From the IMG/VR virus record IMGVR_UViG_3300028840_003851: a stretch of DNA of 64,000 bases; one strand, written 5' to 3'. Positions 1 through 64,000 of the stretch are shown here, one piece after another. The stretch's first letter is position 1. Every line of letters starts with the position of its first letter. The stretch comes from a virus. The translations under genes were made by a program, and so were the position numbers. The notes beneath the pieces were generated by a model. The model was given only the letters and a program-made list of their open reading frames with translations, had not been told where the DNA came from and did no database searches.

Positions 1-1527
1 CGCTAGCTTGTCTACATAAGGTCCGGATACATAGAAGTCGTTGGGACCACCAGAGCGTATCTCTATGGTGCTTGGGTCGTACACAGAGGACGTCTTCATC
101 TCTGCTTCGTCCTCTTCAGAGAGAAGCGCAGTAGCCCCTGCCTTAGCTAGAGGGAGCCACTTGAAGTGGGCTGGGACAAGCATCTTCCCGTCCTCTGTCC
201 CGACAACCGCCTGAATGTTAGGCTGCAGTGAGACGAGTATCTCCCTACCGGCGAATGTGGTTGCTGCGAACGTATCCGGCTCTCCCTGCTCTATGTCGGA
301 GAACGAGCCCTTAACCTCCATGGGTACCGTAGCTACCACCTCATCACCGACGTCAGAGAAGAAGGAACCGTACCCTGCCGGCTTGTCGGCCGTAGGAAGC
401 TCTGCCCCCTCGGCGGCTGGAACACCAGATATGCTCCCCTGCACTGCAGCTTGAGAGCCGTTGGTAAACAGAGCTAGAGGGACAGGCGTACCGTCCACAT
501 CAAGAAGGTGAGGGATTACGTAGCCTACTAGCTCGTCACCCTCTACAGTCTGAACCTTGTACAGCCCGAAGTCCGAGATGGGCGCCATACCTCCCATGTC
601 CTCGTCCCCCTGCTCCGCAACAGACTCGGCTCCATCAGCCATGGTAACGGCTCCAGACATGTCCGCCTCCATGGCCACCTTGGTGCCGTACCTCTCGATG
701 ATGTCCTTCCTGCCAACAATCTCCTCAACAGGGAGCCACGCTGCGTGTGTGGCCTCTTTTACCTTGTAGCCCCCCTCTACCCTAACAACCTGGACAACGC
801 TCGGTGAGAGGGAGCTAGCCATTACATCGGCCACCTTCTGCAGGGGAAGAGGGGTATGTCGGTAGAGCACGTTGAAGGGAGCGAACGCAGCCTCGGCATT
901 CCTTACGAATGCTGCTTGTACGTGCGGGTCGCTGGCCGCCTTCATGAACTCTTGATGGTCTGTGCTGTTAATGGTGGGAAGGATGGCCTCAAGGATAGAA
1001 GCTCTCTTCGCAGAGCCCTCCTTCGTGACAACCATGCCTCCTCCCAGATGGGCGCTGTCACGGTACGGTGGGTACAGCTGTGAGATGAGAGACTGGTCTC
1101 CAGGAGTGCTGGATGCTATGTCGAACATCTGGGGGCGGAAGATGGCTTGACGAAGTCTAGCCTCCGTAAGAGGCTGCATCTTGCTGTCCTCTGTCACTAT
1201 GAGGTCGAAGGGCAGAAGCCTACCCTCCCGGATGATGACAGGTATCCGCGCCTCCCTTACTCCCGCTGAGGCTTCCTCCTCCGGCGTAACTCCGTACTGC
1301 ATCTGGGTCTGATTAGACACGCGTACGTGGCCAAAGCCGTACCCGCGCTCCGCGTCCACCTTGTCCATCATGACGTGTGGCTCGAAGTCAGAGATGTACG
1401 GCACCTGCTTGTAGAGCTCTTGCAGAATCTCGTGGGGCCACTTGTTGGGGTCCTCAGGTAGGTCCACCTCTGCAGCTCGCTTCTCTAGAGGCTCGAAGGT
1501 CAGTGTGGGGTCTATGAATAGTTCCAT
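1..1527 (-). CDS. Hypothetical virion-associated protein (partial, >509 aa, runs off the window; absent from ORF track)
   Basis: ATG at 1527 after GGAG; I translated most of the frame without meeting a stop (MELFIDPTLTFEPLEKRAAEVDLPEDPNKWPHEILQELYKQVPY...PYVDKLA). Lies in the leftward structural operon and contains K-x-A motifs. Confidence 0.8.
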   Translation of the reverse strand, partial: MELFIDPTLTFEPLEKRAAEVDLPEDPNKWPHEILQELYKQVPYISDFEPHVMMDKVDAERGYGFGHVRVSNQTQMQYGVTPEEEASAGVREARIPVIIREGRLLPFDLIVTEDSKMQPLTEARLRQAIFRPQMFDIASSTPGDQSLISQLYPPYRDSAHLGGGMVVTKEGSAKRASILEAILPTINSTDHQEFMKAASDPHVQAAFVRNAEAAFAPFNVLYRHTPLPLQKVADVMASSLSPSVVQVVRVEGGYKVKEATHAAWLPVEEIVGRKDIIERYGTKVAMEADMSGAVTMADGAESVAEQGDEDMGGMAPISDFGLYKVQTVEGDELVGYVIPHLLDVDGTPVPLALFTNGSQAAVQGSISGVPAAEGAELPTADKPAGYGSFFSDVGDEVVATVPMEVKGSFSDIEQGEPDTFAATTFAGREILVSLQPNIQAVVGTEDGKMLVPAHFKWLPLAKAGATALLSEEDEAEMKTSSVYDPSTIEIRSGGPNDFYVSGPYVDKLA

Positions 1528-1537
1528 GTCGTTGCTC

Positions 1538-2194
1538 CTAGAAACCGAACAGGAAGCCGATGTTCGCTGCAGCTGTAGGGTCCTTCGTTAGCATTATGAT
1601 ACCCGTAACCGGGTCTCCTGGTGAAATAGAGTTGGGGGGCCCTGGGTCTGTGATTCCCGCCGAGAAGTCTGTTTGCACAGCGCTTCCAACGTTTGCCAGG
1701 GTGTCGCCAGAGAAGCTTATCAAGAACGCAGGCCCAGCACTTAGCCTAGCCGTAAGCTCCGAGGCCAGCCTCATGGCAGGAATCTTCACAGCTAGCGCCG
1801 CCTCGATGACCACCTGCAGCCCTCCTAGCTTCGCAGCTAGAGCACCCGCCAGCGCGGCGGACGCCCCAAGCTCAGCACCGATGCTCAGCGTGAGGGGAGG
1901 CAGTGCCAACGCGGCTTGCAGTGCTGCTTGAAGCTGGGCTACGGCGGCTATGGCCAGCTGCAGAGCAGCTAGAGGGTTCCCCACCTGCAAGCTTAAGGTT
2001 GCCTGCGCCGACAGGGAGGCATCAAACTGAATGGCGAGGTCTGCCTGAAAGGGGCCTATTCCGAGAGAGATGAGCGCGTCTATCTGCGCACCGAGAGGGT
2101 AGAGGAACCCTACAGCTGCAGCCAGCCCCGCATTCATGTCAATGAGGTTACCAGACACCTCCCCCTGTAAAGGAGGAGTCATAGGGAATGCCAT
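1538..2194 (-). CDS. Ala/Leu-rich hypothetical virion protein
   Basis: 218-aa ORF with SD GAGGAGG, directly downstream of the spike gene. Confidence 0.7.
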   Translation of the reverse strand: MAFPMTPPLQGEVSGNLIDMNAGLAAAVGFLYPLGAQIDALISLGIGPFQADLAIQFDASLSAQATLSLQVGNPLAALQLAIAAVAQLQAALQAALALPPLTLSIGAELGASAALAGALAAKLGGLQVVIEAALAVKIPAMRLASELTARLSAGPAFLISFSGDTLANVGSAVQTDFSAGITDPGPPNSISPGDPVTGIIMLTKDPTAAANIGFLFGF

Positions 2195-2209
2195 GCTCTA
2201 CCTCCTCCC

Positions 2210-3448
2210 TCAGACTTGGATTGTGGGGTTACCCGTCGACACTGAGGCGCTAAAGACCGCACCAGCAGAGATGATTCCCGGTGTTGTAGCGGGGGGAGCA
2301 CCAATGATGATGGGGATGGGTGCAACCGTGGTGAACAGCACCTGAGAGCCAACGGAGGCTACCGGCTTGGAGCCTCCGTTTATCTTCGTCACACCAGAGC
2401 TGATGTCCATTGCGTCACCGCCCTCAATACGCATGGTACCGCCAGCCTTGATGGTGATGTTCTTCTTGCTCTCTATGTAGATGTCGTCCTCTGCAACAAT
2501 CTTTATCTTCCCCTTAAATCCTAGGAAGACACTAGACCTAGAGCCTAGGTACACGCCACCAGCCTTGTCTATAAAGAAACGGAGCTTCGTGCTGTCTATT
2601 GCCGTGCTATTCGGCTCTCCTCCAGCAGCGTTGAACCCTTCGGGGGACACTGTGAGCTCGTACACCACTGGGTCGTCTGTACCTATCTCCAGCTCCTCTA
2701 GGTCCTCCTGCCACCCGTCACCAGGCTCCGCCATGGCGTCGAATGTTCCGGCACATACTCTGACGCTGGCCTCGCTCTGGTTAGCGAACAGCCTGAATGT
2801 ATGCTTGTAGCTGGTAGGCAGCGTGTCGTCCGGTGCTCCTTGGCGAACACCCCAGCTGATAGAGCCACCAGTGTTGTGATGCCTGTACGTCTGCGAGATG
2901 TCCTCAACCAGGTTCTGCAGCGGTATGTACAGCCTCTGCGCCAGCTCTGTGGAGCCTATCTGGAGAACTCCTCCTCTATGCAGAACAACGAAGTTGTTAT
3001 CCCTACCCCTCATCACGATGTCACCGGGCTTACTCCGAGACCTTCCTCCTGCAAACGTGTTTGAGCTCGTTTCGTCTGCTGCCTCATCACCCTCTGCAGG
3101 GACGTCTCGGTCCACCTGCTCTATCGGCATTATGAAGCACAGAACGAAAGGGGGAGGCCCATCACTAGGGATGCACACATAGCACTTAGCCCCTACCTCC
3201 GGGCATACGTACACTCCGTCTCCTCTATTAGAGTGGAGGTACGGTGAGGCCACCTGTATATCCATGAAGTGCAGCTGGTCGTACTTAGACACCACATCTA
3301 CAGTCCACGTCGCCATGTTAAGGCCAGTTACCACGCATTCTATTATGTGCGCTCCTACTCTGCCCTCTGGCTGTGTCCATGTTGTACGGAAGGTGGAGCG
3401 ATAAAGGGGGCTCTCGCTCTCATACGTTTTTACACCCTTGAGCGGCAT
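2210..3448 (-). CDS. Baseplate central spike protein (gpV/gp5/VgrG-like)
   Basis: N-terminal OB-fold-like segment (GDGVYVCPEVGAKCYVCIP) and C-terminal beta-helix-type repeats (GKIKIVAEDDIYIESKKNITIKAGGTMRIEGGDAMDISS). Confidence 0.65.
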   Translation of the reverse strand: MPLKGVKTYESESPLYRSTFRTTWTQPEGRVGAHIIECVVTGLNMATWTVDVVSKYDQLHFMDIQVASPYLHSNRGDGVYVCPEVGAKCYVCIPSDGPPPFVLCFIMPIEQVDRDVPAEGDEAADETSSNTFAGGRSRSKPGDIVMRGRDNNFVVLHRGGVLQIGSTELAQRLYIPLQNLVEDISQTYRHHNTGGSISWGVRQGAPDDTLPTSYKHTFRLFANQSEASVRVCAGTFDAMAEPGDGWQEDLEELEIGTDDPVVYELTVSPEGFNAAGGEPNSTAIDSTKLRFFIDKAGGVYLGSRSSVFLGFKGKIKIVAEDDIYIESKKNITIKAGGTMRIEGGDAMDISSGVTKINGGSKPVASVGSQVLFTTVAPIPIIIGAPPATTPGIISAGAVFSASVSTGNPTIQV

Positions 3449-6400
3449 TAGTACGCGTGCTCCGGTACGTCTAGAAGTCTAGTAAGACCTGGGGTTCTCT
3501 TGGCATGCTCCTTCGTCACACCAAACTCAGCTCCGTATGCGATGCCAGGAACAGGGTGTACACCGTGTATGTGCGACACAGCTCCTGTAGCCGCCGAGTC
3601 CATGATGGTGCTTCTAAGCCTCTCGTGCTGCAGCTTAGCCATCCAGTCCTGCTGAGCTTGGAGTGGGGCGAAGTCCACCCCCTTCAGTATAGGTGAATGC
3701 ACTGTCGGCTTCTTGCCCGCCTTCACGAGCTTCATGTTCTGCTCTCTTATCACAGACGCAGGCATTATCTCTCCCTTCAGAAGATACGGAGCATCCCCTG
3801 GGTCACGTATCTTCGTCGTGTTCGTCATCCCCTTAACTACCGTCTCCACGTGCTGCCTTCTTACTCCTTCCTCAGCGTAAATCTTGTGCAGCTCGTCTAC
3901 AAGGTGGTTCTGCACCTTCTCGAAGTTGTTGGTAGCCTTGTAGAGGTCCTTAGGATTGACCACTGTTCTTGAGGGGTCAGACAAGGATGTTCCGGCCTCT
4001 ATCTTGTCCCCAACCTTAGGCGGCCTCCAAGGAGAGTCATCGTCTACTGAGAACAAAGAGCGTCCCTTCTTATCCTTGCCCACATGGTGGGCTTTACCCC
4101 CGACCCACACCTTGGTACCGGTCTTGTCCCTCTGTATCTTCTCAACCCTGCCCGATGTCATGGCTAAGGTGGCTGAGTTCGCTATCTTGTCCGGCATAGA
4201 GGTCAGCTGCTGAACTCTCGCAAACTGGTCTGCAACCGACGCCTTGGGCGTCCACACCCCTCCACTGTGGAACGCCTTCATAGGGAGCTGCACTGAGCGC
4301 TCTCCGAGAGACTGTGCGGCGAGGATACCCACGTTGGTACCTACGGGGTACCGGTTACCATCTGCGCCCAGCCCTGCGCACTTCTGGCAGAGCCCTTGTC
4401 CGTGCGTACATTTAAGGGCGCTGCGAACTACAAGCTGGGCATTCTTGTCTGCTCTACGCATCTTTCCCAAGATGTCCGGTGTCAGCACCGTCCCAGCAGG
4501 GACCTCGAGACCTTTGGCCTTGAACGACCTTGCAAGGGTCCTGTCGTACGCCCCCTCGTCACCGACAGACATCGATACACCCCGGTCCGTCTTGCAGTCA
4601 TCGCCAGTTACAACAAGGTTCACGGTGTTCTGCACCAGCTTCTTGGAGAAGTAGCCTGGCTCCGACACCTCTTGAACCTTTCGTACAGAGCCCCTGCGTG
4701 CACCAGTGGCAGCCGTCCAATACCCTCCAAAGTCCATGCCCTCCGCGTAGGACTTGTCGACCGGTACCGGAACTGGCGAGCCAGTAGAGTCGACCATCAT
4801 CACAGGAGCTAAGGCCAGCTGCTTGTACTGGTCCCACCCCGGCTTGTTGCCTGACGATAGCATGGTTGCCAGATTGTTCTTTGGGAGCTTGGACCTGTGC
4901 TCCTTGTCCATCTCTGCACTAGCCTTAGCCCATACAAGGGGTATCTGGCGCTCCTTCTCCGCCTCGGACATCTTACTGGCGCGTATCAAGTCTACTCTCT
5001 TCTTTGCCATCCCTAGATGCTTGTCTCTGGTAGCTTTGTCCGGCTCTAGGTCCTCAAGCCCTAAGGAGTGTGCCCCCATCGGGATGTACATCTTGGTCTT
5101 GTCTGGTCGCTCCGCGTCCTCTATTGCCTGTCTACCCTTCTGTGCTGGGTTAGGAACAGACACAAGCCCGTTAGCAGCTTCAAACCCAAACTTCATCAGC
5201 TTGTGCGCCGAGTCTCCGAAGTCACCCTTGTGGTTCTTCGCTAGCTCCGAGTAGAGCTTAGTGATTCCCTTCTTGTCTAACGTGGGAAGAGACTCTATGG
5301 CCTTCTCCTGCATACCATCTGGAAGGGCAGACGCTACAAGCATCCTTCCTGGAGTGGTCTTCTTGCCTCCTACCGTCGCCAGCTCCGTCATACCCAGCTC
5401 CCCTCGTTGAGCAGCTTGCAGCGCCTCTGTCGGGCTCTTGTAGCTCTTACGACTGACCTTATCTACCTTGGTCATCTTGTAGAGACCCATAGCGCTGTCT
5501 AGACTAGGCTGGTACGTGACCTTTCCTGACGCCTCGGCGTACAGGTTCTTTGACGGGAGCATGCCCTTCGCCTCCTCAACAGCCTCCCTTCCTACGGGGA
5601 CGTAGGCGCTCATTGTATCCCCGTCAAAATCGGCATTGAAGCCGCCCGTCACCAACGGGTGAATCTTTATCGCCTTACCTCCTACAAGCTTTGTTTTGAA
5701 CGCCTGTACGGAGTGCTTGTGCAGCACGGGGTCTCTCTTCAGGATTACAGGACGTTCATCAGCGACAAGCTCTATCGCCCTGAGCACTGATGGGTTCTTA
5801 GTAGCCTTCTTATCGGCGAGCATAGACCTCGCCTCTAGTGGGTTTCTAGCTGCACCCGTCTCTACTAGCTTTCTGGCAACGAACGGTCGCATCAGCTTAA
5901 GCGCGTAGTCCTTAGGCATCCCCACCTCATCTACCCCGAGAGAGGGCTCAGGGACGATGACAGAGCGCATAGAGAGGTCTTGCCTTCGGTTCATTAGGGT
6001 CTTCTGGAAGAACCCCTCCTTAGGGGAGCTACCATGAATCTGCTGCAAGATTCCTTTGTACTTATCGTCCTCTCCAAATGTACCGACACCCATCACAGCC
6101 TTGACGCCATCATATAGACTCTTTCTAGCCTTTCGCTTGGCCGTGTTCTTGTCGAGAATCTCCTTCATAGAGTCCTTCTTGAGAGAGTCGTTACCCTGCG
6201 CTAGAAGCTGGTACAGCCCGTTAATGTCCTCCCACTTAATGGAGCCATCCTTCATTACAGATGCTGGACGCATCTGCGGCGGGATTACAGGAAGGTTCTC
6301 TAGAACATACGCCTCCGACGGTTTAGCGCCAATCTGCTTAAGTGCACGCAGGTACTTTATCTTTTTGACGGTAGAGTCCATCTCCTGCGTTGGCGCTCCG

Positions 6401-9400
6401 TGAGCCATGCCTTTAGGGACGGGCATCTCTTTAAGCTTCTTCTGCTGCGTCGCTAGCTCCTTGTTTACGTCTATCTTGTCTAGAAGGCGCTTTATCCCCG
6501 GTCCCCCCGTTAGAGCTCCAGGAGTGTCTAGAGCCACTATGTTTCCCTTCTCGTCTACCGCCTGGTCACCGCCAACAATACCTGTGTAATCCTTCTCTTT
6601 CAGGCCGGTTAGCTTCTGAATCGCAGTCTCGAAGACAGGGTTGGGTACGGGCTCTGCTAGCTTGATGTGGTTCCACCTCTTACCGCCGTGACCGCCTGTT
6701 ATCTTGGGGTCGAAGAGACCCCCTCTCTTAGGGACGGGCTCTCCGTTCTTATCTAGCTTTGTGTAGACAAGCTCAGCGGGCTTAGGAATTGCCCCGCTGG
6801 ACATGTCCTTTATCTGCTTATTCGTAAGCGGCAGAAGCTGTATGTTGTGGCCCTTCTTCTCTACATTGACGCCGGCCGCCTTCAACATCGATGTGAACTT
6901 GTTGAAGGAGAACGTTGGGCGGGGGGTAGGTAGAGGGGTTCCAGACTGTATCGCAGACCACACCTCTCTGTGCTGGCCTGCCCAGCCAAAGGGTCTGGGG
7001 TCGTCTCCCTCGCTCTTGATGGTCTGCATCTCCCTGATATTTGCCTTGGCCCCGTGCGCCAACAGGGAGTAGATGCCCAGTGGGCTCATGCGCTGCCCGC
7101 CAGTCTTCTTCCCACCTATAGGTAGAAGGTTGTTGTCGTAGCTCTCTGGCTCGTTGTCGCCTTTTAAGGGCATGCCTGAGCGTACCGCTGTCTTCTTGTC
7201 TATCTGATGGGTCAGCTTTAGCATGTGCTGGGGGCCCACGAGAACCTTCCCCAGACTCTGCTTGGTGACGGGGTCTATGAGCTCCTCCTTGTCCTCGATG
7301 CCATGCTCCTTGAGAGCCTTCTTGACCATCGCAAGGTTGTCGGCACCGGGTGCGAAGTTCTCCACAATGAATGGCTTGCCAGTCTTCTCTGCTACCTTCC
7401 CTGCGGCCGTCTCTAGTATCTGAGACGGGTTCATTCTGCCGGGAACTCCTGCGGGGTTGAGGGCTACATCGATGGGCTTACCATCCCTCGTATGTGGCAT
7501 CTCCTTATCTGGGAGGACACAGTTACCAGACCACACTGGGATGCCCAAACGACGCACGTAGATGATGTGGTTAGGAACGTCGACGCAGTAGACCCTCCCC
7601 TTGTACTCTTCCCAGCGCTCGTTACAGTACCTCTTATCGTTGTTCGTCCACACCTCGTCTTTCAAGGACCACCGAACGACAAGCTCTCCAGGCTTAGGCT
7701 CCTTAATGTTTGCAGAGAACCCTAGCTTCAAAGCTAGCTCCTGATAGTCATCAGCTAGCCTAGGGGAGGAGGTAAACAGCTCATAGCGAGTGTGGTTGTC
7801 CTTCGCTCTATAGTAAACACCACCGTCCCCCATAAACAGCGCATCAGCCAAAATCCTAAGCTGTCTCTGCGAGAGTACGAGGAGCTCACGAGGTATGAAC
7901 TTATCCTTAGCCTTACCGAACTGCTTTAGCCATGCGTGAAGCTGGGGGTCGGAGAAGGTAATCCTAGTAGCCTCTTTATAGGTACTGTACCCGAGTCGCT
8001 CAATCACGGAGCATATTCGCTCATATTCCTCTGGGTGTACGCTGCGAGTCTGCGCGATGTGTATGTGGGAGCTACCTCCAATACACCCCTCTGTAAGCCA
8101 AAGCCCGAAGAGCTCCAAAAACAGGTCTGTGTCGTACTTCCTAGGGGCAGAGAGCTTCTTGTGCCTCTTGGGGGCGTCTGGTCTACCAGGGATAGTAATC
8201 TCCTCGAGCTCCTCCCCCTCCCATACCCCAGTGCGAAGGTGTAACCGAGGCATCCCAAAACACTCCTTCGCAGGCTGTAGGGAATAGCTGCCCCTACGAG
8301 TACGAACGTAATGACGATGCTCTGGTGTCACCAGTAGGTTGAGTCTACGACCGCTATACGAGTACATCTTCCCGTCATGTTGCTGGTCAACGTACCCAGT
8401 AGGAGCTTGGTACTCAATCTTCCTGGTCGCCGGGTTGAGCGTACAAATCAGCTCCGTCCGGTCTAGGTCCTTGAAGAACCTCCAGCCCTTATCGGTTAAC
8501 ACCTCGGAATCATTAGAGAAACATGTTACAATCCCTTTGTTTCCATGACGCCCAGTCAGCTTATCCCCCGCTTTCATAGGCTCCACGGTCTTTACGTGGA
8601 CCGTTACCTCCTTGCCCTTCTTGTGTACCCCTACCACCTCCCCAGGGTGGTCAGACTCCCAGCGCAGAGAGATGTCTGTGTGCTGTCCGGACAGGCTCTT
8701 GCCTATGGAGCCCAGGTCCATCCTGTCCTTCATCTTGTACGGACGCATGGCTAGGACCAGAGGGTCTCCCGGCCTTACTGTCTGCCCTACCTTCACGACC
8801 CCCTTCTCGTCTAGCTTACCGTGCTGCTCCTTACCGAATGCCTCAGGGTGCTGGTTCCTGAACTTCTTGGGATCTGTGACAACCTGGTCCTCAAGGGCTA
8901 TAGGGAGCTTCTGCATGTGCACTGAGGACAGCTTCTTTGCCGCGCTCTCACTAACTACAACGCCATCCTCGAAGTTGTACCCCTTGTAGGGTAGATAGGC
9001 CGCTCTAAGATTTGTACCTAAGGCCAGCTTACCGTCTTTGGTAAAGTTCGTGTCCGCTACAGACTGCCTTCTCTTCACACTGTCCCCCACCTTTACCAGG
9101 GGGGTGGAGGTGATGACGGCTTTAGGGTCGTTCAACGGGAAGTTGTTGTACAGCTGTACCTCGTGCTTCTTCCCAGACTTATCCTTAACGACGATGGCGT
9201 CGCCCTTAACGCTTACTACCTCTCCGTCGACGGGAGACATGTGCCCTGACGCTTTACCTAGTAGCTCCTCGAACGTCTGTAACCCCTCCTTCTTAGAGCC
9301 CGTACCTACCTGTACTAAGGGGGCCTCTCTATGCTCTAAGGAGATAGACTGCTCTATGTGCTGCCCAGCGTATGTAGCTCTGTTCCCGGAGCAGCTGCCG

Positions 9401-10878
9401 ATGAAGGGAACTAGATTCGTCGTAGTGTTTAGAGCCTGAGACGCGTGCCGCTGTATGTAGTCTACGTTGTCTAGACTCCCGGTTGTTAGCTTGTTCCCCT
9501 TTCCGGCAATCTTTATCTCCTTGCCTACAGGCTTGGGCTTACCCTTATCCCACGTAACCTGGTCTGCCAGTGCTACGTTGGCGTTTACAAACTTGCTTGG
9601 CGGGACATCCTCCATTTTACCCGTCTTAACGTTGTACATCGGTACAACGGGCTCATTACCCTTCTTGCGGACCCCCATAGGGAGCCGTAGCGTGATACCC
9701 GTCTTCTCCCCCTCAGGAGTGCGTAGCGGGTCTAGGTACCCAAGGTGCGATGGGTTTATAGCCTTGGCATCCTCGGTCACGCGCTGTACAGACTGTATAC
9801 CGCCAGGTCCCAGCGGAGTTGTCTGAGAGGCGGAGGAGATAATCTCTACAGGGTTAATCTGGTCCGCCATTCGCGCCATTGAGGTACGGAACACCTGGCG
9901 TACAGGCTCGTTAAAGGAATCAAAGTTTACTATCTTCCGAATATCCGCCTTCGGATTGTCTATCTGCCTTTTACCCCTGGTCTCTACAATCTTCTTTGTC
10001 TTCCAGTGAGTGAGCTTGTCGTACGCAAAGTCCTCTACGGAGCGAAGGTTCTTGTACTCTAAGCTATCTCTATCATCCTCAGGAGCACCGGAGTGAACAT
10101 CAAGTATTCTCTTCGTCGCCTTGCGAAGAACGTCTCCCGTTATGTGGTCAGACTCTACACCCAGGGTAGACTTGGCCACCTCAGGCTGCATCTTAGTCGC
10201 TGTCATAGCCTCCTTGAAGTAGGCAGCAGCCTCCTTCTTAGATGGTGCGGCAGACTTCTTATCAGCCTTGTAGAACGCCTCCAGCGCTCCCTCAACTGCT
10301 CTGGCGCTCTTGTTCGCCTCTAACATCTCCTTGCCCCAGCTTTTTTGGAGCTGCTCGTCTGTAACCCCCATCTCCCTCATCAAGGGGTACAGCGGTATGT
10401 TGGACTTCTTTCTACGAAGAGACAGCTGCTTGCTGGCCGGGTCTAGCTCTATCTTAAAGTCTCTACCATCAGGAGCGTTAAAGGCCGTGTGCACCTTACC
10501 CTTAACATCACGCCTCGTGTACGCCCCTGGCTTCAGCTGCCACTGGCTGTCTACCTGGTACTCTTTACCGTCTATGATGTGGCTGAAACGACTGGTTACA
10601 GTCGGTATAGACGCTATCCGGACTCTCTCTTTAGACGTCTCCCCTGTCTCCTTGTTCTCTAGCCTCAACGTAGCATACACAGGAGTAGCAAAGGTCTTAC
10701 CTTTTATCTTGTGGTCGTGCTGCTTCCTGATGTCGTCGGGGTCTGTCCCTATATCTGCCTCTAGCTTCTCAAGGTGGAGCTCACGCTTCTTTCCCTTGAT
10801 AGGGAAGTGCTCACCGATACCCTCAAGAACCTTAGCCTTCAGCGCCTCGTTTGCCTCTTTGTGACTAGCGTACGGCAT
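3448..10878 (-). CDS. Single-chain DNA-directed RNA polymerase, fused beta + beta' (RpoB-RpoC-like), intein-containing
   Basis: Beta motifs: SQWQLKPG, GPGG, HLGYLDPLRTPEGEKTG, GDKLTGRHGNKG, LNPAGVPGRMN. Beta' motifs: GGLFDP, RQDLSMRSVIVPEP, KRDPVLHK, FNADFDGD (5617-5637), PGYFSKKL, C-x6-C-x2-C, AAQSLGE. All lie in one 2476-aa frame. Confidence 0.95.
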   Translation of the reverse strand: MPYASHKEANEALKAKVLEGIGEHFPIKGKKRELHLEKLEADIGTDPDDIRKQHDHKIKGKTFATPVYATLRLENKETGETSKERVRIASIPTVTSRFSHIIDGKEYQVDSQWQLKPGAYTRRDVKGKVHTAFNAPDGRDFKIELDPASKQLSLRRKKSNIPLYPLMREMGVTDEQLQKSWGKEMLEANKSARAVEGALEAFYKADKKSAAPSKKEAAAYFKEAMTATKMQPEVAKSTLGVESDHITGDVLRKATKRILDVHSGAPEDDRDSLEYKNLRSVEDFAYDKLTHWKTKKIVETRGKRQIDNPKADIRKIVNFDSFNEPVRQVFRTSMARMADQINPVEIISSASQTTPLGPGGIQSVQRVTEDAKAINPSHLGYLDPLRTPEGEKTGITLRLPMGVRKKGNEPVVPMYNVKTGKMEDVPPSKFVNANVALADQVTWDKGKPKPVGKEIKIAGKGNKLTTGSLDNVDYIQRHASQALNTTTNLVPFIGSCSGNRATYAGQHIEQSISLEHREAPLVQVGTGSKKEGLQTFEELLGKASGHMSPVDGEVVSVKGDAIVVKDKSGKKHEVQLYNNFPLNDPKAVITSTPLVKVGDSVKRRQSVADTNFTKDGKLALGTNLRAAYLPYKGYNFEDGVVVSESAAKKLSSVHMQKLPIALEDQVVTDPKKFRNQHPEAFGKEQHGKLDEKGVVKVGQTVRPGDPLVLAMRPYKMKDRMDLGSIGKSLSGQHTDISLRWESDHPGEVVGVHKKGKEVTVHVKTVEPMKAGDKLTGRHGNKGIVTCFSNDSEVLTDKGWRFFKDLDRTELICTLNPATRKIEYQAPTGYVDQQHDGKMYSYSGRRLNLLVTPEHRHYVRTRRGSYSLQPAKECFGMPRLHLRTGVWEGEELEEITIPGRPDAPKRHKKLSAPRKYDTDLFLELFGLWLTEGCIGGSSHIHIAQTRSVHPEEYERICSVIERLGYSTYKEATRITFSDPQLHAWLKQFGKAKDKFIPRELLVLSQRQLRILADALFMGDGGVYYRAKDNHTRYELFTSSPRLADDYQELALKLGFSANIKEPKPGELVVRWSLKDEVWTNNDKRYCNERWEEYKGRVYCVDVPNHIIYVRRLGIPVWSGNCVLPDKEMPHTRDGKPIDVALNPAGVPGRMNPSQILETAAGKVAEKTGKPFIVENFAPGADNLAMVKKALKEHGIEDKEELIDPVTKQSLGKVLVGPQHMLKLTHQIDKKTAVRSGMPLKGDNEPESYDNNLLPIGGKKTGGQRMSPLGIYSLLAHGAKANIREMQTIKSEGDDPRPFGWAGQHREVWSAIQSGTPLPTPRPTFSFNKFTSMLKAAGVNVEKKGHNIQLLPLTNKQIKDMSSGAIPKPAELVYTKLDKNGEPVPKRGGLFDPKITGGHGGKRWNHIKLAEPVPNPVFETAIQKLTGLKEKDYTGIVGGDQAVDEKGNIVALDTPGALTGGPGIKRLLDKIDVNKELATQQKKLKEMPVPKGMAHGAPTQEMDSTVKKIKYLRALKQIGAKPSEAYVLENLPVIPPQMRPASVMKDGSIKWEDINGLYQLLAQGNDSLKKDSMKEILDKNTAKRKARKSLYDGVKAVMGVGTFGEDDKYKGILQQIHGSSPKEGFFQKTLMNRRQDLSMRSVIVPEPSLGVDEVGMPKDYALKLMRPFVARKLVETGAARNPLEARSMLADKKATKNPSVLRAIELVADERPVILKRDPVLHKHSVQAFKTKLVGGKAIKIHPLVTGGFNADFDGDTMSAYVPVGREAVEEAKGMLPSKNLYAEASGKVTYQPSLDSAMGLYKMTKVDKVSRKSYKSPTEALQAAQRGELGMTELATVGGKKTTPGRMLVASALPDGMQEKAIESLPTLDKKGITKLYSELAKNHKGDFGDSAHKLMKFGFEAANGLVSVPNPAQKGRQAIEDAERPDKTKMYIPMGAHSLGLEDLEPDKATRDKHLGMAKKRVDLIRASKMSEAEKERQIPLVWAKASAEMDKEHRSKLPKNNLATMLSSGNKPGWDQYKQLALAPVMMVDSTGSPVPVPVDKSYAEGMDFGGYWTAATGARRGSVRKVQEVSEPGYFSKKLVQNTVNLVVTGDDCKTDRGVSMSVGDEGAYDRTLARSFKAKGLEVPAGTVLTPDILGKMRRADKNAQLVVRSALKCTHGQGLCQKCAGLGADGNRYPVGTNVGILAAQSLGERSVQLPMKAFHSGGVWTPKASVADQFARVQQLTSMPDKIANSATLAMTSGRVEKIQRDKTGTKVWVGGKAHHVGKDKKGRSLFSVDDDSPWRPPKVGDKIEAGTSLSDPSRTVVNPKDLYKATNNFEKVQNHLVDELHKIYAEEGVRRQHVETVVKGMTNTTKIRDPGDAPYLLKGEIMPASVIREQNMKLVKAGKKPTVHSPILKGVDFAPLQAQQDWMAKLQHERLRSTIMDSAATGAVSHIHGVHPVPGIAYGAEFGVTKEHAKRTPGLTRLLDVPEHAY
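7522..8523 (-). mobile_element. Intein (334 aa) with LAGLIDADG-type homing endonuclease, in the RNAP beta moiety
   Basis: Begins CFSNDSEVLTDKGW and ends VYCVDVPNHIIYVRRLGIPVWSGN, followed by Cys+1. Internal FGLWLTEGC and ADALFMGDG motifs. Removal restores GRHGNKGIVT|CVLPDKEMP. Confidence 0.92.
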
Positions 10879-10953
10879 GACCTATAGATTCTACCTCATC
10901 AATGACAGTAGTGCAGCGTTACCAGCACGTGCAAGCTTCTCCTGATTTCTAGC

Positions 10954-10962
10954 ATAAGAGTA
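10954..10962 (+). promoter_or_regulatory. ATAAGARTA motif, putative phage early promoter/start element
   Basis: ATAAGAGTA followed by GTG at the start of the rightward block; the same motif recurs at six other gene heads. Confidence 0.6.
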
Positions 10963-11145
10963 GTGAAGAGGACATCAACCTTAACAAAGGAGATGACGAT
11001 GTCTTTCCCCGATGATGAGGGGCTTTTAAGCCCCGACCAGCAAGAGCAAGAGCAAGATGACTCCTACCCCGAGTCCGACGAGGACTCGGGTGCAGCGTGG
11101 TCGGCGATATCCAGCGCCGACTACCTGTACGAGGAGGAGGACTGA
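10963..11145 (+). CDS. Small highly acidic protein
   Basis: D/E-rich ORF of 50-60 aa (possible starts 10963, 10990 or 10996). Confidence 0.55.
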   Translation: MKRTSTLTKEMTMSFPDDEGLLSPDQQEQEQDDSYPESDEDSGAAWSAISSADYLYEEED

Positions 11146-11273
11146 TGTCCGCGCTCTTCTGGTCCTCCTTCGTTGTTGGGTTCCTATCTGGTCTAGGTTT
11201 CTGGGCTAGAGACGAGCTCGACAAGAGGGAGCGTAAGGATGGTAAGGATGCTTCGGCATCCCTCCAGCCTTAA
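11145..11273 (+). CDS. Small membrane peptide (42 aa; not in ORF track)
   Basis: TGATG overlap with the upstream ORF; MSALFWSSFVVGFLSGLGFWARDELDKR has one hydrophobic helix. Confidence 0.5.
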   Translation: MSALFWSSFVVGFLSGLGFWARDELDKRERKDGKDASASLQP

Positions 11274-11898
11274 CGGGGCTAGAAGGGTTGCGGACGAGTG
11301 GGGGGTTACCGGTACTGTGCTTTGGCACCCCGGTAGCCCCCCACGTTCTTGGACTGTCCACAGCCTTTTTAGACCTGTAAACAGCGTAGGTCTGCGCGCA
11401 CGACTGGTAGATGACAAAGGTTTCATTACCTTCATAAATCAGATGGAGCTAGAGATGCTTCTCGGTACCGCATCTCAGGGCTCGTGGTGCTCGTGGGCAG
11501 GTAGACCCTACCCGGCCCCCGGTGGGCCTGAGTGGGAGGGTCTTTTAGCTACGGAGGGAGACCTTCTTGATGACCTGTACGACAGAGAGCAGTACATCAG
11601 GTACATGTTCCCCGACAAGATACCAGGAGGTGCTGAGATAAGAAGACGTGTGTACACAGGTGGGCGAAATGTAGAGCAACTTCTTGTCCTTTTATGGGAT
11701 AAGGACCCTGAGACAGGCATAGAGCCTGACAGTAGATACGAGACGTTAAGCCGCCGATGGGCAGCCGTTGAAGAGGAGGTACAAGAATGGACATGCTTGC
11801 CCTTAACAGACAGATTGGGGTGGGTTCCCTCGCTGTCAGTGGCCACAGATGCAGCTACTGCAACAGGGACATTCCCCTATCCGTACCGGGGGATGTAG
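11239..11898 (+). CDS. Hypothetical protein
   Basis: 219-aa ORF in the operon direction; start uncertain. Confidence 0.55.
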   Translation: MVRMLRHPSSLNGARRVADEWGVTGTVLWHPGSPPRSWTVHSLFRPVNSVGLRARLVDDKGFITFINQMELEMLLGTASQGSWCSWAGRPYPAPGGPEWEGLLATEGDLLDDLYDREQYIRYMFPDKIPGGAEIRRRVYTGGRNVEQLLVLLWDKDPETGIEPDSRYETLSRRWAAVEEEVQEWTCLPLTDRLGWVPSLSVATDAATATGTFPYPYRGM

Positions 11899-12395
11899 AG
11901 GATATCGTTCTTATGCAGGTTGTTTCGGGGGTGAGGGACGGTAGAAACGTCATCACTCGGATAGAGACCGCAGATGACGGCGACTACCTGTTCGCCCCCC
12001 ACTTCTTCTGCATGATGTGCTGGGAGGAGATGACAGACGCACTTACAGACGCGAGCAAGTCACACAGACTGCATAGAACCATCTACCACAGCGAGCATCT
12101 GGTTAGGTGCTTTGAGTGTAACTCCGCTGTGCTGGATGGAGAGATTTTCGCGACGGTGTGCTCCGGCGCACTACAACCATCCCCAAGAACACCATTTGGT
12201 GTACCGGAGGTAGATTTCAAAGGAACGGATAGGCTAGAGAGACCTGTAGTTCTGTGCATCGGCTGCATGAAGCTCTTAGACAGCTGTGTCAAAGAGCTGT
12301 GGAACGCTGATGTGTCTCAAGGCGATGAATGTGATGAGGGTACGTACAAACGGTGCTGGCGTCAGCTGAAGTGCACCGACTGCATTGTGAGGTAG
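11787..12395 (+). CDS. Cys-rich multi-CxxC putative zinc-binding protein
   Basis: SD AGGAGG; CSYC, CMMC, CFEC, CIGC and CTDC motifs. Confidence 0.65.
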   Translation: MDMLALNRQIGVGSLAVSGHRCSYCNRDIPLSVPGDVEDIVLMQVVSGVRDGRNVITRIETADDGDYLFAPHFFCMMCWEEMTDALTDASKSHRLHRTIYHSEHLVRCFECNSAVLDGEIFATVCSGALQPSPRTPFGVPEVDFKGTDRLERPVVLCIGCMKLLDSCVKELWNADVSQGDECDEGTYKRCWRQLKCTDCIVR

Positions 12396-12397
12396 AT

Positions 12398-13648
12398 ATG
12401 AGAGAAAAGAAGGTAAAGGTAACATCGGACTTCTTCACGAAGATTCCGTATGAACGGTTCGAGGAGGTTCTGTACATCCTCCTCCAAACCCCTAGGGACC
12501 TAAACCCCTGGGATAAGGGTTGTAGGATGGGCATCCCCGCCATCTTCTGGGGGATGTCGGGTATCGGCAAGTCGGAGCGAATCGAGGCTGTGGTGGGGGG
12601 CTCTATGGGGATGACGCAGGAGCGCCTGCTCCCTGTGTCGTACCCTCCGGAGAACTTCGTAGGCGTCCCCGTGATTGTGGGAGACACCGTTAGGAGCGAG
12701 GTCCTCATAGGCCAGATTCGGCGCCTCATCCGAGGTGGCGTTAACGACGCTGTGCTCGTCATAGACGAGGCCAGCGACGCAGATAGGCTCACGCAGGGCG
12801 CCATGCAACCACTCATCCTGGACAGGGTGGCCGGGGATGACAAGCTACCCCCAGGGGTACGAGTTGTGCTGCTGGCCAATCCTCCTGAGTACTCAGCGGG
12901 GGGCTACGAGCTGGTGGCCGCCCTGGCCAATCGCATGGGGCACTTCATGGTGCCTGTGGAGGAATCGATGCTCGACTCGTTCTGCGAGCACATCATGGAC
13001 CCAACCCCGCCCAAGCTAATCCCGTTCAAGAACGGGATAGAGGCCATCAAGGACGGGTGGCAGGCAGCATGGTCTGGGGCGTCCGCGGAGATGGTATCCT
13101 TCCACCAGACCATGAGGAGCATCGAGCTCCTACACAACCAGCCTAAGGCTGGTAGCACAGAGGGAGGAGGGGCTTGGCCCTCGCCCCGGACGTGGAAGAC
13201 CGCCTTCCAGTGCATCGCTGCCCTTCGGTGCTTGGACATGGACCGAGGGCTCGAGCCCTACTTCCTTAGAGCGTTCATCGGGGAAGCAACCGCACGCCAG
13301 TACGAGAAGTGGAGCGTGTACCGCGACCTACCCACACCAAAGGACATCCTTACCAGGAAGGCGGGGTGGGACCTCACAGAGGACACCCGCCCAGACAAGG
13401 TGTCCATGATGTGCCGTGCTGTGGCGTCCTATGTGGTGGCAGCAGATAAGCAAGGTTGCGACAAGCTAGCTGCTGTTGCCTTTGAGTGGATTGGCCTGCT
13501 CTGCGACCTCCACTTCAGAGACGTTGTGGTGCCGCACTGCAATTGGCTCTCCCGTAAGGGAGTGGGGAGGAAGAGCAAGAGTGAGGAGGTTCGTAGAGCC
13601 GCCAAGGCGGTCGTACGAAAGCTAGGAGCTGACGGGGTGGTGGGATGA
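12398..13648 (+). CDS. MoxR-like AAA+ ATPase
   Basis: Walker A GMSGIGKS, Walker B LVIDEAS, sensor LLANPP, arginine finger ALANRM, PSPRTW. Confidence 0.88.
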   Translation: MREKKVKVTSDFFTKIPYERFEEVLYILLQTPRDLNPWDKGCRMGIPAIFWGMSGIGKSERIEAVVGGSMGMTQERLLPVSYPPENFVGVPVIVGDTVRSEVLIGQIRRLIRGGVNDAVLVIDEASDADRLTQGAMQPLILDRVAGDDKLPPGVRVVLLANPPEYSAGGYELVAALANRMGHFMVPVEESMLDSFCEHIMDPTPPKLIPFKNGIEAIKDGWQAAWSGASAEMVSFHQTMRSIELLHNQPKAGSTEGGGAWPSPRTWKTAFQCIAALRCLDMDRGLEPYFLRAFIGEATARQYEKWSVYRDLPTPKDILTRKAGWDLTEDTRPDKVSMMCRAVASYVVAADKQGCDKLAAVAFEWIGLLCDLHFRDVVVPHCNWLSRKGVGRKSKSEEVRRAAKAVVRKLGADGVVG

Positions 13649-15009
13649 GCCCATCAGCCGAGCTCGAAGCTTGGCTGCGGCAGCATGGTCTCTACGGGGA
13701 CCGTGCTGCTTTGCTTCAAAAGGCCAAGGTACAGCTAGAGGTAGCCAGGGCGCGCTTCGAGAGAATCGTACCCTACTTCACCGTCCTTCTGCGCATGCAC
13801 TCCACCTACTGGGTGGACCACATGTTTGCGATTACCGGTAGCCCTATCGGGGTGACCGATAGGATGGTGATGCTCATAGACCCTGGGTGGGTAGTTCACA
13901 TCAACGACCCGATGATGCTGGCCGCAGTGCTGTGGCATGAGGTGGAGCACCCGAACCGAGGGATGTACCGCCTTAAGGCACTTCCAGACCAACGTCTCGC
14001 TAACCTGGCGGGGGACCTCGCCATCAATTGGAGGATACGGGATACGGGGCACAAGCTCCCCGAGTGGGTAGCCTACCCAGAGAGCTACGGCTTAGAGAAG
14101 GGTCTCACCCTGGAGGAGTACTACAAGGCCCTGGACAAGGGAGGAAAAGGAGAGGATGGGGAAGAGCAGGAGGGAGACCGCGGGCCGTCTAGGATGACAG
14201 AGGACTGGCAGCCCACAGGAGACAGCTTCGGTACAGGCAAGTGCGGCTCAGGTGCGGGCAATAGCCTAGGAGACATCGAGGAGGAGGCCAACGAGCGCAT
14301 GGGGTGCTCCGACGCCGAGAAGGAGCTAGCTAAGGAGGTTACGAAGGAGGCGATAAGCAAGCACGTAGCAGAGCACGGAAGAGGTACGATTCCGGCAGAC
14401 ATGATAGAGAGCTTAGACTACGAGCTGTCTGCCGGAGTAGTACCGTGGAGAAGAGAGCTTCGGTCTATTTTGCGCCATGCTTCAGGGAAGCTTAGAGCAG
14501 GTAGGACGGATAGGTCTTGGGCGCGCCCGTCGCTACACTCTCTTGTTAGAGGTGAGCCTAGACCCGGACCGTGCCGGAGAGAGCCAGAGGTTCTGATTGT
14601 TCGCGACACCTCAGGCTCTATGGGTGCGGAGCAGCTTAAAAGTGCCAACGATGAGGCGGTGGGTGTGCTGAAGCAGATGGGGCTACAGGAGGTGTGGTTC
14701 TTAGATGCAGACGCAAAAGCCTACAACCCCAGAAGAGTAAACCTTAGAGACATACCAAAGCTCGATGTAGAGGGTAGAGGAGGTACATCGTTTGTCCCTG
14801 CCTTTGTCGCGGCAGAGAGCCTGAAGCCTAGACCGCAGCTTCTCATCTACATGACAGACGGAGACGGAGATGCACCCGAGGAGCCCCCCAGGGGTATGGC
14901 GGTGGTATGGTGCATCGTGCCTACACCTTACGGAAGGAGACCAGCAGAGTGGGGACATCTAGTGATTGTGAGCGACGACCAGAAGCTGAGAGAGCCTTAC
15001 AGGAGGTAG
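13645..15009 (+). CDS. Putative metallopeptidase + VWA domain protein (DUF2201-like), partner of the MoxR ATPase
   Basis: HEVEH zinc motif, NLAGDLAIN, MIDAS motif RDTSGSMG, RGGTSF, YMTDG; ATGA overlap with the ATPase. Confidence 0.85.
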   Translation: MSPSAELEAWLRQHGLYGDRAALLQKAKVQLEVARARFERIVPYFTVLLRMHSTYWVDHMFAITGSPIGVTDRMVMLIDPGWVVHINDPMMLAAVLWHEVEHPNRGMYRLKALPDQRLANLAGDLAINWRIRDTGHKLPEWVAYPESYGLEKGLTLEEYYKALDKGGKGEDGEEQEGDRGPSRMTEDWQPTGDSFGTGKCGSGAGNSLGDIEEEANERMGCSDAEKELAKEVTKEAISKHVAEHGRGTIPADMIESLDYELSAGVVPWRRELRSILRHASGKLRAGRTDRSWARPSLHSLVRGEPRPGPCRREPEVLIVRDTSGSMGAEQLKSANDEAVGVLKQMGLQEVWFLDADAKAYNPRRVNLRDIPKLDVEGRGGTSFVPAFVAAESLKPRPQLLIYMTDGDGDAPEEPPRGMAVVWCIVPTPYGRRPAEWGHLVIVSDDQKLREPYRR

Positions 15010-15266
15010 AGGAGGAGAGACAGAGAAAGGACGCGTATAACGCGATAAGTCGATACTACACACAGCTGAAGTACGACAAGGGAGGCCCTGAGGACAGAGA
15101 GGACCATTGGGCGTGCCCCCGCTGTAAGGACAAGGTGTCCCCGCTGGAAGGCTACTGGTGCCGGTGCGCGGAGGAGGACCTATACAGCATAGAGGATGAT
15201 TGGTCCGCATGGGACCAGACGTATATCGATGTGTACCCAGAAGACGAGGATTACTACAATGAGTAA
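14907..15266 (+). CDS. Hypothetical small protein with Cys motifs
   Basis: CPRC and CRC motifs with an acidic tail; start uncertain. Confidence 0.5.
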   Translation: MVHRAYTLRKETSRVGTSSDCERRPEAERALQEVEEERQRKDAYNAISRYYTQLKYDKGGPEDREDHWACPRCKDKVSPLEGYWCRCAEEDLYSIEDDWSAWDQTYIDVYPEDEDYYNE

Positions 15267-15768
15267 ACTACGTGCGACAAAGGCCGAGCTCCTGCAGGTC
15301 ATTGACGAGCTGCAAGCTAGAGTGTGCGAGCAGCAGAGAAGGATAGAGCAGCTCATAGCTGACAATGATGCTTCTCGTGAAGCGCGCGACTCCTATGAGA
15401 AGGTAGCACTAGAGAAGGAAAGGGAGCTGACTGAGGTTAACAAGACCTTCAATCGGCGGTTCGAGGACTACAAGCATGGAATGAAGGCCATGCTCGAGGA
15501 GAAGGACTTTGCCATCAAGCTAGCTAAGGATGATGGTTTACACACGCGGGAGACATTAAGGAAACTAGTTGAGGAGGTAAAGAGGAAGAGCCATGAGAGG
15601 GCGGCTAAGCTCCAGAAGGAGGTGGACGAGATGCATAAGGTAATCGCCTCCCAGCGGGAGATGGTCACAGAGCTGCAGAAGGAGCTAAAGGAAGCAGAGG
15701 CTGCGAGGGACACTGCAGACAGGATAATTGCAGCGGTGCGCTGCACCGTATCCATCATGGAGAGGTAG
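15259..15768 (+). CDS. Coiled-coil protein
   Basis: Heptad-rich K/E/L sequence; ATG at 15259. Confidence 0.7.
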   Translation: MSKLRATKAELLQVIDELQARVCEQQRRIEQLIADNDASREARDSYEKVALEKERELTEVNKTFNRRFEDYKHGMKAMLEEKDFAIKLAKDDGLHTRETLRKLVEEVKRKSHERAAKLQKEVDEMHKVIASQREMVTELQKELKEAEAARDTADRIIAAVRCTVSIMER

Positions 15769-15804
15769 TGAAAATAAAAGGGAAACCACAGTATAAGAAT
15801 ACTG

Positions 15805-16020
15805 ATGGAACAATTAATAGATGCAATCCACTCGGCCATCCTCGAAGAAAACCTTCAAAACAGAGAACACCTCTCACAGAGGGTGATTATTCGCCTTCTC
15901 GAAGAGAACCTGTTTCCGTACGAACTCCTCCCCTATTATGGGGAGGGGGAGTACCACCAAGAGGACCAGAAGGTGCTCTTGGAGGTACTCCAAGAGCTCG
16001 ATAAGGTCGAGTACACCTAA
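15805..16020 (+). CDS. Small hypothetical protein
   Basis: 71 aa; preceded by ATAAGAATA (15793-15801). Confidence 0.65.
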   Translation: MEQLIDAIHSAILEENLQNREHLSQRVIIRLLEENLFPYELLPYYGEGEYHQEDQKVLLEVLQELDKVEYT

Positions 16021-16029
16021 GGGATTACT

Positions 16030-16058
16030 AGAAGCTCTCCCACACGAGCTTCTTTTAG
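16030..16058 (+). terminator. Rho-independent terminator (repeat unit 1)
   Basis: AGAAGCTC-N8-GAGCTTCT stem followed by TTTAG. Confidence 0.7.
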
Positions 16059-16095
16059 CCCCCTAAATTATCTCTATAAAACGGGGATAAGAGTA
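16053..16095 (+). promoter_or_regulatory. Bipartite putative phage promoter
   Basis: TTTTAGCCCCCTAAA, then ATAAGAGTA 31 nt after the TAG, followed by TTG ATG. Confidence 0.65.
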
Positions 16096-16464
16096 TTGAT
16101 GAAAAGCAGGTTCTACACGATAACGGAGTGGGACTCCACCACAGAGGTGGTGGAGGCCCGAGAGGGGCGTGATACTGTCCTCATAAAGTATGAGGATGGT
16201 ATCACTAACATGGTGACAGCAGCTTACTTTCGTGAGCTGCTGCCAACAGTAACTGTAGAGAGCATCACAGCTCGGTGCTCTAGGTTCTCGGGATGGAATC
16301 TTAAGTGGGAGGTCGAAGATGGCCTCCTACGCATGTATGACCCTAGTAACTACAGCAGATCGTCTCTGATCCTGAACAAGGACGGGGTCGAGGTACATGG
16401 GCGCCTCCGTCACTGGGGAGTGACGTTGGATGAGCTGAAAGTGCTGCTCGCAGCTATCCCGTAA
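16096..16464 (+). CDS. Hypothetical protein
   Basis: 122-aa ORF directly after the promoter motif. Confidence 0.65.
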   Translation: MMKSRFYTITEWDSTTEVVEAREGRDTVLIKYEDGITNMVTAAYFRELLPTVTVESITARCSRFSGWNLKWEVEDGLLRMYDPSNYSRSSLILNKDGVEVHGRLRHWGVTLDELKVLLAAIP

Positions 16465-16476
16465 CAGGAATTACCT

Positions 16477-16542
16477 AGAAGCTCTCCCATGTGAGCTTCT
16501 TTTAGCCCCTGAAATTACCTCTATAATACAGGTATAAGAGTA
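16477..16542 (+). promoter_or_regulatory. Terminator + bipartite promoter cassette (repeat unit 2)
   Basis: Near-identical to 16030-16095: AGAAGCTC..GAGCTTCT TTTAGCCCCTGAAA...ATAAGAGTA ATG ATG. Confidence 0.7.
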
Positions 16543-16842
16543 ATGATGGAGAACGCCTTCCAGTCTCCTCTCTTGAGAGAGGCAGCTGAGGTTGTCCTCA
16601 CCAACCCGTACTACGACGGGTTGGTTCACCACGGGGAGCTGTCCTTCCGATACCGGGAGGACAGCGGTTGCCACCCACTGGTGGCTGACGTCGCAGCGAC
16701 TATCCAATCCGGCTATTGGCCGAACTGGATGGTCGACCTCGACGCGGCCACCACTCGGGAGCTCATGGACCACGTAAGCGGGGTCAATGAGCTACCGGCG
16801 TTTGGCACCACCCTCTTCGGAGGGTGGTACTACCCGTGGTAG
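16543..16842 (+). CDS. Hypothetical protein
   Basis: 99-aa ORF directly after the promoter motif. Confidence 0.65.
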   Translation: MMENAFQSPLLREAAEVVLTNPYYDGLVHHGELSFRYREDSGCHPLVADVAATIQSGYWPNWMVDLDAATTRELMDHVSGVNELPAFGTTLFGGWYYPW

Positions 16843-16984
16843 AGGACAAGCCATCAACGAGCCAGGCGCAAACCTGGTAGGCCGTGCCAGGCTTGAGCGG
16901 GGACTGAGGATTAATGCCCTCAGCGAGACCGCAGGCATCTGGGGATGACCTCCCAGATTAGGAGGCCCATGGTCAAGGCAGTAG

Positions 16985-17004
16985 GAGAGCTCACGCTCTC
17001 TTTT
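16985..17004 (+). terminator. Terminator at the convergence of the accessory and portal operons
   Basis: GAGAGC-TCAC-GCTCTC-TTTT. Confidence 0.6.
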
Positions 17005-17009
17005 AGCTA

Positions 17010-18980
17010 CTAAATTGCGGGGGTCTCCCTACGTGGCGGTAGGACCTCTGGGTTGGGCCTCATATCTACTCCTGCAGGGGCTCCTTGAGGCGCACCCCCC
17101 TCCGCGCCTCCCATCTGAGAGAGCATCTGCTCTACCATCTGTGCGAGCTCAGGGGACTGTGCCGCAATGGTTTGCAATGCTGTCTGCTGCTGGTCAGGCG
17201 GCATCTGAGAGAGCTGCTGGGCCAGCTGCTGAGCCATGGCAACTATATCGACCCCTGTACCCTCGGGAGACTGCTCAGGCCCCATACGCTGCCCCATATC
17301 CAGAGGACTGCTCATCGCCATCTCAGCTCCAGGCGGAGCGCCCCCTACCTGCTGTCCTCCGGCAGTGCCCCCTCCAGCCTCAGGACCCCCAGGCTCACCT
17401 GGTGCTTGAGGCGCCGCCTGAGCCTCCATGGCAGCCTGCTGAGCCTTGACCTGCGCCTTGGACATGATGAGCTGGCTCTCTGCCTGTACCTCGGCCATGG
17501 CTAGCTGCTGCTTGCGGGTTGACTCTAGCCGCTTCTCCGTCTCCTGCACCATGAGCTCGTCCTCCTCCTGCTGACTTAGGTCAGAGTCCGACAGTAAGGT
17601 TGTGTCTGAGAGCTTCTGGGCCTGATTGTACTGGAATAGCAGGGCTTTCCTCTGCAGGTCGTCGGCCATCTTGAATGGCTTGAATCTAGCCTTCACCAAT
17701 GGCCAACGCATGTAGTTGCTGACCTCCCGGATTACCCAGCGAAGGAACTGCGTGTGCCGTGTAAGGTACCCAATGAAGGTGTTCTCCATGATGCGCAAGC
17801 TCACGTTAGAGCCGGAGTACGACAGCCCACCAAAGATGAGCTCCTTCGGTACTCCCATACCCCCTAGTATCTGCTCTGAGTGAATCTGCATCTCCTGCGT
17901 CATCAGAAGAGCTCTGCCATCCCCGCCAAGAGTCTGCTGACCTATAGGTAGAGGTAGGATGGGAATGTAGTTGGGGTCCATTCTCCATCTTGCTATCTCA
18001 GTCGCTATGTGGTCCTTCCACTTGCTGAGATTGATTGTCGTGTAGGGGTCACTTGTACCTGAGCCAGCCTGCGGGAACAGCACACGCAGAGGTACTATGT
18101 GCTCTAGCAGAATTGCCTCCTGCGCCTTCTTCATCACCTGAAGGTAGAACGTGTCCTTCAGCACAGGCATGAGCAGAGGCATGCCCCATCCTCTATCCCT
18201 TCCTCCCAGGGACGGGCGCTTAAAGAAGAAGAAGTTCTCCGAGAACTTGATTCCCTTGTTCTTCTGCAGAGCCTGCATGAACCGCTGAGGTGTCGTCTCT
18301 ACAACGTCCTTCTTACCGATGGAGATGTCGCTCTTAACGCTCTGAGGGATGGTGTAGTAGTACGTAGACTCCCCTGTAAGCTCGTTGTAACGAACATCCA
18401 GGTCCTCTATGTTCCAGCGCATAAGCTTTATGCCGGATGCGTCCCTGTAGTAGAAGTCGTGGGCATCCGCTTCCTCTGTACTACCGCACCTAGGGCACGA
18501 CAGAAGGAACTGAAAGTTGCGCATCCTGTAGTGCTCTCTAATCTTGTCTGCCCGCTCAGTGAACCCACAGGTCTTACAGACAAGGTACTTCTTGAATGGG
18601 TACGAGATGCTAACTGCGCACGCACCAAACGTGTGATAGTCAAGTCCGCACTCGACCTGGAATGGGCGTATGCGTAGATGGTCCTGTAGGTACTCCGTCC
18701 ATCTGCTAACCACCTCAGGTCTGTCATGGTCTATCACTATGTCAGTGATAGGGTACTCAGACAGCTTGAACACCGTGGCGTTGATTAGAGGGTTGGTGAA
18801 GAAGTAGTACCTACACCACCGAAACATCCTCTTTATAGAGGCCGGTAGCCAGGTGTGTGCGATATCAAAGAACGGGGACGGGTACGTAAGACCTCCGTCC
18901 TGTATACCTCCAGATATCCTCCCTCTAGTGCGTGCGTACCTATAGCTAGGTCCGCACGTCATGGCTCCTGTTACGCTCAT
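17010..18980 (-). CDS. Putative portal protein with zinc-ribbon insert and Q/G/P-rich tail
   Basis: Size, position in the head module and portal-like segments (RYYFFTNPLINATVFKLSEYPITDI; GMGVPKELIFGGLSYSGSNVSLR); CKTCG and CPRCG insert. Confidence 0.55.
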   Translation of the reverse strand: MSVTGAMTCGPSYRYARTRGRISGGIQDGGLTYPSPFFDIAHTWLPASIKRMFRWCRYYFFTNPLINATVFKLSEYPITDIVIDHDRPEVVSRWTEYLQDHLRIRPFQVECGLDYHTFGACAVSISYPFKKYLVCKTCGFTERADKIREHYRMRNFQFLLSCPRCGSTEEADAHDFYYRDASGIKLMRWNIEDLDVRYNELTGESTYYYTIPQSVKSDISIGKKDVVETTPQRFMQALQKNKGIKFSENFFFFKRPSLGGRDRGWGMPLLMPVLKDTFYLQVMKKAQEAILLEHIVPLRVLFPQAGSGTSDPYTTINLSKWKDHIATEIARWRMDPNYIPILPLPIGQQTLGGDGRALLMTQEMQIHSEQILGGMGVPKELIFGGLSYSGSNVSLRIMENTFIGYLTRHTQFLRWVIREVSNYMRWPLVKARFKPFKMADDLQRKALLFQYNQAQKLSDTTLLSDSDLSQQEEDELMVQETEKRLESTRKQQLAMAEVQAESQLIMSKAQVKAQQAAMEAQAAPQAPGEPGGPEAGGGTAGGQQVGGAPPGAEMAMSSPLDMGQRMGPEQSPEGTGVDIVAMAQQLAQQLSQMPPDQQQTALQTIAAQSPELAQMVEQMLSQMGGAEGGAPQGAPAGVDMRPNPEVLPPRRETPAI

Positions 18981-20071
18981 AGTCCATACTCCCTAGCTGT
19001 GCGCTTACCTGCATGAGCGAGAGCCCCACGACGCGCTATCTCTGCCTCAGGCGACGTTAGCAGCTTTCCCCTGGTGGTGACAGGGCCCGCCGGTACAGAC
19101 GTCTTTCCCTTATCCAGCACGGCCCCTAGACGTCTAGCTCCCCCCGTTACCGCCTCACCAAGAAGCGTCTGCGCCCCTATCGGAAGAGGTCCCATGCTGT
19201 AGGCCAGGGAGCCTAGGGTGCTCCCGATACGCTCTCCTGTGGAAGGACCCCCCTCCTCCTGACTTGGAGCCCTAATAGCGTCGGCAACAGACATCGCGGG
19301 GAACCCTACCATCATGGCCTTGCTAATCGGCCCACCCGCGTGCCACTGCTCCCCGAGACCGGCCTTTAGTGCCTCCACGGGGTTCTCCTTCATAGCGCGT
19401 GCGTACCCAGGAAGGCTCGTAAGGCCCATCTTCTCTGCCTTCTCAGCCGCCTCGGCGGAGCGCTTTGCAGCTGCTAGCTGCACCTCCCCAGCGCCCTTAC
19501 CCAGAACCTTTCCTTTGAGCTTGTGGTAAAGACCAGGAGCGACATCCCCCTTCTCCACGCGCTTGAGGTTCTCAACAGCATCAGTAGCCCCGGCACGCAT
19601 GGCTCGGATGCCCTCCTTATTGTGCCATCCCTTCGGTGTCCACCCTGTAAGACCATGCACCTGCCTCTGACCAAAGCGGGTGGCTGCGCCCACGCCACCG
19701 CCCATCTCCGCAAGGCGCTTTACGTGCTCAGGCTTAAGGACCTTGGCCGCTCCAGCAGCACCGCCTAAAGCAGTGCCGGCTCCGGCTCCTATTACGGCCC
19801 CCTTCAGCCCGGTCTCCGTGCCCCTAAGGAGGCCGCTCATCAGAGCCCCGGCAGTTCCCGTCCCTTGCTCCTTCGCCTCCTGGTACCCTTGATAGCCTCC
19901 GGAGGCAAGTCCTCCGAGACCGCCAATGGCACCTCCAAGACCCATACCAGCTCCGGCTCCCCCTCCTGCTCTCTGCAAGGCTCCCTTGATGGCCTTCCAG
20001 GTGCCAGGGCTAACAGCAAGCTTGTCCATCTCTGCATTGAAGGCCCTTAGGCGTATCTCAGTGTCATGCAT
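18977..20071 (-). CDS. Gly/Ala-rich putative virion internal (ejection-type) protein
   Basis: GAG-rich hydrophobic helices; N-terminal EMDKLA motif. Confidence 0.55.
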   Translation of the reverse strand: MHDTEIRLRAFNAEMDKLAVSPGTWKAIKGALQRAGGGAGAGMGLGGAIGGLGGLASGGYQGYQEAKEQGTGTAGALMSGLLRGTETGLKGAVIGAGAGTALGGAAGAAKVLKPEHVKRLAEMGGGVGAATRFGQRQVHGLTGWTPKGWHNKEGIRAMRAGATDAVENLKRVEKGDVAPGLYHKLKGKVLGKGAGEVQLAAAKRSAEAAEKAEKMGLTSLPGYARAMKENPVEALKAGLGEQWHAGGPISKAMMVGFPAMSVADAIRAPSQEEGGPSTGERIGSTLGSLAYSMGPLPIGAQTLLGEAVTGGARRLGAVLDKGKTSVPAGPVTTRGKLLTSPEAEIARRGALAHAGKRTAREYGL

Positions 20072-20825
20072 GTTTCACCAATGGGAGCTGGTCCTTGAAA
20101 CGGTCCCTGCTCTCCTCTAGATGCTCTGTAGCACGGAGCATGCGTCTAAGCTGCTCCCCCTCTACGGTATCCTCCGTAGGTGCTACACGAGATTTGCTTA
20201 CCTCTGGCCACCTTTTAAGGATGGCCTCTTGGTCTACAAGGTCTGGTACGTCTATCTCTATCTCCTCTAGAGGCCACACAGGACAGAAGATGCCATCATG
20301 TCGGTACACCACTCCCAGGTAATCCCGGAGCTCCTGTGACCACTCGTGGTTGAGATGCACACTGTCTGCAATCTCTGTAGAGACAAGACACTGAGCTAAC
20401 GTTGGGACCTGCATCACGACAAAGTCTGGGTAGAGGTCATTAAGAGGCATCGTGAGCCAGAGGAACACCTCCCATCTAGTCCAGAAGTTGGCGTTGACGT
20501 GTAGTGTGCGCATCGCCTCTATCTTGTGCATGGCTAGGTCTCCAACATCAGGGGTGTTGAAGTCCTGAGGTATGCGCCACTCTATTGTCTCTCCCTCCCA
20601 GCCAAGCCAGTCACGTCCGTACCTCTTAAAGAGGAGCATGTCCAGAATAGCAGGGTGAGCATCTGGGTGCTGGAAGACGTTTATTGAGGTAGGCGGGGGC
20701 TCGTAGGATGCCTCCTCCTCTACCCCCTCTGTAGTCTCCAGCTGACCGTCTATCTCCTCTGCTGGTCCCTGCATACTCTCCAGCGCTCTCTCAAAGCGCC
20801 TTCGTAGCTCCTCTGTCGTTGGCAC
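20064..20825 (-). CDS. Hypothetical head-module protein
   Basis: 253-aa ORF overlapping both neighbours; ends ...VKHA. Confidence 0.65.
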   Translation of the reverse strand: MPTTEELRRRFERALESMQGPAEEIDGQLETTEGVEEEASYEPPPTSINVFQHPDAHPAILDMLLFKRYGRDWLGWEGETIEWRIPQDFNTPDVGDLAMHKIEAMRTLHVNANFWTRWEVFLWLTMPLNDLYPDFVVMQVPTLAQCLVSTEIADSVHLNHEWSQELRDYLGVVYRHDGIFCPVWPLEEIEIDVPDLVDQEAILKRWPEVSKSRVAPTEDTVEGEQLRRMLRATEHLEESRDRFKDQLPLVKHA

Positions 20826-20833
20826 GCTTCCTC

Positions 20834-21703
20834 CTATACTGAGCCCGTAAGGTCTGGGTTCGGTGCGTTGTCCGTCACCATCCTCATAATCATCTTCTTC
20901 TGGTCTCTAGGCAAGGAGCTAAAGATGCCCATGGGGTCTTTTCTAAACTCCGACGCGAAGTCATCACCAAATGTAGAGGAGATGCTCTTCATGTGGGTCT
21001 TTGCCGCCTTCATGATGTCACTCTTAGAAGCGGACACATTGTCTACTAGAATGAGCTCGTCCTTAGGCGCCGCTGTCTTGGAGCCGTACGTGGAGAGATA
21101 CGGGTCAGGGATGAACCTGTCCCACGCAGAGCTCAGGCCAGAGGCTTCGTCTAGCTCTCTAAGAGCTTCACAGAAAACGTCTGGCGGTAGAAGAGGACGA
21201 GCCTCTGCTAGCTTGTCCAGAACAGGGATAAAGGGCTCCCTCTCCTCCGACGTCATTAGGTTTCTGCGCCCTTCAAGCATTGCGTCGACGTCACAGCTGT
21301 ACTCATCGGACCCGTACCTTCCTGCGAGCTCACCGACATCTACCCCAATCTGAGACGCGCGCTTGACGAGGTTGTTGGCGAACTCTCGTCGATGGGTAGC
21401 CCCGAACGCTCTCCAGTGCTCCTCAAAGTAAGCGGCGGCTTGCTTTACCTCCCAGTAGCTATCGAGCGGGTACCTTTCCAATCCTGGTAGAGCGTACCTG
21501 TCTGCTGATGGCTTAGCAGATGAATCATCCACCTCGCACCCAGACACGTCTACGTACGGAGCCATAGCGGTCTTGCTGACTGTCGCCTTCTGCTTGCCCA
21601 CCTTCTTGTCCGATGGCGGCTGGTTGGGCATGATAGGAGTCCCTGTTGTCTCCGCCTCTTTGGTCCAGAATCTTTGCTGCTTAGTTAGTCTCGTGACGCT
21701 CAT
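20834..21703 (-). CDS. Hypothetical head-module protein (YALP..RYPLD...YF domain)
   Basis: 289 aa; multiple K-x-A motifs. Confidence 0.65.
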   Translation of the reverse strand: MSVTRLTKQQRFWTKEAETTGTPIMPNQPPSDKKVGKQKATVSKTAMAPYVDVSGCEVDDSSAKPSADRYALPGLERYPLDSYWEVKQAAAYFEEHWRAFGATHRREFANNLVKRASQIGVDVGELAGRYGSDEYSCDVDAMLEGRRNLMTSEEREPFIPVLDKLAEARPLLPPDVFCEALRELDEASGLSSAWDRFIPDPYLSTYGSKTAAPKDELILVDNVSASKSDIMKAAKTHMKSISSTFGDDFASEFRKDPMGIFSSLPRDQKKMIMRMVTDNAPNPDLTGSV

Positions 21704-21711
21704 TGCGACTC

Positions 21712-22221
21712 CTATCCTGGGAATCCAGCTCTTTGTAGGTTAGCTATCCGCTGCTTGGGCGGAATTACTACAGGCCCCTTGTTGTGCTTCAAATTCGCCG
21801 CTGTCTCTTTTACCGCTCCTGGAAGAGTAGTAGCTGCCTCGATGGCCGTCATGAGACCTATGGCCATCTTTCTTAGCTCCTCCGGAGGGTCTATCCCGTA
21901 CCACCCGCAAGCGGTCTCTAGGTTCTTAGCAGCTACCTTCTGAGCCTCTACTGGTAGCTTGTGCGCTGTCTTCAGGAAGTACTCTACTGCTAGGGCGGTG
22001 TTTCCCTCATCGACACAAGCATACTTACGCAAGACGTCACCATTGTTGATGAGAACCAACGCAAACACATCATCAGGAAGACGGTCCCTCTCCTCTGGAG
22101 ATATGCAGTGAGCTCTCTTAACCATCTCTTGAGCTTGACCGTTGCTGTGTACTAGCTGCTTGTACACCTCTCCGTCTACGTCGTCATATATGTCTAGCAC
22201 GAGCCCGCATATCTTCTTCAT
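21712..22221 (-). CDS. Hypothetical head-module protein (FAL...RKYA..D...YF domain)
   Basis: 169 aa; SD GGAGAAGG; first gene of this leftward operon. Confidence 0.65.
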   Translation of the reverse strand: MKKICGLVLDIYDDVDGEVYKQLVHSNGQAQEMVKRAHCISPEERDRLPDDVFALVLINNGDVLRKYACVDEGNTALAVEYFLKTAHKLPVEAQKVAAKNLETACGWYGIDPPEELRKMAIGLMTAIEAATTLPGAVKETAANLKHNKGPVVIPPKQRIANLQRAGFPG

Positions 22222-22314
22222 TTACCTTCTCCAGCAGAGTAAATCCTACCTGCAAGAGTAAGGCAAAGCCTGGGATAAGGGAACTGGAAGTAAGGCTTAC
22301 CAAGGAGGTAGTAC

Positions 22315-22863
22315 ATGGAGCCTGACATGAGGTGCTTCAGAGACGGTCTGTGGGACCCAGGAAACGCCAAGTGCGCCGGAGGGCTAGACCCGACGGCTAT
22401 CGACACCAGAACAGGAGGAAGGAAGGTGATGCCTCAGTGCAGGTTCTTCGAGACCTGCAGGGATAAGAAGATAGGGTCGTCCAGTATGACAAGAGCGAAC
22501 CCTACTCCACCATCAATATCTGTTCCGGGGATACCGCAAAGGCCCCCGGCGCCGTATAAGCAACCACAGCATCCCACGGCGCAGTACGCGCAGCAGGGGC
22601 AGATGGTTCCTACAAACGCTGGGGAGGTGATGATGATGCCCCCCTGGCAAGCATACTATGGGGCGCCCATGGTGCCCGTGCAGCAGGCTGCTCCTAGCCC
22701 AGTGCCGAGCGCTCTGGCACAGCCAGAGCCTATTGTAGCCGGGGTCAGCACCGGCAAAAGGTTGGCCACCGAGATGGCCAGAGCAGGCATCGGAACGATG
22801 CTGCAGCAGGCAGCTTATGCCATGCTGAACTGGCCATGGAGCAAACCAGAGCCTAGAGAGTAA
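22315..22863 (+). CDS. Hypothetical protein: Cys-containing N-terminus and P/Q-rich disordered region
   Basis: SD AAGGAGG; 182 aa. Confidence 0.7.
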   Translation: MEPDMRCFRDGLWDPGNAKCAGGLDPTAIDTRTGGRKVMPQCRFFETCRDKKIGSSSMTRANPTPPSISVPGIPQRPPAPYKQPQHPTAQYAQQGQMVPTNAGEVMMMPPWQAYYGAPMVPVQQAAPSPVPSALAQPEPIVAGVSTGKRLATEMARAGIGTMLQQAAYAMLNWPWSKPEPRE

Positions 22864-22866
22864 TAG

Positions 22867-24624
22867 ATGAGGCTTGTCAGAAGAGATAAGAGCAAGGCGT
22901 ACTTGGGCGCATGGATGGCCGTGCCCAAGGACTACATCAACCTTGAAGGCACCAAGCAGGCTCTGACCGTATCAGAGAAGAGCAAGTACTCTGAGTACCC
23001 AGAGACGATACGCTTGTGGCGGGAGACAGAGCATCATCTCTGGTTCCCTAGAACATTCTGGCAAGCCTCCTCCCTTCCTTTCGATGTCGTGGACTGCAGA
23101 CCCAGGGAGCTAAAAAGGACCTCTATAGCTAGCCTCATAAAGCTAGACCACATAAGAGGGCCAAATGGGCTACACCCGACAGGAGAAAGAGTACAGGAGG
23201 AGGCGGTTCAAGCAATGCTAGATGCGGAAGGAGGTGTTCTTCAGCTGGCGTGCGGAAAGGGTAAAACGGTTGTAGCTCTGGAGGTAGTAGCGAGAAGTCG
23301 TGTCCCCGCTATCATCATCGTAGACAACACACATCTACTAGAGCAGTGGAGGAAGGAGATAGACAGGCATCTTGATGTACCTGGGGGAGTAGGGCTCATA
23401 CAAGGGTCTAAGGAGGACTGGGACAAGGACATTGTATTGTCCACGTACCAGACCTTGGCATCTAGAGCAGACTCTATTCCGTTCGAGGTATGCGCGCACT
23501 TCGGTGTAGCCATCTGGGATGAGGGACACCACCTCGCCGCTAAGATGTTCGCCAAGAGTGCAGACCTGTTCTACGGTAAGCGGTACGTACTATCTGCAAC
23601 AGCAGAACGGGAGGATGGTCTCTCCGTTGTGTATAAGCTGCATGTCGGTCCCGTGCTCTACAAGGACCTATCTCAGGTCTTAGTTCCTAGCATCTACTTC
23701 AGATGGACGGGGATGACTGTAGACGAGTCAGACCCTACGGCTAAGATAAAGGACTGCAACGGTGAGCTTCACTACAAGATGATGGCCGGTCATCTAGGAA
23801 GTATGCGGGACAGGCTGCGTTTCTTGATGAAGGACATCCAGCTCGCGTTAGATAACGACAGAAAGGTTCTTCTCTTGTCGGAGTCTAAAGCGGAGGTTCT
23901 TAACCTGTGGGCTATGTGGAACCTGGGAGAGGGGGCTGACCTCTACTCAGACATTCCAGTCCCTACAGAGCTGGATGTCGGAGAGACGATAAAACCAAAG
24001 GAGCTAACACCCAAAGAGAGAAAGGAGATAGAAGCGCAGATAGCTAAGATGGAACGGGTTCTATCGTCTAAGAAGGCTACAGAGGGCAAGAAGAGCCTAG
24101 CCAAAGGCAGGCTGGTAGACCTGAACCTGATGATGAAGAGACACCAGATACATCAAAAGATTGAGGCAGAGCACAAGCGTAGAAGAAAGAGGTGGATAGC
24201 TCACGTGCTAGAGCAAACGGAGAGCAGAAACCTACCGGCTGGCGTCATGGTCCATGACATCAAGCCGAAGAAAAGAGCGGAGCTTCTCGCGTACAAGAGG
24301 GTGACGTTCGCAATAGCCAAGTACGGCAAGGAGGGATTGGACTGCCAAGAGCTAGACACTCTCATGGTATCTGTGCCCTTCTCTAGCAGAAACTCTATGC
24401 AGCAGCTGATGGGCAGGGTGCTGCGTGTGCTAAAAGGCAAGAAGAGACCCGTGATGGTCGTATATGAGGACTCTATAAGCATGTTCCAGGCGATGTGCGG
24501 TAAGCTGCGAAGCCTCCTAAGGTCGTGGCCCTCCGATGAGGGAGGACCGTACAAGTACCACTACGTAGAGCATGTGTTTGGAGGAGCAAATCAATGTCAG
24601 ATAACGGATGCACTTGGGCAGTAG
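22867..24624 (+). CDS. Superfamily 2 helicase (UvsW/XPB-like)
   Basis: LACGKGKT, WDEGHH, LSATAER, EGLDCQELD and QLMGRVLR motifs. Confidence 0.88.
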   Translation: MRLVRRDKSKAYLGAWMAVPKDYINLEGTKQALTVSEKSKYSEYPETIRLWRETEHHLWFPRTFWQASSLPFDVVDCRPRELKRTSIASLIKLDHIRGPNGLHPTGERVQEEAVQAMLDAEGGVLQLACGKGKTVVALEVVARSRVPAIIIVDNTHLLEQWRKEIDRHLDVPGGVGLIQGSKEDWDKDIVLSTYQTLASRADSIPFEVCAHFGVAIWDEGHHLAAKMFAKSADLFYGKRYVLSATAEREDGLSVVYKLHVGPVLYKDLSQVLVPSIYFRWTGMTVDESDPTAKIKDCNGELHYKMMAGHLGSMRDRLRFLMKDIQLALDNDRKVLLLSESKAEVLNLWAMWNLGEGADLYSDIPVPTELDVGETIKPKELTPKERKEIEAQIAKMERVLSSKKATEGKKSLAKGRLVDLNLMMKRHQIHQKIEAEHKRRRKRWIAHVLEQTESRNLPAGVMVHDIKPKKRAELLAYKRVTFAIAKYGKEGLDCQELDTLMVSVPFSSRNSMQQLMGRVLRVLKGKKRPVMVVYEDSISMFQAMCGKLRSLLRSWPSDEGGPYKYHYVEHVFGGANQCQITDALGQ

Positions 24625-24980
24625 TACAAACAGCCGCGGACACCTTCGTAGGTAAGATAAAGGAGGTCGGAGAGCACCGGGTAATACTGGAGGAGGCATA
24701 CATTATAAAAACATACACGACTCCTGTGCAGACACCTAAGGGAACAATGATGCAGGTGCACGATGTAATCCGCTCGTTTGGTCCCTGTTTAGAATCATTC
24801 TGCGTAACAGTGGTTCCCTCCGCAGTCATCTACTTCGATGACATGGATGGTAAGGACAAGCAGACCATGTTCGAGCTGCTAGAGACCGGTAAGAAGATGC
24901 TGCAAGCTGAGCGTCTACAACGGGCAGGGATGGTAACCGCGGATGCCGGACTATTACAGAAGCTTAACAGCCCTTCATGA
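24594..24980 (+). CDS. Small beta-rich (Sm-like?) protein
   Basis: VVQTAADTFVGKI...VILEEA pattern resembles Sm-fold strands. Confidence 0.45.
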   Translation: MSDNGCTWAVVQTAADTFVGKIKEVGEHRVILEEAYIIKTYTTPVQTPKGTMMQVHDVIRSFGPCLESFCVTVVPSAVIYFDDMDGKDKQTMFELLETGKKMLQAERLQRAGMVTADAGLLQKLNSPS

Positions 24981-25710
24981 GGCATGGGAGGGATGCACCA
25001 GGTGCGCTCTAAGCGAGCGTAGAGAGTCGTTCCCGTTCTGCCATATGGTGCACGGGAGCGGCCCTACCGGGGGCGTCATGGTCATCGGTGAGGGACCCGG
25101 TAAGACAGAGGAGGAGGAAGGGTCCCCATTCGTCGGCAAGTCAGGCCAGCTTCTCCGGATACAGCTGGAGAACTTCGGTCTGCTAGACGACTGCTACATG
25201 ACCAACATAGTACTGTGCCGGTCCTGTAAACCTCTAGAGATTAACGGCGAGGTGGTGAAGCTCCGAGGAGAGATTACCATGGAGGATACACCGCCTAGGT
25301 ACCCCCACATAGAGGCTTGCCGCCCACGATTGATGAACGAGATTTATCTCGTAGACCCCATCATCATACTTGCCGTAGGCCGTTCTGCTGCCGAGGCTCT
25401 AGCGGGAGGCAACGTAAAGATAGTGAAAGAGACCGGCTCTATTCGCACAGTAGGTGTTCCCGGTGTAACGAAGGAGGCCTGCTTAACGGAGAAGAGAAGA
25501 GTGTGGAGGAGAAAGGTCAAAGGGAAGATGGTGGCACCAGTAAGACCGTACATGGTCAGGTATCCTCTAATGCCAATAGTTCATCCTTCGTTCGTTCTGA
25601 GGGACCTAGAGAACACAGCGCTTAACTCTCCCATGCACCGCTTTACGGACGCCATCAACACCCTTAAACGGATACTAGACATGAGGAAAGAGCTGTATGG
25701 AGAAAGATGA
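24943..25710 (+). CDS. udg: Uracil-DNA glycosylase, family 4
   Basis: CTRC, VIGEGPG..EEEEGSPFVGKSG, TNIVLCR and HPSFVLR motifs. Confidence 0.9.
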   Translation: MPDYYRSLTALHEAWEGCTRCALSERRESFPFCHMVHGSGPTGGVMVIGEGPGKTEEEEGSPFVGKSGQLLRIQLENFGLLDDCYMTNIVLCRSCKPLEINGEVVKLRGEITMEDTPPRYPHIEACRPRLMNEIYLVDPIIILAVGRSAAEALAGGNVKIVKETGSIRTVGVPGVTKEACLTEKRRVWRRKVKGKMVAPVRPYMVRYPLMPIVHPSFVLRDLENTALNSPMHRFTDAINTLKRILDMRKELYGER

Positions 25711-26089
25711 GCTAGACGTCGATGAGATTCCGGAGGTAGCCGCTTTAGTCGCATTCGACGAGAGACACAAGGAGGAGCTAGAGCGTATGAGAGAGCTGCT
25801 GGAGGAGAGAGACATTCTTCTTCAAGCTGCCAGTAAAGCGGTTAGAGCATTGGGCGTGTCGTGCGGCCCGTTCAGAAAGATGTCGGAGTCGTACAAGATT
25901 AACTGGGAGGAGGCGCATGAGCTGTTGGGTGAGATAGCGTTTACCCATGTTGGAGGAACAGTAGAGAGAGTAGCAAAGTACAAAGGAGACAAGAACATGT
26001 ACATGGCAGCATGGGTACGTCGTGAGGTACCTGAGCAGGTTGACTCTCAGGTACGGACACTAGTTAGAAGGTACAAGGTGGAAGAATGA
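25697..26089 (+). CDS. Hypothetical protein
   Basis: 130 aa; overlapping starts and stops with neighbours. Confidence 0.65.
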   Translation: MEKDELDVDEIPEVAALVAFDERHKEELERMRELLEERDILLQAASKAVRALGVSCGPFRKMSESYKINWEEAHELLGEIAFTHVGGTVERVAKYKGDKNMYMAAWVRREVPEQVDSQVRTLVRRYKVEE

Positions 26090-26415
26090 TAAAGGGAACA
26101 CCTAAGATAGACGCTATGGAGCTCACCGCCTTCAAGGTGGAGCTGCCGGGTATGCGGATACTTACCAGGGTTGACCTGGTGGAGAGTGCAAACGGCCTCA
26201 TCCACGCAACCGTGAGGAGCGAGGAGGCCCACCAACCAGGAACCTGGTCGGAGGAGACCGTGGAGGCGGTTAAACGCCTGGCCGAGCTAATCGAGGCAGA
26301 CCTAGCCAATATTCACCTGGCCGGAATGGGGCCCACGGAGGACAGAAAAGGTCTGCAATTACCTGAGAGTGGACTAGGCGAGAACCTCAGCGGGTCCGAC
26401 GCCCCGTCTGTGTAG
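26086..26415 (+). CDS. Hypothetical protein
   Basis: 109 aa; ATGA overlap. Confidence 0.65.
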   Translation: MIKGTPKIDAMELTAFKVELPGMRILTRVDLVESANGLIHATVRSEEAHQPGTWSEETVEAVKRLAELIEADLANIHLAGMGPTEDRKGLQLPESGLGENLSGSDAPSV

Positions 26416-26486
26416 AGTTGACAGGCAGCTTACCGCCCCGCCATGCTGGGCGGTGCTGCGTTGAGGGAGACGCAGGAAGGAGGCGT

Positions 26487-27935
26487 ATGCCGTCAATCGA
26501 GGCTCAGCTCATATCTCACATCGTATCCACAGGTGACCTAGCAGGGGTCAAGAAGTGGGGCATCACATCGGACGACTTCCTTATAGAGGCGCACAAGCAG
26601 CAGTTCCTGAAGCTGGAGTCGCACTCTCAGATTAAGGGAGCCGACGGTAAGCCGATGGGTGTTAACGCTTTCCTGGAGGCTACCCCGGACTTCGAGATAT
26701 GCCATGACAAGAACACCGCTGTTGAGTACCTGTGCGAGCAGGTACGTTACAACAGAGTAGCCGTACAAGCAGAGGAGGTATCAGCAGACATCGCTAGGGC
26801 TCTGCAGAGAGACCCGATTAAAGCGATATCGATGGGAGAAGAAAGATACGCTAAGCTGCGTATGCTCTTAGCTAGAAAAGATGTAGACGTTACGTGGGTA
26901 GACTCTTACGCGAGAGCAATAGAGAACTACAAGCTAAGAGAGAGCGGCGTAATGACGGGAGTGTGCACGTATCCGTGGCACCCTCTTAACGATGTTACCC
27001 CCGGAGTAGAGAGAGGAGATTACATCGTCTTCTACGGTAGACCTAAGAGCTACAAGAGCTGGGTGCTCGCGTGGTTCTTGGTTCACGCGTACTTTCAAGG
27101 TCTGCGTGTGCTTGTCTACACAAAGGAGATGACACCAGACAACATCTTTGAACGCATGAGCGCCATCTTGGCGCAGGTAGACTACCACAACTACAAGACG
27201 TGCAGCCTGACAGAGGAGGAGAGGAGCTCCTTCTTTAACGGCATTGACTACATTAGGAACGCCCAGAAGGCGGATGGAAGATGCATCATCGCACTAAAGG
27301 GCAATGAGGTAGGAGAAGGGAGAGACACAGTTAGCTGGCTCAGCGGTAAGGTAGACGAGCACAAGCCCCATATTGTGGGCATCGACGGTATGTACCTAAT
27401 GAGCGCAGACATCAAGACAAAGCAAGACCACGAGCGAGTACGGTGTATCTCTAGGTCTATCAGAGCTATGATTCTAGCTAAAGGAGTCCCTGTTGTGGCT
27501 ACGCTACAGGCCAACAGGCAAGACTCAGACGAGCTACGAGACATGGCTCACAGTGATGCTCTAGGGCAAGACCCTACAGGCATCTACCGATGTGTGAACG
27601 ACAAGGACAGCCCTACGATATCCGTGATAGCTACAGGAGCTAGGGAGTACCGAATGAACGGCTTTCGTATCTGGGCAAAGCCTGCTGTCAGCTTCGGATT
27701 CCACAGCCTTCTTACGGCAGACCAGGTGGAGAAAGCAAAGGAGGGAGACACGGGAGAGGCGGAGGCAGACCCAGCCTCACACGCCAAGAGTAGAAAGAAG
27801 AAAGGAAAGGCGATGGCCACCAACCGTATAATGAGGAGCATCCAGGCGGCTGCCGAGGATATGAGCGAGGCGGTGCAAGTTGGATATAGAACAGGAGGTC
27901 CTGGCACTAGCCAGGAAGCACCTGAGACGGGTTAG
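26487..27935 (+). CDS. Replicative DNA helicase (DnaB/SF4-like)
   Basis: SD GGAGG before ATG 26487; YGRPKSYKS Walker A, KEM, GIDGMYLM, LQANR. Confidence 0.85.
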   Translation: MPSIEAQLISHIVSTGDLAGVKKWGITSDDFLIEAHKQQFLKLESHSQIKGADGKPMGVNAFLEATPDFEICHDKNTAVEYLCEQVRYNRVAVQAEEVSADIARALQRDPIKAISMGEERYAKLRMLLARKDVDVTWVDSYARAIENYKLRESGVMTGVCTYPWHPLNDVTPGVERGDYIVFYGRPKSYKSWVLAWFLVHAYFQGLRVLVYTKEMTPDNIFERMSAILAQVDYHNYKTCSLTEEERSSFFNGIDYIRNAQKADGRCIIALKGNEVGEGRDTVSWLSGKVDEHKPHIVGIDGMYLMSADIKTKQDHERVRCISRSIRAMILAKGVPVVATLQANRQDSDELRDMAHSDALGQDPTGIYRCVNDKDSPTISVIATGAREYRMNGFRIWAKPAVSFGFHSLLTADQVEKAKEGDTGEAEADPASHAKSRKKKGKAMATNRIMRSIQAAAEDMSEAVQVGYRTGGPGTSQEAPETG

Positions 27936-28875
27936 CCACTCAGGGCCTTACGATGTGATGGCGCTGTGCCCCTTCCATCGTAAGGCTGATGGGTCTATGG
28001 AGCGCACTCCATCTTTCGCTCTGTCTCTCTCGAAAGGCGTGTACTTCTGCCACGCCTGTGAAGAGTCAGGCAACCTGTATACGCTCCTGAGGCACCTGGG
28101 GCATACGAGAGACGACATCGAGTACGACTACCGTCGGCTCATTGATGCCGCCTCTCGCAACATACCCCCAGACCCCGACCCGCTAAGGCCGGGTATTGTG
28201 TCTACGGAGCCCATACCGGAGAAGCTCCTAGGATTGTTCGACTACTGCCCTGTCTCCCTAGAGGAGGCAGGATTTACAGAGGAGACACTAAGGAGGTTTG
28301 ATGTCGGGTTCGACAAGGAGCACATGCGCATCACCTTCCCCCTACGAGACATAAGAGGAAATCTCGTAGGGATAAGCGGTAGAAGCGTACTGAGCTCCTC
28401 ATCTCGGTACAAGATTTACTCATCGGAGTACGCTACGTGGGACATGCCACCCAGAAAAGGATGGGATAAGAGAACAGTACTGTATAACGCCCATGCAGTC
28501 ATGCCGGCCGTCTACTACTTTACAGGCACTGTAGAGGTGTTTGTGGTAGAAGGCTTCAAGGCGTGCATGTGGCTGGTGCAGCACGGGATGACCAACACTG
28601 TTGCTCTGATGGGTAGCTACCTTTCTTGGGAGCAGAAATGGATACTTGAAGCCATGGGTGCCGTAGTGTACCTTTTCTTGGATAACGACAGCTCAGGACA
28701 TAAAGGAACAGAGCAGGCTGCACAGACGCTTCAGCGAAGCATAAAGGTGCGGATAGCCACATATCCACAACGTCTGAAGAACATCAAAGCGCAACCAGAT
28801 GACCTGACAGCCGAGGAGCTACAAAGGGTCAAAGACAACGCTATAACGTTTGCGGAGTACATAAATCATGGGTGA
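27880..28875 (+). CDS. DNA primase (DnaG-like, CHC2 zinc finger + TOPRIM)
   Basis: CPFH...CHAC, RITFP, VVEGF, FLDND. Confidence 0.9.
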   Translation: MDIEQEVLALARKHLRRVSHSGPYDVMALCPFHRKADGSMERTPSFALSLSKGVYFCHACEESGNLYTLLRHLGHTRDDIEYDYRRLIDAASRNIPPDPDPLRPGIVSTEPIPEKLLGLFDYCPVSLEEAGFTEETLRRFDVGFDKEHMRITFPLRDIRGNLVGISGRSVLSSSSRYKIYSSEYATWDMPPRKGWDKRTVLYNAHAVMPAVYYFTGTVEVFVVEGFKACMWLVQHGMTNTVALMGSYLSWEQKWILEAMGAVVYLFLDNDSSGHKGTEQAAQTLQRSIKVRIATYPQRLKNIKAQPDDLTAEELQRVKDNAITFAEYINHG

Positions 28876-30031
28876 GTACGGTAAGGACGACAAGGTTCTA
28901 GAGAGCATTCCTACACAGAACGCCAGCCTACGACAGAAGGCGAGGTTCTCTGAGACCACTGGGAGAAACGACAACGGGCCGAGCCGAAAGGCATATTGGG
29001 CCGAGAAGTTTAAGCTACCACTAGGGGCGCAGAACGCAGCCGCCGTTCGGATAGTCCCTGGTGAGTACCTACTTGTCGAGTCAGACAGGGAAGGCAACCT
29101 GTCTAAGATGGTAACCCCTTGGAAGAAGGTATTTGAGCACAGCTCCGGTAGCGGTACCGCCATCTGCAGCGGAGGACCGTTCAGGCTGATGGAGTCCCAC
29201 AGGGACATGGCGGATGAGTGCCTAGGCTGCGAGGCGTACTGGCAAGAAAGGTGGGATAGAAGAAACAGAGGGCAGGATGAGTGGAAGGACATGAAGAACA
29301 GGATAAGCCCCTTGTTCGGGTTCACCGTAGCGGTGCTGGGTGTCGTACATAAGGTACCCGCTAGATACGTTCAAGGGCCTAAGGCGGGAAGCGTTAAGGT
29401 AGACGGTAGAGGAGAGCCCGTGATGGAGTGGGTCACCTGCTCTAGGCAAGGGTGCGAAGGATGCCGCACGGGAGCTGAGACCCAGGATGGCATCAAGCTG
29501 CCCTGGGCCATGCGCAAAACACACTTCCAAACGCTCATAGGGTGGGAGACAACCGTCGGCATGGACTGCACGGCCTGCGGCGGTGACAGAACCATCCTCA
29601 CAGAGAAATGGGTGTGCCGTGGGTGCGGCAACGTCATCATCGACATGTCGTCTACGTACCTTAGCTCTGATGAGATAGAGCAGGTAGCCTTCAACCTTTA
29701 CAGCTGCCCGGAGTGCAGCACGCAGGCGTTCCCGAATGAGACACTATCTTGCACGCAGTGCGATACACCTGTCAGAGCAAACCTCTGGAACGTTGATATC
29801 TGCGTGTACGGAGAACGACCCCAAGGGAGCAACATCATTAGCTTACAGAACAGCTCTATATCAAAGCCGAAGCCCATAGACCGGAAGTACGCACATCTCG
29901 TCTTGGAGCCACTAGACCTAGATTCTTTGTTTGCCCCTGCGGACCTTGAGTACCAGCAGCGGCTGTGGAGCTCTAACAAGAGCATGAAGGAGCAGGCCAA
30001 CCGTATGGCCAGGGAATACGGTCGCGCATAA
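28868..30031 (+). CDS. Putative ssDNA-binding protein (gp32-like) with several CxxC motifs
   Basis: Located between primase and polymerase; VRIVPG and C..C motifs reminiscent of gp32-type SSBs. Confidence 0.45.
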   Translation: MGEYGKDDKVLESIPTQNASLRQKARFSETTGRNDNGPSRKAYWAEKFKLPLGAQNAAAVRIVPGEYLLVESDREGNLSKMVTPWKKVFEHSSGSGTAICSGGPFRLMESHRDMADECLGCEAYWQERWDRRNRGQDEWKDMKNRISPLFGFTVAVLGVVHKVPARYVQGPKAGSVKVDGRGEPVMEWVTCSRQGCEGCRTGAETQDGIKLPWAMRKTHFQTLIGWETTVGMDCTACGGDRTILTEKWVCRGCGNVIIDMSSTYLSSDEIEQVAFNLYSCPECSTQAFPNETLSCTQCDTPVRANLWNVDICVYGERPQGSNIISLQNSSISKPKPIDRKYAHLVLEPLDLDSLFAPADLEYQQRLWSSNKSMKEQANRMAREYGRA

Positions 30032-30047
30032 CCCGTAAACAGGAGAC

Positions 30048-30078
30048 GGGGGAGGGTGAGAGCCCTCCCCCTTTTTTT
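30048..30078 (+). terminator. Strong Rho-independent terminator abutting the polymerase ATG
   Basis: GGGGGAGGG-TGAGAG-CCCTCCCCC-TTTTTTT, then ATG at 30079. Confidence 0.8.
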
Positions 30079-31584
30079 ATGGCACGCTGGAACATTGACG
30101 TACCCGTCTCTAAGTATGTCCAAGGTGTAGGGCCCGCAGCGCCGGATACCGTAGAGACGGCAAGCATAGAGAGCGTCGTACGCGCTCTCGAGGACCAGAA
30201 GATGATAGCTATAGACACAGAGACCACAGGTCTTAGCAACGTGTCTGACTATCCTCTGTACTGGTCTGTATCGTGGGGTAAGGAGCGTGTAGCGCTGCAC
30301 GCCTCGACACTCCCGCACTTCAAGCACGTCCTAGCGGACACCAGCAAGACATGGCTGTTGGCAAACGCCAAATTCGACATGCACATGCTGGCTAACTACG
30401 GCACACCTATCCAGGGAAAGGTTCACTGCATACAGGTCATGCATGCTCTTCTGTTCGCGGAGGAGAGCCACAAGCTAAAGGACATGGCCAATGATCTGCT
30501 TGGCAACAAGTGGACAGACTTTCAGAACACCTTCGGTAAGATATCAAAGAAGAAAGGAGTAACTGCCGAGGACGTAATACGCCGCGCAGAGGTGCAGGAC
30601 ATGCCTCTTCTTGTTGAGTACGCTTGTCTGGATGCGTGGGGCACCATGGAGCTGTACTACATCCTAAAGAAGATGCTGGAGAAAGAGCTGACGTACAGCC
30701 TGTATCCAGACACGTGGCCGTACATAGTCACTCTTTGGGACTACTTCGCTAGAGTAGAGGCCGTCTACACCAGGGTTCTGTGGGACCAGGAGAGAGTCGG
30801 TATCAAAATTGACATGGAGCGTGTCAACGACATCTCTCCCACCATAAAGAAGGGACTTGATAACGCAGAGAGGGAGGTGTGGAGGTTAGCGGGAAGGAAG
30901 CTGTCTACAGACAGTCCTGACCAGCTTCGGGAGAAGTTCTTTGGACCTAAGGAGCGGGGCAACTTCGGCCTTAAACCTCTGAAGAAGACTAAAGGAGGCA
31001 AGAAGGGAGAGCCCAAAGCCTCGACCGACGCCGAGGTTCTTCAGCGCATCGCTGAGGGTAACTACCCGCGAGAGGCTAGGGAGCTGGCGGGGGCTATCCT
31101 CGACTACCGAGACTTTGCGAAGATGTACAAAACGTACATCGTCGGCATTGGCAGGTACGTTGATGCTAGAGACCGCATACACACCACCTATAATCAGGAC
31201 ATAGCGAGGACCGGCAGGTTGTCCTCAAAAGAGCCAAACCTTCAAAATATCCCAAACCCAGAGAAGGACACCCGATGGAGAATACGAAGTGTGTTCATCG
31301 CCAGAGAGGGCTACACCTTAATAGTTGTCGACTACAAGCAGCTAGAGATGCGCCTTCTGGCATGTGCCGCTAACGACCCAGACATGCAGGGTGTCTTTCA
31401 TAGGAACTGGGACATCCACATGGGCAATGCGTCTCTCATGTACGGGGTCCCGTACGATGATATCGTCCTGGCAAAGAAGACAAGAAAGGCGGTCGATGCG
31501 AAGGAGCTAGAGGAGAGCGCGCTAACCGAGTACATGGTTGAGTGCTTAGGGTATAGAAACGATGTTAAGAATATCGGCTTCGGT
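30079..31584 (+). CDS. polA: DNA polymerase family A, exon 1 (3'-5' exonuclease, motif A, first half of motif B)
   Basis: AIDTETTG, NAKFD, YACLD, RTGRLSS..PNLQNIP and DYKQLEMR motifs; ends KNIGFG (502 codons). Confidence 0.92.
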
Positions 31585-31857
31585 CAACCAGCCAGTCAGG
31601 CCGAAGTAAAACCTGCTCAAAACGGGGAAACCTACGGGCGTAACGCCTACGGCAATCCCGTGCTGCCTAGCGTCATGGGCAGTGTATCGACTTGGGGGCC
31701 GACGCCCCCTCAACAGAAGGGCCTAGCGCAGGGTAGTCACTCCCCATGCTTCTGTTGACACGGCAGGCACTCTTACCAAATCCCGCAGGCGTATGCGGGT
31801 GGCGGGTTAGAAGAGTGAAGGTATAGTCAGTGCCTGGGGAAACTCAGGATGTACACG
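31585..31857 (+). ncRNA. Group I self-splicing intron (IA-like, 273 nt, no internal ORF)
   Basis: P1 TTCGGT/GCCGAA with U.G at the 5' splice site; P3 CCTGC/GCAGG; R GTGTATCGACT; S GAAGGTATAGTC; P7.1 and P7.2; GAAA-capped P9; terminal G. Splicing restores KNIGFG|LNYG. Confidence 0.92.
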
Positions 31858-32361
31858 CTAAATTACGGGATGGGAGTTGCGTCCCTAGCAAGAAGGCTGA
31901 AGTGCTCTAGGGCAGAGGCAAAGGACAAGATGGTTAAGTACTTGGAGACATACCCGGCCATTAAGAGGTTCTACAAATCAGCCAAGGAGGAGACAAGGAG
32001 AACAGGTTACGCTTACACCGTTCTGGGTAGAAGGCGTGCACTACCTGGTATCAACTCTAGATACAACGGTGTGCGCGCAGATGCAGAGCGAAAAGCGGTC
32101 AACACGCGTATTCAAGGTAGCGCTGCAGACGTTGTAAAGATGGCTCAGATTATGTGTCACGCATCTAGGTTCGACAGAAAGTACGGATGCGAGATGCTCC
32201 TTCAGATTCACGACGAGCTAGTGTTCGAGTGCCCCACGGAGAACGTGGAGAGGGCAATGAAGGACATCGTCGGAACTATGGAGCACCCGTTCCCCACAGA
32301 CCTTGCAGTGGCTATGGGCGTGGATGCCGGTACAGGACAGACATGGGCGGAAGGACATTAG
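31858..32361 (+). CDS. polA: DNA polymerase family A, exon 2
   Basis: LNYGMG, AVNTRIQGSAAD and LQIHDELVFE (motif C); spliced product 669 aa. Confidence 0.92.
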   Translation, partial: LNYGMGVASLARRLKCSRAEAKDKMVKYLETYPAIKRFYKSAKEETRRTGYAYTVLGRRRALPGINSRYNGVRADAERKAVNTRIQGSAADVVKMAQIMCHASRFDRKYGCEMLLQIHDELVFECPTENVERAMKDIVGTMEHPFPTDLAVAMGVDAGTGQTWAEGH

Positions 32362-32362
32362 T

Positions 32363-32554
32363 ATGAAGAACCCTAAGGATATGGACGACGGCGAGCTCGT
32401 ATGTGAGCTACTGCAGCTTACAAATGAGTGGGCGGCGGCACCTATCCGTACAAAGCTTACGTTAGCCCGCGACCTAGACCTACTGAAGACAGAGGTTCTG
32501 TCTCGTATGGAGAAAAGGAGAGACGATGAGACTAGAAGAGATGAGCAACCGTGA
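32363..32554 (+). CDS. Small hypothetical protein
   Basis: ATG 2 nt after the polA stop. Confidence 0.55.
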   Translation: MKNPKDMDDGELVCELLQLTNEWAAAPIRTKLTLARDLDLLKTEVLSRMEKRRDDETRRDEQP

Positions 32555-32888
32555 CCTGTTAGAGAACCTCCTACTGTGTACGAGTAGTCACTGCGAGCTA
32601 AAAAGGTACCCGACACCTATAGAGATGAGGGAGGAGGTGCTTAGACGGATGGAAACAGAGGTAGAGGCTCAAGAGCAGCTTGCGAACAGGTACGTCGACC
32701 TGATGTGCAGGGTGTTCAGAGACAGGTTCAACAACGGAGGGGAGCTTCACGATGCTGTAGAGGCTGACTACGGAGAGCAGCTAGACACTGTATACCTACA
32801 GCTGTCGGACGCTAATAGGAAGCGGGTAGACCGCACGTTCTGCACCGGCTCCTACAAGGAGGAGAAGAATGTCGGAAACGCGAGTTAA
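32526..32888 (+). CDS. Hypothetical protein
   Basis: 120-aa ORF in the operon. Confidence 0.6.
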   Translation: MRLEEMSNRDLLENLLLCTSSHCELKRYPTPIEMREEVLRRMETEVEAQEQLANRYVDLMCRVFRDRFNNGGELHDAVEADYGEQLDTVYLQLSDANRKRVDRTFCTGSYKEEKNVGNAS

Positions 32889-33171
32889 GGAGTACTACTG
32901 TGACACCTGTGGAGGAAGGATTGGGAGGACGCTTGAGCACGCCTGCTTCATCTGCGAAGCGCAGCTCTGTAGCCGTGATTGCTGCAAGGCTCTACTGTGT
33001 ACCGCAACGGGGACAGTAGCTACATTCAGCGATACTGATTGCCTGGGCAGTATAAAGCTGTGTCGTAGCTGTCGGAATAAGTACCAGGACAGAGCGTACG
33101 AAAGAGCAGTGGATGCCTTTTGCTCGGCTCTTAGAGAGTACAAAGAGGAGGAGGAGAAGAATGGAGGTTAG
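32869..33171 (+). CDS. Small Cys-rich zinc-finger protein
   Basis: CDTC, CFIC, CSRDCC and CRSC motifs; SD AAGGAGG. Confidence 0.65.
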   Translation: MSETRVKEYYCDTCGGRIGRTLEHACFICEAQLCSRDCCKALLCTATGTVATFSDTDCLGSIKLCRSCRNKYQDRAYERAVDAFCSALREYKEEEEKNGG

Positions 33172-33249
33172 ACCTGATGGGGAGCTTGTCATGCGCGTGG
33201 AGCCCCTAGACCTAGCGGACGAGAACCCTATTCCTGATGAGATACTAGG

Positions 33250-33786
33250 ATGTTGAAACCGTGCAAGCTATGTGGTGGAGCCGGATTCTATAAGAGCGAG
33301 GAGGGAGGACCAGAGGACAAGAGCCCAAGGATGTACCACAAGTACTGGGTAAGCCGAACAGACAGAAGGGACAAGCCCGGAGAGAAGCACCACGGGTGCC
33401 ACCTGTTCGTGCTGGATGCTGACCACGACAGATTCGCCATCCCAGCACTTAGAGCATACGCAGCGGCATGCGACAAGGAGCTACCAGAGCTGTCAAGAGA
33501 CCTTAGGGTACTTGCAACAGAGATGGAAAGAAGGATGCCAGGCGTATCGCACTACATGCGCAACGCGCCAAGCGGGCATGTAGGGTTGAGCAATGTAACT
33601 GTGAAGAGGGAGACACAGCCAGGGGACGAGAGGAGAGGAGCCATTCTAGTAAGGGTGAAGGGCAGGGTTGGAGAGCACTGGATACCGAAGTACCGCATAC
33701 ATGACGACTCAGAGGTTTGGCGAGCGGGAACGTCTGGTACTCTAATCATCCCGTTGGAGCTGGCAGAAGAGAAAGGACTGGCATGA
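33250..33786 (+). CDS. Hypothetical protein
   Basis: 178 aa; N-terminal CKLCGG; FVLDADHDRFAIPALRAYA segment. Confidence 0.65.
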   Translation: MLKPCKLCGGAGFYKSEEGGPEDKSPRMYHKYWVSRTDRRDKPGEKHHGCHLFVLDADHDRFAIPALRAYAAACDKELPELSRDLRVLATEMERRMPGVSHYMRNAPSGHVGLSNVTVKRETQPGDERRGAILVRVKGRVGEHWIPKYRIHDDSEVWRAGTSGTLIIPLELAEEKGLA

Positions 33787-34289
33787 GCTACATAGTGACG
33801 CATAAGCTGTTGAATGGTTACGTGTTCCCCGACAGGCAAGCTGCGTTCGAGGCTGTGTCTCGGTGCTACCTCTCTCCTCTAGTAATGGAGCTAACTGAGG
33901 ACGAGACAACCACAGTGCTTATCGCAGGTAAAGATGAGGAGGTCTGCAAGATACTACCAGCCACGCCCCCAGAGCCTATGGTGTCTTTGGCGTTACACGG
34001 ACGTGTAGAGAAGATAGACGTGAAGGCCGACTATAAGGATGGTGAGATTCAGCTTACTATGGCGCTTCCTGCCCTCTCGTACGATACCAGACTGGCATTG
34101 CAGCACATAGCCGCGCAGCCAAAGGTGTCTGCGATACTCCATCTAGGCTGCCACGCCAAAGAGCTTCATGATGAGAACGTACACCTTAAACACCGTCTAC
34201 GCGACCTTAAAAGACTTCACAAGGACCTTACGGGGGTGTCTAGGGCAATCAAGGAAACTATCCCAGAGGAGACTGAAGATGATGAGTAG
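33783..34289 (+). CDS. Hypothetical protein
   Basis: ATGA overlap; 168 aa. Confidence 0.6.
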   Translation: MSYIVTHKLLNGYVFPDRQAAFEAVSRCYLSPLVMELTEDETTTVLIAGKDEEVCKILPATPPEPMVSLALHGRVEKIDVKADYKDGEIQLTMALPALSYDTRLALQHIAAQPKVSAILHLGCHAKELHDENVHLKHRLRDLKRLHKDLTGVSRAIKETIPEETEDDE

Positions 34290-34842
34290 AGAGCTATTGG
34301 TAACAGCGGTGTGCGGACTTCTTATCGAGGTTGGGTGCTCCGGCAAGTGCCCCCAGCCGGAGCCGTGCGTGTGCCCCACCAGCACAGTGAGCGCCGCGCC
34401 GACAACGAGCGGAACGGTCGTGCCAACCACAACGACGTCTGTGAAGCCGAAGGCTCCAGGTAGGAGCACGCAGCTTCCGGAGAAGCTAAGCAAGAAGGAG
34501 AAGAAAGCAGCCATTGCCAACGAGGACGACCCTGTAAAGGTTGAGGCCACAGTAGAGAAGCAGAAGGGGCTGTCCGGGGTCACCCTGGAGCTCAATAATA
34601 CGACAGACAAGACGGTCGTAGCCTTCAAGGGCTACGTCTACGGATTCAACAAGATGGACGAGCCTATGGAGATAGCTCTCGGAGGAGAGTTCGTTAAGTT
34701 CCTGTCCGCGGACGACACCAAGCTCACACCAGGAAAAAGCAAGCAGTGGTACCGCTCCTACTACGGTCTCGCTAAGGGTACGACCGCCTTGGTGGAGATT
34801 GTAAAGGTGAAGTACGACGACGGGAGTGATTGGGAAAGATAG
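34279..34842 (+). CDS. Putative lipoprotein / exported protein
   Basis: Hydrophobic N-terminus ending EVG-C, T/P-rich linker and beta-sandwich-like C-terminus. Confidence 0.55.
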   Translation: MMSRELLVTAVCGLLIEVGCSGKCPQPEPCVCPTSTVSAAPTTSGTVVPTTTTSVKPKAPGRSTQLPEKLSKKEKKAAIANEDDPVKVEATVEKQKGLSGVTLELNNTTDKTVVAFKGYVYGFNKMDEPMEIALGGEFVKFLSADDTKLTPGKSKQWYRSYYGLAKGTTALVEIVKVKYDDGSDWER

Positions 34843-34977
34843 TGCGCTTCGTAGAGATTACCATCGTACCTGCCGGAGTGTGCGAGCACTGCGGCGGTAC
34901 GGTAGCATTGGAGCACCTAGATAGCTCATGGCGTAGGCGCTGCATGAGCTGCATGAGCTGCAACAAGGAGAGCAGAC

Positions 34978-35274
34978 ATGGCAGAGAAGAAGACGTTTTA
35001 CATCACGAAGTGGGCGCTAACGAAGGGCATTGTTGCCCGTAAGGGGATAAGAGAGGAGAACCGAAACGGACCCAGAGTGGTCTTCGGAAGAGGTCAAGAC
35101 ATCCTTATCCTAAAGATCGGAAAGGACGTCTTTGAAGAGCTCACAGAAGCTAAAGCAGATGCCTTCAACAGAGCTAAGAAGGCCGAGGAGAGGGCAGAGA
35201 AGACGGCCAGAGAGGCCAGCAAGAAGCGCAAGGCGTTCAAGTCAGGGAACATCGAGGTAGTAGAGGAGGAGTAG
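34978..35274 (+). CDS. Hypothetical protein
   Basis: 98 aa; SD GGAG. Confidence 0.65.
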   Translation: MAEKKTFYITKWALTKGIVARKGIREENRNGPRVVFGRGQDILILKIGKDVFEELTEAKADAFNRAKKAEERAEKTAREASKKRKAFKSGNIEVVEEE

Positions 35275-35276
35275 CC

Positions 35277-35456
35277 GTGGACAGGTATCTGTACGTAGTG
35301 GTAGACGACGACGGGGATATTGACGCGACCTTCAATAGAAGGGAAGAGGCCGTGGAGCATGCAAGTGCCTGGAAGGGTTTCAAGGTGTTCCGCTTCGAGC
35401 TTAGCAAGAACAAAAGAAGAAAGGACGGGGCCCTCTACGTCAGTAAGAAAGCATGA
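35277..35456 (+). CDS. Small hypothetical protein (59 aa; not in ORF track)
   Basis: GTG after GAGGAGGAG; ATGA overlap with the next gene. Confidence 0.5.
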   Translation: MDRYLYVVVDDDGDIDATFNRREEAVEHASAWKGFKVFRFELSKNKRRKDGALYVSKKA

Positions 35457-36757
35457 GAGCTCAGGAGCCTTCATCCTACTCTAGGTGGGCTCCTGCTATG
35501 GGTAGGAGGGCGGCTGCAGGGTTCGTCCTCCGAAACCTATTCCTCAGTAAACGTCCCCTCACTAGAACGTACCTAAAAGAGAATACTCCAGCCACCATGT
35601 TCGAGACAGATGACGCTATATGCTGGCTGGAGGATGAGGGGCACATAGTGAGGGACGTTAATAGGGGATACCAGCTAGAGCCTACTGGCCGTAAGATGGC
35701 TGCGCGCGTCGCAGGTAAGCACTTCCACTGTTGGTTAGTTCTCTATCGCGTGCTGGACAAGGGCACGGATAGAAACCCCTACTACATGTGCATGTGTGTT
35801 TGCGGTAATGAGCACGCTATCTGCGGAACCTCGTTACGTAATGAGCACACCAAGTCATGCGGGTGCAAAAAAGCGAGGTACCTGCGCAAGGCGAATAGAA
35901 AGCATGGAGGGGCGTATGCAGACGCCAAGACGATAGAGTACATGTCTTGGAGAACCATGCGACAAAGAGCAGCAGAGAGAGGAGAGAGCATCGTCCCAGA
36001 GTGGGAGCACTACATCAACTTCAAACGGGACATGTGCCCAGGAGGAAAGAAGCCACCCAGAGGCTGGATGTTTCGTCTAAGGGAAGACCTTCCCTGGGGG
36101 CCATCTAACACAATCTGGGTAAAGAGAGAGCACCTAGGTAGCAGCAAGGATAGATACCCACTTAAGAGAAGAAGATACTACTGGTGGACGGTGCTGTCAG
36201 GGCCTCTTCGCAGCGGTATGTGCTGGTGCTACTGCTCATGCGGAACCATACAGGCCGTTCGCGCGGCAGACCTGAGAGAGGGCAAAAGGAAGCATTGCGA
36301 CAACCCCGTATCTATCCACAAGAAGAAGCACAACAACCACAAGGAGCTAGCTAATGTAGCGTATGATTACGGCACATCGGAAGAGCACGTTGGCCTACGT
36401 CTGCTACCCCATGTAATCGGCGAAACGACGTGGGGAGAGCTGGTAGAGCGCTCTGGGGTTCCCTACGAGGGTGTTGTAGATGGTGTGATGTGGCTTGTGC
36501 GTAGTGAGCTCGTGTCTCCCACCAAGCTGTACAACGGCATCAGTGCTGTAGAGCTCACAAGCGCAGGAGAGCGCGTGGTAAACACCCAATGGCTTGGACG
36601 AGAGATGTGGGAGTGGAGGATTCTAGGCGTAAGCCCGTTTAAGGAGAAGAGACACATGCTGTGCTTGTGTACCTGCGGGAAGGTAGAGGAGGTGCGCGCT
36701 ACAGACCTTCTGTCTGGACGGGTGCCTGACTGCGGTTGTGGAGGAACATATGGATGA
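35453..36757 (+). CDS. Degenerate HNH-homing-endonuclease-like protein with three CxCxCG modules
   Basis: CMCVCG..SCGC, CYCSCG and CLCTCG..DCGC modules; EYMSWRTMRQR...EW..YINF..DM segment. Confidence 0.6.
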   Translation: MRAQEPSSYSRWAPAMGRRAAAGFVLRNLFLSKRPLTRTYLKENTPATMFETDDAICWLEDEGHIVRDVNRGYQLEPTGRKMAARVAGKHFHCWLVLYRVLDKGTDRNPYYMCMCVCGNEHAICGTSLRNEHTKSCGCKKARYLRKANRKHGGAYADAKTIEYMSWRTMRQRAAERGESIVPEWEHYINFKRDMCPGGKKPPRGWMFRLREDLPWGPSNTIWVKREHLGSSKDRYPLKRRRYYWWTVLSGPLRSGMCWCYCSCGTIQAVRAADLREGKRKHCDNPVSIHKKKHNNHKELANVAYDYGTSEEHVGLRLLPHVIGETTWGELVERSGVPYEGVVDGVMWLVRSELVSPTKLYNGISAVELTSAGERVVNTQWLGREMWEWRILGVSPFKEKRHMLCLCTCGKVEEVRATDLLSGRVPDCGCGGTYG

Positions 36758-36941
36758 CCCTTACATGAAGGAGATGCGGGGACTGGTAGCTGCATGGCGC
36801 ACTGCGGCGCAAAGCAATGACGAGCTAGCACGGGCGCTATACCGGTCGGAGCCAAACAGCAGCGACGTGTACAAGGAAGCTGCGGCCACCCTGAATAGCT
36901 GCGCTAGTGCGCTAGAGAGACTATTGAACAAGGAGAGATAA
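36750..36941 (+). CDS. Small hypothetical protein
   Basis: SD GGAGG; 63 aa. Confidence 0.55.
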   Translation: MDDPYMKEMRGLVAAWRTAAQSNDELARALYRSEPNSSDVYKEAAATLNSCASALERLLNKER

Positions 36942-37837
36942 TGAATACGACAGAGATGAAGTACGAGATTTGGCAGTGCCCCGATGGAGAGGAGGCACTG
37001 GCCTTCCTGGAGAGATGCTGCAGGATAGCCTACAGGTCTGAGGACAAGATAGACGACGGGAAGGAGGCGTGCCCCGCGTGCAGGGGGAGGAAGATTCTCT
37101 TCAACAAGCTGGAGTATGACCCCTGCACAGAGTGTAAAGGTACGGGGAAGATACAAGCTAGGGAGTCCTCGGCCTCAAAGCTTTTGAGGTCTGTACTCAA
37201 GGCAGATAAAAGAGACCGCCTAGTAAAGATGGCGGCTAAGCTTCTCACCATGAACGCCGTGTCTGTCGCGCAGGTGGCAGAGGATATTGTAGATAATGTT
37301 CTCCTGTCCATGCAGGGTGACCCACCGCACGAGTCCGTACTGGAGCACATGGTTATATCCGTGTACTTCACAGGCAACCGTGGGTTCACGCACGAGCTAG
37401 TGCGCCACCGCCCCACGTCTTACACACAAGAAAGTACGCGCTACTGCAACTACAACAAAGGCAAGTTCGGTAGTGAGATACGCGTGATAGGGAGAGAGCC
37501 CGAAGAGCTTGGCGGGGATAACCCAGTAGCGGCACAGCGTATGTGGGATAAGTGCCTAGATGTCGTAGAGGAAACGTACCGGTGGCTCACTACCAGTGGC
37601 GTTAAGGCCCAGATGGCTAGAGACGTTCTCCCACAGGTACTGGCTGCTGACATCGTATGCACGGCAAACCTCAGACAGTGGAGACACATCTTTCGCATGC
37701 GCTGCTCTCGCCATGCCCACCCAGACATGCAGACCTTAATGCGCCCTCTGCTTGAGGAGCTTAAGCAGCGCATCCCAATCGTATTCGACGACATCTACCC
37801 TAACGGCTACGGCGATGTGTCGGCTAAAGCTGCTTGA
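36941..37837 (+). CDS. thyX: FAD-dependent thymidylate synthase with zinc-ribbon insert
   Basis: HESVLEH, THELVRHRPTSYTQESTRY, ARDVLP and NLRQWRHIFRMR motifs. Confidence 0.93.
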   Translation: MNTTEMKYEIWQCPDGEEALAFLERCCRIAYRSEDKIDDGKEACPACRGRKILFNKLEYDPCTECKGTGKIQARESSASKLLRSVLKADKRDRLVKMAAKLLTMNAVSVAQVAEDIVDNVLLSMQGDPPHESVLEHMVISVYFTGNRGFTHELVRHRPTSYTQESTRYCNYNKGKFGSEIRVIGREPEELGGDNPVAAQRMWDKCLDVVEETYRWLTTSGVKAQMARDVLPQVLAADIVCTANLRQWRHIFRMRCSRHAHPDMQTLMRPLLEELKQRIPIVFDDIYPNGYGDVSAKAA

Positions 37838-37975
37838 GGAGAGAAGAAAGAAGCTCAAAAGAAAACGAAGAAAGAAGCGCAGGAAGAAGCTTAAAAGAGT
37901 GGCGGCAGAGACTAGGTCTCTGCCCCCGCCACCGAGCTAGATACTGTGCGCACCCCTGTATAGAGGAGAATAAGA

Positions 37976-38221
37976 ATGGGAGCTAGCATGGACATCTTCG
38001 GCGTCCTCTCAGGAAGGATAGCCGTTGCGGCAGACCAGGAAGCAAACCTGGTGGTTACCTGGAACGAGTCAATGACCTTTCAAACGTGGTTTGAGTCAGC
38101 TCCAGGTCTGTTTGAGGAGAAGGGCATCTTCACCCACAAGCGCCCTGTAGAAGGATTAGAGGAGGCGAAACGGATGGCTCGAGAGTGGATAGAAGCATTC
38201 AGGATGGAGATAGGTCTATGA
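37976..38221 (+). CDS. Hypothetical protein
   Basis: 81 aa; preceded by ATAAGAATG. Confidence 0.6.
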   Translation: MGASMDIFGVLSGRIAVAADQEANLVVTWNESMTFQTWFESAPGLFEEKGIFTHKRPVEGLEEAKRMAREWIEAFRMEIGL

Positions 38222-38799
38222 GGCTATTGGTTGATGTAGACAACGTACTAGCTGACTTCGGTTCGGAGTTCGAGAGGGTGCTCCGAGATAGAGGGGCGTA
38301 CATCCCTACAAAGCTAAAATCGAGCTACTACCTTGAGGAGGCTTACAGCCTTCCTAGAGCAGTGGTAGCGGCAGCTATCCGCGACATGGACGCGTCAAAG
38401 ATACCAATAGTGAAAGGAGCTAAAGACTTCATAGATAGAGCTTTGACCTTGGAGTACAACGTGTACTTTGTAACGTCCTACCCTGCCGTAGAGGGTCTAC
38501 CTGTGTATGGTTGGCGGGACAAAAGGGACGAGTGGCTACAGGAGCACTTCGGTGAGCTAGGCAAGAACGTCGTGCACACCGGCCACAAGTACCTGTGCGA
38601 TGGAGACGTGTTCATAGACGATAAGCCGTCCAACGTCTTCACGTGGGCAAAGCATCACAGGGATAAACGAGCTCTTCTGTGGAGCCAATTTCACAATCTA
38701 AAGGAGTCTCTGCCTCTCCTCCCTAAGCTATTCAGAGTAGGCTCCTTCAGTGCTGCTGAGATGCACCTAGTCATGGAGAAGAGCCATGCCGAGGGCTAA
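38218..38799 (+). CDS. 5'(3')-deoxyribonucleotidase (HAD family)
   Basis: VDVDNVLADF and FIDDKP motifs. Confidence 0.85.
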   Translation: MRLLVDVDNVLADFGSEFERVLRDRGAYIPTKLKSSYYLEEAYSLPRAVVAAAIRDMDASKIPIVKGAKDFIDRALTLEYNVYFVTSYPAVEGLPVYGWRDKRDEWLQEHFGELGKNVVHTGHKYLCDGDVFIDDKPSNVFTWAKHHRDKRALLWSQFHNLKESLPLLPKLFRVGSFSAAEMHLVMEKSHAEG

Positions 38800-39268
38800 G
38801 GGTGCTGGAGAGGTACAGCAGCACGAGCTAAACCTTGAGGTGGCAAGGAGGACAGGAGTCAAGCTGACCGTAGTGCGTACCGTAACCGCAGCCTTCGTAG
38901 AGGCACTGAAAAGAGCTCTCATAGAGAAGGGGTCTGCTACGGTGCGCAACCTAGGTAGATTCCGGCTAGTAACGGAGAGAAGAATATCCGACTCCGACCG
39001 GAATATGCCTGCCCACATCACCGCCGAGAAGCTACGATGTAGAGTGTTCTTTGCGAAAGGATTGCCTTTCAAGAAGCAGATACACAGCTTTTTAAAGGAA
39101 GGAATGGCCATGGACAAGTACGGCGTGGACGAAGGGATAGAGCAGGAGAAGATGGAGAAGGCAGCATCCGAGGGTTGCCCGGAATGCGGGAGGGAGCTAG
39201 TCAAGCATGGCTCCATCCTGCTATGCCCGACCCACGGCTCTGAGCCGTTCGAGAAGAAAAAGAAGTAA
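38786..39268 (+). CDS. HU/IHF-like DNA-binding protein with C-terminal zinc ribbon
   Basis: HU-like fold pattern (EVARRTG...FVEALKRAL..GSATVRNLGRF...RVFFAKG); CPECG..CPTHG. Confidence 0.7.
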   Translation: MPRAKGAGEVQQHELNLEVARRTGVKLTVVRTVTAAFVEALKRALIEKGSATVRNLGRFRLVTERRISDSDRNMPAHITAEKLRCRVFFAKGLPFKKQIHSFLKEGMAMDKYGVDEGIEQEKMEKAASEGCPECGRELVKHGSILLCPTHGSEPFEKKKK

Positions 39269-39328
39269 CTGTAGTTTTGCAGAGTACAGGGCGGCCAGTC
39301 GGTCGCCCTTACTGTTACTAGAGGGAGC

Positions 39329-40537
39329 ATGGCTAAAGCAAAGAAGAGAGCGAGTAAGAAGGAAAGTCTAGCGCTTGTGTGCGCTAGGATTAACTCTAAG
39401 TACAAGCACCCCGTAATGTGTATGGCTGACGAGCTGCCAGACACCACGACGTTGCGTAGGCCCAGTGGCATAATGGAGCTAGACATACACACCGGAGGTG
39501 GGTTCCCTGGTGGAGCTGTGACCGTGGTAGCAGGGAAGGACCAGTCTGGAAAGAGCGAGCTCTGTGCCTACTGTGTGGAGATGGTGCAGCGTCTCTACAA
39601 GAAGGACACCAGAGTGGCAATCTTCGCTACGGAGGGAGGATTGGACGTAGACCGCCTACGTGACGTGGGAGTCAAGATACGCTTGTCCCCCGAGGAGGTG
39701 GCGCGCAAGAACTTTGCTAGAGCTGCCGCTGGGGTGCCGCCGCTAACCAAGGAGGAGATAGGAGAAACCGTAGGGGAGATATACGCTGGAAGGGCTCCTT
39801 CAGGAGACGAGACACTAGAGGAGATTCTGAGTCTGATAGGGGAGAACATATGCCAGCTTATAATCGTAGATTCAGTTACAACGCTGTTTCCTATGGCTAA
39901 CCTTGGCAAGTCCCTCACAGACTCGGAGAAGATGGCGGCACACGCCACCATGATAACAAGGTTCTCTAACCGTATTGGAGAGCTCATGAGCGCTGTGCGT
40001 GGTAACAACGCTACTACGGTAATCCTCACGCAACAGATGCGAGCTAACCAGGATAAAGCAAACGCCCCTACATACATGCAGAAGTCCCTTCCGAACGAGA
40101 AACCAGCAGGCGCTCACGCGTTCAAGCATATCGCCACAGTCCGTCTGCTTCTAAGCGAAGGAAGCAGGATAAAGAAGACCATTAAAGGTGACAAGGTCGT
40201 GGTCGGAAAGACGCTAAAGTGGTACGTAGACAAGGGCAAGAAGGGAACATACAACCATAGAACCGGAGACGCCCCATTCTACTACGGAGGGTACGGGTTC
40301 CGTACAGGAGTAGATAGAATAGGAAGCGTCATAGTGTCCGGTATCCGCAGAGGAGTTCTAGCAGAGAAGCCGGACGGGGTGTACCTAAACACCGTAAATG
40401 GCTCCGTGCTAGCTGCAGACAACCTAGTGGAGCTGCGTAGCAAGATAGAGCAAGACCTAGAGCTTGAGCTATCAATACGATACGCCATTCAAGCAAGCAC
40501 CGGAGACTACCGGGTGTACAGGGAGCAAGACGCGTGA
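39329..40537 (+). CDS. recA: RecA/UvsX recombinase
   Basis: SGIMELDIHTGGGFPGG, AGKDQSGKS, IIVDSV, TQQMR and AGAHAFKH motifs. Confidence 0.88.
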   Translation: MAKAKKRASKKESLALVCARINSKYKHPVMCMADELPDTTTLRRPSGIMELDIHTGGGFPGGAVTVVAGKDQSGKSELCAYCVEMVQRLYKKDTRVAIFATEGGLDVDRLRDVGVKIRLSPEEVARKNFARAAAGVPPLTKEEIGETVGEIYAGRAPSGDETLEEILSLIGENICQLIIVDSVTTLFPMANLGKSLTDSEKMAAHATMITRFSNRIGELMSAVRGNNATTVILTQQMRANQDKANAPTYMQKSLPNEKPAGAHAFKHIATVRLLLSEGSRIKKTIKGDKVVVGKTLKWYVDKGKKGTYNHRTGDAPFYYGGYGFRTGVDRIGSVIVSGIRRGVLAEKPDGVYLNTVNGSVLAADNLVELRSKIEQDLELELSIRYAIQASTGDYRVYREQDA

Positions 40538-40884
40538 ATCCTAAAAGCAGAAGACGCGCATCTAAGAAGCAGGAGATAAAGCTAGCAGAAGCCGTAGGAG
40601 GAAGAGTACAGCCCGGCTCAGGGTGCGTACCCGGCTGCAAAGGAGATTTTAGGGTACCAGGTAGACTGCTAGGAGAGGCTAAGTACACAACAAAGAAGAG
40701 CTACTCAATAAAGCTTCATGACCTATTGAAGCTTAAAGCAGAGTGCCAAGGACTAGAGCAGCCAGTGTTAGCCCTGGAGTTTAAGGACGACAGCCTTAGA
40801 ACGTTGGCTAAATACGTCATCATCCCTCAGGTTTACTGGGAGGAGCTGATAGAGGAGAAAGATGGAGAAGCTGACGAAGATTGA
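40534..40884 (+). CDS. PD-(D/E)xK nuclease, Holliday-junction-resolvase-like
   Basis: QE..LA...GG..QPGSG...KGD...GEAK motif. Confidence 0.7.
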   Translation: MNPKSRRRASKKQEIKLAEAVGGRVQPGSGCVPGCKGDFRVPGRLLGEAKYTTKKSYSIKLHDLLKLKAECQGLEQPVLALEFKDDSLRTLAKYVIIPQVYWEELIEEKDGEADED

Positions 40885-41680
40885 GCATCTAGAGTCTATT
40901 AGCGCGGAAACGAGGATGCGGTACTTGAAGAAGGTCGACAGCCTACGGTTCAAGTACATGCGGCTCATAGAGGGGAGAACCGGTGATGTTAGGTATGATG
41001 TGCATATAGGCGGAGGTGAGCACCGAGCAGGAGGCGTGCATGCTTCCGAGGTTGGTGGGTGCCTGCGCGCGCTTACCTACGCAATCAGCTCCACAGAAAG
41101 GATACCTGGCAAGAGCAACTGCAACATGCTCATGCGATTTGCGGTAGGTCACGCGCTCCACTCTATGCTCCAGCATGACTTCCACACAATGTGCAAGGAG
41201 GATGACGAGATAGGGTTTGAGGATGAGGTGAACATAGACCCATCTATCGGAGGACCCGCAGGAACGTGGAACATACACTCCCACTGCGACGGGGTGTTCA
41301 CATTCTTCGAGAAAGGAGAGCCGTACCTGAGAGTGGGTCTAGAGATAAAGACCGCTTCGGACAAGGACTATTCCGTGACTAATGAGCCTAAGACGAAGCA
41401 CAGAGAGCAGACATGCGTGTACATGAGCTGCCTAGACCTGCCCCTAATGTGGGTACTCTACTACAACAAGAGCAACAGCAACTTTACAGGTCCTCACGCA
41501 CCTTGGTTGTACAAGTTCGACGCGCACCTGTGGCGTAAGCTAGAGAAGAGAATGTCATCAGCCACTATTCATTCTATCCGTGAGAGCCTGCCGGCAAGGG
41601 ATGAAGGGTTTGAGTGCAGCTGGTGCCCCTTCTCTTGGACGTGTGACCCGATGAGGTTGAGGAGGGTACATGCTAGATAA
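40862..41680 (+). CDS. Cas4/RecB-like PD-(D/E)xK exonuclease
   Basis: HASEVGGCLR, G..LH, HCDG, EIKT, Q..VY and CSWCPFSWTC motifs. Confidence 0.8.
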   Translation: MEKLTKIEHLESISAETRMRYLKKVDSLRFKYMRLIEGRTGDVRYDVHIGGGEHRAGGVHASEVGGCLRALTYAISSTERIPGKSNCNMLMRFAVGHALHSMLQHDFHTMCKEDDEIGFEDEVNIDPSIGGPAGTWNIHSHCDGVFTFFEKGEPYLRVGLEIKTASDKDYSVTNEPKTKHREQTCVYMSCLDLPLMWVLYYNKSNSNFTGPHAPWLYKFDAHLWRKLEKRMSSATIHSIRESLPARDEGFECSWCPFSWTCDPMRLRRVHAR

Positions 41681-42224
41681 GGAGACAGCGGAGAGTATTG
41701 CAGAGTTCTGGGACATCGCTGATGAGATAGAAAGTGAGCTATTTGAGCAAGGGTTCAAACCTTTCCCGATGCCCAGCGTAAACGCTCCCATAGTCACATC
41801 AGACATCCTAACAACCCTAAATGACAGGGAGTACACAGCCAATTTCGCATCCATAACACAGTGGCATGCGTATACCTCAACACAGCTAGCAAGAGTTAAG
41901 GTCAGACTCTACGGGATTCAAAATGCCATGAAGCACATGGAGACCGCCATCCATGAGCTAGAGCGCGCGGCTGCAGCAGACCTAGGGTCCAAGAAGCCTA
42001 CAGCACTAGAGCTGAAGGAAGCCGTGCTGCGAGACCCTGCATACCTGAAGCAGCGGCGAAAAGAGCAGGCAGCCCTGAGCCAGAAGGAGTACCTCGAGAA
42101 CTACGTGAAGATTCTAGAGAAGGCTGGAGGAGTGTTCTCTCGACAAGTGGAGATACGAAGGCAAGAAAGAGAGCAACAGCGAGTAGACGCTAACATGCCT
42201 TTAAGGGGCGGGTACCGTAGATGA
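41670..42224 (+). CDS. Coiled-coil protein, possibly a recombination mediator
   Basis: Helical sequence located among recombination genes. Confidence 0.55.
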   Translation: MLDKETAESIAEFWDIADEIESELFEQGFKPFPMPSVNAPIVTSDILTTLNDREYTANFASITQWHAYTSTQLARVKVRLYGIQNAMKHMETAIHELERAAAADLGSKKPTALELKEAVLRDPAYLKQRRKEQAALSQKEYLENYVKILEKAGGVFSRQVEIRRQEREQQRVDANMPLRGGYRR

Positions 42225-42811
42225 TTCACATCATCCTGCCGTACCTACCCCCTACTACTAACAACGCCTACATCACCAAAAAGAAGAGGTCAGGGGGGAA
42301 AATAGTAACGTTCCGCACGCTGTCAAAGGACGGCGCGCTTTTCAAGAGCTCGGCTACCGTAACCCTCCTATCGGGGGGTCTAGTACACATGAGAGGAAGG
42401 AAGGACAGAGCGTACGGGCTTGCGCTACTGTTTGTGTTCGAGAGCATCTACAATAGCGGATGGCCAGGAAGGACAAAAAACAGGTATAAGCGAACCGACG
42501 TCACCAATAGAGTCAAGCTTCTAGAGGATTGCGTGGCGTCTGCATCAGGAGTAGACGATAGTCAGTACTTCCCTATACTGTTGAGCAAGACAGAGGGAGA
42601 CAAGGAGTGTACGCACGTGTGGATATGGGATACAGAGGAGGAGCCTGATGGGGCCAGAAAAGCTCTACGAGCTGTTGACGCAGTGCAACATTACGGAGCT
42701 CTACCAGAGAGTGAGCCAAGCGGGAATCAGGGCGCACCCCCTGTCCACGAAGGAGGAGCTAGTGGACATGCTCCTGACCGGAAAGGCAGGAGCGGTAAAC
42801 CCCCTCGATGA
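42221..42811 (+). CDS. RusA-like Holliday junction resolvase
   Basis: LPPTTNNAY and DVTNRVKLLEDC...GVDDSQ motifs. Confidence 0.75.
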   Translation: MIHIILPYLPPTTNNAYITKKKRSGGKIVTFRTLSKDGALFKSSATVTLLSGGLVHMRGRKDRAYGLALLFVFESIYNSGWPGRTKNRYKRTDVTNRVKLLEDCVASASGVDDSQYFPILLSKTEGDKECTHVWIWDTEEEPDGARKALRAVDAVQHYGALPESEPSGNQGAPPVHEGGASGHAPDRKGRSGKPPR

Positions 42812-43013
42812 GTGGAGAACGAACATCATGCTGTTCGTTCTCCATCACTGGGAGAAGCTAAGACCGCAGCTCGGCGGGTGTGCTGCTAGTACTAGAAGAC
42901 CAGACGCCTGCTTTTACTGCACCGACATGCAGGTAATTGCCTGCCTAGCCATCGAGAACGAGAACAACATAGAGGAGATAAGAAAGCATGGAACCCACAA
43001 AGATGACGGTTGA
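42648..43013 (+). CDS. Hypothetical protein with Rho-N/SAP-like helical motif and Cys cluster
   Basis: NITELYQRVSQAGI...TKEELVDML; C..C..C in the C-terminal half. Confidence 0.55.
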   Translation: MGPEKLYELLTQCNITELYQRVSQAGIRAHPLSTKEELVDMLLTGKAGAVNPLDEWRTNIMLFVLHHWEKLRPQLGGCAASTRRPDACFYCTDMQVIACLAIENENNIEEIRKHGTHKDDG

Positions 43014-43770
43014 GACCATCCCGCGAGACCTTCAGAAGCTCATCGGCGTTCAGCCATACATCAGAGGTCGAATAGCCGGCAAGATTGGAATGTTCGGTAA
43101 GGGGGACGATAAGGAGTCCCAGATGGAGATGTACCTTGCATTCTTGGCTATGAAGGACAAGGAGCAGTCAGAGGAGCTGCTAAGAGCTCTGAATGAGTAC
43201 GACGCGGGGAAGGATGTGACGATGATGGAGTACGTGGAGCAAGAGCCTGCTAAGGTCCCCACTGCTCCCTCAGCCCCTAAGATGGCAGAGGAGAAGAAAG
43301 AAGAGCCCGCAAAAGAGCCACAGAAGAAACCGACGCAAAGCGATGAGCAGAAGCCAGCAAAGACTAGAACTAAGAGAGGCAAGGCAAACGGAAAAAGCGC
43401 TGAGCCAGTGGACCTATCCCCGCCTAAGCTTCCTCCTGGGTTCCCCACAAGCTTGCCGGAGGGGCCCGCAGACAGGCCCAAGAAGAGCTCCCCAACCCCG
43501 GGGGTGTCTCCCTCAATGATATCAGACCTCGTTGAGGAGGTGCGTAGATGCAATGAGCGGGTAGAGGAGCTCTCTGCAAAGACAGAGGAGATTAAATCCG
43601 TAGCGGGCAGCAGCATGGCCCTTCTTATGTGGACGTACTTGTCCCTGTTCAGCAACAACGAGAAGGTAAGCGTAAGCTACCTTGTTGAGTGCATAAAGGG
43701 AGTGATAGGAAGAGGGGAGCTAGAAGCCTTCATTGAGGGCACTAGAAACCACAAGCCCTCGGGAAAATAA
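42988..43770 (+). CDS. Hypothetical protein with P/K/E-rich linker; candidate -1 frameshift extension to 43964
   Basis: 260 aa; ends at slippery site G GGA AAA TAA. Confidence 0.75.
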   Translation: MEPTKMTVETIPRDLQKLIGVQPYIRGRIAGKIGMFGKGDDKESQMEMYLAFLAMKDKEQSEELLRALNEYDAGKDVTMMEYVEQEPAKVPTAPSAPKMAEEKKEEPAKEPQKKPTQSDEQKPAKTRTKRGKANGKSAEPVDLSPPKLPPGFPTSLPEGPADRPKKSSPTPGVSPSMISDLVEEVRRCNERVEELSAKTEEIKSVAGSSMALLMWTYLSLFSNNEKVSVSYLVECIKGVIGRGELEAFIEGTRNHKPSGK

Positions 43771-43804
43771 TTGCGCCCCCCTGGCCTGGGTGCACGGCTC
43801 CAGG
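43761..43804 (+). promoter_or_regulatory. Candidate -1 programmed ribosomal frameshift signal
   Basis: In-frame G GGA AAA heptamer (43761-67); stem 43772-78/43788-94; loop CCTGG pairs with CCAGG (43800-04). Confidence 0.7.
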
Positions 43805-43951
43805 AGACGACGACCTTATTACTGCTACCAAGGACGTAGACTCCATGAACAGCGAGGAGCTGAGCGCCCTGGCCAGAGAGCTGGGGCTCATCACCAACGA
43901 CAAGCCTCCCATAGAGGTGGTAAGAAGGAGACTGAGAGAGGCGGTAATAGA

Positions 43952-44266
43952 ATGGGAGAGGTAGCACAATCCAGCAGCTCTGAGCTCAAAGAGGCTGCAC
44001 AGACGGAGACATGGAGGTACGGTAGATACCCTATACCGCCTGCAGAGCAGCTGTGTCCTGGGGAGCCTGAGTGGGAGCCTGGCACATCATGGTGGATGTG
44101 CCCAAGATGCGGGCATGTTGGCCGCGCTCCGTACTTCGGGCATTACGCCGCTAGAGAGCCCGTCCCGCGTAGGACGGAGAAGAAGGGATGGGGAAGAGTC
44201 GCGATGGCCGTGGCGCCATTGATAGCGGCGTTAGCAAGCCTGCTTACACTAGCGCGTAGAGGATAG
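43952..44266 (+). CDS. Small protein with CxxC and C-terminal membrane anchor
   Basis: CPRCG motif and hydrophobic C-terminus; ATG 43952 preferred over the track start. Confidence 0.5.
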   Translation: MGEVAQSSSSELKEAAQTETWRYGRYPIPPAEQLCPGEPEWEPGTSWWMCPRCGHVGRAPYFGHYAAREPVPRRTEKKGWGRVAMAVAPLIAALASLLTLARRG

Positions 44267-44270
44267 CTTT

Positions 44271-44299
44271 AAGGCGGGCTCACCCCCGCCTTTCTTTAG
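44271..44299 (+). terminator. Terminator ending the replication operon
   Basis: AAGGCGGG-N6-CCCGCCTT followed by TCTTTAG. Confidence 0.7.
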
Positions 44300-44480
44300 C
44301 TACAGAAACCACACGGGGGCTGGACCTGTTCGCATCTGACTGCTGGATGGTAGGTGATGGAAGGTCCTCCGGAGGCTCTACGAGCTCCTCCTCTGCCTCT
44401 AGAGGTCCTAAGCCGCGGCTAACCGTGAGACGCCCTAGGCCGAGCCTAAACCCCCTGGACTGGAACCCTAGAGAGCTCAT
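44280..44480 (-). CDS. Small hypothetical protein
   Basis: ATGA overlap with the upstream virion gene. Confidence 0.45.
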   Translation of the reverse strand: MSSLGFQSRGFRLGLGRLTVSRGLGPLEAEEELVEPPEDLPSPTIQQSDANRSSPRVVSVAKERRG

Positions 44481-45016
44481 ATGCTGCTAGCCGTCCTCTT
44501 AGCAGGCACACCGGTGGCGGACACGATGGCGCCATCGTTGTTGTCCCTCAGCTCCTGGTCAAGGATAGGCGTTACGTTGTCATCATCATAGGTGATGAGG
44601 CGTCCCGGAAGACCAGGCTCCTCCTCCTGACGGTTGGTGATTACCTTCCTCACCAACGACGTGTCTGCTGCGATGTCGACAATCTTAAGGATGTCGTGGT
44701 CTCCCCCCACAACACCACCACCGTCGTCTACTGAGAACTCAGCCACCAGCTCCTGTCCAGCTTGAAGGTTTAGATTGGCAACATTGATGCTTCTCTGGTA
44801 ATGCCCGCGCTCTACCTCCACCATAGGAGAGTACTTGATTGTCCACCCAGATGTCTTGAAGGTGTTGTCCGCGAAGTCCAGGTAGGAGTTAACCGTGTCA
44901 CCGTCCCTTACAGCTACTGTAGGAGACTGTCCTGTAACACCGCCACCAGGTCCTATAATGGAGCACACCAAAGGGTAGGAGGATGACGTTCTCTCTATCT
45001 CGTGCGTACTACCCAT
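44477..45016 (-). CDS. Putative virion structural protein
   Basis: Beta-rich 179 aa; RKVITNRQE..PG...LITYDDD. Confidence 0.6.
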   Translation of the reverse strand: MGSTHEIERTSSSYPLVCSIIGPGGGVTGQSPTVAVRDGDTVNSYLDFADNTFKTSGWTIKYSPMVEVERGHYQRSINVANLNLQAGQELVAEFSVDDGGGVVGGDHDILKIVDIAADTSLVRKVITNRQEEEPGLPGRLITYDDDNVTPILDQELRDNNDGAIVSATGVPAKRTASSI

Positions 45017-45397
45017 TTACTTCTCCACTGTAGGGGGTACTCCTAAAACTCTGTCTAGTATGTACTGCTGTTCGTCCGCCGTCAGGGGCTCTCCTGCTAT
45101 CCTCTTATCCCTTATCCTATCTAGCTCTGTATTGGCCAGCGATACGGCCTCTTTCTGCGCAGCAACCTCCGCTGTGTAGGCTGCTTTACCATCCAAAAAC
45201 TCCTGTGTCGGGGAGATTAGAGTGCTCTTCTCTACGGCTAATATACTGCCATCACGTGTAAACCACACCACATGGCAGTACCCACCTACCCCTTCTACCG
45301 TTGTGTGTCTACGCTCTCTTCCTTCCTTAGCCAGCAGCTCAGCAATCTCCTTTGTAGGCTCTCCGCAATCACACGCTGTCATCGACTCTAAGCTCAT
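45017..45397 (-). CDS. Small tail-fibre-associated protein
   Basis: Paralogous layout to the adjacent 113-aa ORF. Confidence 0.55.
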   Translation of the reverse strand: MSLESMTACDCGEPTKEIAELLAKEGRERRHTTVEGVGGYCHVVWFTRDGSILAVEKSTLISPTQEFLDGKAAYTAEVAAQKEAVSLANTELDRIRDKRIAGEPLTADEQQYILDRVLGVPPTVEK

Positions 45398-45405
45398 GTC
45401 TCCTC

Positions 45406-45747
45406 CTAATCTCCTAGCAATATAGCACAGAGCTCGCAGATGTCGTCATTTGAAAACGTCTCCTTGCTCCTAGCCTTAGCCCTCAAAGCTTCTCTACGAG
45501 CGCGCTTGCTCTCCTCTGCCGCGTTCTCATCTGCGCAGTCTTTCAACCTTGCTGCCTCAGCTACCTCATAAGCGGATGAAGGAGCTATTAGCTCCTGCGG
45601 ATGTACAATCTCTCCGCCGGGGGTAGGGACCACCACGCAACACCACACTCCATTAGCATCCTCCTGATGGGCTCTGTATGCGCCTGGCTTATCATCCAAA
45701 GATGTTATAACGTTACGCTCTGTACACTTACACTCAGTTAACGCCAT
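45406..45747 (-). CDS. Small tail-fibre-associated protein
   Basis: CxC N-terminus and charged helical C-terminus. Confidence 0.55.
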   Translation of the reverse strand: MALTECKCTERNVITSLDDKPGAYRAHQEDANGVWCCVVVPTPGGEIVHPQELIAPSSAYEVAEAARLKDCADENAAEESKRARREALRAKARSKETFSNDDICELCAILLGD

Positions 45748-45749
45748 GC

Positions 45750-47327
45750 CTACGCTCCCATCTTGTACAAACGTAGCTGTGTATTCGTAACCAACCCGTT
45801 GGCTACAGACGAGTACAGTACTAAGCTAGTGATGTTGGTGGAGGAGTCTGCCCACCTAGACCCAAAATGGTAATTAACAGTATTATTTGTACCCGTAGAA
45901 GCATTACCTCCTCCACATATAGAGTTCATAGCTCTATACCTACCTGTCTTAGCGTGTAAGAGCGCTCGGAACACAACCCTTTGAATCGTTGAAGGCGCTC
46001 CAGCTACTCTCATGTAGATACTGGCTCCAGCATTAACAGCAGTCTCTGTACCCTCTAGTATCGCGCACCGCTGATTTGTGGTGACATTGTTAGGGGCTAT
46101 GTAGAAGTAAGACCCTGAAGTGGAGCTAGCCACCAGGAACCCCTCTATCATGTAGTTAATGTCCACGTTACCGTTGAGCCCAGAGAACGTGTATGATGTG
46201 ACAGAGGTAGACAGCTCGACCTCTACCAGGCGTTCCCAGTGTCCAGGGTACCCCTCGTACATCAGGTCTTTCTCAGCACTCTTAGAGGCCACGTATATTG
46301 TGGGAACACCTGTGGTGGCGTTCATGTTGAGCTCGCCAGCATTCGCAGATGCGGGGCTAGAGGACGACCAGCTTATAGTTCCGTCATTGGCTATCTCTAC
46401 TATGTTTGTGCGCAGTACGTTAATATACCCTAGAGACCACGAGTGAGTAGAATCGCCTATATTTCCATAACCATCTGCGTACGGTACTATGTTGGGCGCG
46501 TTGGCCTCTGTCCCCACCCTGCAGATGATATCCCCATCGTCACCGTCACCATCGGCGCTTCCCGTAGTTAGCAGTATGTCTCCCCCGTTTGCCTGCCCCG
46601 TACCTACCTTTGAACCGCTACCGGCTTGTATCCGTACCTCACCACCATCAGCACCTATACCCCCAGACCCTACAGACGAGGACACGTAGCTGTGCCCGGC
46701 TCTAAGGCTTAGGTCTCCGCCGTAAGAGGCAACACCAGAGCCAGCATGCGCAGGTCCCGGAACGCCCCCACCAGCCCATACTACCAGGTCTCCTCCGTAC
46801 GTACTGACAGTGGTCGGGGCACCTGCAGTGCCCCCTGTAAACCCTCCGCCTCCTCCGTCGTAATCCGCACCTGACGCGTCACCCGACTCCACGCTTGCGG
46901 CATACCCATCTCCTGTGGTCGTTTCAGAGGCAATGCGTAGTGCGTGATTACGGCAGAGTAATGTGAAGTCTGGTGGGTCGTTACTATGCTCAACGAGGAT
47001 GCCTATCTTATCTGCGGAGCCCAAAGGCTCCGCAAATATCACTCTATACCCTACTCGTTCGGAGGTAGAGCTGTCTCCTGTGTACCCTCCCTGCCGTACG
47101 TACACACCAGCTAATGTGTCCCCAGCCCCCATAGCTGTATTACGGCCAGCAGTTATATCTAGCGTGGCGTCAACAACACCATAGGAGCTGAAGTTTGATA
47201 TCAGCTCTAGTCCAGTAGTAGGCGGGCCAGTTCCTACACCCAGGGAGTAAACACGAATGGAGTCGTTCTGAACGTCATGCCGCTGGTGACTTCCACCGGA
47301 TATCTTTAAGAACCGTACCTCCGCCAT
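45750..47327 (-). CDS. Tail fibre-like protein
   Basis: GGD(L/I)x(L/I)xAG repeats; C-terminal beta-sandwich (SVTSYTFSGL...TSLVLYSS). Confidence 0.7.
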   Translation of the reverse strand: MAEVRFLKISGGSHQRHDVQNDSIRVYSLGVGTGPPTTGLELISNFSSYGVVDATLDITAGRNTAMGAGDTLAGVYVRQGGYTGDSSTSERVGYRVIFAEPLGSADKIGILVEHSNDPPDFTLLCRNHALRIASETTTGDGYAASVESGDASGADYDGGGGGFTGGTAGAPTTVSTYGGDLVVWAGGGVPGPAHAGSGVASYGGDLSLRAGHSYVSSSVGSGGIGADGGEVRIQAGSGSKVGTGQANGGDILLTTGSADGDGDDGDIICRVGTEANAPNIVPYADGYGNIGDSTHSWSLGYINVLRTNIVEIANDGTISWSSSSPASANAGELNMNATTGVPTIYVASKSAEKDLMYEGYPGHWERLVEVELSTSVTSYTFSGLNGNVDINYMIEGFLVASSTSGSYFYIAPNNVTTNQRCAILEGTETAVNAGASIYMRVAGAPSTIQRVVFRALLHAKTGRYRAMNSICGGGNASTGTNNTVNYHFGSRWADSSTNITSLVLYSSVANGLVTNTQLRLYKMGA

Positions 47328-47338
47328 GACCTGTCATC

Positions 47339-47680
47339 CTAGCTAGCCCTTACAAACGTCCACCTGTCTTGGTCAAGTGTCCAACGCTGGTTTACGTCTA
47401 TACCATGGGCCTCTGCGGTTCTCTTAGCCCACTCCTGCTGCTCATGCTCCTTGTCTTGGAGCTTCTTAAGCAGCTCTGCCTGCTGAACCTTAAACTGTGT
47501 CTCCAGCGAGGCGAACTGCTGACACAGCTTAGAGTGGGTTAAGCGTAGCTCTACTATCTCGTTGCGTAGAGATAGCCCGTATGCCTTCTCTGTGTCAGCG
47601 AGAGGAACGTTGTCTATAGGTGTCTCTAGACTTCGCACTCTACTGTTACTGCTGCTCTTGCTGTTCTTCTTAGTTGCCAT
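47339..47680 (-). CDS. Coiled-coil protein (possible fibre chaperone)
   Basis: ATG 47680; 113 aa. Confidence 0.6.
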   Translation of the reverse strand: MATKKNSKSSSNSRVRSLETPIDNVPLADTEKAYGLSLRNEIVELRLTHSKLCQQFASLETQFKVQQAELLKKLQDKEHEQQEWAKRTAEAHGIDVNQRWTLDQDRWTFVRAS

Positions 47681-47765
47681 GGTTGTCCCACCAATGTCCC
47701 ACCGTAGATAAAAGACCGTGTGAGCTGGACGGTGGGACAGAGCCCGGCCCACACGGTCAGTCTTA

Positions 47766-50234
47766 TCACAGCTCGGTCAGCGGTGCACCACGTAGTACAA
47801 CATCGCAGACATTAGCTGCTGCAGAGGTCACGGCGTAGCCTACCTCTACAACCACATCTGGGTTAGCAGAGGGGAACCCTGTACCTCCGCTACGGCACAC
47901 GCGCCCAAGCGTTGTAGACACGTAAACGCGGTCTCCTGCAACAACATCAGACTCGCAAGCAACACTCGTTCTACCGCTAGAGGCTAGAACACCGTCAAAG
48001 GTGGCTGGTCCTGAGTCTACGGTTGTCACGACACCGGCAAACACGGATGTTGCTAGAGCGTCGGCATCTGCTTGGTCTACGCTGTTCGCTGTGGTTGTCA
48101 TGTACGCTACATCACCGACACTGCACGCTCCAGTGTCCATGCCTGTAACGGCTCCTCCAACGCCGTGGTAGTGCAAGGCACTAGCATCTGAGCCGTCTAG
48201 CAGCGTGTCCATGTTAGGCGCTGTGAAGTTGGCCGTGGTAAGCGCCGTACTAGCAATCAAGAAGCTAGTCCCAGAGGGTACGTTCAGCGTACCGTTAGAT
48301 GCATTGATAGCACCAGACCCTAGGAACGCAAAATCGGGGTTAGTAGATGCGTTACCGAAGCTCATCGCCTCAGCGGCGTCTGTTGTGTCGATGAGCAGGT
48401 AGTCGTCCGTGTTCTGCTCAATCAAGAACGCCAGGGCGCTGTTATCAGAGATACGGTACCGACAAGCACCTCCCAGCCCCATAAACACAGTGAAGTTCTG
48501 AGCGGCGTCCATTGACAGGTCAAAGCTTCCAGTGGGGTCTAGGTTTATGGTCCCACCAGTAAAGTTGAAATTCCCGCCTATAACGTCTAAACCGGAAACA
48601 CAGTCAACGTTGCCGTTAAACGTGGCCTGACCCGAGCCATATACCTGGAAGTCTGGGTTGGTCGTTGTGTTGCCAATCCCTACCTCCTCAGAGCCGTCGC
48701 CCGTATCTATTCGGATGTAATCTCCAAGGGCACCTTCCCTGATAAGAAAAGCACTGGAGTTATTGTCCGCCAGAACCATCTCGATGCCCTGTCCGGCATC
48801 CATCGCTAGATTGAAGCTTCCGGTGGGGTCTAGGTCGATGTTCGTCCCGGTGAAGGTCATCTGACCTCCGGACACATCAATACCGGCCTCTGCATCGAAG
48901 TTCACCGCAGAGGAGAAGCTGTTCAGGTTCGTGCCGTTTACAACCAGGTCCTGCGTGGCCGGGTCTAGCTGCAGGGTGGCCTGCCGCGTAGCGGCTCCAG
49001 TACCAGAGTTGAGACGGAGCTCTGCGGTAGAGGCGTCTGTAACTCCAGCAGCGCCGATGCCCACAATGGGGGAGTCCGCTGTTCCATCATCCGTAACCGT
49101 GTAAACCAGCAGGGGCGGGTCAGTCGTTGCGTCTAGAGTCCAGAACCCTTGGAACGCAGAAGTACCATCCCCAGAGAACAGCCCTAGATAAGCGTCCTGG
49201 TCCCCCGTGGTATGGTCCTGGTTGATGGTCCACGACACGTTGTCAGTACCGGAACCAGAGGAGCCAGCGGCAATCTGCGTCCACGAGCCACCCACATACC
49301 CGTAGAACGAGTTCAGGGTCTCGTCGTACACAATCATGCCATTGACACCGGTAAGCGCTGTGCGCTCGCCAGACGTCAAGGATACGAGAGCAGAGGCCGC
49401 AGTGGTAGATGTACCTCCCAGCACGATGGCGTCGCCGACTGCACGAATCTCGTGGTCAGCCCCACCAACGGTAAGCAGCCCAGATACGTCCGCAGAGGGC
49501 ATGTCAACATTGCCCGTAAACGTTACCTGACCGGTACCCACCTGGGTGATGGTGGTGTTGTCCGTGGCGTTACCAAGGGAGATGGCCGACGCCGTGGTCG
49601 CTCCCAGGGTGATGGACCCGTCGGACCCAGTGGTGCTAGCGCCCGCTTCCAGCTTAAGGTCACCGCCAGTAGCCCCTCCACCACCACCATCCGCTCCGGC
49701 ACTCGCTGCACGTAGATTAAGGTCTCCGCCATCACCCGCGGCGAACGTAGCGTCTCCAGCACCACCTGTACCCGCTAGGATAGTCAGGTTTCCCCCAGCC
49801 CCGCCAGCGGCCCCACCACTAGACGCTCCGCCACTTCCGCCGTAGATGGCAAGCTGCCTACCAACAGTCTCCACGGGAGAGGTGTCTACGATAACAATGT
49901 GGTTAGCGTCGTTGCTGAAGGTGAAGTTTGGCGCCGCCGCTGTTCCGAAGCGCCCACCCATCGTAATGCGGTCATCAGACGCATCACCGAGGGTTACATC
50001 CTCCTCAAGGACGGTATTACCCTCTACCGTCTCAATACCTTGCACCGTGACATTGCCAGGGAAGGTTACGGTCTGACCGCTCCTACCAACAGACATGCTG
50101 GTAGCATTGACGGTACCAATGTTGAGCACTCCAGCTGCGGCCACATCGAGGCCCAGCTTGATGTGCAGATTGTCTCCATCCGGCAGCCTCTTATGAGAGC
50201 CGCCATCCAGTACTAGGGGTATCTGGTCAGCCAT
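47766..50234 (-). CDS. Large fibre/decoration protein with C-terminal capsid-cement (DUF2190-like) domain
   Basis: GGDL repeats, duplicated DN..AFLI....DY..IDT...NPDF module, and C-terminal VGDVAYM...AD.....FAGVV. Confidence 0.65.
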   Translation of the reverse strand: MADQIPLVLDGGSHKRLPDGDNLHIKLGLDVAAAGVLNIGTVNATSMSVGRSGQTVTFPGNVTVQGIETVEGNTVLEEDVTLGDASDDRITMGGRFGTAAAPNFTFSNDANHIVIVDTSPVETVGRQLAIYGGSGGASSGGAAGGAGGNLTILAGTGGAGDATFAAGDGGDLNLRAASAGADGGGGGATGGDLKLEAGASTTGSDGSITLGATTASAISLGNATDNTTITQVGTGQVTFTGNVDMPSADVSGLLTVGGADHEIRAVGDAIVLGGTSTTAASALVSLTSGERTALTGVNGMIVYDETLNSFYGYVGGSWTQIAAGSSGSGTDNVSWTINQDHTTGDQDAYLGLFSGDGTSAFQGFWTLDATTDPPLLVYTVTDDGTADSPIVGIGAAGVTDASTAELRLNSGTGAATRQATLQLDPATQDLVVNGTNLNSFSSAVNFDAEAGIDVSGGQMTFTGTNIDLDPTGSFNLAMDAGQGIEMVLADNNSSAFLIREGALGDYIRIDTGDGSEEVGIGNTTTNPDFQVYGSGQATFNGNVDCVSGLDVIGGNFNFTGGTINLDPTGSFDLSMDAAQNFTVFMGLGGACRYRISDNSALAFLIEQNTDDYLLIDTTDAAEAMSFGNASTNPDFAFLGSGAINASNGTLNVPSGTSFLIASTALTTANFTAPNMDTLLDGSDASALHYHGVGGAVTGMDTGACSVGDVAYMTTTANSVDQADADALATSVFAGVVTTVDSGPATFDGVLASSGRTSVACESDVVAGDRVYVSTTLGRVCRSGGTGFPSANPDVVVEVGYAVTSAAANVCDVVLRGAPLTEL

Positions 50235-50244
50235 TGTTGGACCT

Positions 50245-50472
50245 CTATACTATCTCTTCAAACCTGTGGTCGTTGCGAAGCAGACGAAGGGCCCGAGGGT
50301 CTGTGATGTCTACTCCAATGTCCTCTCCCACAACAAATCCTGTTTGCTTATTGGGAGCGTCAATCTTCATCTTTGTCCCGTTCTGTAGAGGGATACGTAT
50401 CTTGCGCATCTGTCCTCTCTTCTTTATCAGTCCGGGTCGGGCTTTTCCGCCCATCCATCTGAAACGTGCCAT
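50245..50472 (-). CDS. Small basic protein
   Basis: 75 aa in the operon. Confidence 0.55.
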   Translation of the reverse strand: MARFRWMGGKARPGLIKKRGQMRKIRIPLQNGTKMKIDAPNKQTGFVVGEDIGVDITDPRALRLLRNDHRFEEIV

Positions 50473-50924
50473 CAGCCAATCTCCGTGAAGTCTGTATCTA
50501 CCTTGATGAGGAGCACCGTCGCCGACTTAGCTATCCCAATCTTCTGAGATATCAATGGCGGTGTCTCTGGGGGGATGTCCGGTGCAGTGGCAGTTATAGT
50601 GGACCCGCTCACTCCAGATGTGCTCAGATAATAAATGGCACGTGGGACCAACCCCGAGAACCCGGCCATCTCCCCGGAGTACTGCACCACGCATGTTCCA
50701 CCCACGACTGACTGAACAAGGCCAATCACGGGCTGTGTCCCGGGACCATTAGCGTCTGCCAGAGCTACCTGACCAGAGGCCGACAGGTATACAGCATCAC
50801 CTACTGCCAAGCCTCCTAGATGTGTATAGGTTCCTCTATTGGTGGCTGGGTCTCCGCCGCCACCAGCGCCTACCTCGGCAAAGTCTAGGGTTCCTGTGAA
50901 TGGATTAAAGACCAGGGAAGCCAT
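50472..50924 (-). CDS. Capsid-cement-like (DUF2190-like) protein
   Basis: LAVGDAVYLSASGQVALADA...VIGLV...GL.P.A.YYLS. Confidence 0.6.
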   Translation of the reverse strand: MASLVFNPFTGTLDFAEVGAGGGGDPATNRGTYTHLGGLAVGDAVYLSASGQVALADANGPGTQPVIGLVQSVVGGTCVVQYSGEMAGFSGLVPRAIYYLSTSGVSGSTITATAPDIPPETPPLISQKIGIAKSATVLLIKVDTDFTEIG

Positions 50925-51142
50925 TAGGTCCTCTGTACGCGCACCAGGTCCCCAGCTACCCAGGTGAGGGTTAGAGTGGCCACCAGCCCGCCACCGTTGT
51001 AGTACTCAACAGTTGTGGGGTCCCCGCCCGTGTAGCTAATCTGTACGTCGTCGTACTCAAAAGGGACAAGCTGCGCTAGCTGCAGCGTGCTCACAGAGTC
51101 TGTAGACGCGTCCAGGTACCTGCCTATAAGGATGGTCGCCAT
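50924..51142 (-). CDS. Small virion protein
   Basis: 72 aa; YTGGDPTTVEYYNGG...LTLTW. Confidence 0.55.
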   Translation of the reverse strand: MATILIGRYLDASTDSVSTLQLAQLVPFEYDDVQISYTGGDPTTVEYYNGGGLVATLTLTWVAGDLVRVQRT

Positions 51143-51637
51143 CTAGCTCCTTGCCTCCAATGCCCAGATGCTTAGGGAGAGTACACCAACCGTGCTGAGA
51201 ATTCCCAGCACCACGCCGAACTCTACTGACTGATACCACGGTGGGTCGTTAAGTCTCTTCTGCAGCTCTTCGCGTTTGTCCTCTGAGCTCTTCAAACGAA
51301 GGCGTAGGCTGCTCTCCATCTCCTCTGACCTGGACCTCTCCAGCTTAAGCAGCTTGGAGTAGTGCTCTACCTCTACGAGGCGTAGGTCCTTCTCCCTCTT
51401 CACATCTAGCTCTAGGCGGCGCCTGTACTGCACTATCCAGTTAACCCACCGGAGAGCGGTGTCCTGACTGTAGAGCTGACCTGTGAACGGTGCTGTGTCC
51501 CCCTTACGCAGAGGGACAATGACGTCATCCCCGGGGGGTATCGACTCCACCTTTGGAGGCTCTGCTGACGCTACCTGAGAAATCAGGAGTGCTAGCACAC
51601 AGAGAGTAAAGGTCAGAATCTTACTTGGAGTAGGCAT
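51143..51637 (-). CDS. Membrane protein with N-terminal signal/TM, coiled coil and C-terminal TM (spanin-like?)
   Basis: TFTLCVLALLISQVASA...heptads...GVVLGILSTVGVLSLSIW. Confidence 0.45.
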   Translation of the reverse strand: MPTPSKILTFTLCVLALLISQVASAEPPKVESIPPGDDVIVPLRKGDTAPFTGQLYSQDTALRWVNWIVQYRRRLELDVKREKDLRLVEVEHYSKLLKLERSRSEEMESSLRLRLKSSEDKREELQKRLNDPPWYQSVEFGVVLGILSTVGVLSLSIWALEARS

Positions 51638-51639
51638 AT

Positions 51640-54600
51640 CTACGTGCTCACCACCACTGTCCACTGGCCCGTAAGGGGCGTCCATCCGGAGAAATCAATA
51701 GTAAGCGTGTTCCCGTTAACTCCAGTAACCACGCGGGGAGCTGTAGTAACATCTCTCTTTACAAGAAGATTGTCGTACACCGCCACATGATTGAACTGTT
51801 GCCCTAGGTTGTGCGTTACAGTAAGAACACCAGTAACCAGAGAGGCGTCTGTAAACGCTGTCTGGTAGCTCCTGCTGTTGGTTGTTACGAGCTCGTCTAT
51901 AGCGGCCTGAGTATTGGTGGCTGTCAATCCCGACGTGGCGTTGTTGTACGACGAGCCCCTGTTGGTCCAGGTACCAGGGGCAGTAACGTTTACCAACGTA
52001 CCCCCTCCAAGCTTGGTGCAGCAGTTTGTCTCTATGACAGACCCAGCCTCCGCCACGGACGCTGAAGCGCCAAACGCGCAGGCAACAGCACGGAATGTAG
52101 AGCCCCCAGTAACGGTCACAGCTCCAAGAAACTCCGTTGCCATGGAGTTGATGTTCCACGCCCCACTGTTCGGAGACAAAGCTGCAGTAACGTCACAGTT
52201 GTTTATGGTGTACAGCCCCGGACCGTACGTTGCGGACCCTGCGTTTCCTAGCCTGCAGAACCTGTACACACCACCAGCTAGCGTGAAGTTGTCTAGGAAG
52301 TTTGTCCAGCTCGCCTCCATATCGAATAGATGGTCGCCTCCGAGAACCTTACCGCCGAACAACCTTTCTACAGCCAAGCTCTTCCCGTCGAACGGGTCTG
52401 TAAAGATGCAGTCATGCGCGAACAGAGCACCACCTGAGGGGGAGCCTCCACTGAGTACACAGCGGTCTGCTCGCAGCAAGGATGCGCCCGTCAGAGATAG
52501 ATTGGATATTGTGCACCCTATGACGCTCGCCTCCGTCGTATCCGCTGTTGGACCGACGTATGTGGCCGTAGAGGTGATGCTGCCTGTCAAGAAGGTCTGC
52601 CCCTCCTCCCCGACAATGCTTACCCACGGACGTACAACAATATTCTCTGCGTTAGTCCCTGTTATCTTAATAACCCATCTACTGGATGCTGACGGAGACT
52701 GTGCAGTGACGTACGCATCCGCACCAACCCAATTGGGGTACCTCTCTCCAATAACAGCTCCCTCATCAGGGTCTACCAATATTACGCGAGACGGCTGCGA
52801 CCCTCGCTGACCTACAAGAGCGTCTATGGCATCTTGAACGTTATCAACACCGCCAAGAGCGCCTAGGTCCGTGTATCGCACATTAGCCGAATCATCCAAC
52901 ATAGTATCGGGATACGGCGACGGTAGATATGAGAAGTTGGACTGCGTACCGAAGGTACACGTGGCGTCCCTGAATAGGGAGAAGCTAGCTACCTGGAACG
53001 GGAACCCAGCGTTCTCTACTGTATCCTGCGCTACGACAACGTCTCTGTACAGCCTAATCTGGCACGTTCCCCACATACGGAACACCCCCTCAACTCCGGA
53101 TGTCCTACTGCCATCTACAAGCTCTATTACAGTGTTGTCGCTTAGCTCGAATATAGGGGACTGACCGGGTAAGACCTGCAGCTCTGTGCTCCTAAATAGG
53201 AGCCTGTACCCTGTACCCTGTACAGACCACGAGGTAGAGTTACCTACAATCTTTAGGTCCTCTACAATCGACATACCGGGTAACGTAGCCCCGTCCTGAA
53301 TCTCTACCTCTGTTCTTGGTGTGGTTCCAGGAGGGTTACTGCCTTTGAGCGTTGTGTCCGTAATGTCCCAAGCACCTGCCGGGATTAACGCGGGAGACGT
53401 GAACGAGTCATCTATCCGGAGAGTCTTCTTCCCTGGCGGGGCGGCCCCAATAGCGGTCATCATAGCCGCCCAGTCTGTGTACACGTTACCCGCTGCTGTA
53501 CCGCCAGGCTGGTACACGAAGATTAGAGACCCTCCAAACGACAGCTCATCTATGGCCGCTTGTGTGTCGGTAGCGGTTAGATGCCCGGTGATTGATGGGT
53601 CGAACTCTACGTACTGCGCTTCCTCTGAGTTGACAACGAACCAGGCGCTGCCCGACCAGAAGCTCTTAGGGTCATCCCAAGTAGCTGATGCAGCCACTAT
53701 TACGGCAATACCTGATGAGCCAGCTACCCCGCTGAGGGACGTCTCTAAGCAGGAGCATCCTTGCCCCAGAAAGAGGAATATAGAGGAGCCGGAAACCGAA
53801 GCGTCTATTACTGGATTAGCTCCTGACGACCCGCTACCATGCTTCATGTCGAAGTACGCGGGACCTGTGGTTCCTATAACAGACACTAATGGAGAAAGAG
53901 GGCTCGCCGTCATAATGGCGTTGTTCTCCAGCTCCATCTTATCCCCCGATTCAAGGACTATTGCAGGAGGTGCCCCCAAGCTATAAATATTAATGTTGTT
54001 CGCAAGCCTGCGAAGGTTCGTGAGCGAAGCCCCCGCAGACACACGGCATAGAACCTGTGTAAGGCGGGTAGAATACCCCTCTAAAGACACATCGGTCATA
54101 TTCCATGAGCCAACAGGAATGGTTACAGGGGATATGTATGTGTCGTCTACAATGACCTTCCTAGGACCGTCTACGAGCAGAACGTCATCCATCATCTCTA
54201 CCCAATCTGAGTAGTAGCTACCCTCTGTAGGGCCACCCGGACGGAAGATGAATACGCGTGACGTGTCTGCTAGATAGGCGGATGTAGCGGTCCCACCAAT
54301 GTAATGAAACCCCGTTATGTATGGGTCCGCTACTGCGAAGTCGTCTGCCAGCATCAGCAGACCGTTGTCGTAGTTGAACACCCATCCGACGCTCTTGTTG
54401 ATGCCTGTGCCTGTTGTACCGTCTGTAGTGAGAATCTCTGTCCCACCAGCATCGGGGTCACCATTAAACAGACGCGCGGTGTATCCTACGCTAGGAACTC
54501 CTGTTGCCTGCGGAGCAAACGGGGGCTTTAACCACCCGTACATCCACGTAGAGAAGTCTCCGTACGTCTGGAGAGCTACGTATGTGTTGTTGACACCAGG

Positions 54601-54870
54601 AACAGGTGTCATCCTGATAGCATTAGCGGCCAAGCTGTAATCTGCAATCACTCCCGCCAGAGGACCCGCGGCATTCGCTTGCGCTGTTGCTATGTTAGCG
54701 GCTGGATTTGCTCGTACAAGAGCGGCCTCAGTCCACACTAACGCCGCATCTAGGACGAACCCAAAAGCTCTGGTGCTCTCATACCACTGCGCCGTTGGGT
54801 CTGAGTCTAGCACTCCTCCTTGTAGCGCCTTGGCTGCGGCTACAATCCTCTCTAGCTCGCCGAAAGACAC
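51640..54870 (-). CDS. Large modular tail fibre/tailspike-like protein
   Basis: 1076 aa; three beta-helix-like modules separated by (T/N)Q.AID(E/A)L linkers. Confidence 0.75.
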   Translation of the reverse strand: MSFGELERIVAAAKALQGGVLDSDPTAQWYESTRAFGFVLDAALVWTEAALVRANPAANIATAQANAAGPLAGVIADYSLAANAIRMTPVPGVNNTYVALQTYGDFSTWMYGWLKPPFAPQATGVPSVGYTARLFNGDPDAGGTEILTTDGTTGTGINKSVGWVFNYDNGLLMLADDFAVADPYITGFHYIGGTATSAYLADTSRVFIFRPGGPTEGSYYSDWVEMMDDVLLVDGPRKVIVDDTYISPVTIPVGSWNMTDVSLEGYSTRLTQVLCRVSAGASLTNLRRLANNINIYSLGAPPAIVLESGDKMELENNAIMTASPLSPLVSVIGTTGPAYFDMKHGSGSSGANPVIDASVSGSSIFLFLGQGCSCLETSLSGVAGSSGIAVIVAASATWDDPKSFWSGSAWFVVNSEEAQYVEFDPSITGHLTATDTQAAIDELSFGGSLIFVYQPGGTAAGNVYTDWAAMMTAIGAAPPGKKTLRIDDSFTSPALIPAGAWDITDTTLKGSNPPGTTPRTEVEIQDGATLPGMSIVEDLKIVGNSTSWSVQGTGYRLLFRSTELQVLPGQSPIFELSDNTVIELVDGSRTSGVEGVFRMWGTCQIRLYRDVVVAQDTVENAGFPFQVASFSLFRDATCTFGTQSNFSYLPSPYPDTMLDDSANVRYTDLGALGGVDNVQDAIDALVGQRGSQPSRVILVDPDEGAVIGERYPNWVGADAYVTAQSPSASSRWVIKITGTNAENIVVRPWVSIVGEEGQTFLTGSITSTATYVGPTADTTEASVIGCTISNLSLTGASLLRADRCVLSGGSPSGGALFAHDCIFTDPFDGKSLAVERLFGGKVLGGDHLFDMEASWTNFLDNFTLAGGVYRFCRLGNAGSATYGPGLYTINNCDVTAALSPNSGAWNINSMATEFLGAVTVTGGSTFRAVACAFGASASVAEAGSVIETNCCTKLGGGTLVNVTAPGTWTNRGSSYNNATSGLTATNTQAAIDELVTTNSRSYQTAFTDASLVTGVLTVTHNLGQQFNHVAVYDNLLVKRDVTTAPRVVTGVNGNTLTIDFSGWTPLTGQWTVVVST

Positions 54871-54872
54871 AG

Positions 54873-55037
54873 CTATCTACCTGCTTCCTTGATGAGCCCC
54901 TCGGCTTGTGCCACAAGAACTCGCCACTCTGCTAGCGGGATACGGAACACCTGTACGCAGCTGTCACTCACCTTTACGGAGAGCTGCACCTCTTTGGTGT
55001 CCTTCTTGTATTCGACCTTTGTAAGTGTGGAGAACAT
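54873..55037 (-). CDS. Small hypothetical protein (54 aa; not in ORF track)
   Basis: MFSTLTKVEYKKDTKEVQLSVKVSDSCVQVFRIPLAEW; fills the gap between two virion genes. Confidence 0.5.
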   Translation of the reverse strand: MFSTLTKVEYKKDTKEVQLSVKVSDSCVQVFRIPLAEWRVLVAQAEGLIKEAGR

Positions 55038-55041
55038 AGAG

Positions 55042-56928
55042 CTACACGAAGGTTACGGACATAGAGTCCAGCTGAGTTCCTGGATTGATGATGCGTACCC
55101 AGCCATAGAACCCTATGCTTGCCGGGGTACCTGGGCCGAAGGTGCAGTTGATTGTGTTCCCTACGGAGGAGCCTTCCCTAATGCCGGAGCCGGGTACTGT
55201 CACACCGTCGTCCCAGAAGGCAAGGTTGAACGGCTCATGCACCCGTAGGGGGAAGGTGTTCCCTGGGGGAGGTCCGAAGTTACCTCCGGAGGGAGCATCG
55301 ATACGGTAGACATATACCTCAAGGTTCCCTGCAATGAGGTCTGCCAGGGCGTCTCCTGCCGCGAAGACGCCGGAGAACACAATCGTGAAGGAGGGTATGA
55401 GGCCGGGAGCCTGCGTGAACCTTCTGCCGTAGTCTACGGGAGCTCCTAGAGCCGAATAGTCTGGGTTAGCGCCGCCTACATCGGGCTTGTACAGCGTCCA
55501 ATCGGCGTTGGGGCTTGACGGTCCGTCCGAGCGAACGTAGGTCGTGGTGTTAGGTACCAAGAGGTAGCTGTCGTACTGCTGAGCTTCACCAGCTAGGAGG
55601 GCGTTAGAGCTCACCCACGTACCTGCCCCTGGGAAGCTAGCTGGGTCCTCTCTGCGAGCCTCGTCATCGAATCCCTCAAACAGGTCCGTGCTTGTAATCG
55701 TCCACGTGTCTATCAGCACAAGAGCATTAGCGGACAGCTGAGACCCACCAGCCGCCCACGGGTCTTGAGGTGTAGCTACGATATTCGCGGTGGGCCCCAT
55801 GTACCGGTAGTTGGCTTGAGATATGGCCCACGTGGTGTTTGTGTACCCAACACCAGCCACATCATGGTTGTTCGTCCACCCCGTGAAGCTCCCGGCTCCC
55901 GCACCAAACGGGCACTGGTTAAGCGTGGCTAGCCCATACTCTGCCCCATTTAGGACGAGGTTGCTGTCCACCCTGCTAGTGTTCTCGTTGAGGTCGTCAA
56001 TGCCGATGATGTTGGCTGTGAACTGGCTGTTGAGAACGTAGTACTCAAGTCCGGACAGGTGCTTGGTCTGAATGCCGCCACCTGTCTCTGCAATGGTTAC
56101 CGCACCGCTTATGCTGGGGGTCGTGGGGTTGGCGTCCAGGAACACATCGCTTTGAGTGTACGTGTGCGAAGAGCCGTCTGTAGCACTGTCTGTGTCGTGC
56201 GTGATGGCTACGTGGTACCTGCCACCCGCTAGTCCAGCATTCGTCAGTATAGCGCCGATGTTGACCGTCACAGCCATCTTGGCCTGGAACCTAAGAGAGT
56301 CCGGGCCGTATCCTGTGATGGCAACCGTGATGTTACCGCTGGGAGAGTTATGCAGAGCCACACCGTCTAGCACGGGAGTGGTGTACGTCTCTAACAGGGA
56401 CACCCCATCAGCGTCGTACACGTTGATGGTAGCCGTGCTATCCCCACCAAACCCGGTGGTGTTAGCCGGGGTTGTGAACCCTACAGCAGCGGTGGTAGCG
56501 GCGTCTTGGTCTGTGCCAGCCCACCCTCCGGTGTTAAACGGAGTGCCCTCCCCTCCCGCGGGAGCAGAGATATGTGCGGAAGTACGTGATTGGCCCTCTA
56601 CAACGCTCTGGTCTCCGTTGGCGCCATCAGACGTGTTCCAGTGAGAGAGAAAGGTAGGAGTAGGTATGAATATGTTCACCTGCCCAGGTATAGAAGGGTC
56701 TGAAGCGAGTACATCCGCTCCTATGAAGTTGAGGGCTGTTACGCCCGTTAGAACTACCGTCCCCTCGTCTAAAACAGTGACTCCGCCTATTCCCCCGCTC
56801 TGCTCGAGACGGTAGAAAGCCTCGTCGATGTCGTTACGAAGGTCGGTAATCTCCCCGCCCCTACCACGGCTCTTTAACAGATGCACGCGAACGGGCTTTT
56901 CATCTTTGAAGGACTGAGACTTTCCCAC
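55042..56928 (-). CDS. Virion structural protein (beta-rich)
   Basis: 628 aa, G/T/A-rich; N-terminal short coiled coil plus GVTVLDEG..V...VT.LNF.GA module. Confidence 0.7.
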   Translation of the reverse strand: MGKSQSFKDEKPVRVHLLKSRGRGGEITDLRNDIDEAFYRLEQSGGIGGVTVLDEGTVVLTGVTALNFIGADVLASDPSIPGQVNIFIPTPTFLSHWNTSDGANGDQSVVEGQSRTSAHISAPAGGEGTPFNTGGWAGTDQDAATTAAVGFTTPANTTGFGGDSTATINVYDADGVSLLETYTTPVLDGVALHNSPSGNITVAITGYGPDSLRFQAKMAVTVNIGAILTNAGLAGGRYHVAITHDTDSATDGSSHTYTQSDVFLDANPTTPSISGAVTIAETGGGIQTKHLSGLEYYVLNSQFTANIIGIDDLNENTSRVDSNLVLNGAEYGLATLNQCPFGAGAGSFTGWTNNHDVAGVGYTNTTWAISQANYRYMGPTANIVATPQDPWAAGGSQLSANALVLIDTWTITSTDLFEGFDDEARREDPASFPGAGTWVSSNALLAGEAQQYDSYLLVPNTTTYVRSDGPSSPNADWTLYKPDVGGANPDYSALGAPVDYGRRFTQAPGLIPSFTIVFSGVFAAGDALADLIAGNLEVYVYRIDAPSGGNFGPPPGNTFPLRVHEPFNLAFWDDGVTVPGSGIREGSSVGNTINCTFGPGTPASIGFYGWVRIINPGTQLDSMSVTFV

Positions 56929-56969
56929 AGCACCTCTACTCTAGCAGCTGACTGCTTTCTAAGGGAACG

Positions 56970-59555
56970 TCACACAAGACCATACGCGCTGAGCGCTGAT
57001 ATTGTCTGAGGAGAGATGCCTCCTGCAGCACTCATGGCGCTCCCGAATGTAGGATACGGGTTACCTATAGAAGCTCTAGGAGCTACGGGACCACCTGGCC
57101 CCACAGACCATCCGGACGACAAGGGACCGCCTCCCGCCATCCGCATCCCAGAGCCCTTCATCGCCTTCATGATTGCTCTTTGCTCGTTAGCCTGCACCTT
57201 GAACGCGGTAGGGTAGTAATCCTCCTTCCCCATCACCTGCACCTTGGCCGTCTTCTCCTGCACCGCAGCCTGCTTCACCTCCATCCCTAGCTCCCTGGCA
57301 CGTTCCACCCTCCCCTGAAGGTCCTTGACCCGAAGAAGCTGACGACGTACCTCCTTCGCACTGTCTCGCGGAGCTCCTCCACTTCTCTGGTTGGCGAGAA
57401 GGGTGCCTACTGTGCTTCCTCCCAGCACTCCAACGAGAGGTGCCGCTTGCGCCAGGAGATGCTTTCCTCCAAGAGCACGGGCACCGAGACCTGCACCAAA
57501 GCCTAAGCCAGCACCAGCCAAACCGTACAGCTGCTGCCGCCTCCTGCGCTCCTTCATCTGCTCTGCCGCGCCGGCAGCTCTCTCCAGAGCCTGACCCTGT
57601 TGATGGTGGGCCAAGATACCCTCCAGCAGGGCTGCAGTGTCGTCCCCCTTTTCCGCCGTCTTTGCTGTGCCCTCCGGGTCTACACCCAAAAGAGCCTTAA
57701 CGACGTCAAGGCCAACCTCAAACATGCTGCTTAATAGCTTAGGGGGTATGTGCTCCTTATATGCCTGTAGTGCGTCACTCTTGTTGTCATAGCCGACAAA
57801 CACCTTGTACTCATCGAACGTACCGTCCGGCTTTACCTGCCTAGCCCAGAATGTCCTTGTAGAGCCTTTGCTCGGGCCTACGAACACATCAAGGCTATCC
57901 CCGTCTCCTCCATTAGCACCTTTGAGGTAGCCGTAGTCTGTCTTGTACACGCGCTTCCACGGTGTACCCCCCTCGTCTACGCCCTCCATGACGAACCCCT
58001 TTGGGCGGTCTATGTGCACAGTGAGCCCTTGAAAGTATACCTTCTTCTTTGCTCTACCGTCCTGCGCAATCTTGTCTAGCTCTCCTACGAACCCACGCCA
58101 CCTGTGGAGCGCTGTAGGAGACCAGACCTCTGCTCTTTTCTCTTTGCTATCCATTAGCCCTCTAAACTGCCCTATCAGCTTCTCTTTACGTTGGGCGTGT
58201 GCCGTCAGGTACTCATCTATGCCCCCGCCGGGCTTTGTTATCTTCAGCTTCTCCAGCAACCCTGCCTTTGGTCTTGTGGCAAGGTAGCTCTCTACTGTGA
58301 TGTTTCGTTCCTTCTTGGGTAGGTGCGTATGGCTTCTGTACCTAATGCCTCGGCCTTCCACCTGCTTCAGCTTCTCTGTGTTCCAGTGTGGCTCTAGCAC
58401 CTGGAGCAGCCTGGTGCCCTTGAGGTCTAGCCCCTCACCGCCTGCTGAGCTAAGCAGTAGAACCCTCTTATTCCCTTCATTGTAGTCTCGAACCAGCTGG
58501 TCACGCTCCTTCTTGGGCATGGCCCCGGTGAACTCCCCGTAGGGGATGCCCGCCTGCTCAAGCCTCTCCTTGTACGGGCGTACCCCAGCATCCAGATAGT
58601 TTGAGTAGACCACCCCCTTAAACCTGGGGTTGCCCTCTAGCTTAGCCTTCATACGTTTGAACGCTGTATCAACCTTGGGCTCTTGGGGGGGCTCCTTTGG
58701 CGCATGCGCCCTCGTGGAGAGAGATATCTGCCGTACAGCAGAGGCAAACGCGTTAAGCTGCTTGGACTCCTGCTTGGAGGGGGGGAGACCCGCCTTTATC
58801 TTGAGCGCTACCCACGGAGGGGCTTGTCCTATTACCCCATCGTACAGCTTGCGCTGTTTGGCGGTCATGGGAACCTTCACCACCTCCCTCCTCACGTCTG
58901 GGAAGTCGGCCTTCGTGCCAGGGTGGTAGTCTACCCACGTACGCATCACCTTCTTGAGCTCGTTGGCCTGTCTCGGGTTAAGCTCCTGCACCGTCCCAGG
59001 CTTGGCCCCACGGATACGCTGCCACAAGGAAGGATTGATGCGCGTCTCCTTCACGTACCTCTGCTCAAAGCTCTTCTGGTCTGGGGGGAGGACACGCTCC
59101 CCCGCGGCAATGTTTATCAGAGGAGCTATGTCACTTGGCCTATTATAAAATGGGCTCGCCGTGAGGAGCATACGCTTATCTGAGAGGTTCCTCTTAAGCG
59201 CTTGATAGGTCTTAGAGTCCACCTCTCTTGCTCTGTGCGCCTCATCTACAATCAGCATGGGCGCATCTATCACCTCGCCTGCTCTTGCTACACGCTGCAG
59301 AGTAGTAATAGCCGCCTCGGGGGAGGTGCCTTCTATGTGCTTCTCTCGCTCCTTCTCGTAGTTCGCCTTCAAGGAGGCGGGCACGACCACAGTAGAAGGA
59401 AGACCTAACGCATCCTGTGCAGCAATAGAGCTGAGGGTCTTACCAGAGCCTAGCCCATGAGCCACTACCAGCCCTGGCTGCTCCTTCATACGCTCTACTA
59501 CCTTGCGCTGATGGGGCTTTAGCTCATGGCGTATTGCCGCGACCTTCTCAGACAT
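56970..59555 (-). CDS. SNF2-like helicase + inorganic-pyrophosphatase-like (InPase) domain polyprotein
   Basis: LKPHQ, HGLGSGKT, VDEAH, LLTASPF, GEGLDL, EPHWN and QVEGRGIR motifs; then FQGL..HIDRPKG...DYGY..G..GGDGDSLDVFVG...FDEYKVFVG. Confidence 0.85.
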   Translation of the reverse strand: MSEKVAAIRHELKPHQRKVVERMKEQPGLVVAHGLGSGKTLSSIAAQDALGLPSTVVVPASLKANYEKEREKHIEGTSPEAAITTLQRVARAGEVIDAPMLIVDEAHRAREVDSKTYQALKRNLSDKRMLLTASPFYNRPSDIAPLINIAAGERVLPPDQKSFEQRYVKETRINPSLWQRIRGAKPGTVQELNPRQANELKKVMRTWVDYHPGTKADFPDVRREVVKVPMTAKQRKLYDGVIGQAPPWVALKIKAGLPPSKQESKQLNAFASAVRQISLSTRAHAPKEPPQEPKVDTAFKRMKAKLEGNPRFKGVVYSNYLDAGVRPYKERLEQAGIPYGEFTGAMPKKERDQLVRDYNEGNKRVLLLSSAGGEGLDLKGTRLLQVLEPHWNTEKLKQVEGRGIRYRSHTHLPKKERNITVESYLATRPKAGLLEKLKITKPGGGIDEYLTAHAQRKEKLIGQFRGLMDSKEKRAEVWSPTALHRWRGFVGELDKIAQDGRAKKKVYFQGLTVHIDRPKGFVMEGVDEGGTPWKRVYKTDYGYLKGANGGDGDSLDVFVGPSKGSTRTFWARQVKPDGTFDEYKVFVGYDNKSDALQAYKEHIPPKLLSSMFEVGLDVVKALLGVDPEGTAKTAEKGDDTAALLEGILAHHQQGQALERAAGAAEQMKERRRRQQLYGLAGAGLGFGAGLGARALGGKHLLAQAAPLVGVLGGSTVGTLLANQRSGGAPRDSAKEVRRQLLRVKDLQGRVERARELGMEVKQAAVQEKTAKVQVMGKEDYYPTAFKVQANEQRAIMKAMKGSGMRMAGGGPLSSGWSVGPGGPVAPRASIGNPYPTFGSAMSAAGGISPQTISALSAYGLV

Positions 59556-59632
59556 GCCTCATCGTACCACCATCCGTATGCACCGAGCACCTCTGTCAGA
59601 GCGAGATGTGAAAGTTCGTCATGAAATAAAGC

Positions 59633-59641
59633 ATAAGAATA
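59633..59641 (+). promoter_or_regulatory. ATAAGARTA motif at the head of the third rightward block
   Basis: ATAAGAATA; divergent from the SNF2 gene start. Confidence 0.55.
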
Positions 59642-59847
59642 ACGAGATGGAAGATACATCTCAGGTGCCGACCAGAGTTAAAGCCCTCTGGTCAGGGAGA
59701 GCAGTCTCCCGCCATCGGAGTGGCGCCCGGTGGTTAGTGTTTTTTACCGAGGTACTCTCGGTAGGCTGGATGCTGGGCCGGTGACCAACAGCATCCGCAA
59801 AAGCCTGAGCACGGAGCTTCCCGGAGCTCTGCGCTGCTTATCTTAAG

Positions 59848-60132
59848 AGAGGCTGCGGTGTACCGCCGCGGATTAACCTCTCGCATGGGCTCCTACCAGT
59901 CCCTTAAAGGTAGGGTACGGCTCATGGCAGGTCTCCTCTTCACAATGAGGCCACATGCAAAGGGACACGCAACGACTCTGACAGCACCGCCACGTTGGGC
60001 CTTCGGCCTCTCGCGGTGCAGTCAGATTCGCCGCGCTACACCCTCCGCTAATGGTGTCTCTCGGGGCGTCAGGAGGAAGTGTAGGGCTGTGGGTTATAGG
60101 CCCCAGCGGGTTCGAGTCCCGAAACAGCCTCT
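59848..60132 (+). ncRNA. Putative structured ncRNA with tRNA-like ends
   Basis: Closing stem AGAGGCTG/CAGCCTCT, T-arm CGGG-TTCGAGT-CCCG and several long internal helices. Confidence 0.55.
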
Positions 60133-60357
60133 ATGTATAAGACAAAAGGCATGACTCAGTCCGAGCTCTCCGAGCTCGGACTGATTGCTGGGTACCACAT
60201 AGTACCCAGCAACCCCCCACGCCTCCCGCGTGGGGAGCTAACACCGGCCTGCGAGTGTGAGTCGGACCACTGGGTCCGACTATTCGGCCCATGGTACGTC
60301 TGCCCCCTCTGCGGGGCAGCTCCTGCTGAAGGGCACGAGCCACTCGTATGCAGGTAA
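60133..60357 (+). CDS. Small zinc-finger protein
   Basis: CEC..H...CPLCG motifs. Confidence 0.5.
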   Translation: MYKTKGMTQSELSELGLIAGYHIVPSNPPRLPRGELTPACECESDHWVRLFGPWYVCPLCGAAPAEGHEPLVCR

Positions 60358-60414
60358 GGGTAATGGGAGCTCCCCTATGAGAGCGCCCCGTCCAAGCTGA
60401 GACGTTAAACCAGC

Positions 60415-60461
60415 TTTTCTTAGCTCCTTAAAAGTACGCTCAAGAATAGGTAATAAGAATA
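60415..60461 (+). promoter_or_regulatory. Bipartite putative phage promoter
   Basis: CTTAGCTCCTTAAA, then ATAAGAATA (60453-61) 32 nt after the TAG, followed by GTG. Confidence 0.6.
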
Positions 60462-60518
60462 GTGAAGGAGACCACAGACACGTGCAAAGGTTGTGCGCTG
60501 CTCTAGTGGTTCAAGAAA

Positions 60519-61691
60519 ATGTCGAACATCACTTCCAACATCACCACCATCACCACCATCAGCACAACCGCAACCATAATCAACACCCCGGTGGTAGTCG
60601 ACCGCCGGGAGGGGGAGGAGGACCGAAGGGTCCTCGAGGTGGTTGGGGACGTAAGGGATGAGGAGGAGATTGAAAATCTCCTCCTCATTGTGGACGCGTT
60701 GATGGAGGGGAGGGAGGAGGTGGTTCCTGCCCTCCTCCCGGAGGGGTGGGAGTACAACGACGGGTACTTCCCACCCCGTATCGACACCACGTGGGAATCC
60801 CCGACCTCCCCGCTCCCCCCTATGGGAGCGGTGAAGGATTACCTGAACGAAATCCGGGTATCCATCCAAAACTATCCCCCGAGTGATGAGGTTGCCCGGG
60901 CCGTAATGGCTTGGGCCGAGACCCTCCCAGAGGGTAGGGGGAGGCGACTGGTGGGGGGAGCCCAAGCGGGCTCCGGGCACATAGCCCTACTCGATGGATG
61001 GAACGCCTACCAGCGAGAAGGGTGTGACTGGGTGAGCGTAGAGTTCGAGTTCCCTCCCGTCGAGGAGGTAATAGGGGCTCTGCGCGCCCTGCGTCCCGGG
61101 AGGTACGATAGGGAGGAGGTTGCCGTTCTCGGCAATCGGTTCTCCAGGCTACCCTGGGGATCGATTGAGGGGATGCCCGGATGGTTCATCCAGGACAGGG
61201 CAAAAGGGGACTGGTCGTCCCCTTACAGGGAGCGGACATTGTGCCTCCACCGAGTACCGGTAGTGACCATGGAGTACTGCACCTCCCTGATGCCCTTCAG
61301 GACCTTGGAGCTCCAGGTGTTCTCCGTGGAGGAGGGTAAGGCCCTCCGCCAGAGGGAGAAGGAGGAGAACCGCGCCAGTGCCCGAGAGTACGCAGACTCT
61401 AGGGCCCAGGCTAGGGACCTTCTCCTAGCAGGGGCGGAGCTGCAGTACTTTCCCGGGCAGATGGGAGGGGTGCTGTACTTTGAGGGCCTGCAAAGGTATG
61501 TCTCCGCTCACGGCGCCCTGCGGGGGCTCCTCCCGGATGTCGAGGTGGCAGAGCTGCTGTATAAGGCGGCGCAGGAGGACGCACCTCGCTGGATACGACT
61601 CCCACGGAAGCCCACTATACCAAAGTGGGTGGGGAAGAAGGCGGGGAGGTCCGCCGAAGCAGACATAGAGGAGGGGCTGGCTGAGCTCTAA
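60519..61691 (+). CDS. Hypothetical protein (390 aa)
   Basis: Long ORF after the promoter motif; T/I-rich N-terminus. Confidence 0.7.
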   Translation: MSNITSNITTITTISTTATIINTPVVVDRREGEEDRRVLEVVGDVRDEEEIENLLLIVDALMEGREEVVPALLPEGWEYNDGYFPPRIDTTWESPTSPLPPMGAVKDYLNEIRVSIQNYPPSDEVARAVMAWAETLPEGRGRRLVGGAQAGSGHIALLDGWNAYQREGCDWVSVEFEFPPVEEVIGALRALRPGRYDREEVAVLGNRFSRLPWGSIEGMPGWFIQDRAKGDWSSPYRERTLCLHRVPVVTMEYCTSLMPFRTLELQVFSVEEGKALRQREKEENRASAREYADSRAQARDLLLAGAELQYFPGQMGGVLYFEGLQRYVSAHGALRGLLPDVEVAELLYKAAQEDAPRWIRLPRKPTIPKWVGKKAGRSAEADIEEGLAEL

Positions 61692-61823
61692 AGGCCAGCC
61701 CCTTCCCTCCCCAGTGGTCGTGGCAAAGCCACTGGGGAGACACCGATGTGTCTGGCAAGCACATGGTGTAACCTCGTCCTCAGCTGAAGGACGTTAAGCA
61801 GAGCGCACAAGCTCTTCGGCACG

Positions 61824-61883
61824 GGACCATTAATGGTCCTTTTTAGTACCGTAAAATAATACGTAAAATCGAGCATAAGAGTA
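61824..61883 (+). promoter_or_regulatory. Terminator + bipartite promoter cassette
   Basis: GGACC-ATTAAT-GGTCC-TTTTTAG TACCGTAAA, then ATAAGAGTA (61875-83) 31 nt after the TAG. Confidence 0.65.
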
Positions 61884-61888
61884 ATGGT

Positions 61889-62182
61889 ATGAAATACAAC
61901 CGCGACTGCAGCGTGTGCCTCAGTGAGAGGCGCAACCCATTCAGTCATGAATGGGACTGCGTCGCGGGTCCAGAGTGCCCGGAGTGCCATAAGTGCTCCG
62001 GGGTAATATTCGACACACAGTACAAGTCGGTAGACGGAAAATACTACTGGCGGGAGTACTATGTCGAGCCCCATGGCCGCATGGGGAACAGAAGCTACAA
62101 CGACGACTACCGAGTCGGGTACTTCTGCTCATGCGGCTGGGAGTACTCCAGACCCCGGCGTAGGAAGAAGGATGATGAGTAA
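61889..62182 (+). CDS. Small Cys-rich protein
   Basis: CSVC, CPECHKC and CSCG motifs. Confidence 0.6.
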   Translation: MKYNRDCSVCLSERRNPFSHEWDCVAGPECPECHKCSGVIFDTQYKSVDGKYYWREYYVEPHGRMGNRSYNDDYRVGYFCSCGWEYSRPRRRKKDDE

Positions 62183-62250
62183 GGGAGCTCTCAAGTCCCA
62201 CGTCTAAGCTGTGAGACGTTAAACCATGGGCGCAACAGCCCTACCAGCAC

Positions 62251-62280
62251 GGACCTCATGGTCCTTTTTAGCTCCGTAAA
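62251..62280 (+). terminator. Terminator + upstream half of the promoter element
   Basis: GGACC-TCAT-GGTCC-TTTTTAGCTCCGTAAA; no ATAAGA motif downstream. Confidence 0.55.
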
Positions 62281-62312
62281 CAGGGTTCTCTCTGCGGTGC
62301 TACACTGTATGC

Positions 62313-62600
62313 ATGAAGGACGAGGAGCTGGAGGCCATCAAGGAGCGCCTCAAAGAGACAGACAACAGAGCAGCCTCCCTAGGGGTCTACTCCCAGACGA
62401 CGAACGACATGCGCGCCCTCATCCAAGAGATAGAGGTCTTGCGCAGGCGACAAGCCCTGTTAGCTGCTGTCGTAGACGCTGCAGTAAGACTTTGGTCGGT
62501 AGGAGCCGGTCTTCTCCGTACCTCGCTTAAGGACCTGCACGACCGATGGCCCAACTGGCAGAGCGAGACATCCCGCAGGAGCGGCAAGAAGGAGGACTAG
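62313..62600 (+). CDS. Small coiled-coil protein
   Basis: 95 aa. Confidence 0.6.
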   Translation: MKDEELEAIKERLKETDNRAASLGVYSQTTNDMRALIQEIEVLRRRQALLAAVVDAAVRLWSVGAGLLRTSLKDLHDRWPNWQSETSRRSGKKED

Positions 62601-62963
62601 ATGGAGGAGAAGCTAGCCGTAGAGCTCATCAAGACCGTCCCCCTAGTAGGAGTTCTGTTCTGCGCGCTAACCCTAATATGGAGAAGACTTATTGCTGTTC
62701 AGGATAAGCACGACACATACCTTAAGGAGAACGCTGACAAGCTCACTATGCATACAGACAAGCTCCGCGAGGCCATAACAAACAATACACACGCCAACCA
62801 GAGCGTAGCTAAGGGGCTAGCAGAGCTACGTAGGTCAAACGAGCTGTTGGCGCGAGAGGTGATGGAGCTCCGCCTGGAGCATAGGTCCCCGTCCACTAGA
62901 CCCCTTATTGACTCCTCTAGGCCCCCACTAGAGTCGGGACACAGAATCTACACGGAGGAGTGA
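62601..62963 (+). CDS. Holin-like membrane protein (N-terminal TM + coiled coil)
   Basis: VPLVGVLFCALTLIW followed by heptads; SD AGGAGG. Confidence 0.4.
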   Translation: MEEKLAVELIKTVPLVGVLFCALTLIWRRLIAVQDKHDTYLKENADKLTMHTDKLREAITNNTHANQSVAKGLAELRRSNELLAREVMELRLEHRSPSTRPLIDSSRPPLESGHRIYTEE

Positions 62964-63208
62964 TGAAGAGCTTCATCTACCTCCTATTTGGGGAGCTGAG
63001 CAAAGTAACGCCTGAGGAGAAGAGGCTGCATGACGCTTGGGACAAGCTAGGGGAGGCGAACGACGAGATTAACAATAACCTGGATAGACTGGAGGGGGCT
63101 ATACGTAAGGCCAGGAAGCAGGGCGCCCAGGCTGCGCAGGAGATACTCGATGGAGAAGAGGCCAGGCAAAGAGGAGAGCAAGACGGAGAATGCGCGAAGG
63201 AGAGTTAG
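62960..63208 (+). CDS. Small coiled-coil protein
   Basis: 82 aa; overlapping start. Confidence 0.55.
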   Translation: MMKSFIYLLFGELSKVTPEEKRLHDAWDKLGEANDEINNNLDRLEGAIRKARKQGAQAAQEILDGEEARQRGEQDGECAKES

Positions 63209-63692
63209 GGCCGTCAGCTCTAACATCCAGCTCGCCGCCACCAGCAAAGCAAGCTACTGGTCTGAGCCCATGGCTAAGCTGGCTGCCGCCTTTGACGAGG
63301 TGTGTCACGTATCCTTAGAGGTTACGGACGAGATACGAAGGTCGCAGGAGGTTAACGCCAAGATGGTTGTTCTGGCGCGTGACCTTACACGTAGGGCACA
63401 CACAGTGACAATTGCCGTGTGCCTCTTCGTTTTGGCAAACCTTTTCCTGACCGCCCTTCTGTACTACCAATCTGCAAGGAAGCTAGACGAGATACAGCGG
63501 GGACAAGTGGCTAAGAGCCACAGCCACCCGGCTTACCTAACGAGCAGGGACCTACCGCCGCCGCCCCCTACCGTTACTGTGACCGTAACGGTGAGCAGCA
63601 AAGCTCCCCTGAGGCACCCTGTCCGTAGACCTCCTGCTGTAGCCCCCAAGCCTACCGCGTCTTCGCCTAAGCCGACTCCAATGTTCGAGTGA
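63150..63692 (+). CDS. Membrane protein with coiled coil, TM and P/T-rich tail
   Basis: TVTIAVCLFVLANLFLTALLYY TM segment; PPPPPTVTVTVTV. Confidence 0.55.
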   Translation: MEKRPGKEESKTENARRRVRAVSSNIQLAATSKASYWSEPMAKLAAAFDEVCHVSLEVTDEIRRSQEVNAKMVVLARDLTRRAHTVTIAVCLFVLANLFLTALLYYQSARKLDEIQRGQVAKSHSHPAYLTSRDLPPPPPTVTVTVTVSSKAPLRHPVRRPPAVAPKPTASSPKPTPMFE

Positions 63693-63701
63693 CAATCGAT
63701 G

Positions 63702-63775
63702 TGCCCAGCGATAGGGTCGAACTCGCAGCATACCGCTTTTGAGGCGGCCTCCTCTGCCTTTTGGGCTAGCTTGGC
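63702..63775 (-). tRNA. tRNA-Leu(CAA), imperfect T-stem
   Basis: GCCAAGC...GCCGC CT-CAA-AA GCGGT...GAG TTCGACC CT...GCTGGGC A; one acceptor mismatch and two T-stem mismatches. Confidence 0.7.
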
Positions 63776-63851
63776 TGGTACCGGGAACAAGAGTCGAACT
63801 TGCACTGAGCTGGTTCTAAGCCAGCTGCCTCTGCCGTTGGGCTACCCCGGC
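63776..63851 (-). tRNA. tRNA-Leu(TAG) with encoded CCA
   Basis: GCCGGGG TA GCCCAACGGCAGAGGC A GCTGG CT-TAG-AA CCAGC TCAGT GCAAG TTCGACT CTTGT TCCCGGT ACCA. Confidence 0.93.
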
Positions 63852-63858
63852 AAAACCT

Positions 63859-63938
63859 TGGGATGCTCCGGGCATCGAACCCGGACGATAGACATCATGA
63901 ATTCTGTTGTGCGTCGTCTACCGGCCCTAGCACATCCC
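63859..63938 (-). tRNA. tRNA-like element (pseudo-tRNA; anticodon arm not well paired)
   Basis: Acceptor GGGATGT/GCATCCC-A and T-arm TCCGGG-TTCGATG-CCCGGA are intact; the central region does not form a standard anticodon stem. Confidence 0.55.
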
Positions 63939-63946
63939 TAAGGCAG

Positions 63947-64000
63947 CTGAGTATGAGGGAATCGAACCCCCTTCTTCAGGTTTGGAGCCTGAGTGCCCAC
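63947..64000 (-). tRNA. tRNA-Trp(CCA), 5' part outside the window
   Basis: TCAGG CT-CCA-AA CCTGA; GGGGG TTCGATT CCCTC; ATACTCA G. Confidence 0.85.

Follow-up and report, generated by a model that had tools for sequence, protein, structure and literature searches.

A single-chain beta-beta' RNA polymerase core, with a putative phage sigma factor, predicted from the genome of an uncultured marine phage

The window analyzed here, a stretch of 64,000 nucleotides (IMG/VR record IMGVR_UViG_3300028840_003851), comes from an uncultured marine phage with a genome of approximately 178 kb, and carries on its minus strand a gene for a multisubunit-type RNA polymerase (RNAP). The features of the locus are as follows.

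2210..3448, minus strand: central tail-spike gene (gpV / gp5-OB / VgrG-like), the ATG of which overlaps the RNAP stop (TAATG)
3448..10878, minus strand: fused beta-intein-beta' RNAP gene, a single open frame of 2476 aa without a stop
3451..6849, minus strand: beta' module (aa 1344-2476), bridge helix and trigger loop present
5617..5637, minus strand: catalytic loop NADFDGD (aa 1748-1754)
6091..6228, minus strand: beta' clamp helices (approximately aa 1551-1596), predicted docking site of the phage sigma
6841..6858, minus strand: beta/beta' junction (aa 1343/1344), without a linker, modeled by AF2 as a confident beta-hairpin (pLDDT 85-94)
6850..7521, minus strand: beta module, C-extein (aa 1120-1343), C-terminus ...FNKFTSMLKAAGVNVEKKG
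7522..8523, minus strand: class-1 intein with LAGLIDADG homing endonuclease (aa 786-1119, 334 aa), from splice motifs and LAGLIDADG_3
8524..10878, minus strand: beta module, N-extein (aa 1-785), with fork loop PLGPGGIQ, NPSHLGYLDPLRTPEG, GYNFEDG and GRHGNKGIVT
10888..10895, minus strand: GGTAGAAT, candidate -10-like element (motif G[CG]TAnnnT), 9 nt before the RNAP ATG
10951..10959, minus strand: TCTTATGCT (plus strand: AGCATAAGA), clade-conserved element in the divergent gap, candidate phage promoter in either orientation
17010..18980, minus strand: portal gene, homologue of Arash gp204, upstream of the RNAP gene on the same strand

Consistent with the first-pass annotation, the gene is phage-encoded, the window also carrying genes for a helicase, DnaB, primase, DNA polymerase A, UvsX, the portal homologue and the spike, and its beta motifs run into beta' motifs within one frame; removal of the intein from the 2476-aa precursor would leave a compact product of 2142 aa (about 2140 had been given), with approximately 1009 aa of beta and 1133 aa of beta'. 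The Pfam domains follow the order Rpb2_3 (337-399), Rpb2_6 (550-788, with a second stretch past the intein), LAGLIDADG_3 (1013-1063), Rpb1_1 (1344-1574), Rpb1_2 (1631-1773) and Rpb1_5 (2047-2363), and the junction motif, FTSMLKAAGVNVEKKG, begins at aa 1328 of the precursor. All of the beta motifs (fork loop GPGG, GYNFEDG and the GRHGNKG lysines) are present in order, the intact Mg loop NADFDGD, bridge helix, trigger loop and clamp helices of beta' are likewise all present, and the catalytic motifs are invariant in an alignment of 20 homologues. The four-Cys zinc ribbon of the beta' N-terminus is absent, with no Cys in aa 1344-1420 and none invariant there among the 20 homologues; the second Zn site of beta' (Cys2095/2157/2164/2167) is invariant. 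In the beta alignment, the rifampicin-pocket segment reads SSASQTTPL versus THKRRLSAL in bacteria, S, Q and T occupying the H, R and S positions, and the enzyme is probably rifampicin-insensitive. An AF2 model of aa 1120-1860, which includes the junction hairpin, has a pLDDT of 80.8 and bacterial beta' subunits as its best Foldseek matches. Judged by its sequence, the gene encodes the whole catalytic core of a bacterial-type two-barrel RNAP in one chain.

The intein sits inside the GRHGNKG motif of beta, and its residues include Cys1 (C786), a block B TPEH, a C-terminal GN (N1119) and a +1 Cys (C1120); its LAGLIDADG_3 match scores 34 bits. The penultimate His is absent, Gly1118 standing in its place, but inteins that lack this residue can still splice. 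The exact intein segment is missing from 15 of the 20 aligned homologues, which read GNKGIVT-[K/M/Q/R/L/A]-. From these motifs we infer that the intein would first splice out of the active-site motif to give the mature core.

The fusion is real and under selection. No stop or assembly join, a concern raised with the first-pass annotation, occurs at the junction: two Logan assemblies, one of sediment (2018) and one of seawater (2021), which may be the source samples themselves, span window positions 3000-11500 on single contigs, free of joints and with 0 differences. That the gene could be an assembly chimera, a pseudogene or a misbinned cellular gene is suggested by the metagenomic origin of the sequence and by several relatives filed within bacterial or archaeal MAGs. 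However, besides the two identical assemblies, the exact protein was found on six contigs, the uninterrupted junction recurs in hundreds of independent homologues along with the invariant catalytic residues, and the surrounding genes are those of a phage; furthermore, the relatives in MAGs appear to be misbinned, since their contigs are phage-like fragments labeled with unrelated phyla. We consider an artifact of this kind hardly credible. Conversely, the rarity that the first-pass annotation implied did not hold. The fused layout occurs in at least 120 database clusters (2117-2984 aa) and at 78 IMG/VR loci, 111 of the 150 nearest 50%-cluster representatives are fused (i.e., at least 1950 aa), and by these sequence counts the fused form dominates a very large metagenomic family.

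The profile searches and phylogeny suggested with the annotation agree with its description of the enzyme as recognizably bacterial-like. Matches in the PDB are strongest to bacterial beta' (E 5e-100; Thermus beta' 454-1461) and, for beta, to the cyanobacterial subunit (E 5e-58 over aa 57-784) and that of Thermus (7e-52), with weaker ones to the AR9 nvRNAP (8e-11) and archaeal subunits (1e-8). The bacterial equivalog cut-offs are not reached (NCBIfam PRK00405/TIGR02013 and TIGR02386: 263/896, 218/801 and 462/963.5 bits), identity of the family to any enzyme from bacteria is approximately 27%, and a branch of 1.65 (aLRT 100) parts it from bacteria in a tree built from the family and 16 diverse bacteria alone. 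By sequence, then, the RNAP is homologous to RpoB/RpoC but an orthologue of no bacterial lineage. The cellular fusions of Helicobacter (PRK09603) and Wolbachia (PRK14844) likewise join the beta C-terminus to the beta' N-terminus in one polypeptide, but they comprise 2800-2900 aa, are ordinary members of their lineages and work with alpha2 and omega. The phage fusion appears to be independent of these, since it scores only 123+296 and 127+258 bits on the two models, whose cut-offs lie at 5372 and 4632. The MAGs also yielded two cellular rpoBC fusions (L182 and L229).

Among cultured phages, Arash (Gp206 and Gp216; OQ632216; PMC10585845) and the Vibrio phages D69, D148 and D181 encode RNAPs of the same family, colinear over query aa 3-2453 at 30-34% identity (approximately 32% for Arash). 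In these phages, beta is fused without a linker to the N-terminal half of beta', which is split approximately 80-100 aa past NADFDGD with the C-terminal piece 0.6-4.7 kb off, whereas the window enzyme is fully fused; the intein also sets it apart. The Arash annotation uses plain beta and beta' names and leaves the fusion unremarked (PMC10585845). As in the window phage, the portal gene adjoins the RNAP gene and the same sigma family (Gp10) is encoded, and there is one RNAP, without alpha or omega, per myovirus genome of approximately 180 kb. Split forms are nested among fused forms in the tree of the family, which widens the question, raised for mReC, of how old phage multisubunit RNAPs are. 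One relative (P0186) is truly two-gene, with a beta of 1524 aa followed, nine genes on, by a beta' of 1036 aa, sizes that resemble some mReC entries. The mReC phages are metagenomic tailed phages of 100-300 kb with bacterial-like, deep-branching beta/beta' found by COG0085/0086 (Weinheimer and Aylward 2020, PMC7481178). By this description, the window family, likewise separated from bacteria by a long branch, is probably a member; in the accessible part of the table the mReC phages have separate beta and beta' proteins, and the text mentions fusion only for crAssphage (PMC7481178). We found no description of the fused single-chain layout in the accessible portions of that study (PMC7481178) or of reviews of phage RNAPs.

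The enzymes of phiKZ and AR9 are also phage-encoded two-barrel RNAPs without alpha and omega, but each of their beta and beta' subunits is divided among two to three polypeptides, there are two sets per genome and no sigma homologue, and they are far more divergent; the window phage has one chain, one set and, in addition, a sigma. Both barrels lie on one polypeptide in YonO and crAss-like gp66 (PMC7481178) and in the P23-45 TMP-RNAP, and some such enzymes are virion-delivered (PMC10770324). In contrast to the window protein, which keeps nearly the whole bacterial beta/beta' architecture, these three lack most bacterial accessory domains and are too divergent for COG/Pfam beta/beta' models (PMC7481178).

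The first-pass annotation suggested an alpha-independent single-subunit enzyme, having seen no alpha, omega or sigma gene in the window; indeed, none of these Pfam families was detected in the window's 68 remaining ORFs. The alpha and omega families (PF01193, PF01000, PF01192) were likewise not detected in four CheckV-complete relatives (G001-G004) or Arash (positive controls 14/14), scans that covered the window and these five genomes. The absence of alpha and omega genes thus gained support, but a factor-free enzyme did not: a sigma70-family protein of 298 aa is encoded in the phage's own genome 28.4 kb outside the window (L256:3040-3936). Its Sigma70_r3 match (32.6 bits) exceeds the Pfam cut-off, it aligns with the Arash gp10 family (hhalign probability 99.3, E 8e-21), and the family profile matches regions 2-4 of SigA/RpoD (E 7e-16); region 4 of the protein is a generic HTH only (residues 264-290), and the protein alone has no PDB match. 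The gp10 family, comprising 379 metagenomic proteins, is present in five of five other genomes tested, including every complete relative among them, and the lengths of five contigs that carry the sigma gene (188971, 187857, 196519, 188773 and 200070) coincide with those of fused-RNAP contigs. Prediction of a core-sigma complex scored 0.78 versus 0.00 for the best control, a mark that 58 of 80 solved complexes attain, as do 2 of 110 mismatched pairs, although beta' clamp and sigma are a textbook pair, so that the score may reflect likeness to solved holoenzymes, and the prediction does not discriminate the phage core from the host core. At least 43% of contacts are shared between runs, the partner has a pLDDT of at least 64, and the interface joins clamp-helix aa 1554-1587 to sigma residues 36-81. 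The prediction thus puts the phage sigma on the beta' clamp helices, where region 2 of bacterial sigma factors binds. We infer that promoter recognition is not built into the fused core, which would pair with the phage sigma and probably still needs it.

To our knowledge, every cellular RNAP needs an alpha-like platform to join its two large subunits; here, the covalent join may stand in for assembly on alpha2 (and omega). The absence of an alpha gene would also be compatible with use of host alpha, the fusion being a mere convenience as in Helicobacter and Wolbachia. Cellular beta-beta' fusions keep alpha, two such genes turned up among the MAGs, and the likeness of the phage enzyme to bacterial ones extends over almost all of beta and beta'. 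Yet its low identity to bacteria, its long branch and its poor scores on the cellular-fusion models argue against this unlikely alternative, and it seems difficult for a family so divergent, with members from many habitats, to preserve an interface to the alpha of each host. Furthermore, alpha is dispensable for the enzymes of phiKZ and AR9, phages that each package one of their two RNAPs in the virion (PMC7598289). Quite improbable, in our judgment, is a fused chain that recognizes promoters and initiates without sigma or any other factor; the window lacks sigma, alpha and omega genes, and single-chain enzymes such as YonO, gp66 and the TMP-RNAP exist, but a sigma70-family protein is conserved in this genome and all tested relatives, the clamp helices are kept and predicted to bind it, and in Arash the sigma accompanies the polymerase in virions (PMC10585845). 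Alternatively, the phage sigma might act on the host polymerase and redirect it, as happens in T4-like and jumbo phages without an RNAP.

When the enzyme acts is a related question. The RNAP gene lies in the morphogenesis block, putatively translationally coupled to the spike gene it overlaps, with a terminase gene downstream, and the synteny portal ... RNAP-spike ... terminase is kept in relatives; the enzyme would therefore be made late. By mass spectrometry of Arash virions, Gp206 (beta + beta'-N) ranks top in spectra (3516), ahead of the major capsid protein; Gp216 was found as well, and so was the sigma Gp10, with 100% coverage (PMC10585845). As an analogue, Arash has a split beta' and approximately 32% identity to the window RNAP. 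We lean towards a single-chain core that has no alpha, operates with the phage sigma and is made late; enzyme and sigma would probably enter the virion together and be injected for transcription of early phage genes, with later transcription probably left to newly made enzyme. In that case, the phage would have little or no need of the rifampicin-sensitive polymerase of its host. A rather unlikely alternative, which we nonetheless take seriously, is a non-virion polymerase, with host RNAP, perhaps sigma-redirected, transcribing early genes and the fused enzyme serving only middle or late ones, as do T7 RNAP and the phiKZ nvRNAP. There is one RNAP locus per genome in the four complete relatives and Arash, and so the dedicated virion and non-virion enzymes of phiKZ have no counterpart; the window has a host-like -10 element, G[CG]TAnnnT, before the RNAP gene, as do 9 of 29 relatives within the last 30 nt, where 0.6 would be expected; and the Arash authors allow that proteins abundant during infection could be carried over into virion preparations (PMC10585845). 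However, the position within the portal-spike-terminase block fits late synthesis better than early, and the Arash spectra and sigma coverage also point to packaging. More tentatively, this clade may possess the smallest complete sigma-dependent cellular-type machine known, a 240-kDa chain and a 250-300-aa sigma without alpha or omega, both carried in the virion and injected, making a phage of approximately 180 kb independent of host RNAP from the first minute. Fusion would in that case be an evolutionary answer to assembling a multisubunit RNAP after tail passage.

While phiKZ and AR9 showed that the alpha platform can be lost, the fused family is a different, simpler solution, very common in nature, that keeps almost the whole bacterial architecture and, apparently, the use of sigma. 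Should core and sigma prove active together, the pair would make a bacterial-type transcription system of only two proteins, open to recombinant expression. It would lend itself to structural studies of sigma-dependent initiation, free of assembly problems, and could also become an orthogonal transcription module, probably rifampicin-insensitive. The cultured relatives Arash (Salmonella) and D69 (Vibrio) make the fused-RNAP reading directly testable. As for promoters, GGTAGAAT and TCTTATGCT are candidate motifs; G[CG]TAnnnT also precedes three other large minus-strand genes of the window, and the TCTTATGCT/AGCATAAGA element stands 40 nt upstream of a small plus-strand gene.

The polymerase gene forms an uninterrupted frame of 2476 codons on the minus strand of the window (3448–10878), in which the Pfam domains Rpb2_3, Rpb2_6, LAGLIDADG_3, Rpb1_1, Rpb1_2 and Rpb1_5 follow one another in this order. 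Since the alignment with 20 homologues extends to the very first residue, we consider the annotated start correct. The precursor comprises the following parts:

aa 1–785 and 1120–1343, minus strand: beta module, aligned over nearly its full length to cyanobacterial and Thermus beta
aa 786–1119 (nt 7522–8523), minus strand: intein, with Cys as first residue, TPEH (block B) and two LAGLIDADG-like helices
aa 1344–2476, minus strand: beta' module, aligned to residues 454–1461 of Thermus beta' (E = 5e-100)

The fork loop, GYNFEDG, GRHGNKG, NADFDGD (aa 1748), bridge helix and trigger loop are all present, and most are invariant across the family; the first-pass annotation was therefore right that beta motifs run without a stop into beta' motifs and that NADFDGD is intact. 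Its description of the enzyme as bacterial-like also holds, as the beta module matches cyanobacterial beta (E = 5e-58) and Thermus beta (E = 7e-52) in the PDB, whereas weaker scores were obtained for the AR9 non-virion polymerase (8e-11) and for archaeal subunits (about 1e-8). The second zinc site is present (Cys2095/2157/2164/2167), while the N-terminal four-Cys zinc ribbon of beta' is missing, there being no cysteine within aa 1344–1420. When aligned to bacterial beta, the rifampicin-pocket segment reads SSASQTTPL, as opposed to THKRRLSAL in the bacterial chain.

The intein ends in Gly-Asn and is followed by Cys. As precisely this segment is absent from 15 of the 20 aligned homologues, in which GNKGIVT continues with K, M, Q, R, L or A, its excision restores the family consensus and yields a product of 2142 aa, in agreement with the roughly 2140 aa anticipated after splicing. 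P0002, an orthologue at 75% identity, is free of inteins. Other family members carry inteins at two more points adjoining the GRHGNKG motif, and one is interrupted by an intein after the trigger-loop FH. Mobile insertions are thus frequent in this gene, given that 69 of the 150 nearest cluster representatives exceed 2250 aa. Some members reach 3300–4700 aa (P0008, and the representatives P0191 and P0147 with 4739 and 3719 aa), probably owing to several inteins or insertions.

At the junction, the beta C-terminus consists of the helix FNKFTSMLKAAG and the strand VNVEKKG, immediately followed by the beta' start HNIQLLPL. In an AlphaFold2 model of aa 1120–1860, built from a 40-row alignment (mean pLDDT 80.8), the junction falls in a beta-hairpin within a block of pLDDT 85–94, and for this reason is predicted not to be a flexible tether. 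Foldseek searches with this model returned bacterial beta' chains as top matches (E about 1e-32) and nothing beyond the sequence searches.

Neither a stop nor an assembly join, either of which would speak against a genuine fusion, was seen at the junction: two Logan assemblies (sediment 2018, seawater 2021) cover window positions 3000–11500 as single contigs, with no differences and no joint. However, as both runs may be source samples, we give more weight to the family. The best 120 database clusters all measure 2117–2984 aa, at 46–75% identity and on contigs of up to 200 kb, and 111 of the 150 nearest representatives, from a library clustered at 50% identity, have at least 1950 aa. While a single-protein query of IMG/VR returned no loci, an alignment-based scan identified 78 that match residues 1–2476. 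The fused layout is, accordingly, common in nature rather than exceptional. Phage contigs encoding it also occur inside metagenome-assembled genomes (MAGs) labelled Deltaproteobacteria, Leptolyngbyaceae, Aenigmatarchaeota and others (L171–L176), probably through mis-binning; we rejected these mutually contradictory labels as host evidence.

The nearest cultured relatives in the phage collection, at 30–34% identity, are the Vibrio phages D181, D148 and D69 and Salmonella phage Arash. Unlike the window, these phages encode beta together with the N-terminal half of beta' in one gene of about 1525 aa, and the remainder in a second. A true two-gene form also exists within the family, in which nine small genes separate beta (1524 aa) from beta' (1036 aa). 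A maximum-likelihood tree built on the beta' part (unrooted, with a small outgroup and one long branch, D69) separates the phage family from 16 bacteria of very different phyla by a branch of length 1.65 (SH-aLRT 100); D69 and the three stand-alone beta' proteins are dispersed among the fused forms. This topology suggests an old fusion in the family, with the splits arising later. Bacterial enzymes share just 26–29% identity with the window polymerase, whose scores fall far below the NCBIfam equivalog cut-offs set for rpoB, for rpoC and for the two cellular fused types. Two MAGs, one of Pseudomonadota (L182, 2772 aa) and one of Ca. Ratteibacteria (L229, 2530 aa), contain cellular rpoB-rpoC as one open frame, and may represent further natural cellular fusions outside Helicobacter and Wolbachia.

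Full-text literature searches found no description of the fused layout in phages; a moraphage paper (PMC12619734) and a review on the alpha subunit (PMC13374769) have no bearing on it. Reviews of jumbo-phage polymerases from 2020, 2021 and 2026 cover split enzymes only; in the table of the paper on mReC, metagenomic tailed phages with a deep-branching multisubunit polymerase, the phage rows examined list beta and beta' separately (PMC7481178); and the Arash paper does not remark on the fusion of beta to the N-terminal part of beta' (PMC10585845). As phage polymerases of the multisubunit type are already known, we regard the single-chain layout as a new form within that type, and not as a new type.

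None of the remaining 68 ORFs in the window showed a sigma, alpha or omega domain, as the first-pass annotation had stated. Furthermore, RNA_pol_L, RNA_pol_A_bac and Rpb6 had no match in Arash and four CheckV-complete relatives (99–100% complete; 14 of 14 controls positive), each of which has only one polymerase locus. As Arash and D69 carry a small gene immediately upstream of the polymerase, a 91-aa ORF at that place in the window (10949–11224) was considered as an omega-like subunit; it was rejected because its translation is of low complexity and eight close relatives have no conserved same-strand ORF there.

A sigma factor is, conversely, conserved. Homologues of Arash Gp10, which is annotated as RpoS and was seen in virions at 100% coverage (PMC10585845), occur in D69 as well as in each of the four complete relatives (E = 2e-16 to 3e-56). 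In metagenomes the family numbers 379 proteins of roughly 250 aa, several of them on contigs identical in length to contigs with the fused polymerase, and the family profile matches regions 2–4 of SigA/RpoD structures (E = 7e-16). Although the window's own contig was not among the results when metagenomes were scanned with the sigma alignment, a walk along the same Logan contig located the gene on a further stretch of this genome (L256):

L256:3040–3936, 28.4 kb past the window end: phage sigma factor, 298 aa

Residues 19–294 of this protein align to the family profile (hhalign 99.3%, E = 8e-21), and it scores above the Pfam Sigma70_r3 cut-off. It has an insertion of about 60 aa, missing from the ~250-aa relatives, between region 3 and the C-terminal HTH. 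An ECF-like 192-aa sigma (in the relative G001) and a 368-aa Sigma70_r2 protein (Arash) were dismissed as partners for the clade, as they are lineage-specific extras that are not conserved. The predicted complex of the 298-aa sigma with the N-terminal part of beta' scored 0.78 against 0.00 for the best control, a mark that 58 of 80 solved complexes attained, as did 2 of 110 mismatched pairs, although this pass may be owed to likeness to solved holoenzymes and does not tell the phage core from the host core. Runs agreed in at least 43% of contacts, with a partner pLDDT of at least 64. In the model, clamp-helix residues 1554–1587 contact sigma residues 36–81, the textbook interface between sigma region 2 and the clamp helices.

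We infer from these sequence comparisons an alpha-free, omega-free, single-chain core of bacterial type, active after protein splicing, that most likely works with the phage sigma as a two-protein holoenzyme. The earlier proposal of an alpha-independent single-subunit enzyme is thus supported in part, the complete relatives lacking alpha and omega genes; a factor-free enzyme, however, is unlikely given the conserved phage sigma. Of the rpoA and sigma homologues for which a scan of the rest of the genome had been proposed, sigma was found; no alpha was detected in the complete relatives or Arash. Recruitment of host alpha by the fused core would also be compatible with phage genomes devoid of alpha genes, but we consider it improbable.

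The stop codon of the polymerase and the start codon of the gene that follows overlap (TAATG); the product of the latter resembles gpV/gp5-OB/VgrG central spikes, and two further morphogenesis genes are nearby:

17010–18980, minus strand (that of the polymerase): homologue of the Arash portal, upstream
about 5.7 kb downstream of the polymerase gene: GpA-type terminase

The order portal, divergent ATPase/VWA block, polymerase, spike is kept in relatives at 45–57% polymerase identity. Mass spectrometry of Arash virions yielded more spectra for the fused subunit than for any other protein, and also detected the beta' C-terminal piece and sigma; the authors considered both packaging and carry-over possible (PMC10585845). 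Packaging and injection are the best-supported role, at a probability we put near one half, given the gene's position among virion genes, its coupling to the spike gene and the proteome of Arash. A purely intracellular middle or late polymerase, with which carry-over into virions would be consistent, is the main rival and appears distinctly less probable.

The gap that separates the polymerase gene from the divergent genes contains two motifs conserved far more often than expected by chance, which we treat as leads only. C[TA][GC]TTAT[GC]C occurs 40–135 nt upstream of the polymerase ATG in 10 of 29 distinct relatives (0.09 expected). The exact 12-mer TAYTCTTATGCT was found, among 170 loci, in the window's own contig only, and the degenerate core alone is conserved; TCTTATGCT occurs exactly three times in the window, with similar flanks each time. 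Read on the other strand, the motif is G[GC]ATAAGAG, which lies 4–40 nt upstream of plus-strand gene starts, before small genes and often preceded by a short A-rich run:

10951–10959, plus strand: G[GC]ATAAGAG
16085–16093, plus strand: G[GC]ATAAGAG
35045–35053, plus strand: G[GC]ATAAGAG
59630–59638, plus strand: G[GC]ATAAGAG
61872–61880, plus strand: G[GC]ATAAGAG

This core recurs at the corresponding position in no fewer than 10 related phages and is a candidate phage-specific promoter; because it also precedes plus-strand genes, it may act on either strand. The second motif, G[CG]TAnnnT, lies 8–17 nt (25 nt in one relative) before the polymerase ATG in 9 of 29 relatives (0.6 expected), and 5–9 nt before five start codons in the window (five cases at −13 to −17, about 0.7 expected):

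10888–10895: before the polymerase gene
region 47335–47342: before the 525-aa gene
region 56938–56945: before the 628-aa gene
region 59561–59568: before the 861-aa gene
62299–62306: before the 95-aa gene

If it is a −10 element, its position suggests leaderless or near-leaderless mRNAs.

Several other genes of the window were noted. Between the portal and polymerase genes, and divergent from them, 12353–15009 (plus strand) encodes an AAA ATPase (phrog_1297) followed by a DUF2201_N/DUF2201 (VWA-like metallopeptidase) protein, a pair found at the same place in relatives. In the 861-aa protein (56970–59555, minus strand), an SNF2-type helicase (ResIII, SNF2-rel_dom, Helicase_C) shares the chain with an inorganic pyrophosphatase (InPase) domain. 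At 28868–31758 (plus strand), a family A DNA polymerase is apparently split over two genes, one for the 3'-5' exonuclease (387 aa) and one for the polymerase (559 aa). The window also encodes ThyX, a UDG-superfamily protein and NT5C, as well as an adjacent pair of tRNA-Leu genes with anticodons CAA and TAG (63701–63851, minus strand).

Follow-up and report, generated by a model that had tools for sequence, protein, structure and literature searches.

A probable programmed −1 ribosomal frameshift in an orphan gene of a phage recombination operon

Introduction

Slippery heptamers at the very end of a phage gene raise the question of whether all ribosomes terminate at the stop codon or whether some of them slip back by one base and continue into an overlapping reading frame. 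Such a site is present in an uncultured phage of about 178 kb, of which we analysed a stretch of 64,000 nucleotides (IMG/VR record IMGVR_UViG_3300028840_003851; hereafter the window, to which all coordinates refer). The original prediction, made from the letters of the window, held that a −1 frameshift yields two isoforms of one protein, the longer of which carries a nucleic-acid-binding-like domain at its C-terminus. In this article, we consider the gene and its operon, the proposed shift site, its conservation in related phages and the coding capacity of the region behind it, and we weigh the frameshift against other explanations of the same arrangement.

The gene and its operon

The gene in question and the elements which follow it in the operon are:
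42988–43770, plus strand: zero-frame gene of 260 amino acids, from the list of open reading frames; orphan family
43952–44266, plus strand: conserved downstream gene of 104 amino acids, with a Cys-rich WEPGT-WW motif and a hydrophobic C-terminus
44271–44297, plus strand: intrinsic terminator, an 8-bp G+C-rich stem followed by TTTCTTT

The assignment of the gene to a replication/recombination operon is borne out by its neighbours, since a UvsX/RecA-like gene, a Holliday-junction resolvase, a Cas4-like exonuclease and a RusA-like gene are located upstream. The ATG of the 104-aa gene overlaps the end of the −1-frame extension described below by 13 nt, and the terminator (−15.6 kcal/mol, z −2.82) closes the plus-strand recombination operon.

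In the AF2 model, the 260-aa protein is composed of an N-terminal four-helix domain (helices within residues 11–72, pLDDT 74–88), a disordered K/P/E-rich linker of about 90 residues (83–174) and a long C-terminal helix (175–221). Searches of Pfam, PHROG, PDB folds (Foldseek-PDB) and the Atlas gave no assignment usable for function. A word search in 5.8 billion proteins returned the protein itself as the sole match, and an exhaustive phmmer search matched three distant homologues; the family is tiny. No relatives were obtained by tblastn of the 260-aa protein against 50,697 phage records, by a scan of GTDB genomes or by scans of IMG/VR with the protein, an alignment, RecA, the downstream gene and the extension; tblastn of the downstream gene against the phage records gave no match either. 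A metagenome scan yielded just one more copy of one lineage already found (L002, see below).

The slippery heptamer and the −1 frame

At the end of the gene, the following elements are relevant for a shift of frame:
43761–43767, plus strand: G GGA AAA, a slippery heptamer in X XXY YYZ register at which tandem −1 slippage of the tRNAs is proposed
43768–43770, plus strand: zero-frame stop codon TAA, which abuts the heptamer and would end the short isoform
43767–43844, plus strand: linker of 26 codons in the −1 frame, without a canonical start codon and with genic codon usage
43845–43964, plus strand: predicted helix-extended-helix module in the −1 frame, 39 codons and TAG; ATG 43845 is a possible independent start

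Both basic observations behind the prediction are confirmed by the sequence: the gene ends with TCG GGA AAA TAA and thereby holds an in-frame G GGA AAA, and the −1 frame is open for 65 codons after the slip, up to the TAG at 43962–43964. This frame is already open from 43746, and ATG 43845 belongs to it. In a survey of the 77 ORFs of the window, 57 in-frame XXXYYYZ heptamers were counted (20 of them with Y = A or T). The one at 43761–43767 stands alone among them: none of the others lies within 10 codons of a stop, and none has a −1 frame that adds at least 30 codons to the protein. Canonical heptamers occur at a background of about 0.001 per codon, which corresponds to a chance of about 0.007–0.08 per lineage of finding one in the overlap of the two frames. 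A point against slippage is that the most slippery A-site codon in E. coli is AAG, whereas the A-site codon of the present heptamer is AAA.

Three other readings of the locus were rejected. A sequencing or assembly error is ruled out by two concordant assemblies from two studies, which are identical over 42900–44300 at a depth of about 28x and show no indel. Transcriptional slippage was dismissed because the A-run is just four bases long. Reassignment or readthrough of the stop codon was dismissed on two grounds: the extension is found in the −1 and not the zero frame, and 95% of the window codes for protein under table 11.

Conservation of the proposed shift site in four lineages

For comparison, we used the window and three metagenomic lineages for which DNA was available (L002, L004 and L006). 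An assembly artefact is further countered by three independent assemblies of the L002 type and two of the L006 type. The four lineages share ancestry and are not fully independent. At 23–42% protein identity, each of them has a homologous extension (36–42% identity) in the −1 frame, and the zone of frame overlap always holds an X XXA AAA heptamer in register, while the frame of the next gene relative to the 260-aa gene drifts (+1, +2, +1 and 0). The heptamer reads G GGA AAA in the window and in L006/L007 and C CCA AAA in L002/L003/L005 and in L004, and this exchange, in which slipperiness is kept, forms a clean natural "covariation" argument. The position of the zero-frame stop is more variable: in L006 it follows the heptamer directly, as in the window, but is TAG, whereas it lies 2 codons past the heptamer in L002 and 23 codons past it in L004, whose heptamer coincides with the very start of the open −1 frame. 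Conservation of both the heptamer and the RNA pairing in related phages had been named as a check of the original prediction; the heptamer and the frame relation recur in three further lineages, but the hairpin and pseudoknot pairings do not.

The same comparison bears on the idea of a decaying remnant, according to which loss of 1 nt split an ancestral single ORF and silenced its downstream part. One extra A in the A-run would indeed join the two frames, but the same split is found in all four lineages in spite of their divergence and with two different heptamers, the downstream part is open and under purifying selection, and the assemblies agree, all of which makes a remnant extremely improbable.

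Coding capacity of the linker

The linker bears on whether the protein is extended by frameshifting or whether two ordinary genes simply follow each other. Under the latter explanation, the products would be the 260-aa protein and a 39-aa protein made from ATG 43845 only, the 74-nt spacer would be non-coding and the heptamer coincidental. Gene callers do annotate a 39-aa gene at 43845, a weak promoter-like match is present at 43743–43771, and a possible ribosome binding site precedes the ATG:
43820–43824, plus strand: SD-like AAGGA upstream of ATG 43845, the basis of an independent-initiation route

The duplex formed by AAGGA (−6.0 kcal/mol; window median about −6.9) is of average SD strength for the window. 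Every lineage has an SD-like block of purines ahead of the ATG column, with GAGGGA at the same place in relatives, and a canonical start at or within three codons of the column (ATG, ATG, TTG and, in L004, a TTG three codons upstream). At the column itself, L004 holds CTC, which does not fit a conserved independent start.

The spacer, however, scores as coding in the −1 frame and is free of stops in this frame in all lineages. The codon-usage log-likelihood of the window linker is 0.367 per codon (p = 0.0006), which places it at the 71st percentile of real in-frame chunks and above all 17 upstream intergenic segments, and this score is reached by 0.06% of stop-free shuffles. Values of 0.339 (p = 0.0015) and 0.182 were obtained for L002 and L006, and L004 gave 0.305 for the part after its zero-frame stop. 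Summed over the four lineages, the linker has 0 stops in the −1 frame and 8 in each of the other frames, and substitutions are rarest at the second codon position, more frequent at the first and most frequent at the third. Upstream of the ATG column, a Pro/Gly and D-L-I block is conserved, as is a Trp 21 codons before the column in three of the four lineages, and these features are kept through synonymous changes: the codons differ at 15 of 31 identical residues, e.g. TCC/AGC for Ser and CTT/CTC/CTA/TTG for Leu. Judged by these sequence patterns, the linker upstream of ATG 43845 is coding, and the option named with the original prediction, that the downstream part is made only from this ATG, is contradicted by the conservation at the protein level. 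Together with the −1 relation and the heptamer, which are kept in all four lineages while the next gene drifts, these data render two ordinary genes an unlikely explanation.

A coding linker still has to be reached by ribosomes, and three of the four lineages lack a canonical start codon upstream of its conserved part. No ATG, GTG or TTG precedes the conserved linker within the −1 frame of the window or of L004; L002 has a single TTG, 75 nt upstream and inside the gene. The entire extension of about 60–65 residues could nevertheless be a separate gene, translated by termination-reinitiation or from a non-canonical start at the junction. L006/L007 come closest to this arrangement, as GTG and ATG lie 3 and 6 nt past the heptamer (in L006 after the TAG) with GGGA 5–8 nt upstream of them, one caller annotates a 60-aa gene there and AAGGGA is a possible SD in L006; in the window, ATA or ATT at 43767–43772 would have to serve as start and GGGA as SD. 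The GTG/ATG of L006 and the SD-like blocks imply that independent initiation can supply at least part of the extension in some lineages. As a general explanation, reinitiation is very unlikely: the window junction offers only ATA/ATT, no usual start is present in L002 and L004 between the junction and the conserved Trp, the junction of L004 lies 23 codons inside the upstream gene, so that termination-reinitiation cannot apply there, and the heptamers of the C CCA AAA lineages are left unexplained.

From the comparative evidence of the heptamer, the frame relation and the linker, all of which recur in the three further lineages, we consider it likely that a programmed −1 ribosomal frameshift operates at the end of the gene at 42988–43770, and the predicted pair of a short and a C-terminally extended isoform is supported to this extent.

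Candidate stimulatory RNA structure

The original prediction also included an RNA stimulator, for which the candidate is:
43772–43794, plus strand: 7-bp hairpin beginning 4 nt past the heptamer; part of the minimum-energy fold, not supported as a stimulator

The stem (43772–43778/43788–43794) contains one G·U pair and is separated from the heptamer by a spacer of 4 nt. Although it is present in the minimum-energy fold, the region is no more stable than shuffled sequences (z +0.11 for 100 nt and +1.8 for 70 nt), and it is not conserved: hairpins of the four lineages have spacers of 4, 4, 2 and 13 nt with z-scores of +1.8, −1.0, +0.5 and −0.3, those of the relatives are not homologous, and no consensus RNA structure was obtained across the lineages. 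In the proposed H-type pseudoknot, the loop sequence CCTGG is complementary to CCAGG at 43800–43804, but the pseudoknot is unconfirmed because a 5-bp match of the loop to the next 36 nt occurs by chance in 17% of shuffles and an equivalent pairing is absent from all relatives compared. A search of Rfam gave no family near threshold. At canonical sites, the stimulator is a 3' stem-loop or pseudoknot at a spacing of about 5–9 nt or a 5' SD-like sequence. Some phage shift sites, e.g. that of lambda G-T, need no stimulator (PMC5009743).

The predicted helix-extended-helix module

The C-terminal part of the extension carries the motif L-A-x-x-L-G-L-x-T-x-D-x-P ... R-R, which is conserved in the four lineages. 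In the AF2 model of the extension (pLDDT 63), helices are located at residues 29–38 and 49–59 and are joined by a 10-residue connector (local pLDDT 66–72), so that two helices and an extended segment are predicted over about 35 residues. The top VIA-align neighbours are SAP (2do1, 2wqg, 1zrj), Rho-N (1a8v, 1pv4) and emerin LEM (6ghd) domains, with Z of 3.3–4.0 and rmsd of 2.8–3.6 Å over 40–47 residues; Foldseek with the extension gave E-values of 1.2 or higher. Like the SAP, LEM, HeH and Rho N-terminal modules, the extension has two short helices, an extended joint of about 10 residues and a Leu-Gly-Leu turn after helix 1; unlike them, it has no sequence match, as none of the four extensions matched Rho_N, SAP, HeH or LEM even at E ≤ 10 or gave a PDB profile match. 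Short helix-extended-helix motifs often escape curated sequence models. Profile comparison with an upstream 121-aa protein, which looks helix-extended-helix by eye, gave no similarity, and longer proteins containing the 65-aa extension as an in-frame domain were not found, which is weak evidence. The predicted Rho-N/SAP/HeH-like domain is thus retained as a two-helix model with structural neighbours at Z 3–4, without a counterpart in Pfam or PDB sequences; the models lend weak support to this likeness, and the predicted tail could possibly bind nucleic acid, such as DNA.

Proposed mechanism

If the frameshift operates as proposed, the majority of ribosomes would stop at the TAA at 43768–43770 and release the 260-aa protein, while a fraction would slip back by one base on G GGA AAA. 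The P-site tRNA-Gly would re-pair from GGA to GGG and the A-site tRNA-Lys from AAA to AAA, and ATA at 43767 would be the next codon of the slipped ribosomes, which would reach the TAG at 43962–43964 after 65 codons. The long product would comprise about 324 amino acids, ending in a Pro/Gly/Asp-rich linker of about 25 residues and the helix-extended-helix module of about 35 residues. Given that an RNA stimulator is not evident, as is also the case for lambda G-T, the slip is probably inefficient. The two isoforms may act together, in which case the long C-terminal helix could drive oligomerisation and the tethered form would be sub-stoichiometric. In addition to the frameshift product, a free protein of 39 aa may be made from ATG 43845.

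Where the zero-frame stop is the very next codon to reach the A site once the A AAA run has been read, as in two lineages, slippage would compete directly with the release factor. The frameshift might then be regulatory instead of setting a fixed ratio, with the share of the long, nucleic-acid-tethered isoform tracking the termination and translation state of the infected host. We regard this as distinctly unlikely; if true, a non-structural phage gene would follow the logic of prfB, but with a −1 shift.

Comparison with known frameshift systems

The proposed event would be a known recoding device in an unusual kind of gene, a non-structural gene of a recombination operon. With a conserved −1 frameshift in such a gene, recoding would serve phages to adjust the ratio of isoforms in processes other than virion assembly as well. 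Gene callers currently mis-annotate such loci, either as a tiny ORF or as a short orphan gene with an "intergenic gap" behind it. The practical impact of the finding is limited.

A close likeness is to the lambda G/GT system (G GGA AAG; PMC5009743, PMC10885494). Both have an X XXA AAR heptamer at the very end of a short ORF, no obvious RNA stimulator and two actual or proposed products with a common N-terminal body, the longer one probably being minor, and in both the site has persisted in diverged phages although the protein sequence drifts. In contrast to G/GT, the 260-aa gene is located in a recombination operon and not between tail tube and tape measure, its A-site codon is AAA and not AAG, and its extension is a helix-extended-helix module of about 35 residues instead of a tail-tube-binding T domain.

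In Escherichia coli dnaX, the heptamer A AAA AAG is preceded by an SD and followed by a strong stem-loop. Neither of these two elements is evident at the present site, and the phage gene has no homology to dnaX. It resembles a variant of the tau/gamma arrangement in which frameshifting yields the long form and the shift site is followed by the zero-frame stop (PMC5009743): a single gene for DNA metabolism would give two isoforms through a −1 shift, the stop abuts the site, and additional functional modules would be present in the long form.

Nearly every annotated frameshift of tailed phages belongs to a tail assembly chaperone, which accounts for 2397 of 2476 joined genes in the SEA-PHAGES set (PMC10885494). 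This identity was rejected for the 260-aa protein, which is flanked by RusA-like and Cas4-like genes and by the 104-aa gene with the terminator and shows no significant homology to such chaperones: in a comparison of five family members with PHROGs and Pfam, the sole related match was phrog_1038 (E = 0.35, one member). Most of the remaining annotated frameshifts extend capsid or tail proteins. Examples of −1 C-terminal extensions come from T3/T7 gene 10A/10B, Lactobacillus phage A2 and Listeria phages A118/A500 (PMC5009743), and as in these, a −1 shift near the end of the ORF would add a small accessory domain to some of the molecules. The extended proteins of those phages form part of the virion; their extensions are often Ig-like, and the shift sometimes has a pseudoknot stimulator, whereas the gene described here is a non-structural orphan with a predicted helical extension.

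Locus and operon organization

Upstream of the 260-aa gene lie a UvsX/RecA-like gene, a Holliday-junction resolvase, a Cas4-like exonuclease and a RusA-like gene, with helicases and a DNA polymerase still further upstream, and the original prediction was therefore correct in assigning the gene to a replication/recombination operon. The features of the locus are as follows.

Features around the candidate slip site
42988-43770, plus strand: 260-aa gene, ending TCG GGA AAA TAA
43761-43767, plus strand: heptamer G GGA AAA in X XXY YYZ register, stop codon directly after
43746 to TAG 43962-43964, plus strand: open -1 frame, 65 further codons (the extension) after a slip
43845, plus strand: ATG in the -1 frame, start of a 39-aa gene in the gene-caller annotation of a sister contig
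43952-44266, plus strand: next gene, 104 aa, sharing 13 nt with the end of the extension
44271-44297, 3' of the 104-aa gene: intrinsic terminator (-15.6 kcal/mol, z -2.8)

The strong terminator, which is absent from the output of a simple terminator scan, separates the plus-strand recombination operon from a convergent minus-strand tail-fibre operon. A weak sigma-70-like match at 43743-43771 (TAGAAA, 17 nt, AATAAT; 9/12) overlaps the heptamer and the stop codon; chance alone would give about 0.8 matches of this quality in the region scanned. A hydrophobic C-terminus and the invariant motif C-x-G-E..W-E-P-G-T-x-W-W-x-C-x-x-C-G characterize the 104-aa protein; just five clusters of it were found among 5.8 billion proteins, and it is always encoded 3' of the putative frameshift gene.

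The source element is an uncultured phage (longest contig 178,578 bp). Since one sediment and one seawater sample yielded identical assemblies without indel at ~28x depth, the four-A run at the slip site is genuine. Within the 77 ORFs covering 95% of the window, 57 in-frame XXXYYYZ heptamers are present (20 with Y = A or T), and the one at 43761-43767 is the sole heptamer located within 10 codons of a stop and also the sole one whose -1 frame would add at least 30 codons; about 0.08 canonical heptamers adjoining a stop are expected in the window. Taken alone, this rarity is suggestive, and because it was found post hoc, the comparison with relatives must decide.

Relatives and conservation of the candidate slip site

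Relatives of the 260-aa protein were found neither by a word-index search nor in phage GenBank records or IMG/VR. An exhaustive phmmer search of 1.8 billion representatives revealed three distant homologues (22-33% identity), and one additional lineage was reached via a search with the better-conserved downstream gene. Four lineages were compared at the DNA level: the window (with L001) and the metagenomic loci L002/L003/L005, L004 and L006/L007. All four share the gene order RusA-like gene, ~120-aa gene, homologue of the 260-aa gene, ~190-nt 'gap', ~100-aa Cys-rich gene and convergent operon. A homologue of the window's extension (36-42% identity) is encoded within the 'gap' of every lineage, and with reference to the upstream gene it is always in the -1 frame. 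By the same reference, coordinates put the next gene in frame +1, +2, +1 and 0; frames are thus free to drift here, yet that of the extension is constant.

Conservation of the heptamer in related phages, which had been proposed as a check, was observed in all four lineages: an in-frame X XXA AAA is present within the short zone that begins with the opening of the -1 frame and ends at the zero-frame stop.

Candidate slip sites of the four lineages
Window: G GGA AAA, TAA directly after
L006/L007: G GGA AAA, TAG directly after
L002: C CCA AAA, two codons upstream of TAG
L004: C CCA AAA, 23 codons upstream of TAA

In L004, a TGA in the -1 frame stands directly 5' of the heptamer, and the -1 ORF therefore begins exactly at the slip site. 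The encoded residues change from Ser/Lys-Gly-Lys to Asp-Pro-Lys while the slipperiness of the heptamer is retained. As the background of canonical in-frame heptamers is ~0.001 per codon (19 in ~20,000 codons in the window, four in 5,609 codons in relatives), the permissive zones of ~7, 28, 26 and 86 codons would contain one by chance with probabilities of ~0.007, 0.03, 0.02 and 0.08, and the joint chance is of the order of 1e-4 even if just the two heptamer types are taken as independent.

Two further records were noted. Contig ERZ1426844, which may represent a fifth lineage, has two genes upstream of P0009, a homologue of the 104-aa protein: one of 320 aa (434-1396) and one of 47 aa (1426-1569), the latter again with a frame offset of -1. 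P0004, the fourth homologue of the 260-aa protein, ends in Leu-Gly-Lys-Phe-Ser-Ile-Lys-Lys, whose Leu-Gly-Lys may correspond to a G GGA AAA heptamer; on its contig, 190 nt without a called gene separate it from the next gene.

Probable translation of the linker

The point distinguishing a frameshift from two ordinary genes is translation of the stretch between the stop codon and ATG 43845, i.e., the linker formed by the first 26 codons of the extension. When a three-frame codon model, trained on the remaining genes, was applied to 26-codon chunks, the linker scored 0.367 per codon in the -1 frame, corresponding to the 71st percentile of genuine in-frame chunks and exceeding all off-frame chunks as well as all 17 real upstream intergenic segments (maximum 0.037, in the gene's frame); only 0.06% of its stop-free shuffles reached this value. 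The linkers of the relatives behaved similarly, scoring 0.339 (L002, p = 0.0015), 0.182 (L006, p = 0.09) and 0.305 (L004, portion after the zero-frame stop).

Across the aligned linker columns of the four lineages, the -1 frame contains no stops and the other two frames eight each, and substitutions are ordered pos2 < pos1 < pos3. A Trp is located 21 codons 5' of the ATG column in three lineages (16 codons in L002) and is followed by Pro or Gly (given codons CCT, CCC or CCA), then by a D/N-L-I/L block and an acidic stretch. Among the 31 pairwise-identical residues in the 12 codons 5' of the ATG column, 15 differ in synonymous codon, including Ser TCC vs AGC and Leu CTT/CTC/CTA/TTG, which indicates that the linker is selected as protein and not as RNA; that the extension is a decaying remnant seems the least credible of the readings considered.

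Upstream of the conserved part of the linker, neither the window nor L004 has an ATG, GTG or TTG in the -1 frame; in L002 the sole such start is a TTG within the gene, 75 nt upstream, and L006 alone has a GTG and an ATG just past the junction. Because the linker is coding, conserved and mostly devoid of upstream start codons, a mechanism common to the four lineages must, on this comparison, place ribosomes in the -1 frame at the junction, and the conserved heptamer would be the obvious means. Reinitiation at the junction or a non-canonical start is considered very unlikely. Two separate genes, with initiation solely at ATG 43845, are somewhat less improbable; this reading, which would have contradicted the original prediction, is opposed by the conserved coding linker upstream of that ATG and by the CTC that L004 has at its column. 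Additional initiation at ATG 43845 alongside frameshifting is compatible with the data, as its SD is average, every lineage has a start codon at this column or close to it, and the purine block 5' of it is conserved.

The heptamer, frame and linker kept in four lineages thus support the predicted production of two isoforms: tandem -1 slippage on X XXA AAA probably yields a short isoform as the major product and a long one as the minor product, the latter carrying a flexible linker and a helix-extended-helix module.

RNA structure around the candidate slip site

The proposed 7-bp stem (43772-78/43788-94) is recovered in the MFE fold, but the region is no more stable than shuffles (z +0.11, +1.8). 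Hairpins following the heptamer in the relatives have spacers of 4, 2 and 13 nt and z values of -1.0, +0.5 and -0.3; no consensus RNA structure was found among the four lineages, and an Rfam search gave no match. The proposed CCTGG/CCAGG pseudoknot pairing exists, but an equal match occurs in 17% of downstream shuffles and the pairing is not conserved in the related phages. The slip site is therefore best regarded as stimulator-less, like that of lambda G-T, or at least as lacking a demonstrable stimulator, and a low shift efficiency is predicted.

Extension and protein body

The extension has no Pfam or PDB sequence match, even at E = 10. An AF2 model based on the four-sequence alignment (pLDDT 63) consists of two helices and a 10-residue extended connector. 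Foldseek returned nothing significant (E >= 1.2); most entries in its list, and likewise after VIA-align re-scoring, are SAP domains (Hcc-1, Tho1, E1B-AP5, 3'hExo, FAN1), the Rho N-terminal subdomain, emerin LEM and SAP-like MANF/CDNF C-domains (Z 3.3-4.0, rmsd about 3 A over 40-47 residues). Model and neighbours are consistent with the earlier Rho-N/SAP/HeH-like label but do not prove it, and we infer that the extension may bind nucleic acid.

Searches assigned the 260-aa body to no family or fold and gave it no Atlas neighbour. In its model, an N-terminal four-helix domain (11-72) is predicted with confidence; a disordered K/P/E-rich segment of ~90 residues includes a K-R-G-K-A motif that recurs in three of five members, and beyond it lie a 47-residue helix and two short ones. 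The shared body would oligomerise via the long helix, and the minor isoform would tether the assembly to either DNA or a partner.

Relation to known systems

The mechanism would be the already known -1 PRF and not a new kind. The heptamer belongs to the class (C_CCA_AAG, G_GGA_AAG) that is documented to be highly shift-prone in E. coli and is used in haloarchaeal virus G-T genes (PMC5009743). The 260-aa gene resembles the rarer form of dnaX, with a stop after the shift site and a long form as the frameshift product (PMC5009743), and also capsid-extension frameshifts, in which a small accessory module is appended. A tail-chaperone G/GT gene was ruled out, as homology and position tests both failed. 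Since tail chaperones account for 2397 of the 2476 annotated SEA-PHAGES frameshifts (PMC10885494), a conserved -1 frameshift in an orphan gene of a recombination operon would be a new instance of a known mechanism.

Neighbouring genes

In the window, the RusA-like ORF (42221-42811) and the next ORF (ATG 42648 to 43013, 121 aa) overlap by 164 nt, and the C-terminal ~50 residues of the RusA-like protein resemble out-of-frame sequence. L006/L007 conserve the 121-aa form (2656-3021), with an overlap of just 44 nt; as judged by eye, the 121-aa protein starts with another helix-extended-helix-like motif. In L002, the convergent tail-fibre operon includes an Mtd_N-domain gene (7553-7928); Mtd_N denotes the major tropism determinant, which is what diversity-generating retroelements usually target.

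Follow-up and report, generated by a model that had tools for sequence, protein, structure and literature searches.

Phage-encoded tmRNA (RF00023) is an RNA of about 300 nt whose ends pair in a closing helix. Near its 3' end it has a T arm with the loop UUCGAnU, and it has a pseudoknot upstream of a short open frame. Tag-less forms of tmRNA also exist, one of them in phage DS6A (PMC11915505), and these forms keep a tRNA-like domain with alanine identity. The YrlA-type Y RNAs of bacteria and phages (RF02553; Chen et al., 2014, PMC4201824) are non-coding RNAs whose ends are also paired and which have a T arm like that of tRNA. Phage T4 encodes RNAC and RNAD, which are small stable RNAs of its tRNA region with unknown roles (Uzan & Miller, 2010, PMC3014915).

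The element described in this work occupies positions 59848-60132 (285 nt, + strand) of the window, which is the whole stretch of 64,000 nt that was analysed (IMG/VR record IMGVR_UViG_3300028840_003851). It exhibits the general outline of tmRNA, with paired ends, a T arm near the 3' end, a similar length, and a candidate pseudoknot that precedes a short open frame. A sequence-only reading had described it as a divergent tmRNA-like RNA or as a new class of phage non-coding RNA. The first half of that description did not hold, because the element matches no tmRNA model, lacks the features of tmRNA, and is unlike the tmRNAs of sister phages. The second half is plausible as far as a non-coding RNA is concerned, because the element is non-coding and structured, its T arm and closure are unlikely to be accidental, and it matches none of the 4227 Rfam families at the gathering score. 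However, a class cannot be claimed for a singleton.

Results

Genomic context and homologue searches

The window belongs to an uncultured phage of about 178.6 kb that was assembled as circularly permuted contigs from sediment and seawater metagenomes of two studies in different years, where it is present at about 28x. The genome was walked by exact-protein look-ups, by which 168 of the 178.6 kb were covered. The phage encodes its own fused beta/beta' RNA polymerase. It also encodes a PTH2-like gene. Its gene order is colinear with those of two IMG/VR phages, G001 (186,723 bp, complete) and G002 (103 kb), which are called the sister phages here.

The element is located in a segment of about 5 kb (about 59556 to 64500) that is absent from both sister phages. 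This island consists of the RNA, small ORFs, the gene of a 390-aa orphan protein, two tRNA-Leu, one tRNA-Trp, and an odd tRNA-Tyr, with the tRNAs within 4 kb. The element itself lies inside an intergenic gap of 963 nt (59556-60518) that is flanked by a leftward SNF2-InPase gene on the left and the rightward gene of the orphan on the right. No homologue of the orphan was identified among 5.8 billion proteins. The best non-self relative of the SNF2 protein is 74% identical, and no upstream gap exists there.

The blastn search against 50,697 phage records gave no match to the element, and the search against related-phage loci and the whole records of G001 and G002 gave chance matches only. The exact 24-mer scan of viral contigs gave no match. 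The exact 16-mer scan gave ten matches, all of which are tRNAs or chance matches. The covariance model that was built from the single sequence (R1) was searched against about 1.5 Mb of related phage DNA that included seven related phage records. It identified nothing in the two closest phages, five further relatives, 18 metagenome loci, ten motif matches, and the phage's own 168 kb outside the element. The route over the neighbouring genes led to 20 metagenome loci, and these gave no match to the RNA either. The contigs of the two metagenomes are identical over 59500-60533 and provide no natural variants. The public runs listed for this DNA include no RNA run, which speaks neither for nor against expression. 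By sequence and model search, the element is a singleton among all collections searched.

Coding potential

The codon log-odds score was trained on 24 long genes of the window, where real genes score 0.25 +/- 0.08 and wrong frames score -0.29 +/- 0.12. The scores of the element range from -0.30 to -0.11 over the six frames, and it is non-coding in all of them. The reading that it is protein-coding starts from a GTG ORF of 98 codons (59858-60154) that spans the element and stays open across all of it. However, the score of this ORF (-0.15) is more than 5 sd under real genes, its product is Arg-rich with a junk-like composition, and it has neither SD nor promoter geometry, so that a coding origin is extremely improbable.

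Predicted structure of the element

The predicted fold of the element is a closed multi-branch structure that consists of helix P1, hairpins P2 to P7, and a T arm. Its features are as follows.

59848-59855, + strand: 5' strand of P1, AGAGGCUG; closing, acceptor-like helix, perfect 8-bp complement of 60125-60132
59855-59869, + strand: P2 hairpin directly after P1; 5-6 bp with the 3-nt loop UAC
59884-59926, + strand: P3 hairpin, which has two G.U pairs and is interrupted by an internal loop; CCUACC (59892) with GGUAGG (59909)
59927-59958, + strand: P4, an irregular hairpin
59961-59966, + strand: AGGGAC, which may pair with the P3 loop in a pseudoknot, or with the T-arm GUCCC
59968-60034, + strand: P5, a long near-palindromic hairpin; UCUGAC/GCACCGC (59977/59984) with GCGGUGC/GUCAGA (60013/60021)
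60035-60083, + strand: P6, a nested hairpin; CUACAC/GUGUAG (60036/60079), CCUCC/GGAGG (60042/60072), and the inner GGUGUCUC/GGGGCGUC
60084-60106, + strand: P7 hairpin with the 7-nt loop UUAUAGG
60107-60121, + strand: T arm CGGG-UUCGAGU-CCCG; 4 bp, canonical T loop closed by G-C
60122-60124, + strand: AAA, which separates the T stem from the 3' strand of P1; tRNA and tmRNA have no such spacer
60125-60132, + strand: 3' strand of P1, CAGCCUCU, followed by AUG UAUAAG, with no CCA

The closing stem, the T loop, the hairpins, and the complement between the loop and AGGGAC, all noticed in the sequence-only reading, are present at these positions, and so is its 27-codon frame (59971-60051), which had been compared to a tmRNA tag. 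Most of this frame is contained in P5. The reverse strand also matches the P5 part of the covariance model. The pairs of P1 are, in order, A-U, G-C, A-U, G-C, G-C, C-G, U-A, and G-C. P2 occupies the position of a D arm without the GG of a D loop. The P3 loop (59898-59908) has 11 nt and contains GUCCCU (59899). The body between P1/P2 and the T arm has 237 nt and consists of five further hairpins (P3-P7). The T arm is of the tRNA type, with a UUCRAnY loop that is closed by G-C. An alternative pairing of GGGCUGU (60084-60090) with ACAGCCU (60124-60130) is mutually exclusive with P1. It would give a local tRNA-like fold without a D arm, which has G1.U but G3-C.

The + strand has an MFE of -127.8 kcal/mol, compared with -108.8 +/- 5.3 in 200 dinucleotide shuffles of the element (z -3.55), and none of the 200 shuffles is as good. 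Its ensemble is well defined, with a mean base-pair distance of 26.7 vs 66.8 +/- 19.7 in shuffles and a positional entropy of 0.44 vs 0.98 +/- 0.28. The - strand has an equal MFE (z -4.27) but a diffuse ensemble, with a base-pair distance of 61.9 and a centroid of -98.9 vs an MFE of -127.6. Both MFE folds have ten G.U pairs, and the T-loop motif is present on the + strand only.

When the 963-nt gap was dinucleotide-shuffled 5000 times, 0.44% of the shuffles contained a Watson-Crick T arm of 4 bp whose loop fits TTCRANY. Such a T arm together with a perfect long-range helix of 8 bp starting at most 6 nt away occurs in 0.04% of these shuffles, which corresponds to about 0.03 expected cases when scaled to the 64-kb window. 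It is unlikely that the T arm and its closing helix arose by accident. Other measures are weaker. In stability, the element exceeds the GC-regressed expectation from all 285-nt windows of the phage by only about 1.5 sd, and far stronger arrays of perfect hairpins are located at 11021-11400, 15771-16900, and 60136-60900. The 3' tRNA-like module alone is insignificantly stable (z -1.2 to -1.6). The pseudoknot between the P3 loop and AGGGAC is a 6-nt match with an estimated chance of about 0.1, which is insignificant by itself, and the unconstrained MFE fold pairs GGGAC with the T-arm GUCCC instead. As modelled, the RNA probably has many arms, among them a T arm of the tRNA type.

Comparison with tmRNA

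Both sister phages encode a canonical tmRNA, and these two genes served as the positive control.

G001, 143109-143476: canonical tmRNA, tag ANDNATPALAVDKAA, 104 bits
G002, 8522-8891: canonical tmRNA, tag ANDNANQAAA, 101 bits

The Rfam models, which include RF00023 and the permuted forms of tmRNA, gave no tmRNA match to 59400-60600, neither at the gathering score nor at E<=10. ARAGORN called no tmRNA at its default or 80% threshold, and at 60% it gave only junk permuted calls on the other strand. Both of these checks had been proposed together with the tmRNA-like description, and both speak against it.

The fold of the element also differs from that of tmRNA. The 7-bp acceptor helix that is stacked on a 5-bp T arm in tmRNA was not found in the element, which has an 8-bp helix, the AAA spacer, and a 4-bp T stem. 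The G3.U70 pair is absent from P1, where the third pair is A-U. The D-loop analogue of tmRNA (GGnUUCGAC type) was not found, and the 5-6-bp hairpin P2 is located in its place after P1. The H2 helix is absent, since 59870-59883 is unpaired to the segment before the T arm in every predicted fold. PK2-4 of tmRNA are also absent from the element. Checking of the sequence agreed with the earlier observation that the element has neither G3.U70 nor an encoded CCA nor an ALAA-type end, and nothing degron-like stands at the end of the frame.

The short open frame does not resemble a tag either. The codon before AAC is CGC, which leaves no Ala resume codon, and the frame would end in YTLR. The GCA-started frame has no stop within the RNA. 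The pseudoknot candidate ends 4 nt before AAC, vs 12 nt in the tmRNA of G001. The 7-mer CAACGAC just behind the pseudoknot candidate is also present in the sister tmRNA, but at the lengths compared its sharing is at chance level, as is that of CUCUCGC. The global alignments of the element with the sister tmRNAs score below shuffles (z -0.8 and -0.9), whereas the alignment of the G001 tmRNA with the G002 tmRNA scores 374 vs 150 for shuffles.

The tmRNA genes of the sister phages are located about 26-34 kb off and adjoin homologues of the genes at record positions 83.7-85.2 kb. The corresponding genes in the phage of the window lie to the right of the element at a distance of about 24 kb, and no RNA gene was identified at that syntenic site. 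ARAGORN and Rfam also identified no tmRNA in the 168 kb (94%) of this genome that were covered. Since both sister phages carry tmRNA, the phage of the window appears to have lost it.

The reading of the element as a divergent tmRNA, or as a mimic of trans-translation, supposes a tRNA-like domain and a pseudoknot, with the start of the tag frame near 59968-59971. It draws on a similar layout (closing helix, pseudoknot candidate, CAACGAC as in GCC AAC GAC of the sister tags, and hairpin), on the presence of tmRNA in both sister phages but not in the covered genome of this one, and on the existence of tag-less forms such as that of DS6A. However, the tag-less forms keep the alanine-identity domain that the element lacks, and the model searches, the A3-U pair, the geometry of the closing helix, the missing D loop and H2 helix, the codons of the frame, and the alignments all argue against this reading, which is thus highly improbable. 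No test at the sequence level identified the element as a tmRNA. On these grounds it is not a tmRNA, and it is not a replacement copy of the apparently lost tmRNA.

Comparison with other known RNA families

The tRNA model (RF00005) gave no match to the element at E<=10. ARAGORN with introns allowed (-i) called none at its default threshold, and its calls at the 70-80% thresholds have mismatched acceptor stems. GOLLD, ROOL, OLE, HEARO, RNase P, SRP, 6S, group I/II introns, and small ribozymes also gave no match at E<=10, and no riboswitch or leader family of Rfam matched. The segment GAGGAAGUGUAGGGCU resembles the CR-I consensus of RNase P, and this resemblance was dropped because no RNase P model matched at E<=10.

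The sole Rfam alignment that touches the element is that of the mascRNA/MALAT1-type family (RF01684), with 14.9 bits vs a gathering score of 42.5 and an E-value of 8.8. The local fold of 60084-60130 resembles mascRNA in its 7-bp acceptor-like helix, small hairpin, and T arm without a D arm. RF01684 is a eukaryotic family, and the resemblance is therefore one of shape only.

The YrlA RNAs are similar to the element in their paired ends and tRNA-like T arm, but their tRNA-like elements are arranged in another order. RF02553 did not match, the Ro-binding motif GNCGAAN0-1G is absent from the element, and the precomputed Pfam hits, which cover 168 kb of the genome, include no Ro60/TROVE gene. RNAC and RNAD of T4 are also phage non-tRNA RNAs that are associated with a tRNA gene region. 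However, they are smaller and are located inside the tRNA transcription unit, whereas here the tRNAs are 3.6 kb away on the other strand.

An attP site with a copied 3' end of a host tRNA was also considered and rejected. The 21-mer of the T loop and 3' strand occurs once in 185,579 species genomes, in a coding region without a tRNA. The search for antisense targets identified no complement of at least 14 nt elsewhere in 168 kb of the phage genome.

tRNA mimics in the same phage group

The same genome has two CCA-ended tRNA mimics of 85-110 nt on the minus strand (L039 11962-12160), some 9.5 kb ahead of the window. One of them, of about 110 nt, consists of a 7-bp acceptor, a D hairpin, a long helix that replaces the anticodon arm, a T arm, and ACCA. 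The element exhibits the same order (P1, P2, body, T arm, and the 3' strand of P1), and neither the mimics nor the element are called as ordinary tRNAs. They also differ. The mimics have the 7-bp acceptor directly on a 5-bp T stem, the GG of the D loop, and an encoded ACCA, whereas the element has a branched body of 237 nt, the AAA spacer, a 4-bp T stem, a 3-nt loop at the D position, and no CCA. The element thus departs from tRNA-grade geometry, with AAA in place of 12 continuously stacked bp, UAC in place of the D-loop GG, and AUGUAU as its 3' flank in place of an encoded or addable CCA.

The R1 model gave only fragments of 5-7 bits near the tRNA-Ile region of the same genome. Three other elements with a T arm that are uncalled by ARAGORN were identified.

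Same genome: upstream of tRNA-Ile(UAU)
Sister phage G001: about 65 nt, directly behind a promoter motif
Sister phage G002: 310 nt downstream of the tmRNA

Candidate promoters and terminators

The 12-nt motif ATAAnARTAnTG has seven copies in 168 kb, all of which are intergenic and on the + strand. The motif is also found in G001, including at the site that is syntenic to 10954. Five of the seven copies are followed by a start codon after 9-14 nt, and because of this spacing the motif very probably acts as promoter for a class of short cassettes, some of them leaderless. The copies and the other signals around the element are as follows.

10954, 15793, 16087, 16534, 59633, 60453, and 61875, + strand: copies of the promoter motif
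59633-59644, + strand: promoter motif ATAAGAATAACG, the nearest upstream candidate, 215 nt before the RNA
59711-59745, + strand: terminator-like hairpin and U run, between promoter 59633 and the RNA
60137-60357, + strand: variant promoter motif ATAAGACAAA and ORF, the right-hand border of the RNA
60394-60421, + strand: terminator module AAGCUG-AGACGUUAAAC-CAGCUU and U run; recurrent in cassettes, its loop recurs at 62212

The ORF behind promoter 59633 (59647-59784) has a codon score of -0.12, vs 0.06-0.32 behind the other copies, and from this score the promoter seems to head a non-coding unit. The U run at 59711-59745 starts 6 nt past the stem, so that this terminator may be leaky. The ORF on the right-hand border (60151-60357) has 68 codons, is Cys-rich, contains perfect hairpins throughout, and starts 14 nt after the start of ATAAGACAAA. 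Its codon score of -0.02 is ambiguous. The motif scan of 168 kb identified no copy directly upstream of the element, and the RNA would therefore need read-through from 59633 or a promoter of an unrecognised type. This promoter gap is the weakest link of the reading as an RNA gene.

Discussion

We tentatively read the element as a real + strand domain of non-coding structured RNA with a tRNA-derived frame that is akin to the tRNA mimics of the same phage, a reading that could well be right but is held with considerable doubt. The frame would consist of the 8-bp closing helix, the hairpin at the D position, and the canonical T arm, and the body of P3-P7, with a possible loop pseudoknot, would be located between them. 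This reading is supported by the non-coding scores, the stability against shuffles (z -3.55), the well-defined + strand ensemble, and the rarity of the T arm with its closure (0.04%). It is also supported by the promoter 215 nt upstream that heads no coding-like ORF, the tRNA-rich island, the mimic of about 110 nt in the same genome, the T-arm element behind a promoter in G001, and the lack of a matching Rfam family. It is weakened by the singleton status of the element and the identical sequence in both metagenomes, by the lack of an adjacent promoter with a terminator-like site in between, and by the imperfect tRNA frame. The excess of only about 1.5 sd over the GC background, the weak 3' module, and the equal energy of the - strand weaken it further.

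The main rival is that the T arm and the 3' strand are the relic of a decayed tRNA or tRNA-mimic gene, and that the rest is a G+C-rich, hairpin-prone spacer without function. Such a relic would be in keeping with an island that is fast-evolving, unique to this phage, and next to a gene without homologues, and with the lack of an RNA homologue in any collection searched. The stretch also lies between terminator-like 59745 and promoter-like 60137 without a promoter motif of its own, its tRNA geometry is imperfect, and the whole gap and two other gaps of the genome are even richer in hairpins. However, the tRNA covariance model sees not even a weak tRNA at E<=10, which excludes a tRNA that has decayed only lightly. 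The perfect closure of 8 bp right next to the T arm, the unusually well-defined + strand ensemble, and the identical sequence in metagenomes of different years and habitats also count against decay, which we regard as rather unlikely. The hairpins of the neighbouring sequence bear on another reading, where the element is the central domain of a longer cis- or trans-acting RNA. About 59640-60421 would be one ornate transcript or the leader of the Cys-rich ORF, with P1 and the helix 60084-60090/60124-60130 as alternative conformations. Hairpins do fill 59640-59847 and 60151-60420, no credible ORF exists from 59647 to 60150, the segment 60124-60132 has two mutually exclusive partners, and the nearest canonical terminator module is that at 60394-60421. 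We nevertheless consider a longer RNA of this kind improbable, because the promoter-like motif at 60137, with the 14-nt spacing to ATG that is typical of cassettes, is located between the RNA and the ORF, which is thus probably started separately; the start codon is also not sequestered in either of the two conformations, and riboswitch and leader families are unmatched.

The strand has to be weighed as well. The element could belong, on the - strand, to the 5' UTR of the leftward operon that is led by SNF2, or it could be a set of inverted repeats in a divergent control region that act at the DNA level as operators or an origin. The two strands are matched in folding energy, the gap separates divergent genes, the cumulative GC skew has a local minimum there, and the promoter of the SNF2 operon was not located. 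This explanation is nonetheless very unlikely, because the - strand ensemble is poorly defined, the T loop is correct on the + strand only, and the G.U pairs of P2 and P3 turn into A.C mismatches on the opposite strand as well as in a DNA cruciform.

For the tRNA-framed non-coding RNA that we favour, transcription would probably start from the phage-specific promoter at 59633 and reach the element by read-through of the weak terminator. The RNA would then be part of a non-coding unit of roughly 500-800 nt, or would be cut out of such a unit. The T arm and closing helix may serve as a handle for tRNA-handling proteins such as RNase P/Z, modification enzymes, and possibly the CCA-adding enzyme, and this handle would stabilise the RNA or present its body. 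The RNA may act on the translation or RNA-processing apparatus of the host, as the other tRNA mimics of the phage may. A bolder form of this proposal is that the element is the first representative of a novel class of large tRNA-framed phage RNAs that engage host translation or ribosome rescue after the loss of tmRNA, e.g., as an uncharged decoy or a scaffold via the T arm and closing helix. We regard this form as a long shot.

Conclusions

The main practical value of this work is negative, namely that the element should carry no tmRNA annotation. The contrast with the sister phages that bear tmRNA is intriguing. Large phages encode many tRNA-like RNAs that are neither tRNA nor tmRNA and whose roles are unknown, and the element would be an extreme case among them, with a branched body of 237 nt in a tRNA frame, in a phage that is without the tmRNA of its closest relatives and that already has other tRNA mimics and a PTH2-like gene. 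If it is expressed, it would provide a way to study how phages interfere with translation or RNA processing.

tmRNA in the sister phages and in the phage of the window

Both closest sister phages carry a canonical tmRNA. The tmRNA of G001 lies at 143109-143476 (L020:3109-3476, a DNA stretch of G001) with the tag ANDNATPALAVDKAA, and that of G002 lies at 8522-8891 (stretch L023) with the tag ANDNANQAAA. Whereas both sister phages have this gene, the phage of the window has no tmRNA at the syntenic site (its stretch L030, record positions 83.7-86.8 kb), nor elsewhere in the sequence read, which covers 94% of its genome. The absence is an apparent lineage-specific loss.

In both sister phages, the tmRNA is followed by some 600-700 nt of DNA that folds strongly and holds few genes:
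G002 8891-9570, gene-poor stretch after the tmRNA
G001 143476-144110, gene-poor stretch after the tmRNA
The stretch in G002 also exhibits a T-arm-like hairpin at 9200, flanked by CUGAACG/CGUUCAG.

Promoter-like motif and hairpin-rich cassettes

The 12-nt motif ATAAnARTAnTG is conserved and was found in intergenic DNA only and on one strand only:
Window 10954, 15793, 16087, 16534, 59633, 60453, and 61875, + strand
G001 23751, 115788, 117221, 117764, 130830, and 130931, - strand
A start codon often lies 9-14 nt downstream of the first base of the motif. The motif is probably a phage RNA polymerase promoter that serves a family of short cassettes, which are rich in hairpins, in part leaderless, and each closed by a hairpin and a U run.

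The most stable 285-nt segments in the whole 64 kb are at 11021-11400, 15771-16900, and 60136-60900 (GC-corrected z of -3 to -4 on both strands). Here long perfect hairpins follow one another in arrays and overlap small ORFs. The overlap includes the initial 380 nt of the orphan gene (390 aa), the N-terminus of which is a low-complexity N/I/T-rich run. Two small Cys-rich ORFs lie behind promoter motifs:
Window 60151-60357, + strand, CxC...CPxC
Window 61889-62182, + strand, multi-CxxC
The former is composed almost wholly of perfect hairpins, and its codon score is ambiguous (-0.02).

Fused RNA polymerase gene

The precomputed Pfam annotation includes the following gene:
Window 3448-10878, - strand, 2476-aa fused RNA polymerase beta/beta'
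A weak LAGLIDADG match in the same annotation lies between its Rpb2 domains and thus suggests an intein or a homing-endonuclease insertion.

Unusual tRNAs and further T-arm elements

Further tRNAs and tRNA-like features were identified:
Window 63701-63775 and 63776-63851, - strand, adjacent tRNAs with Leu anticodons CAA and UAG
L037 (phage of the window) 17075-17195, + strand, T arm GAGGG-UUCGAGU-CCCUC, roughly 5 kb ahead of the first base of the window
G001 ~130,840-130,931 (L019:10835-10925), - strand, ~65-nt element directly after the promoter motif

At just 75-76 nt, the two tRNAs have no long variable arm of the kind seen in bacterial tRNA-Leu, and only one of the pair reaches the Rfam tRNA gathering score. 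The T arm in L037 shares its loop, UUCGAGU, with the element at 59848-60132. The gap that contains it spans 570 nt, has no genes, and lies immediately upstream of tRNA-Ile(UAU); the T arm was not called as part of a tRNA. The G001 element contains a T-arm-like hairpin (UGGG-UUCGACU-CCCA) and the hairpin GGCCC-UUCG-GGGCC, with a second promoter 100 nt further on. Its fold energy is not significant (z -0.8). This element may represent a small tRNA-like RNA transcribed from the promoter motif.
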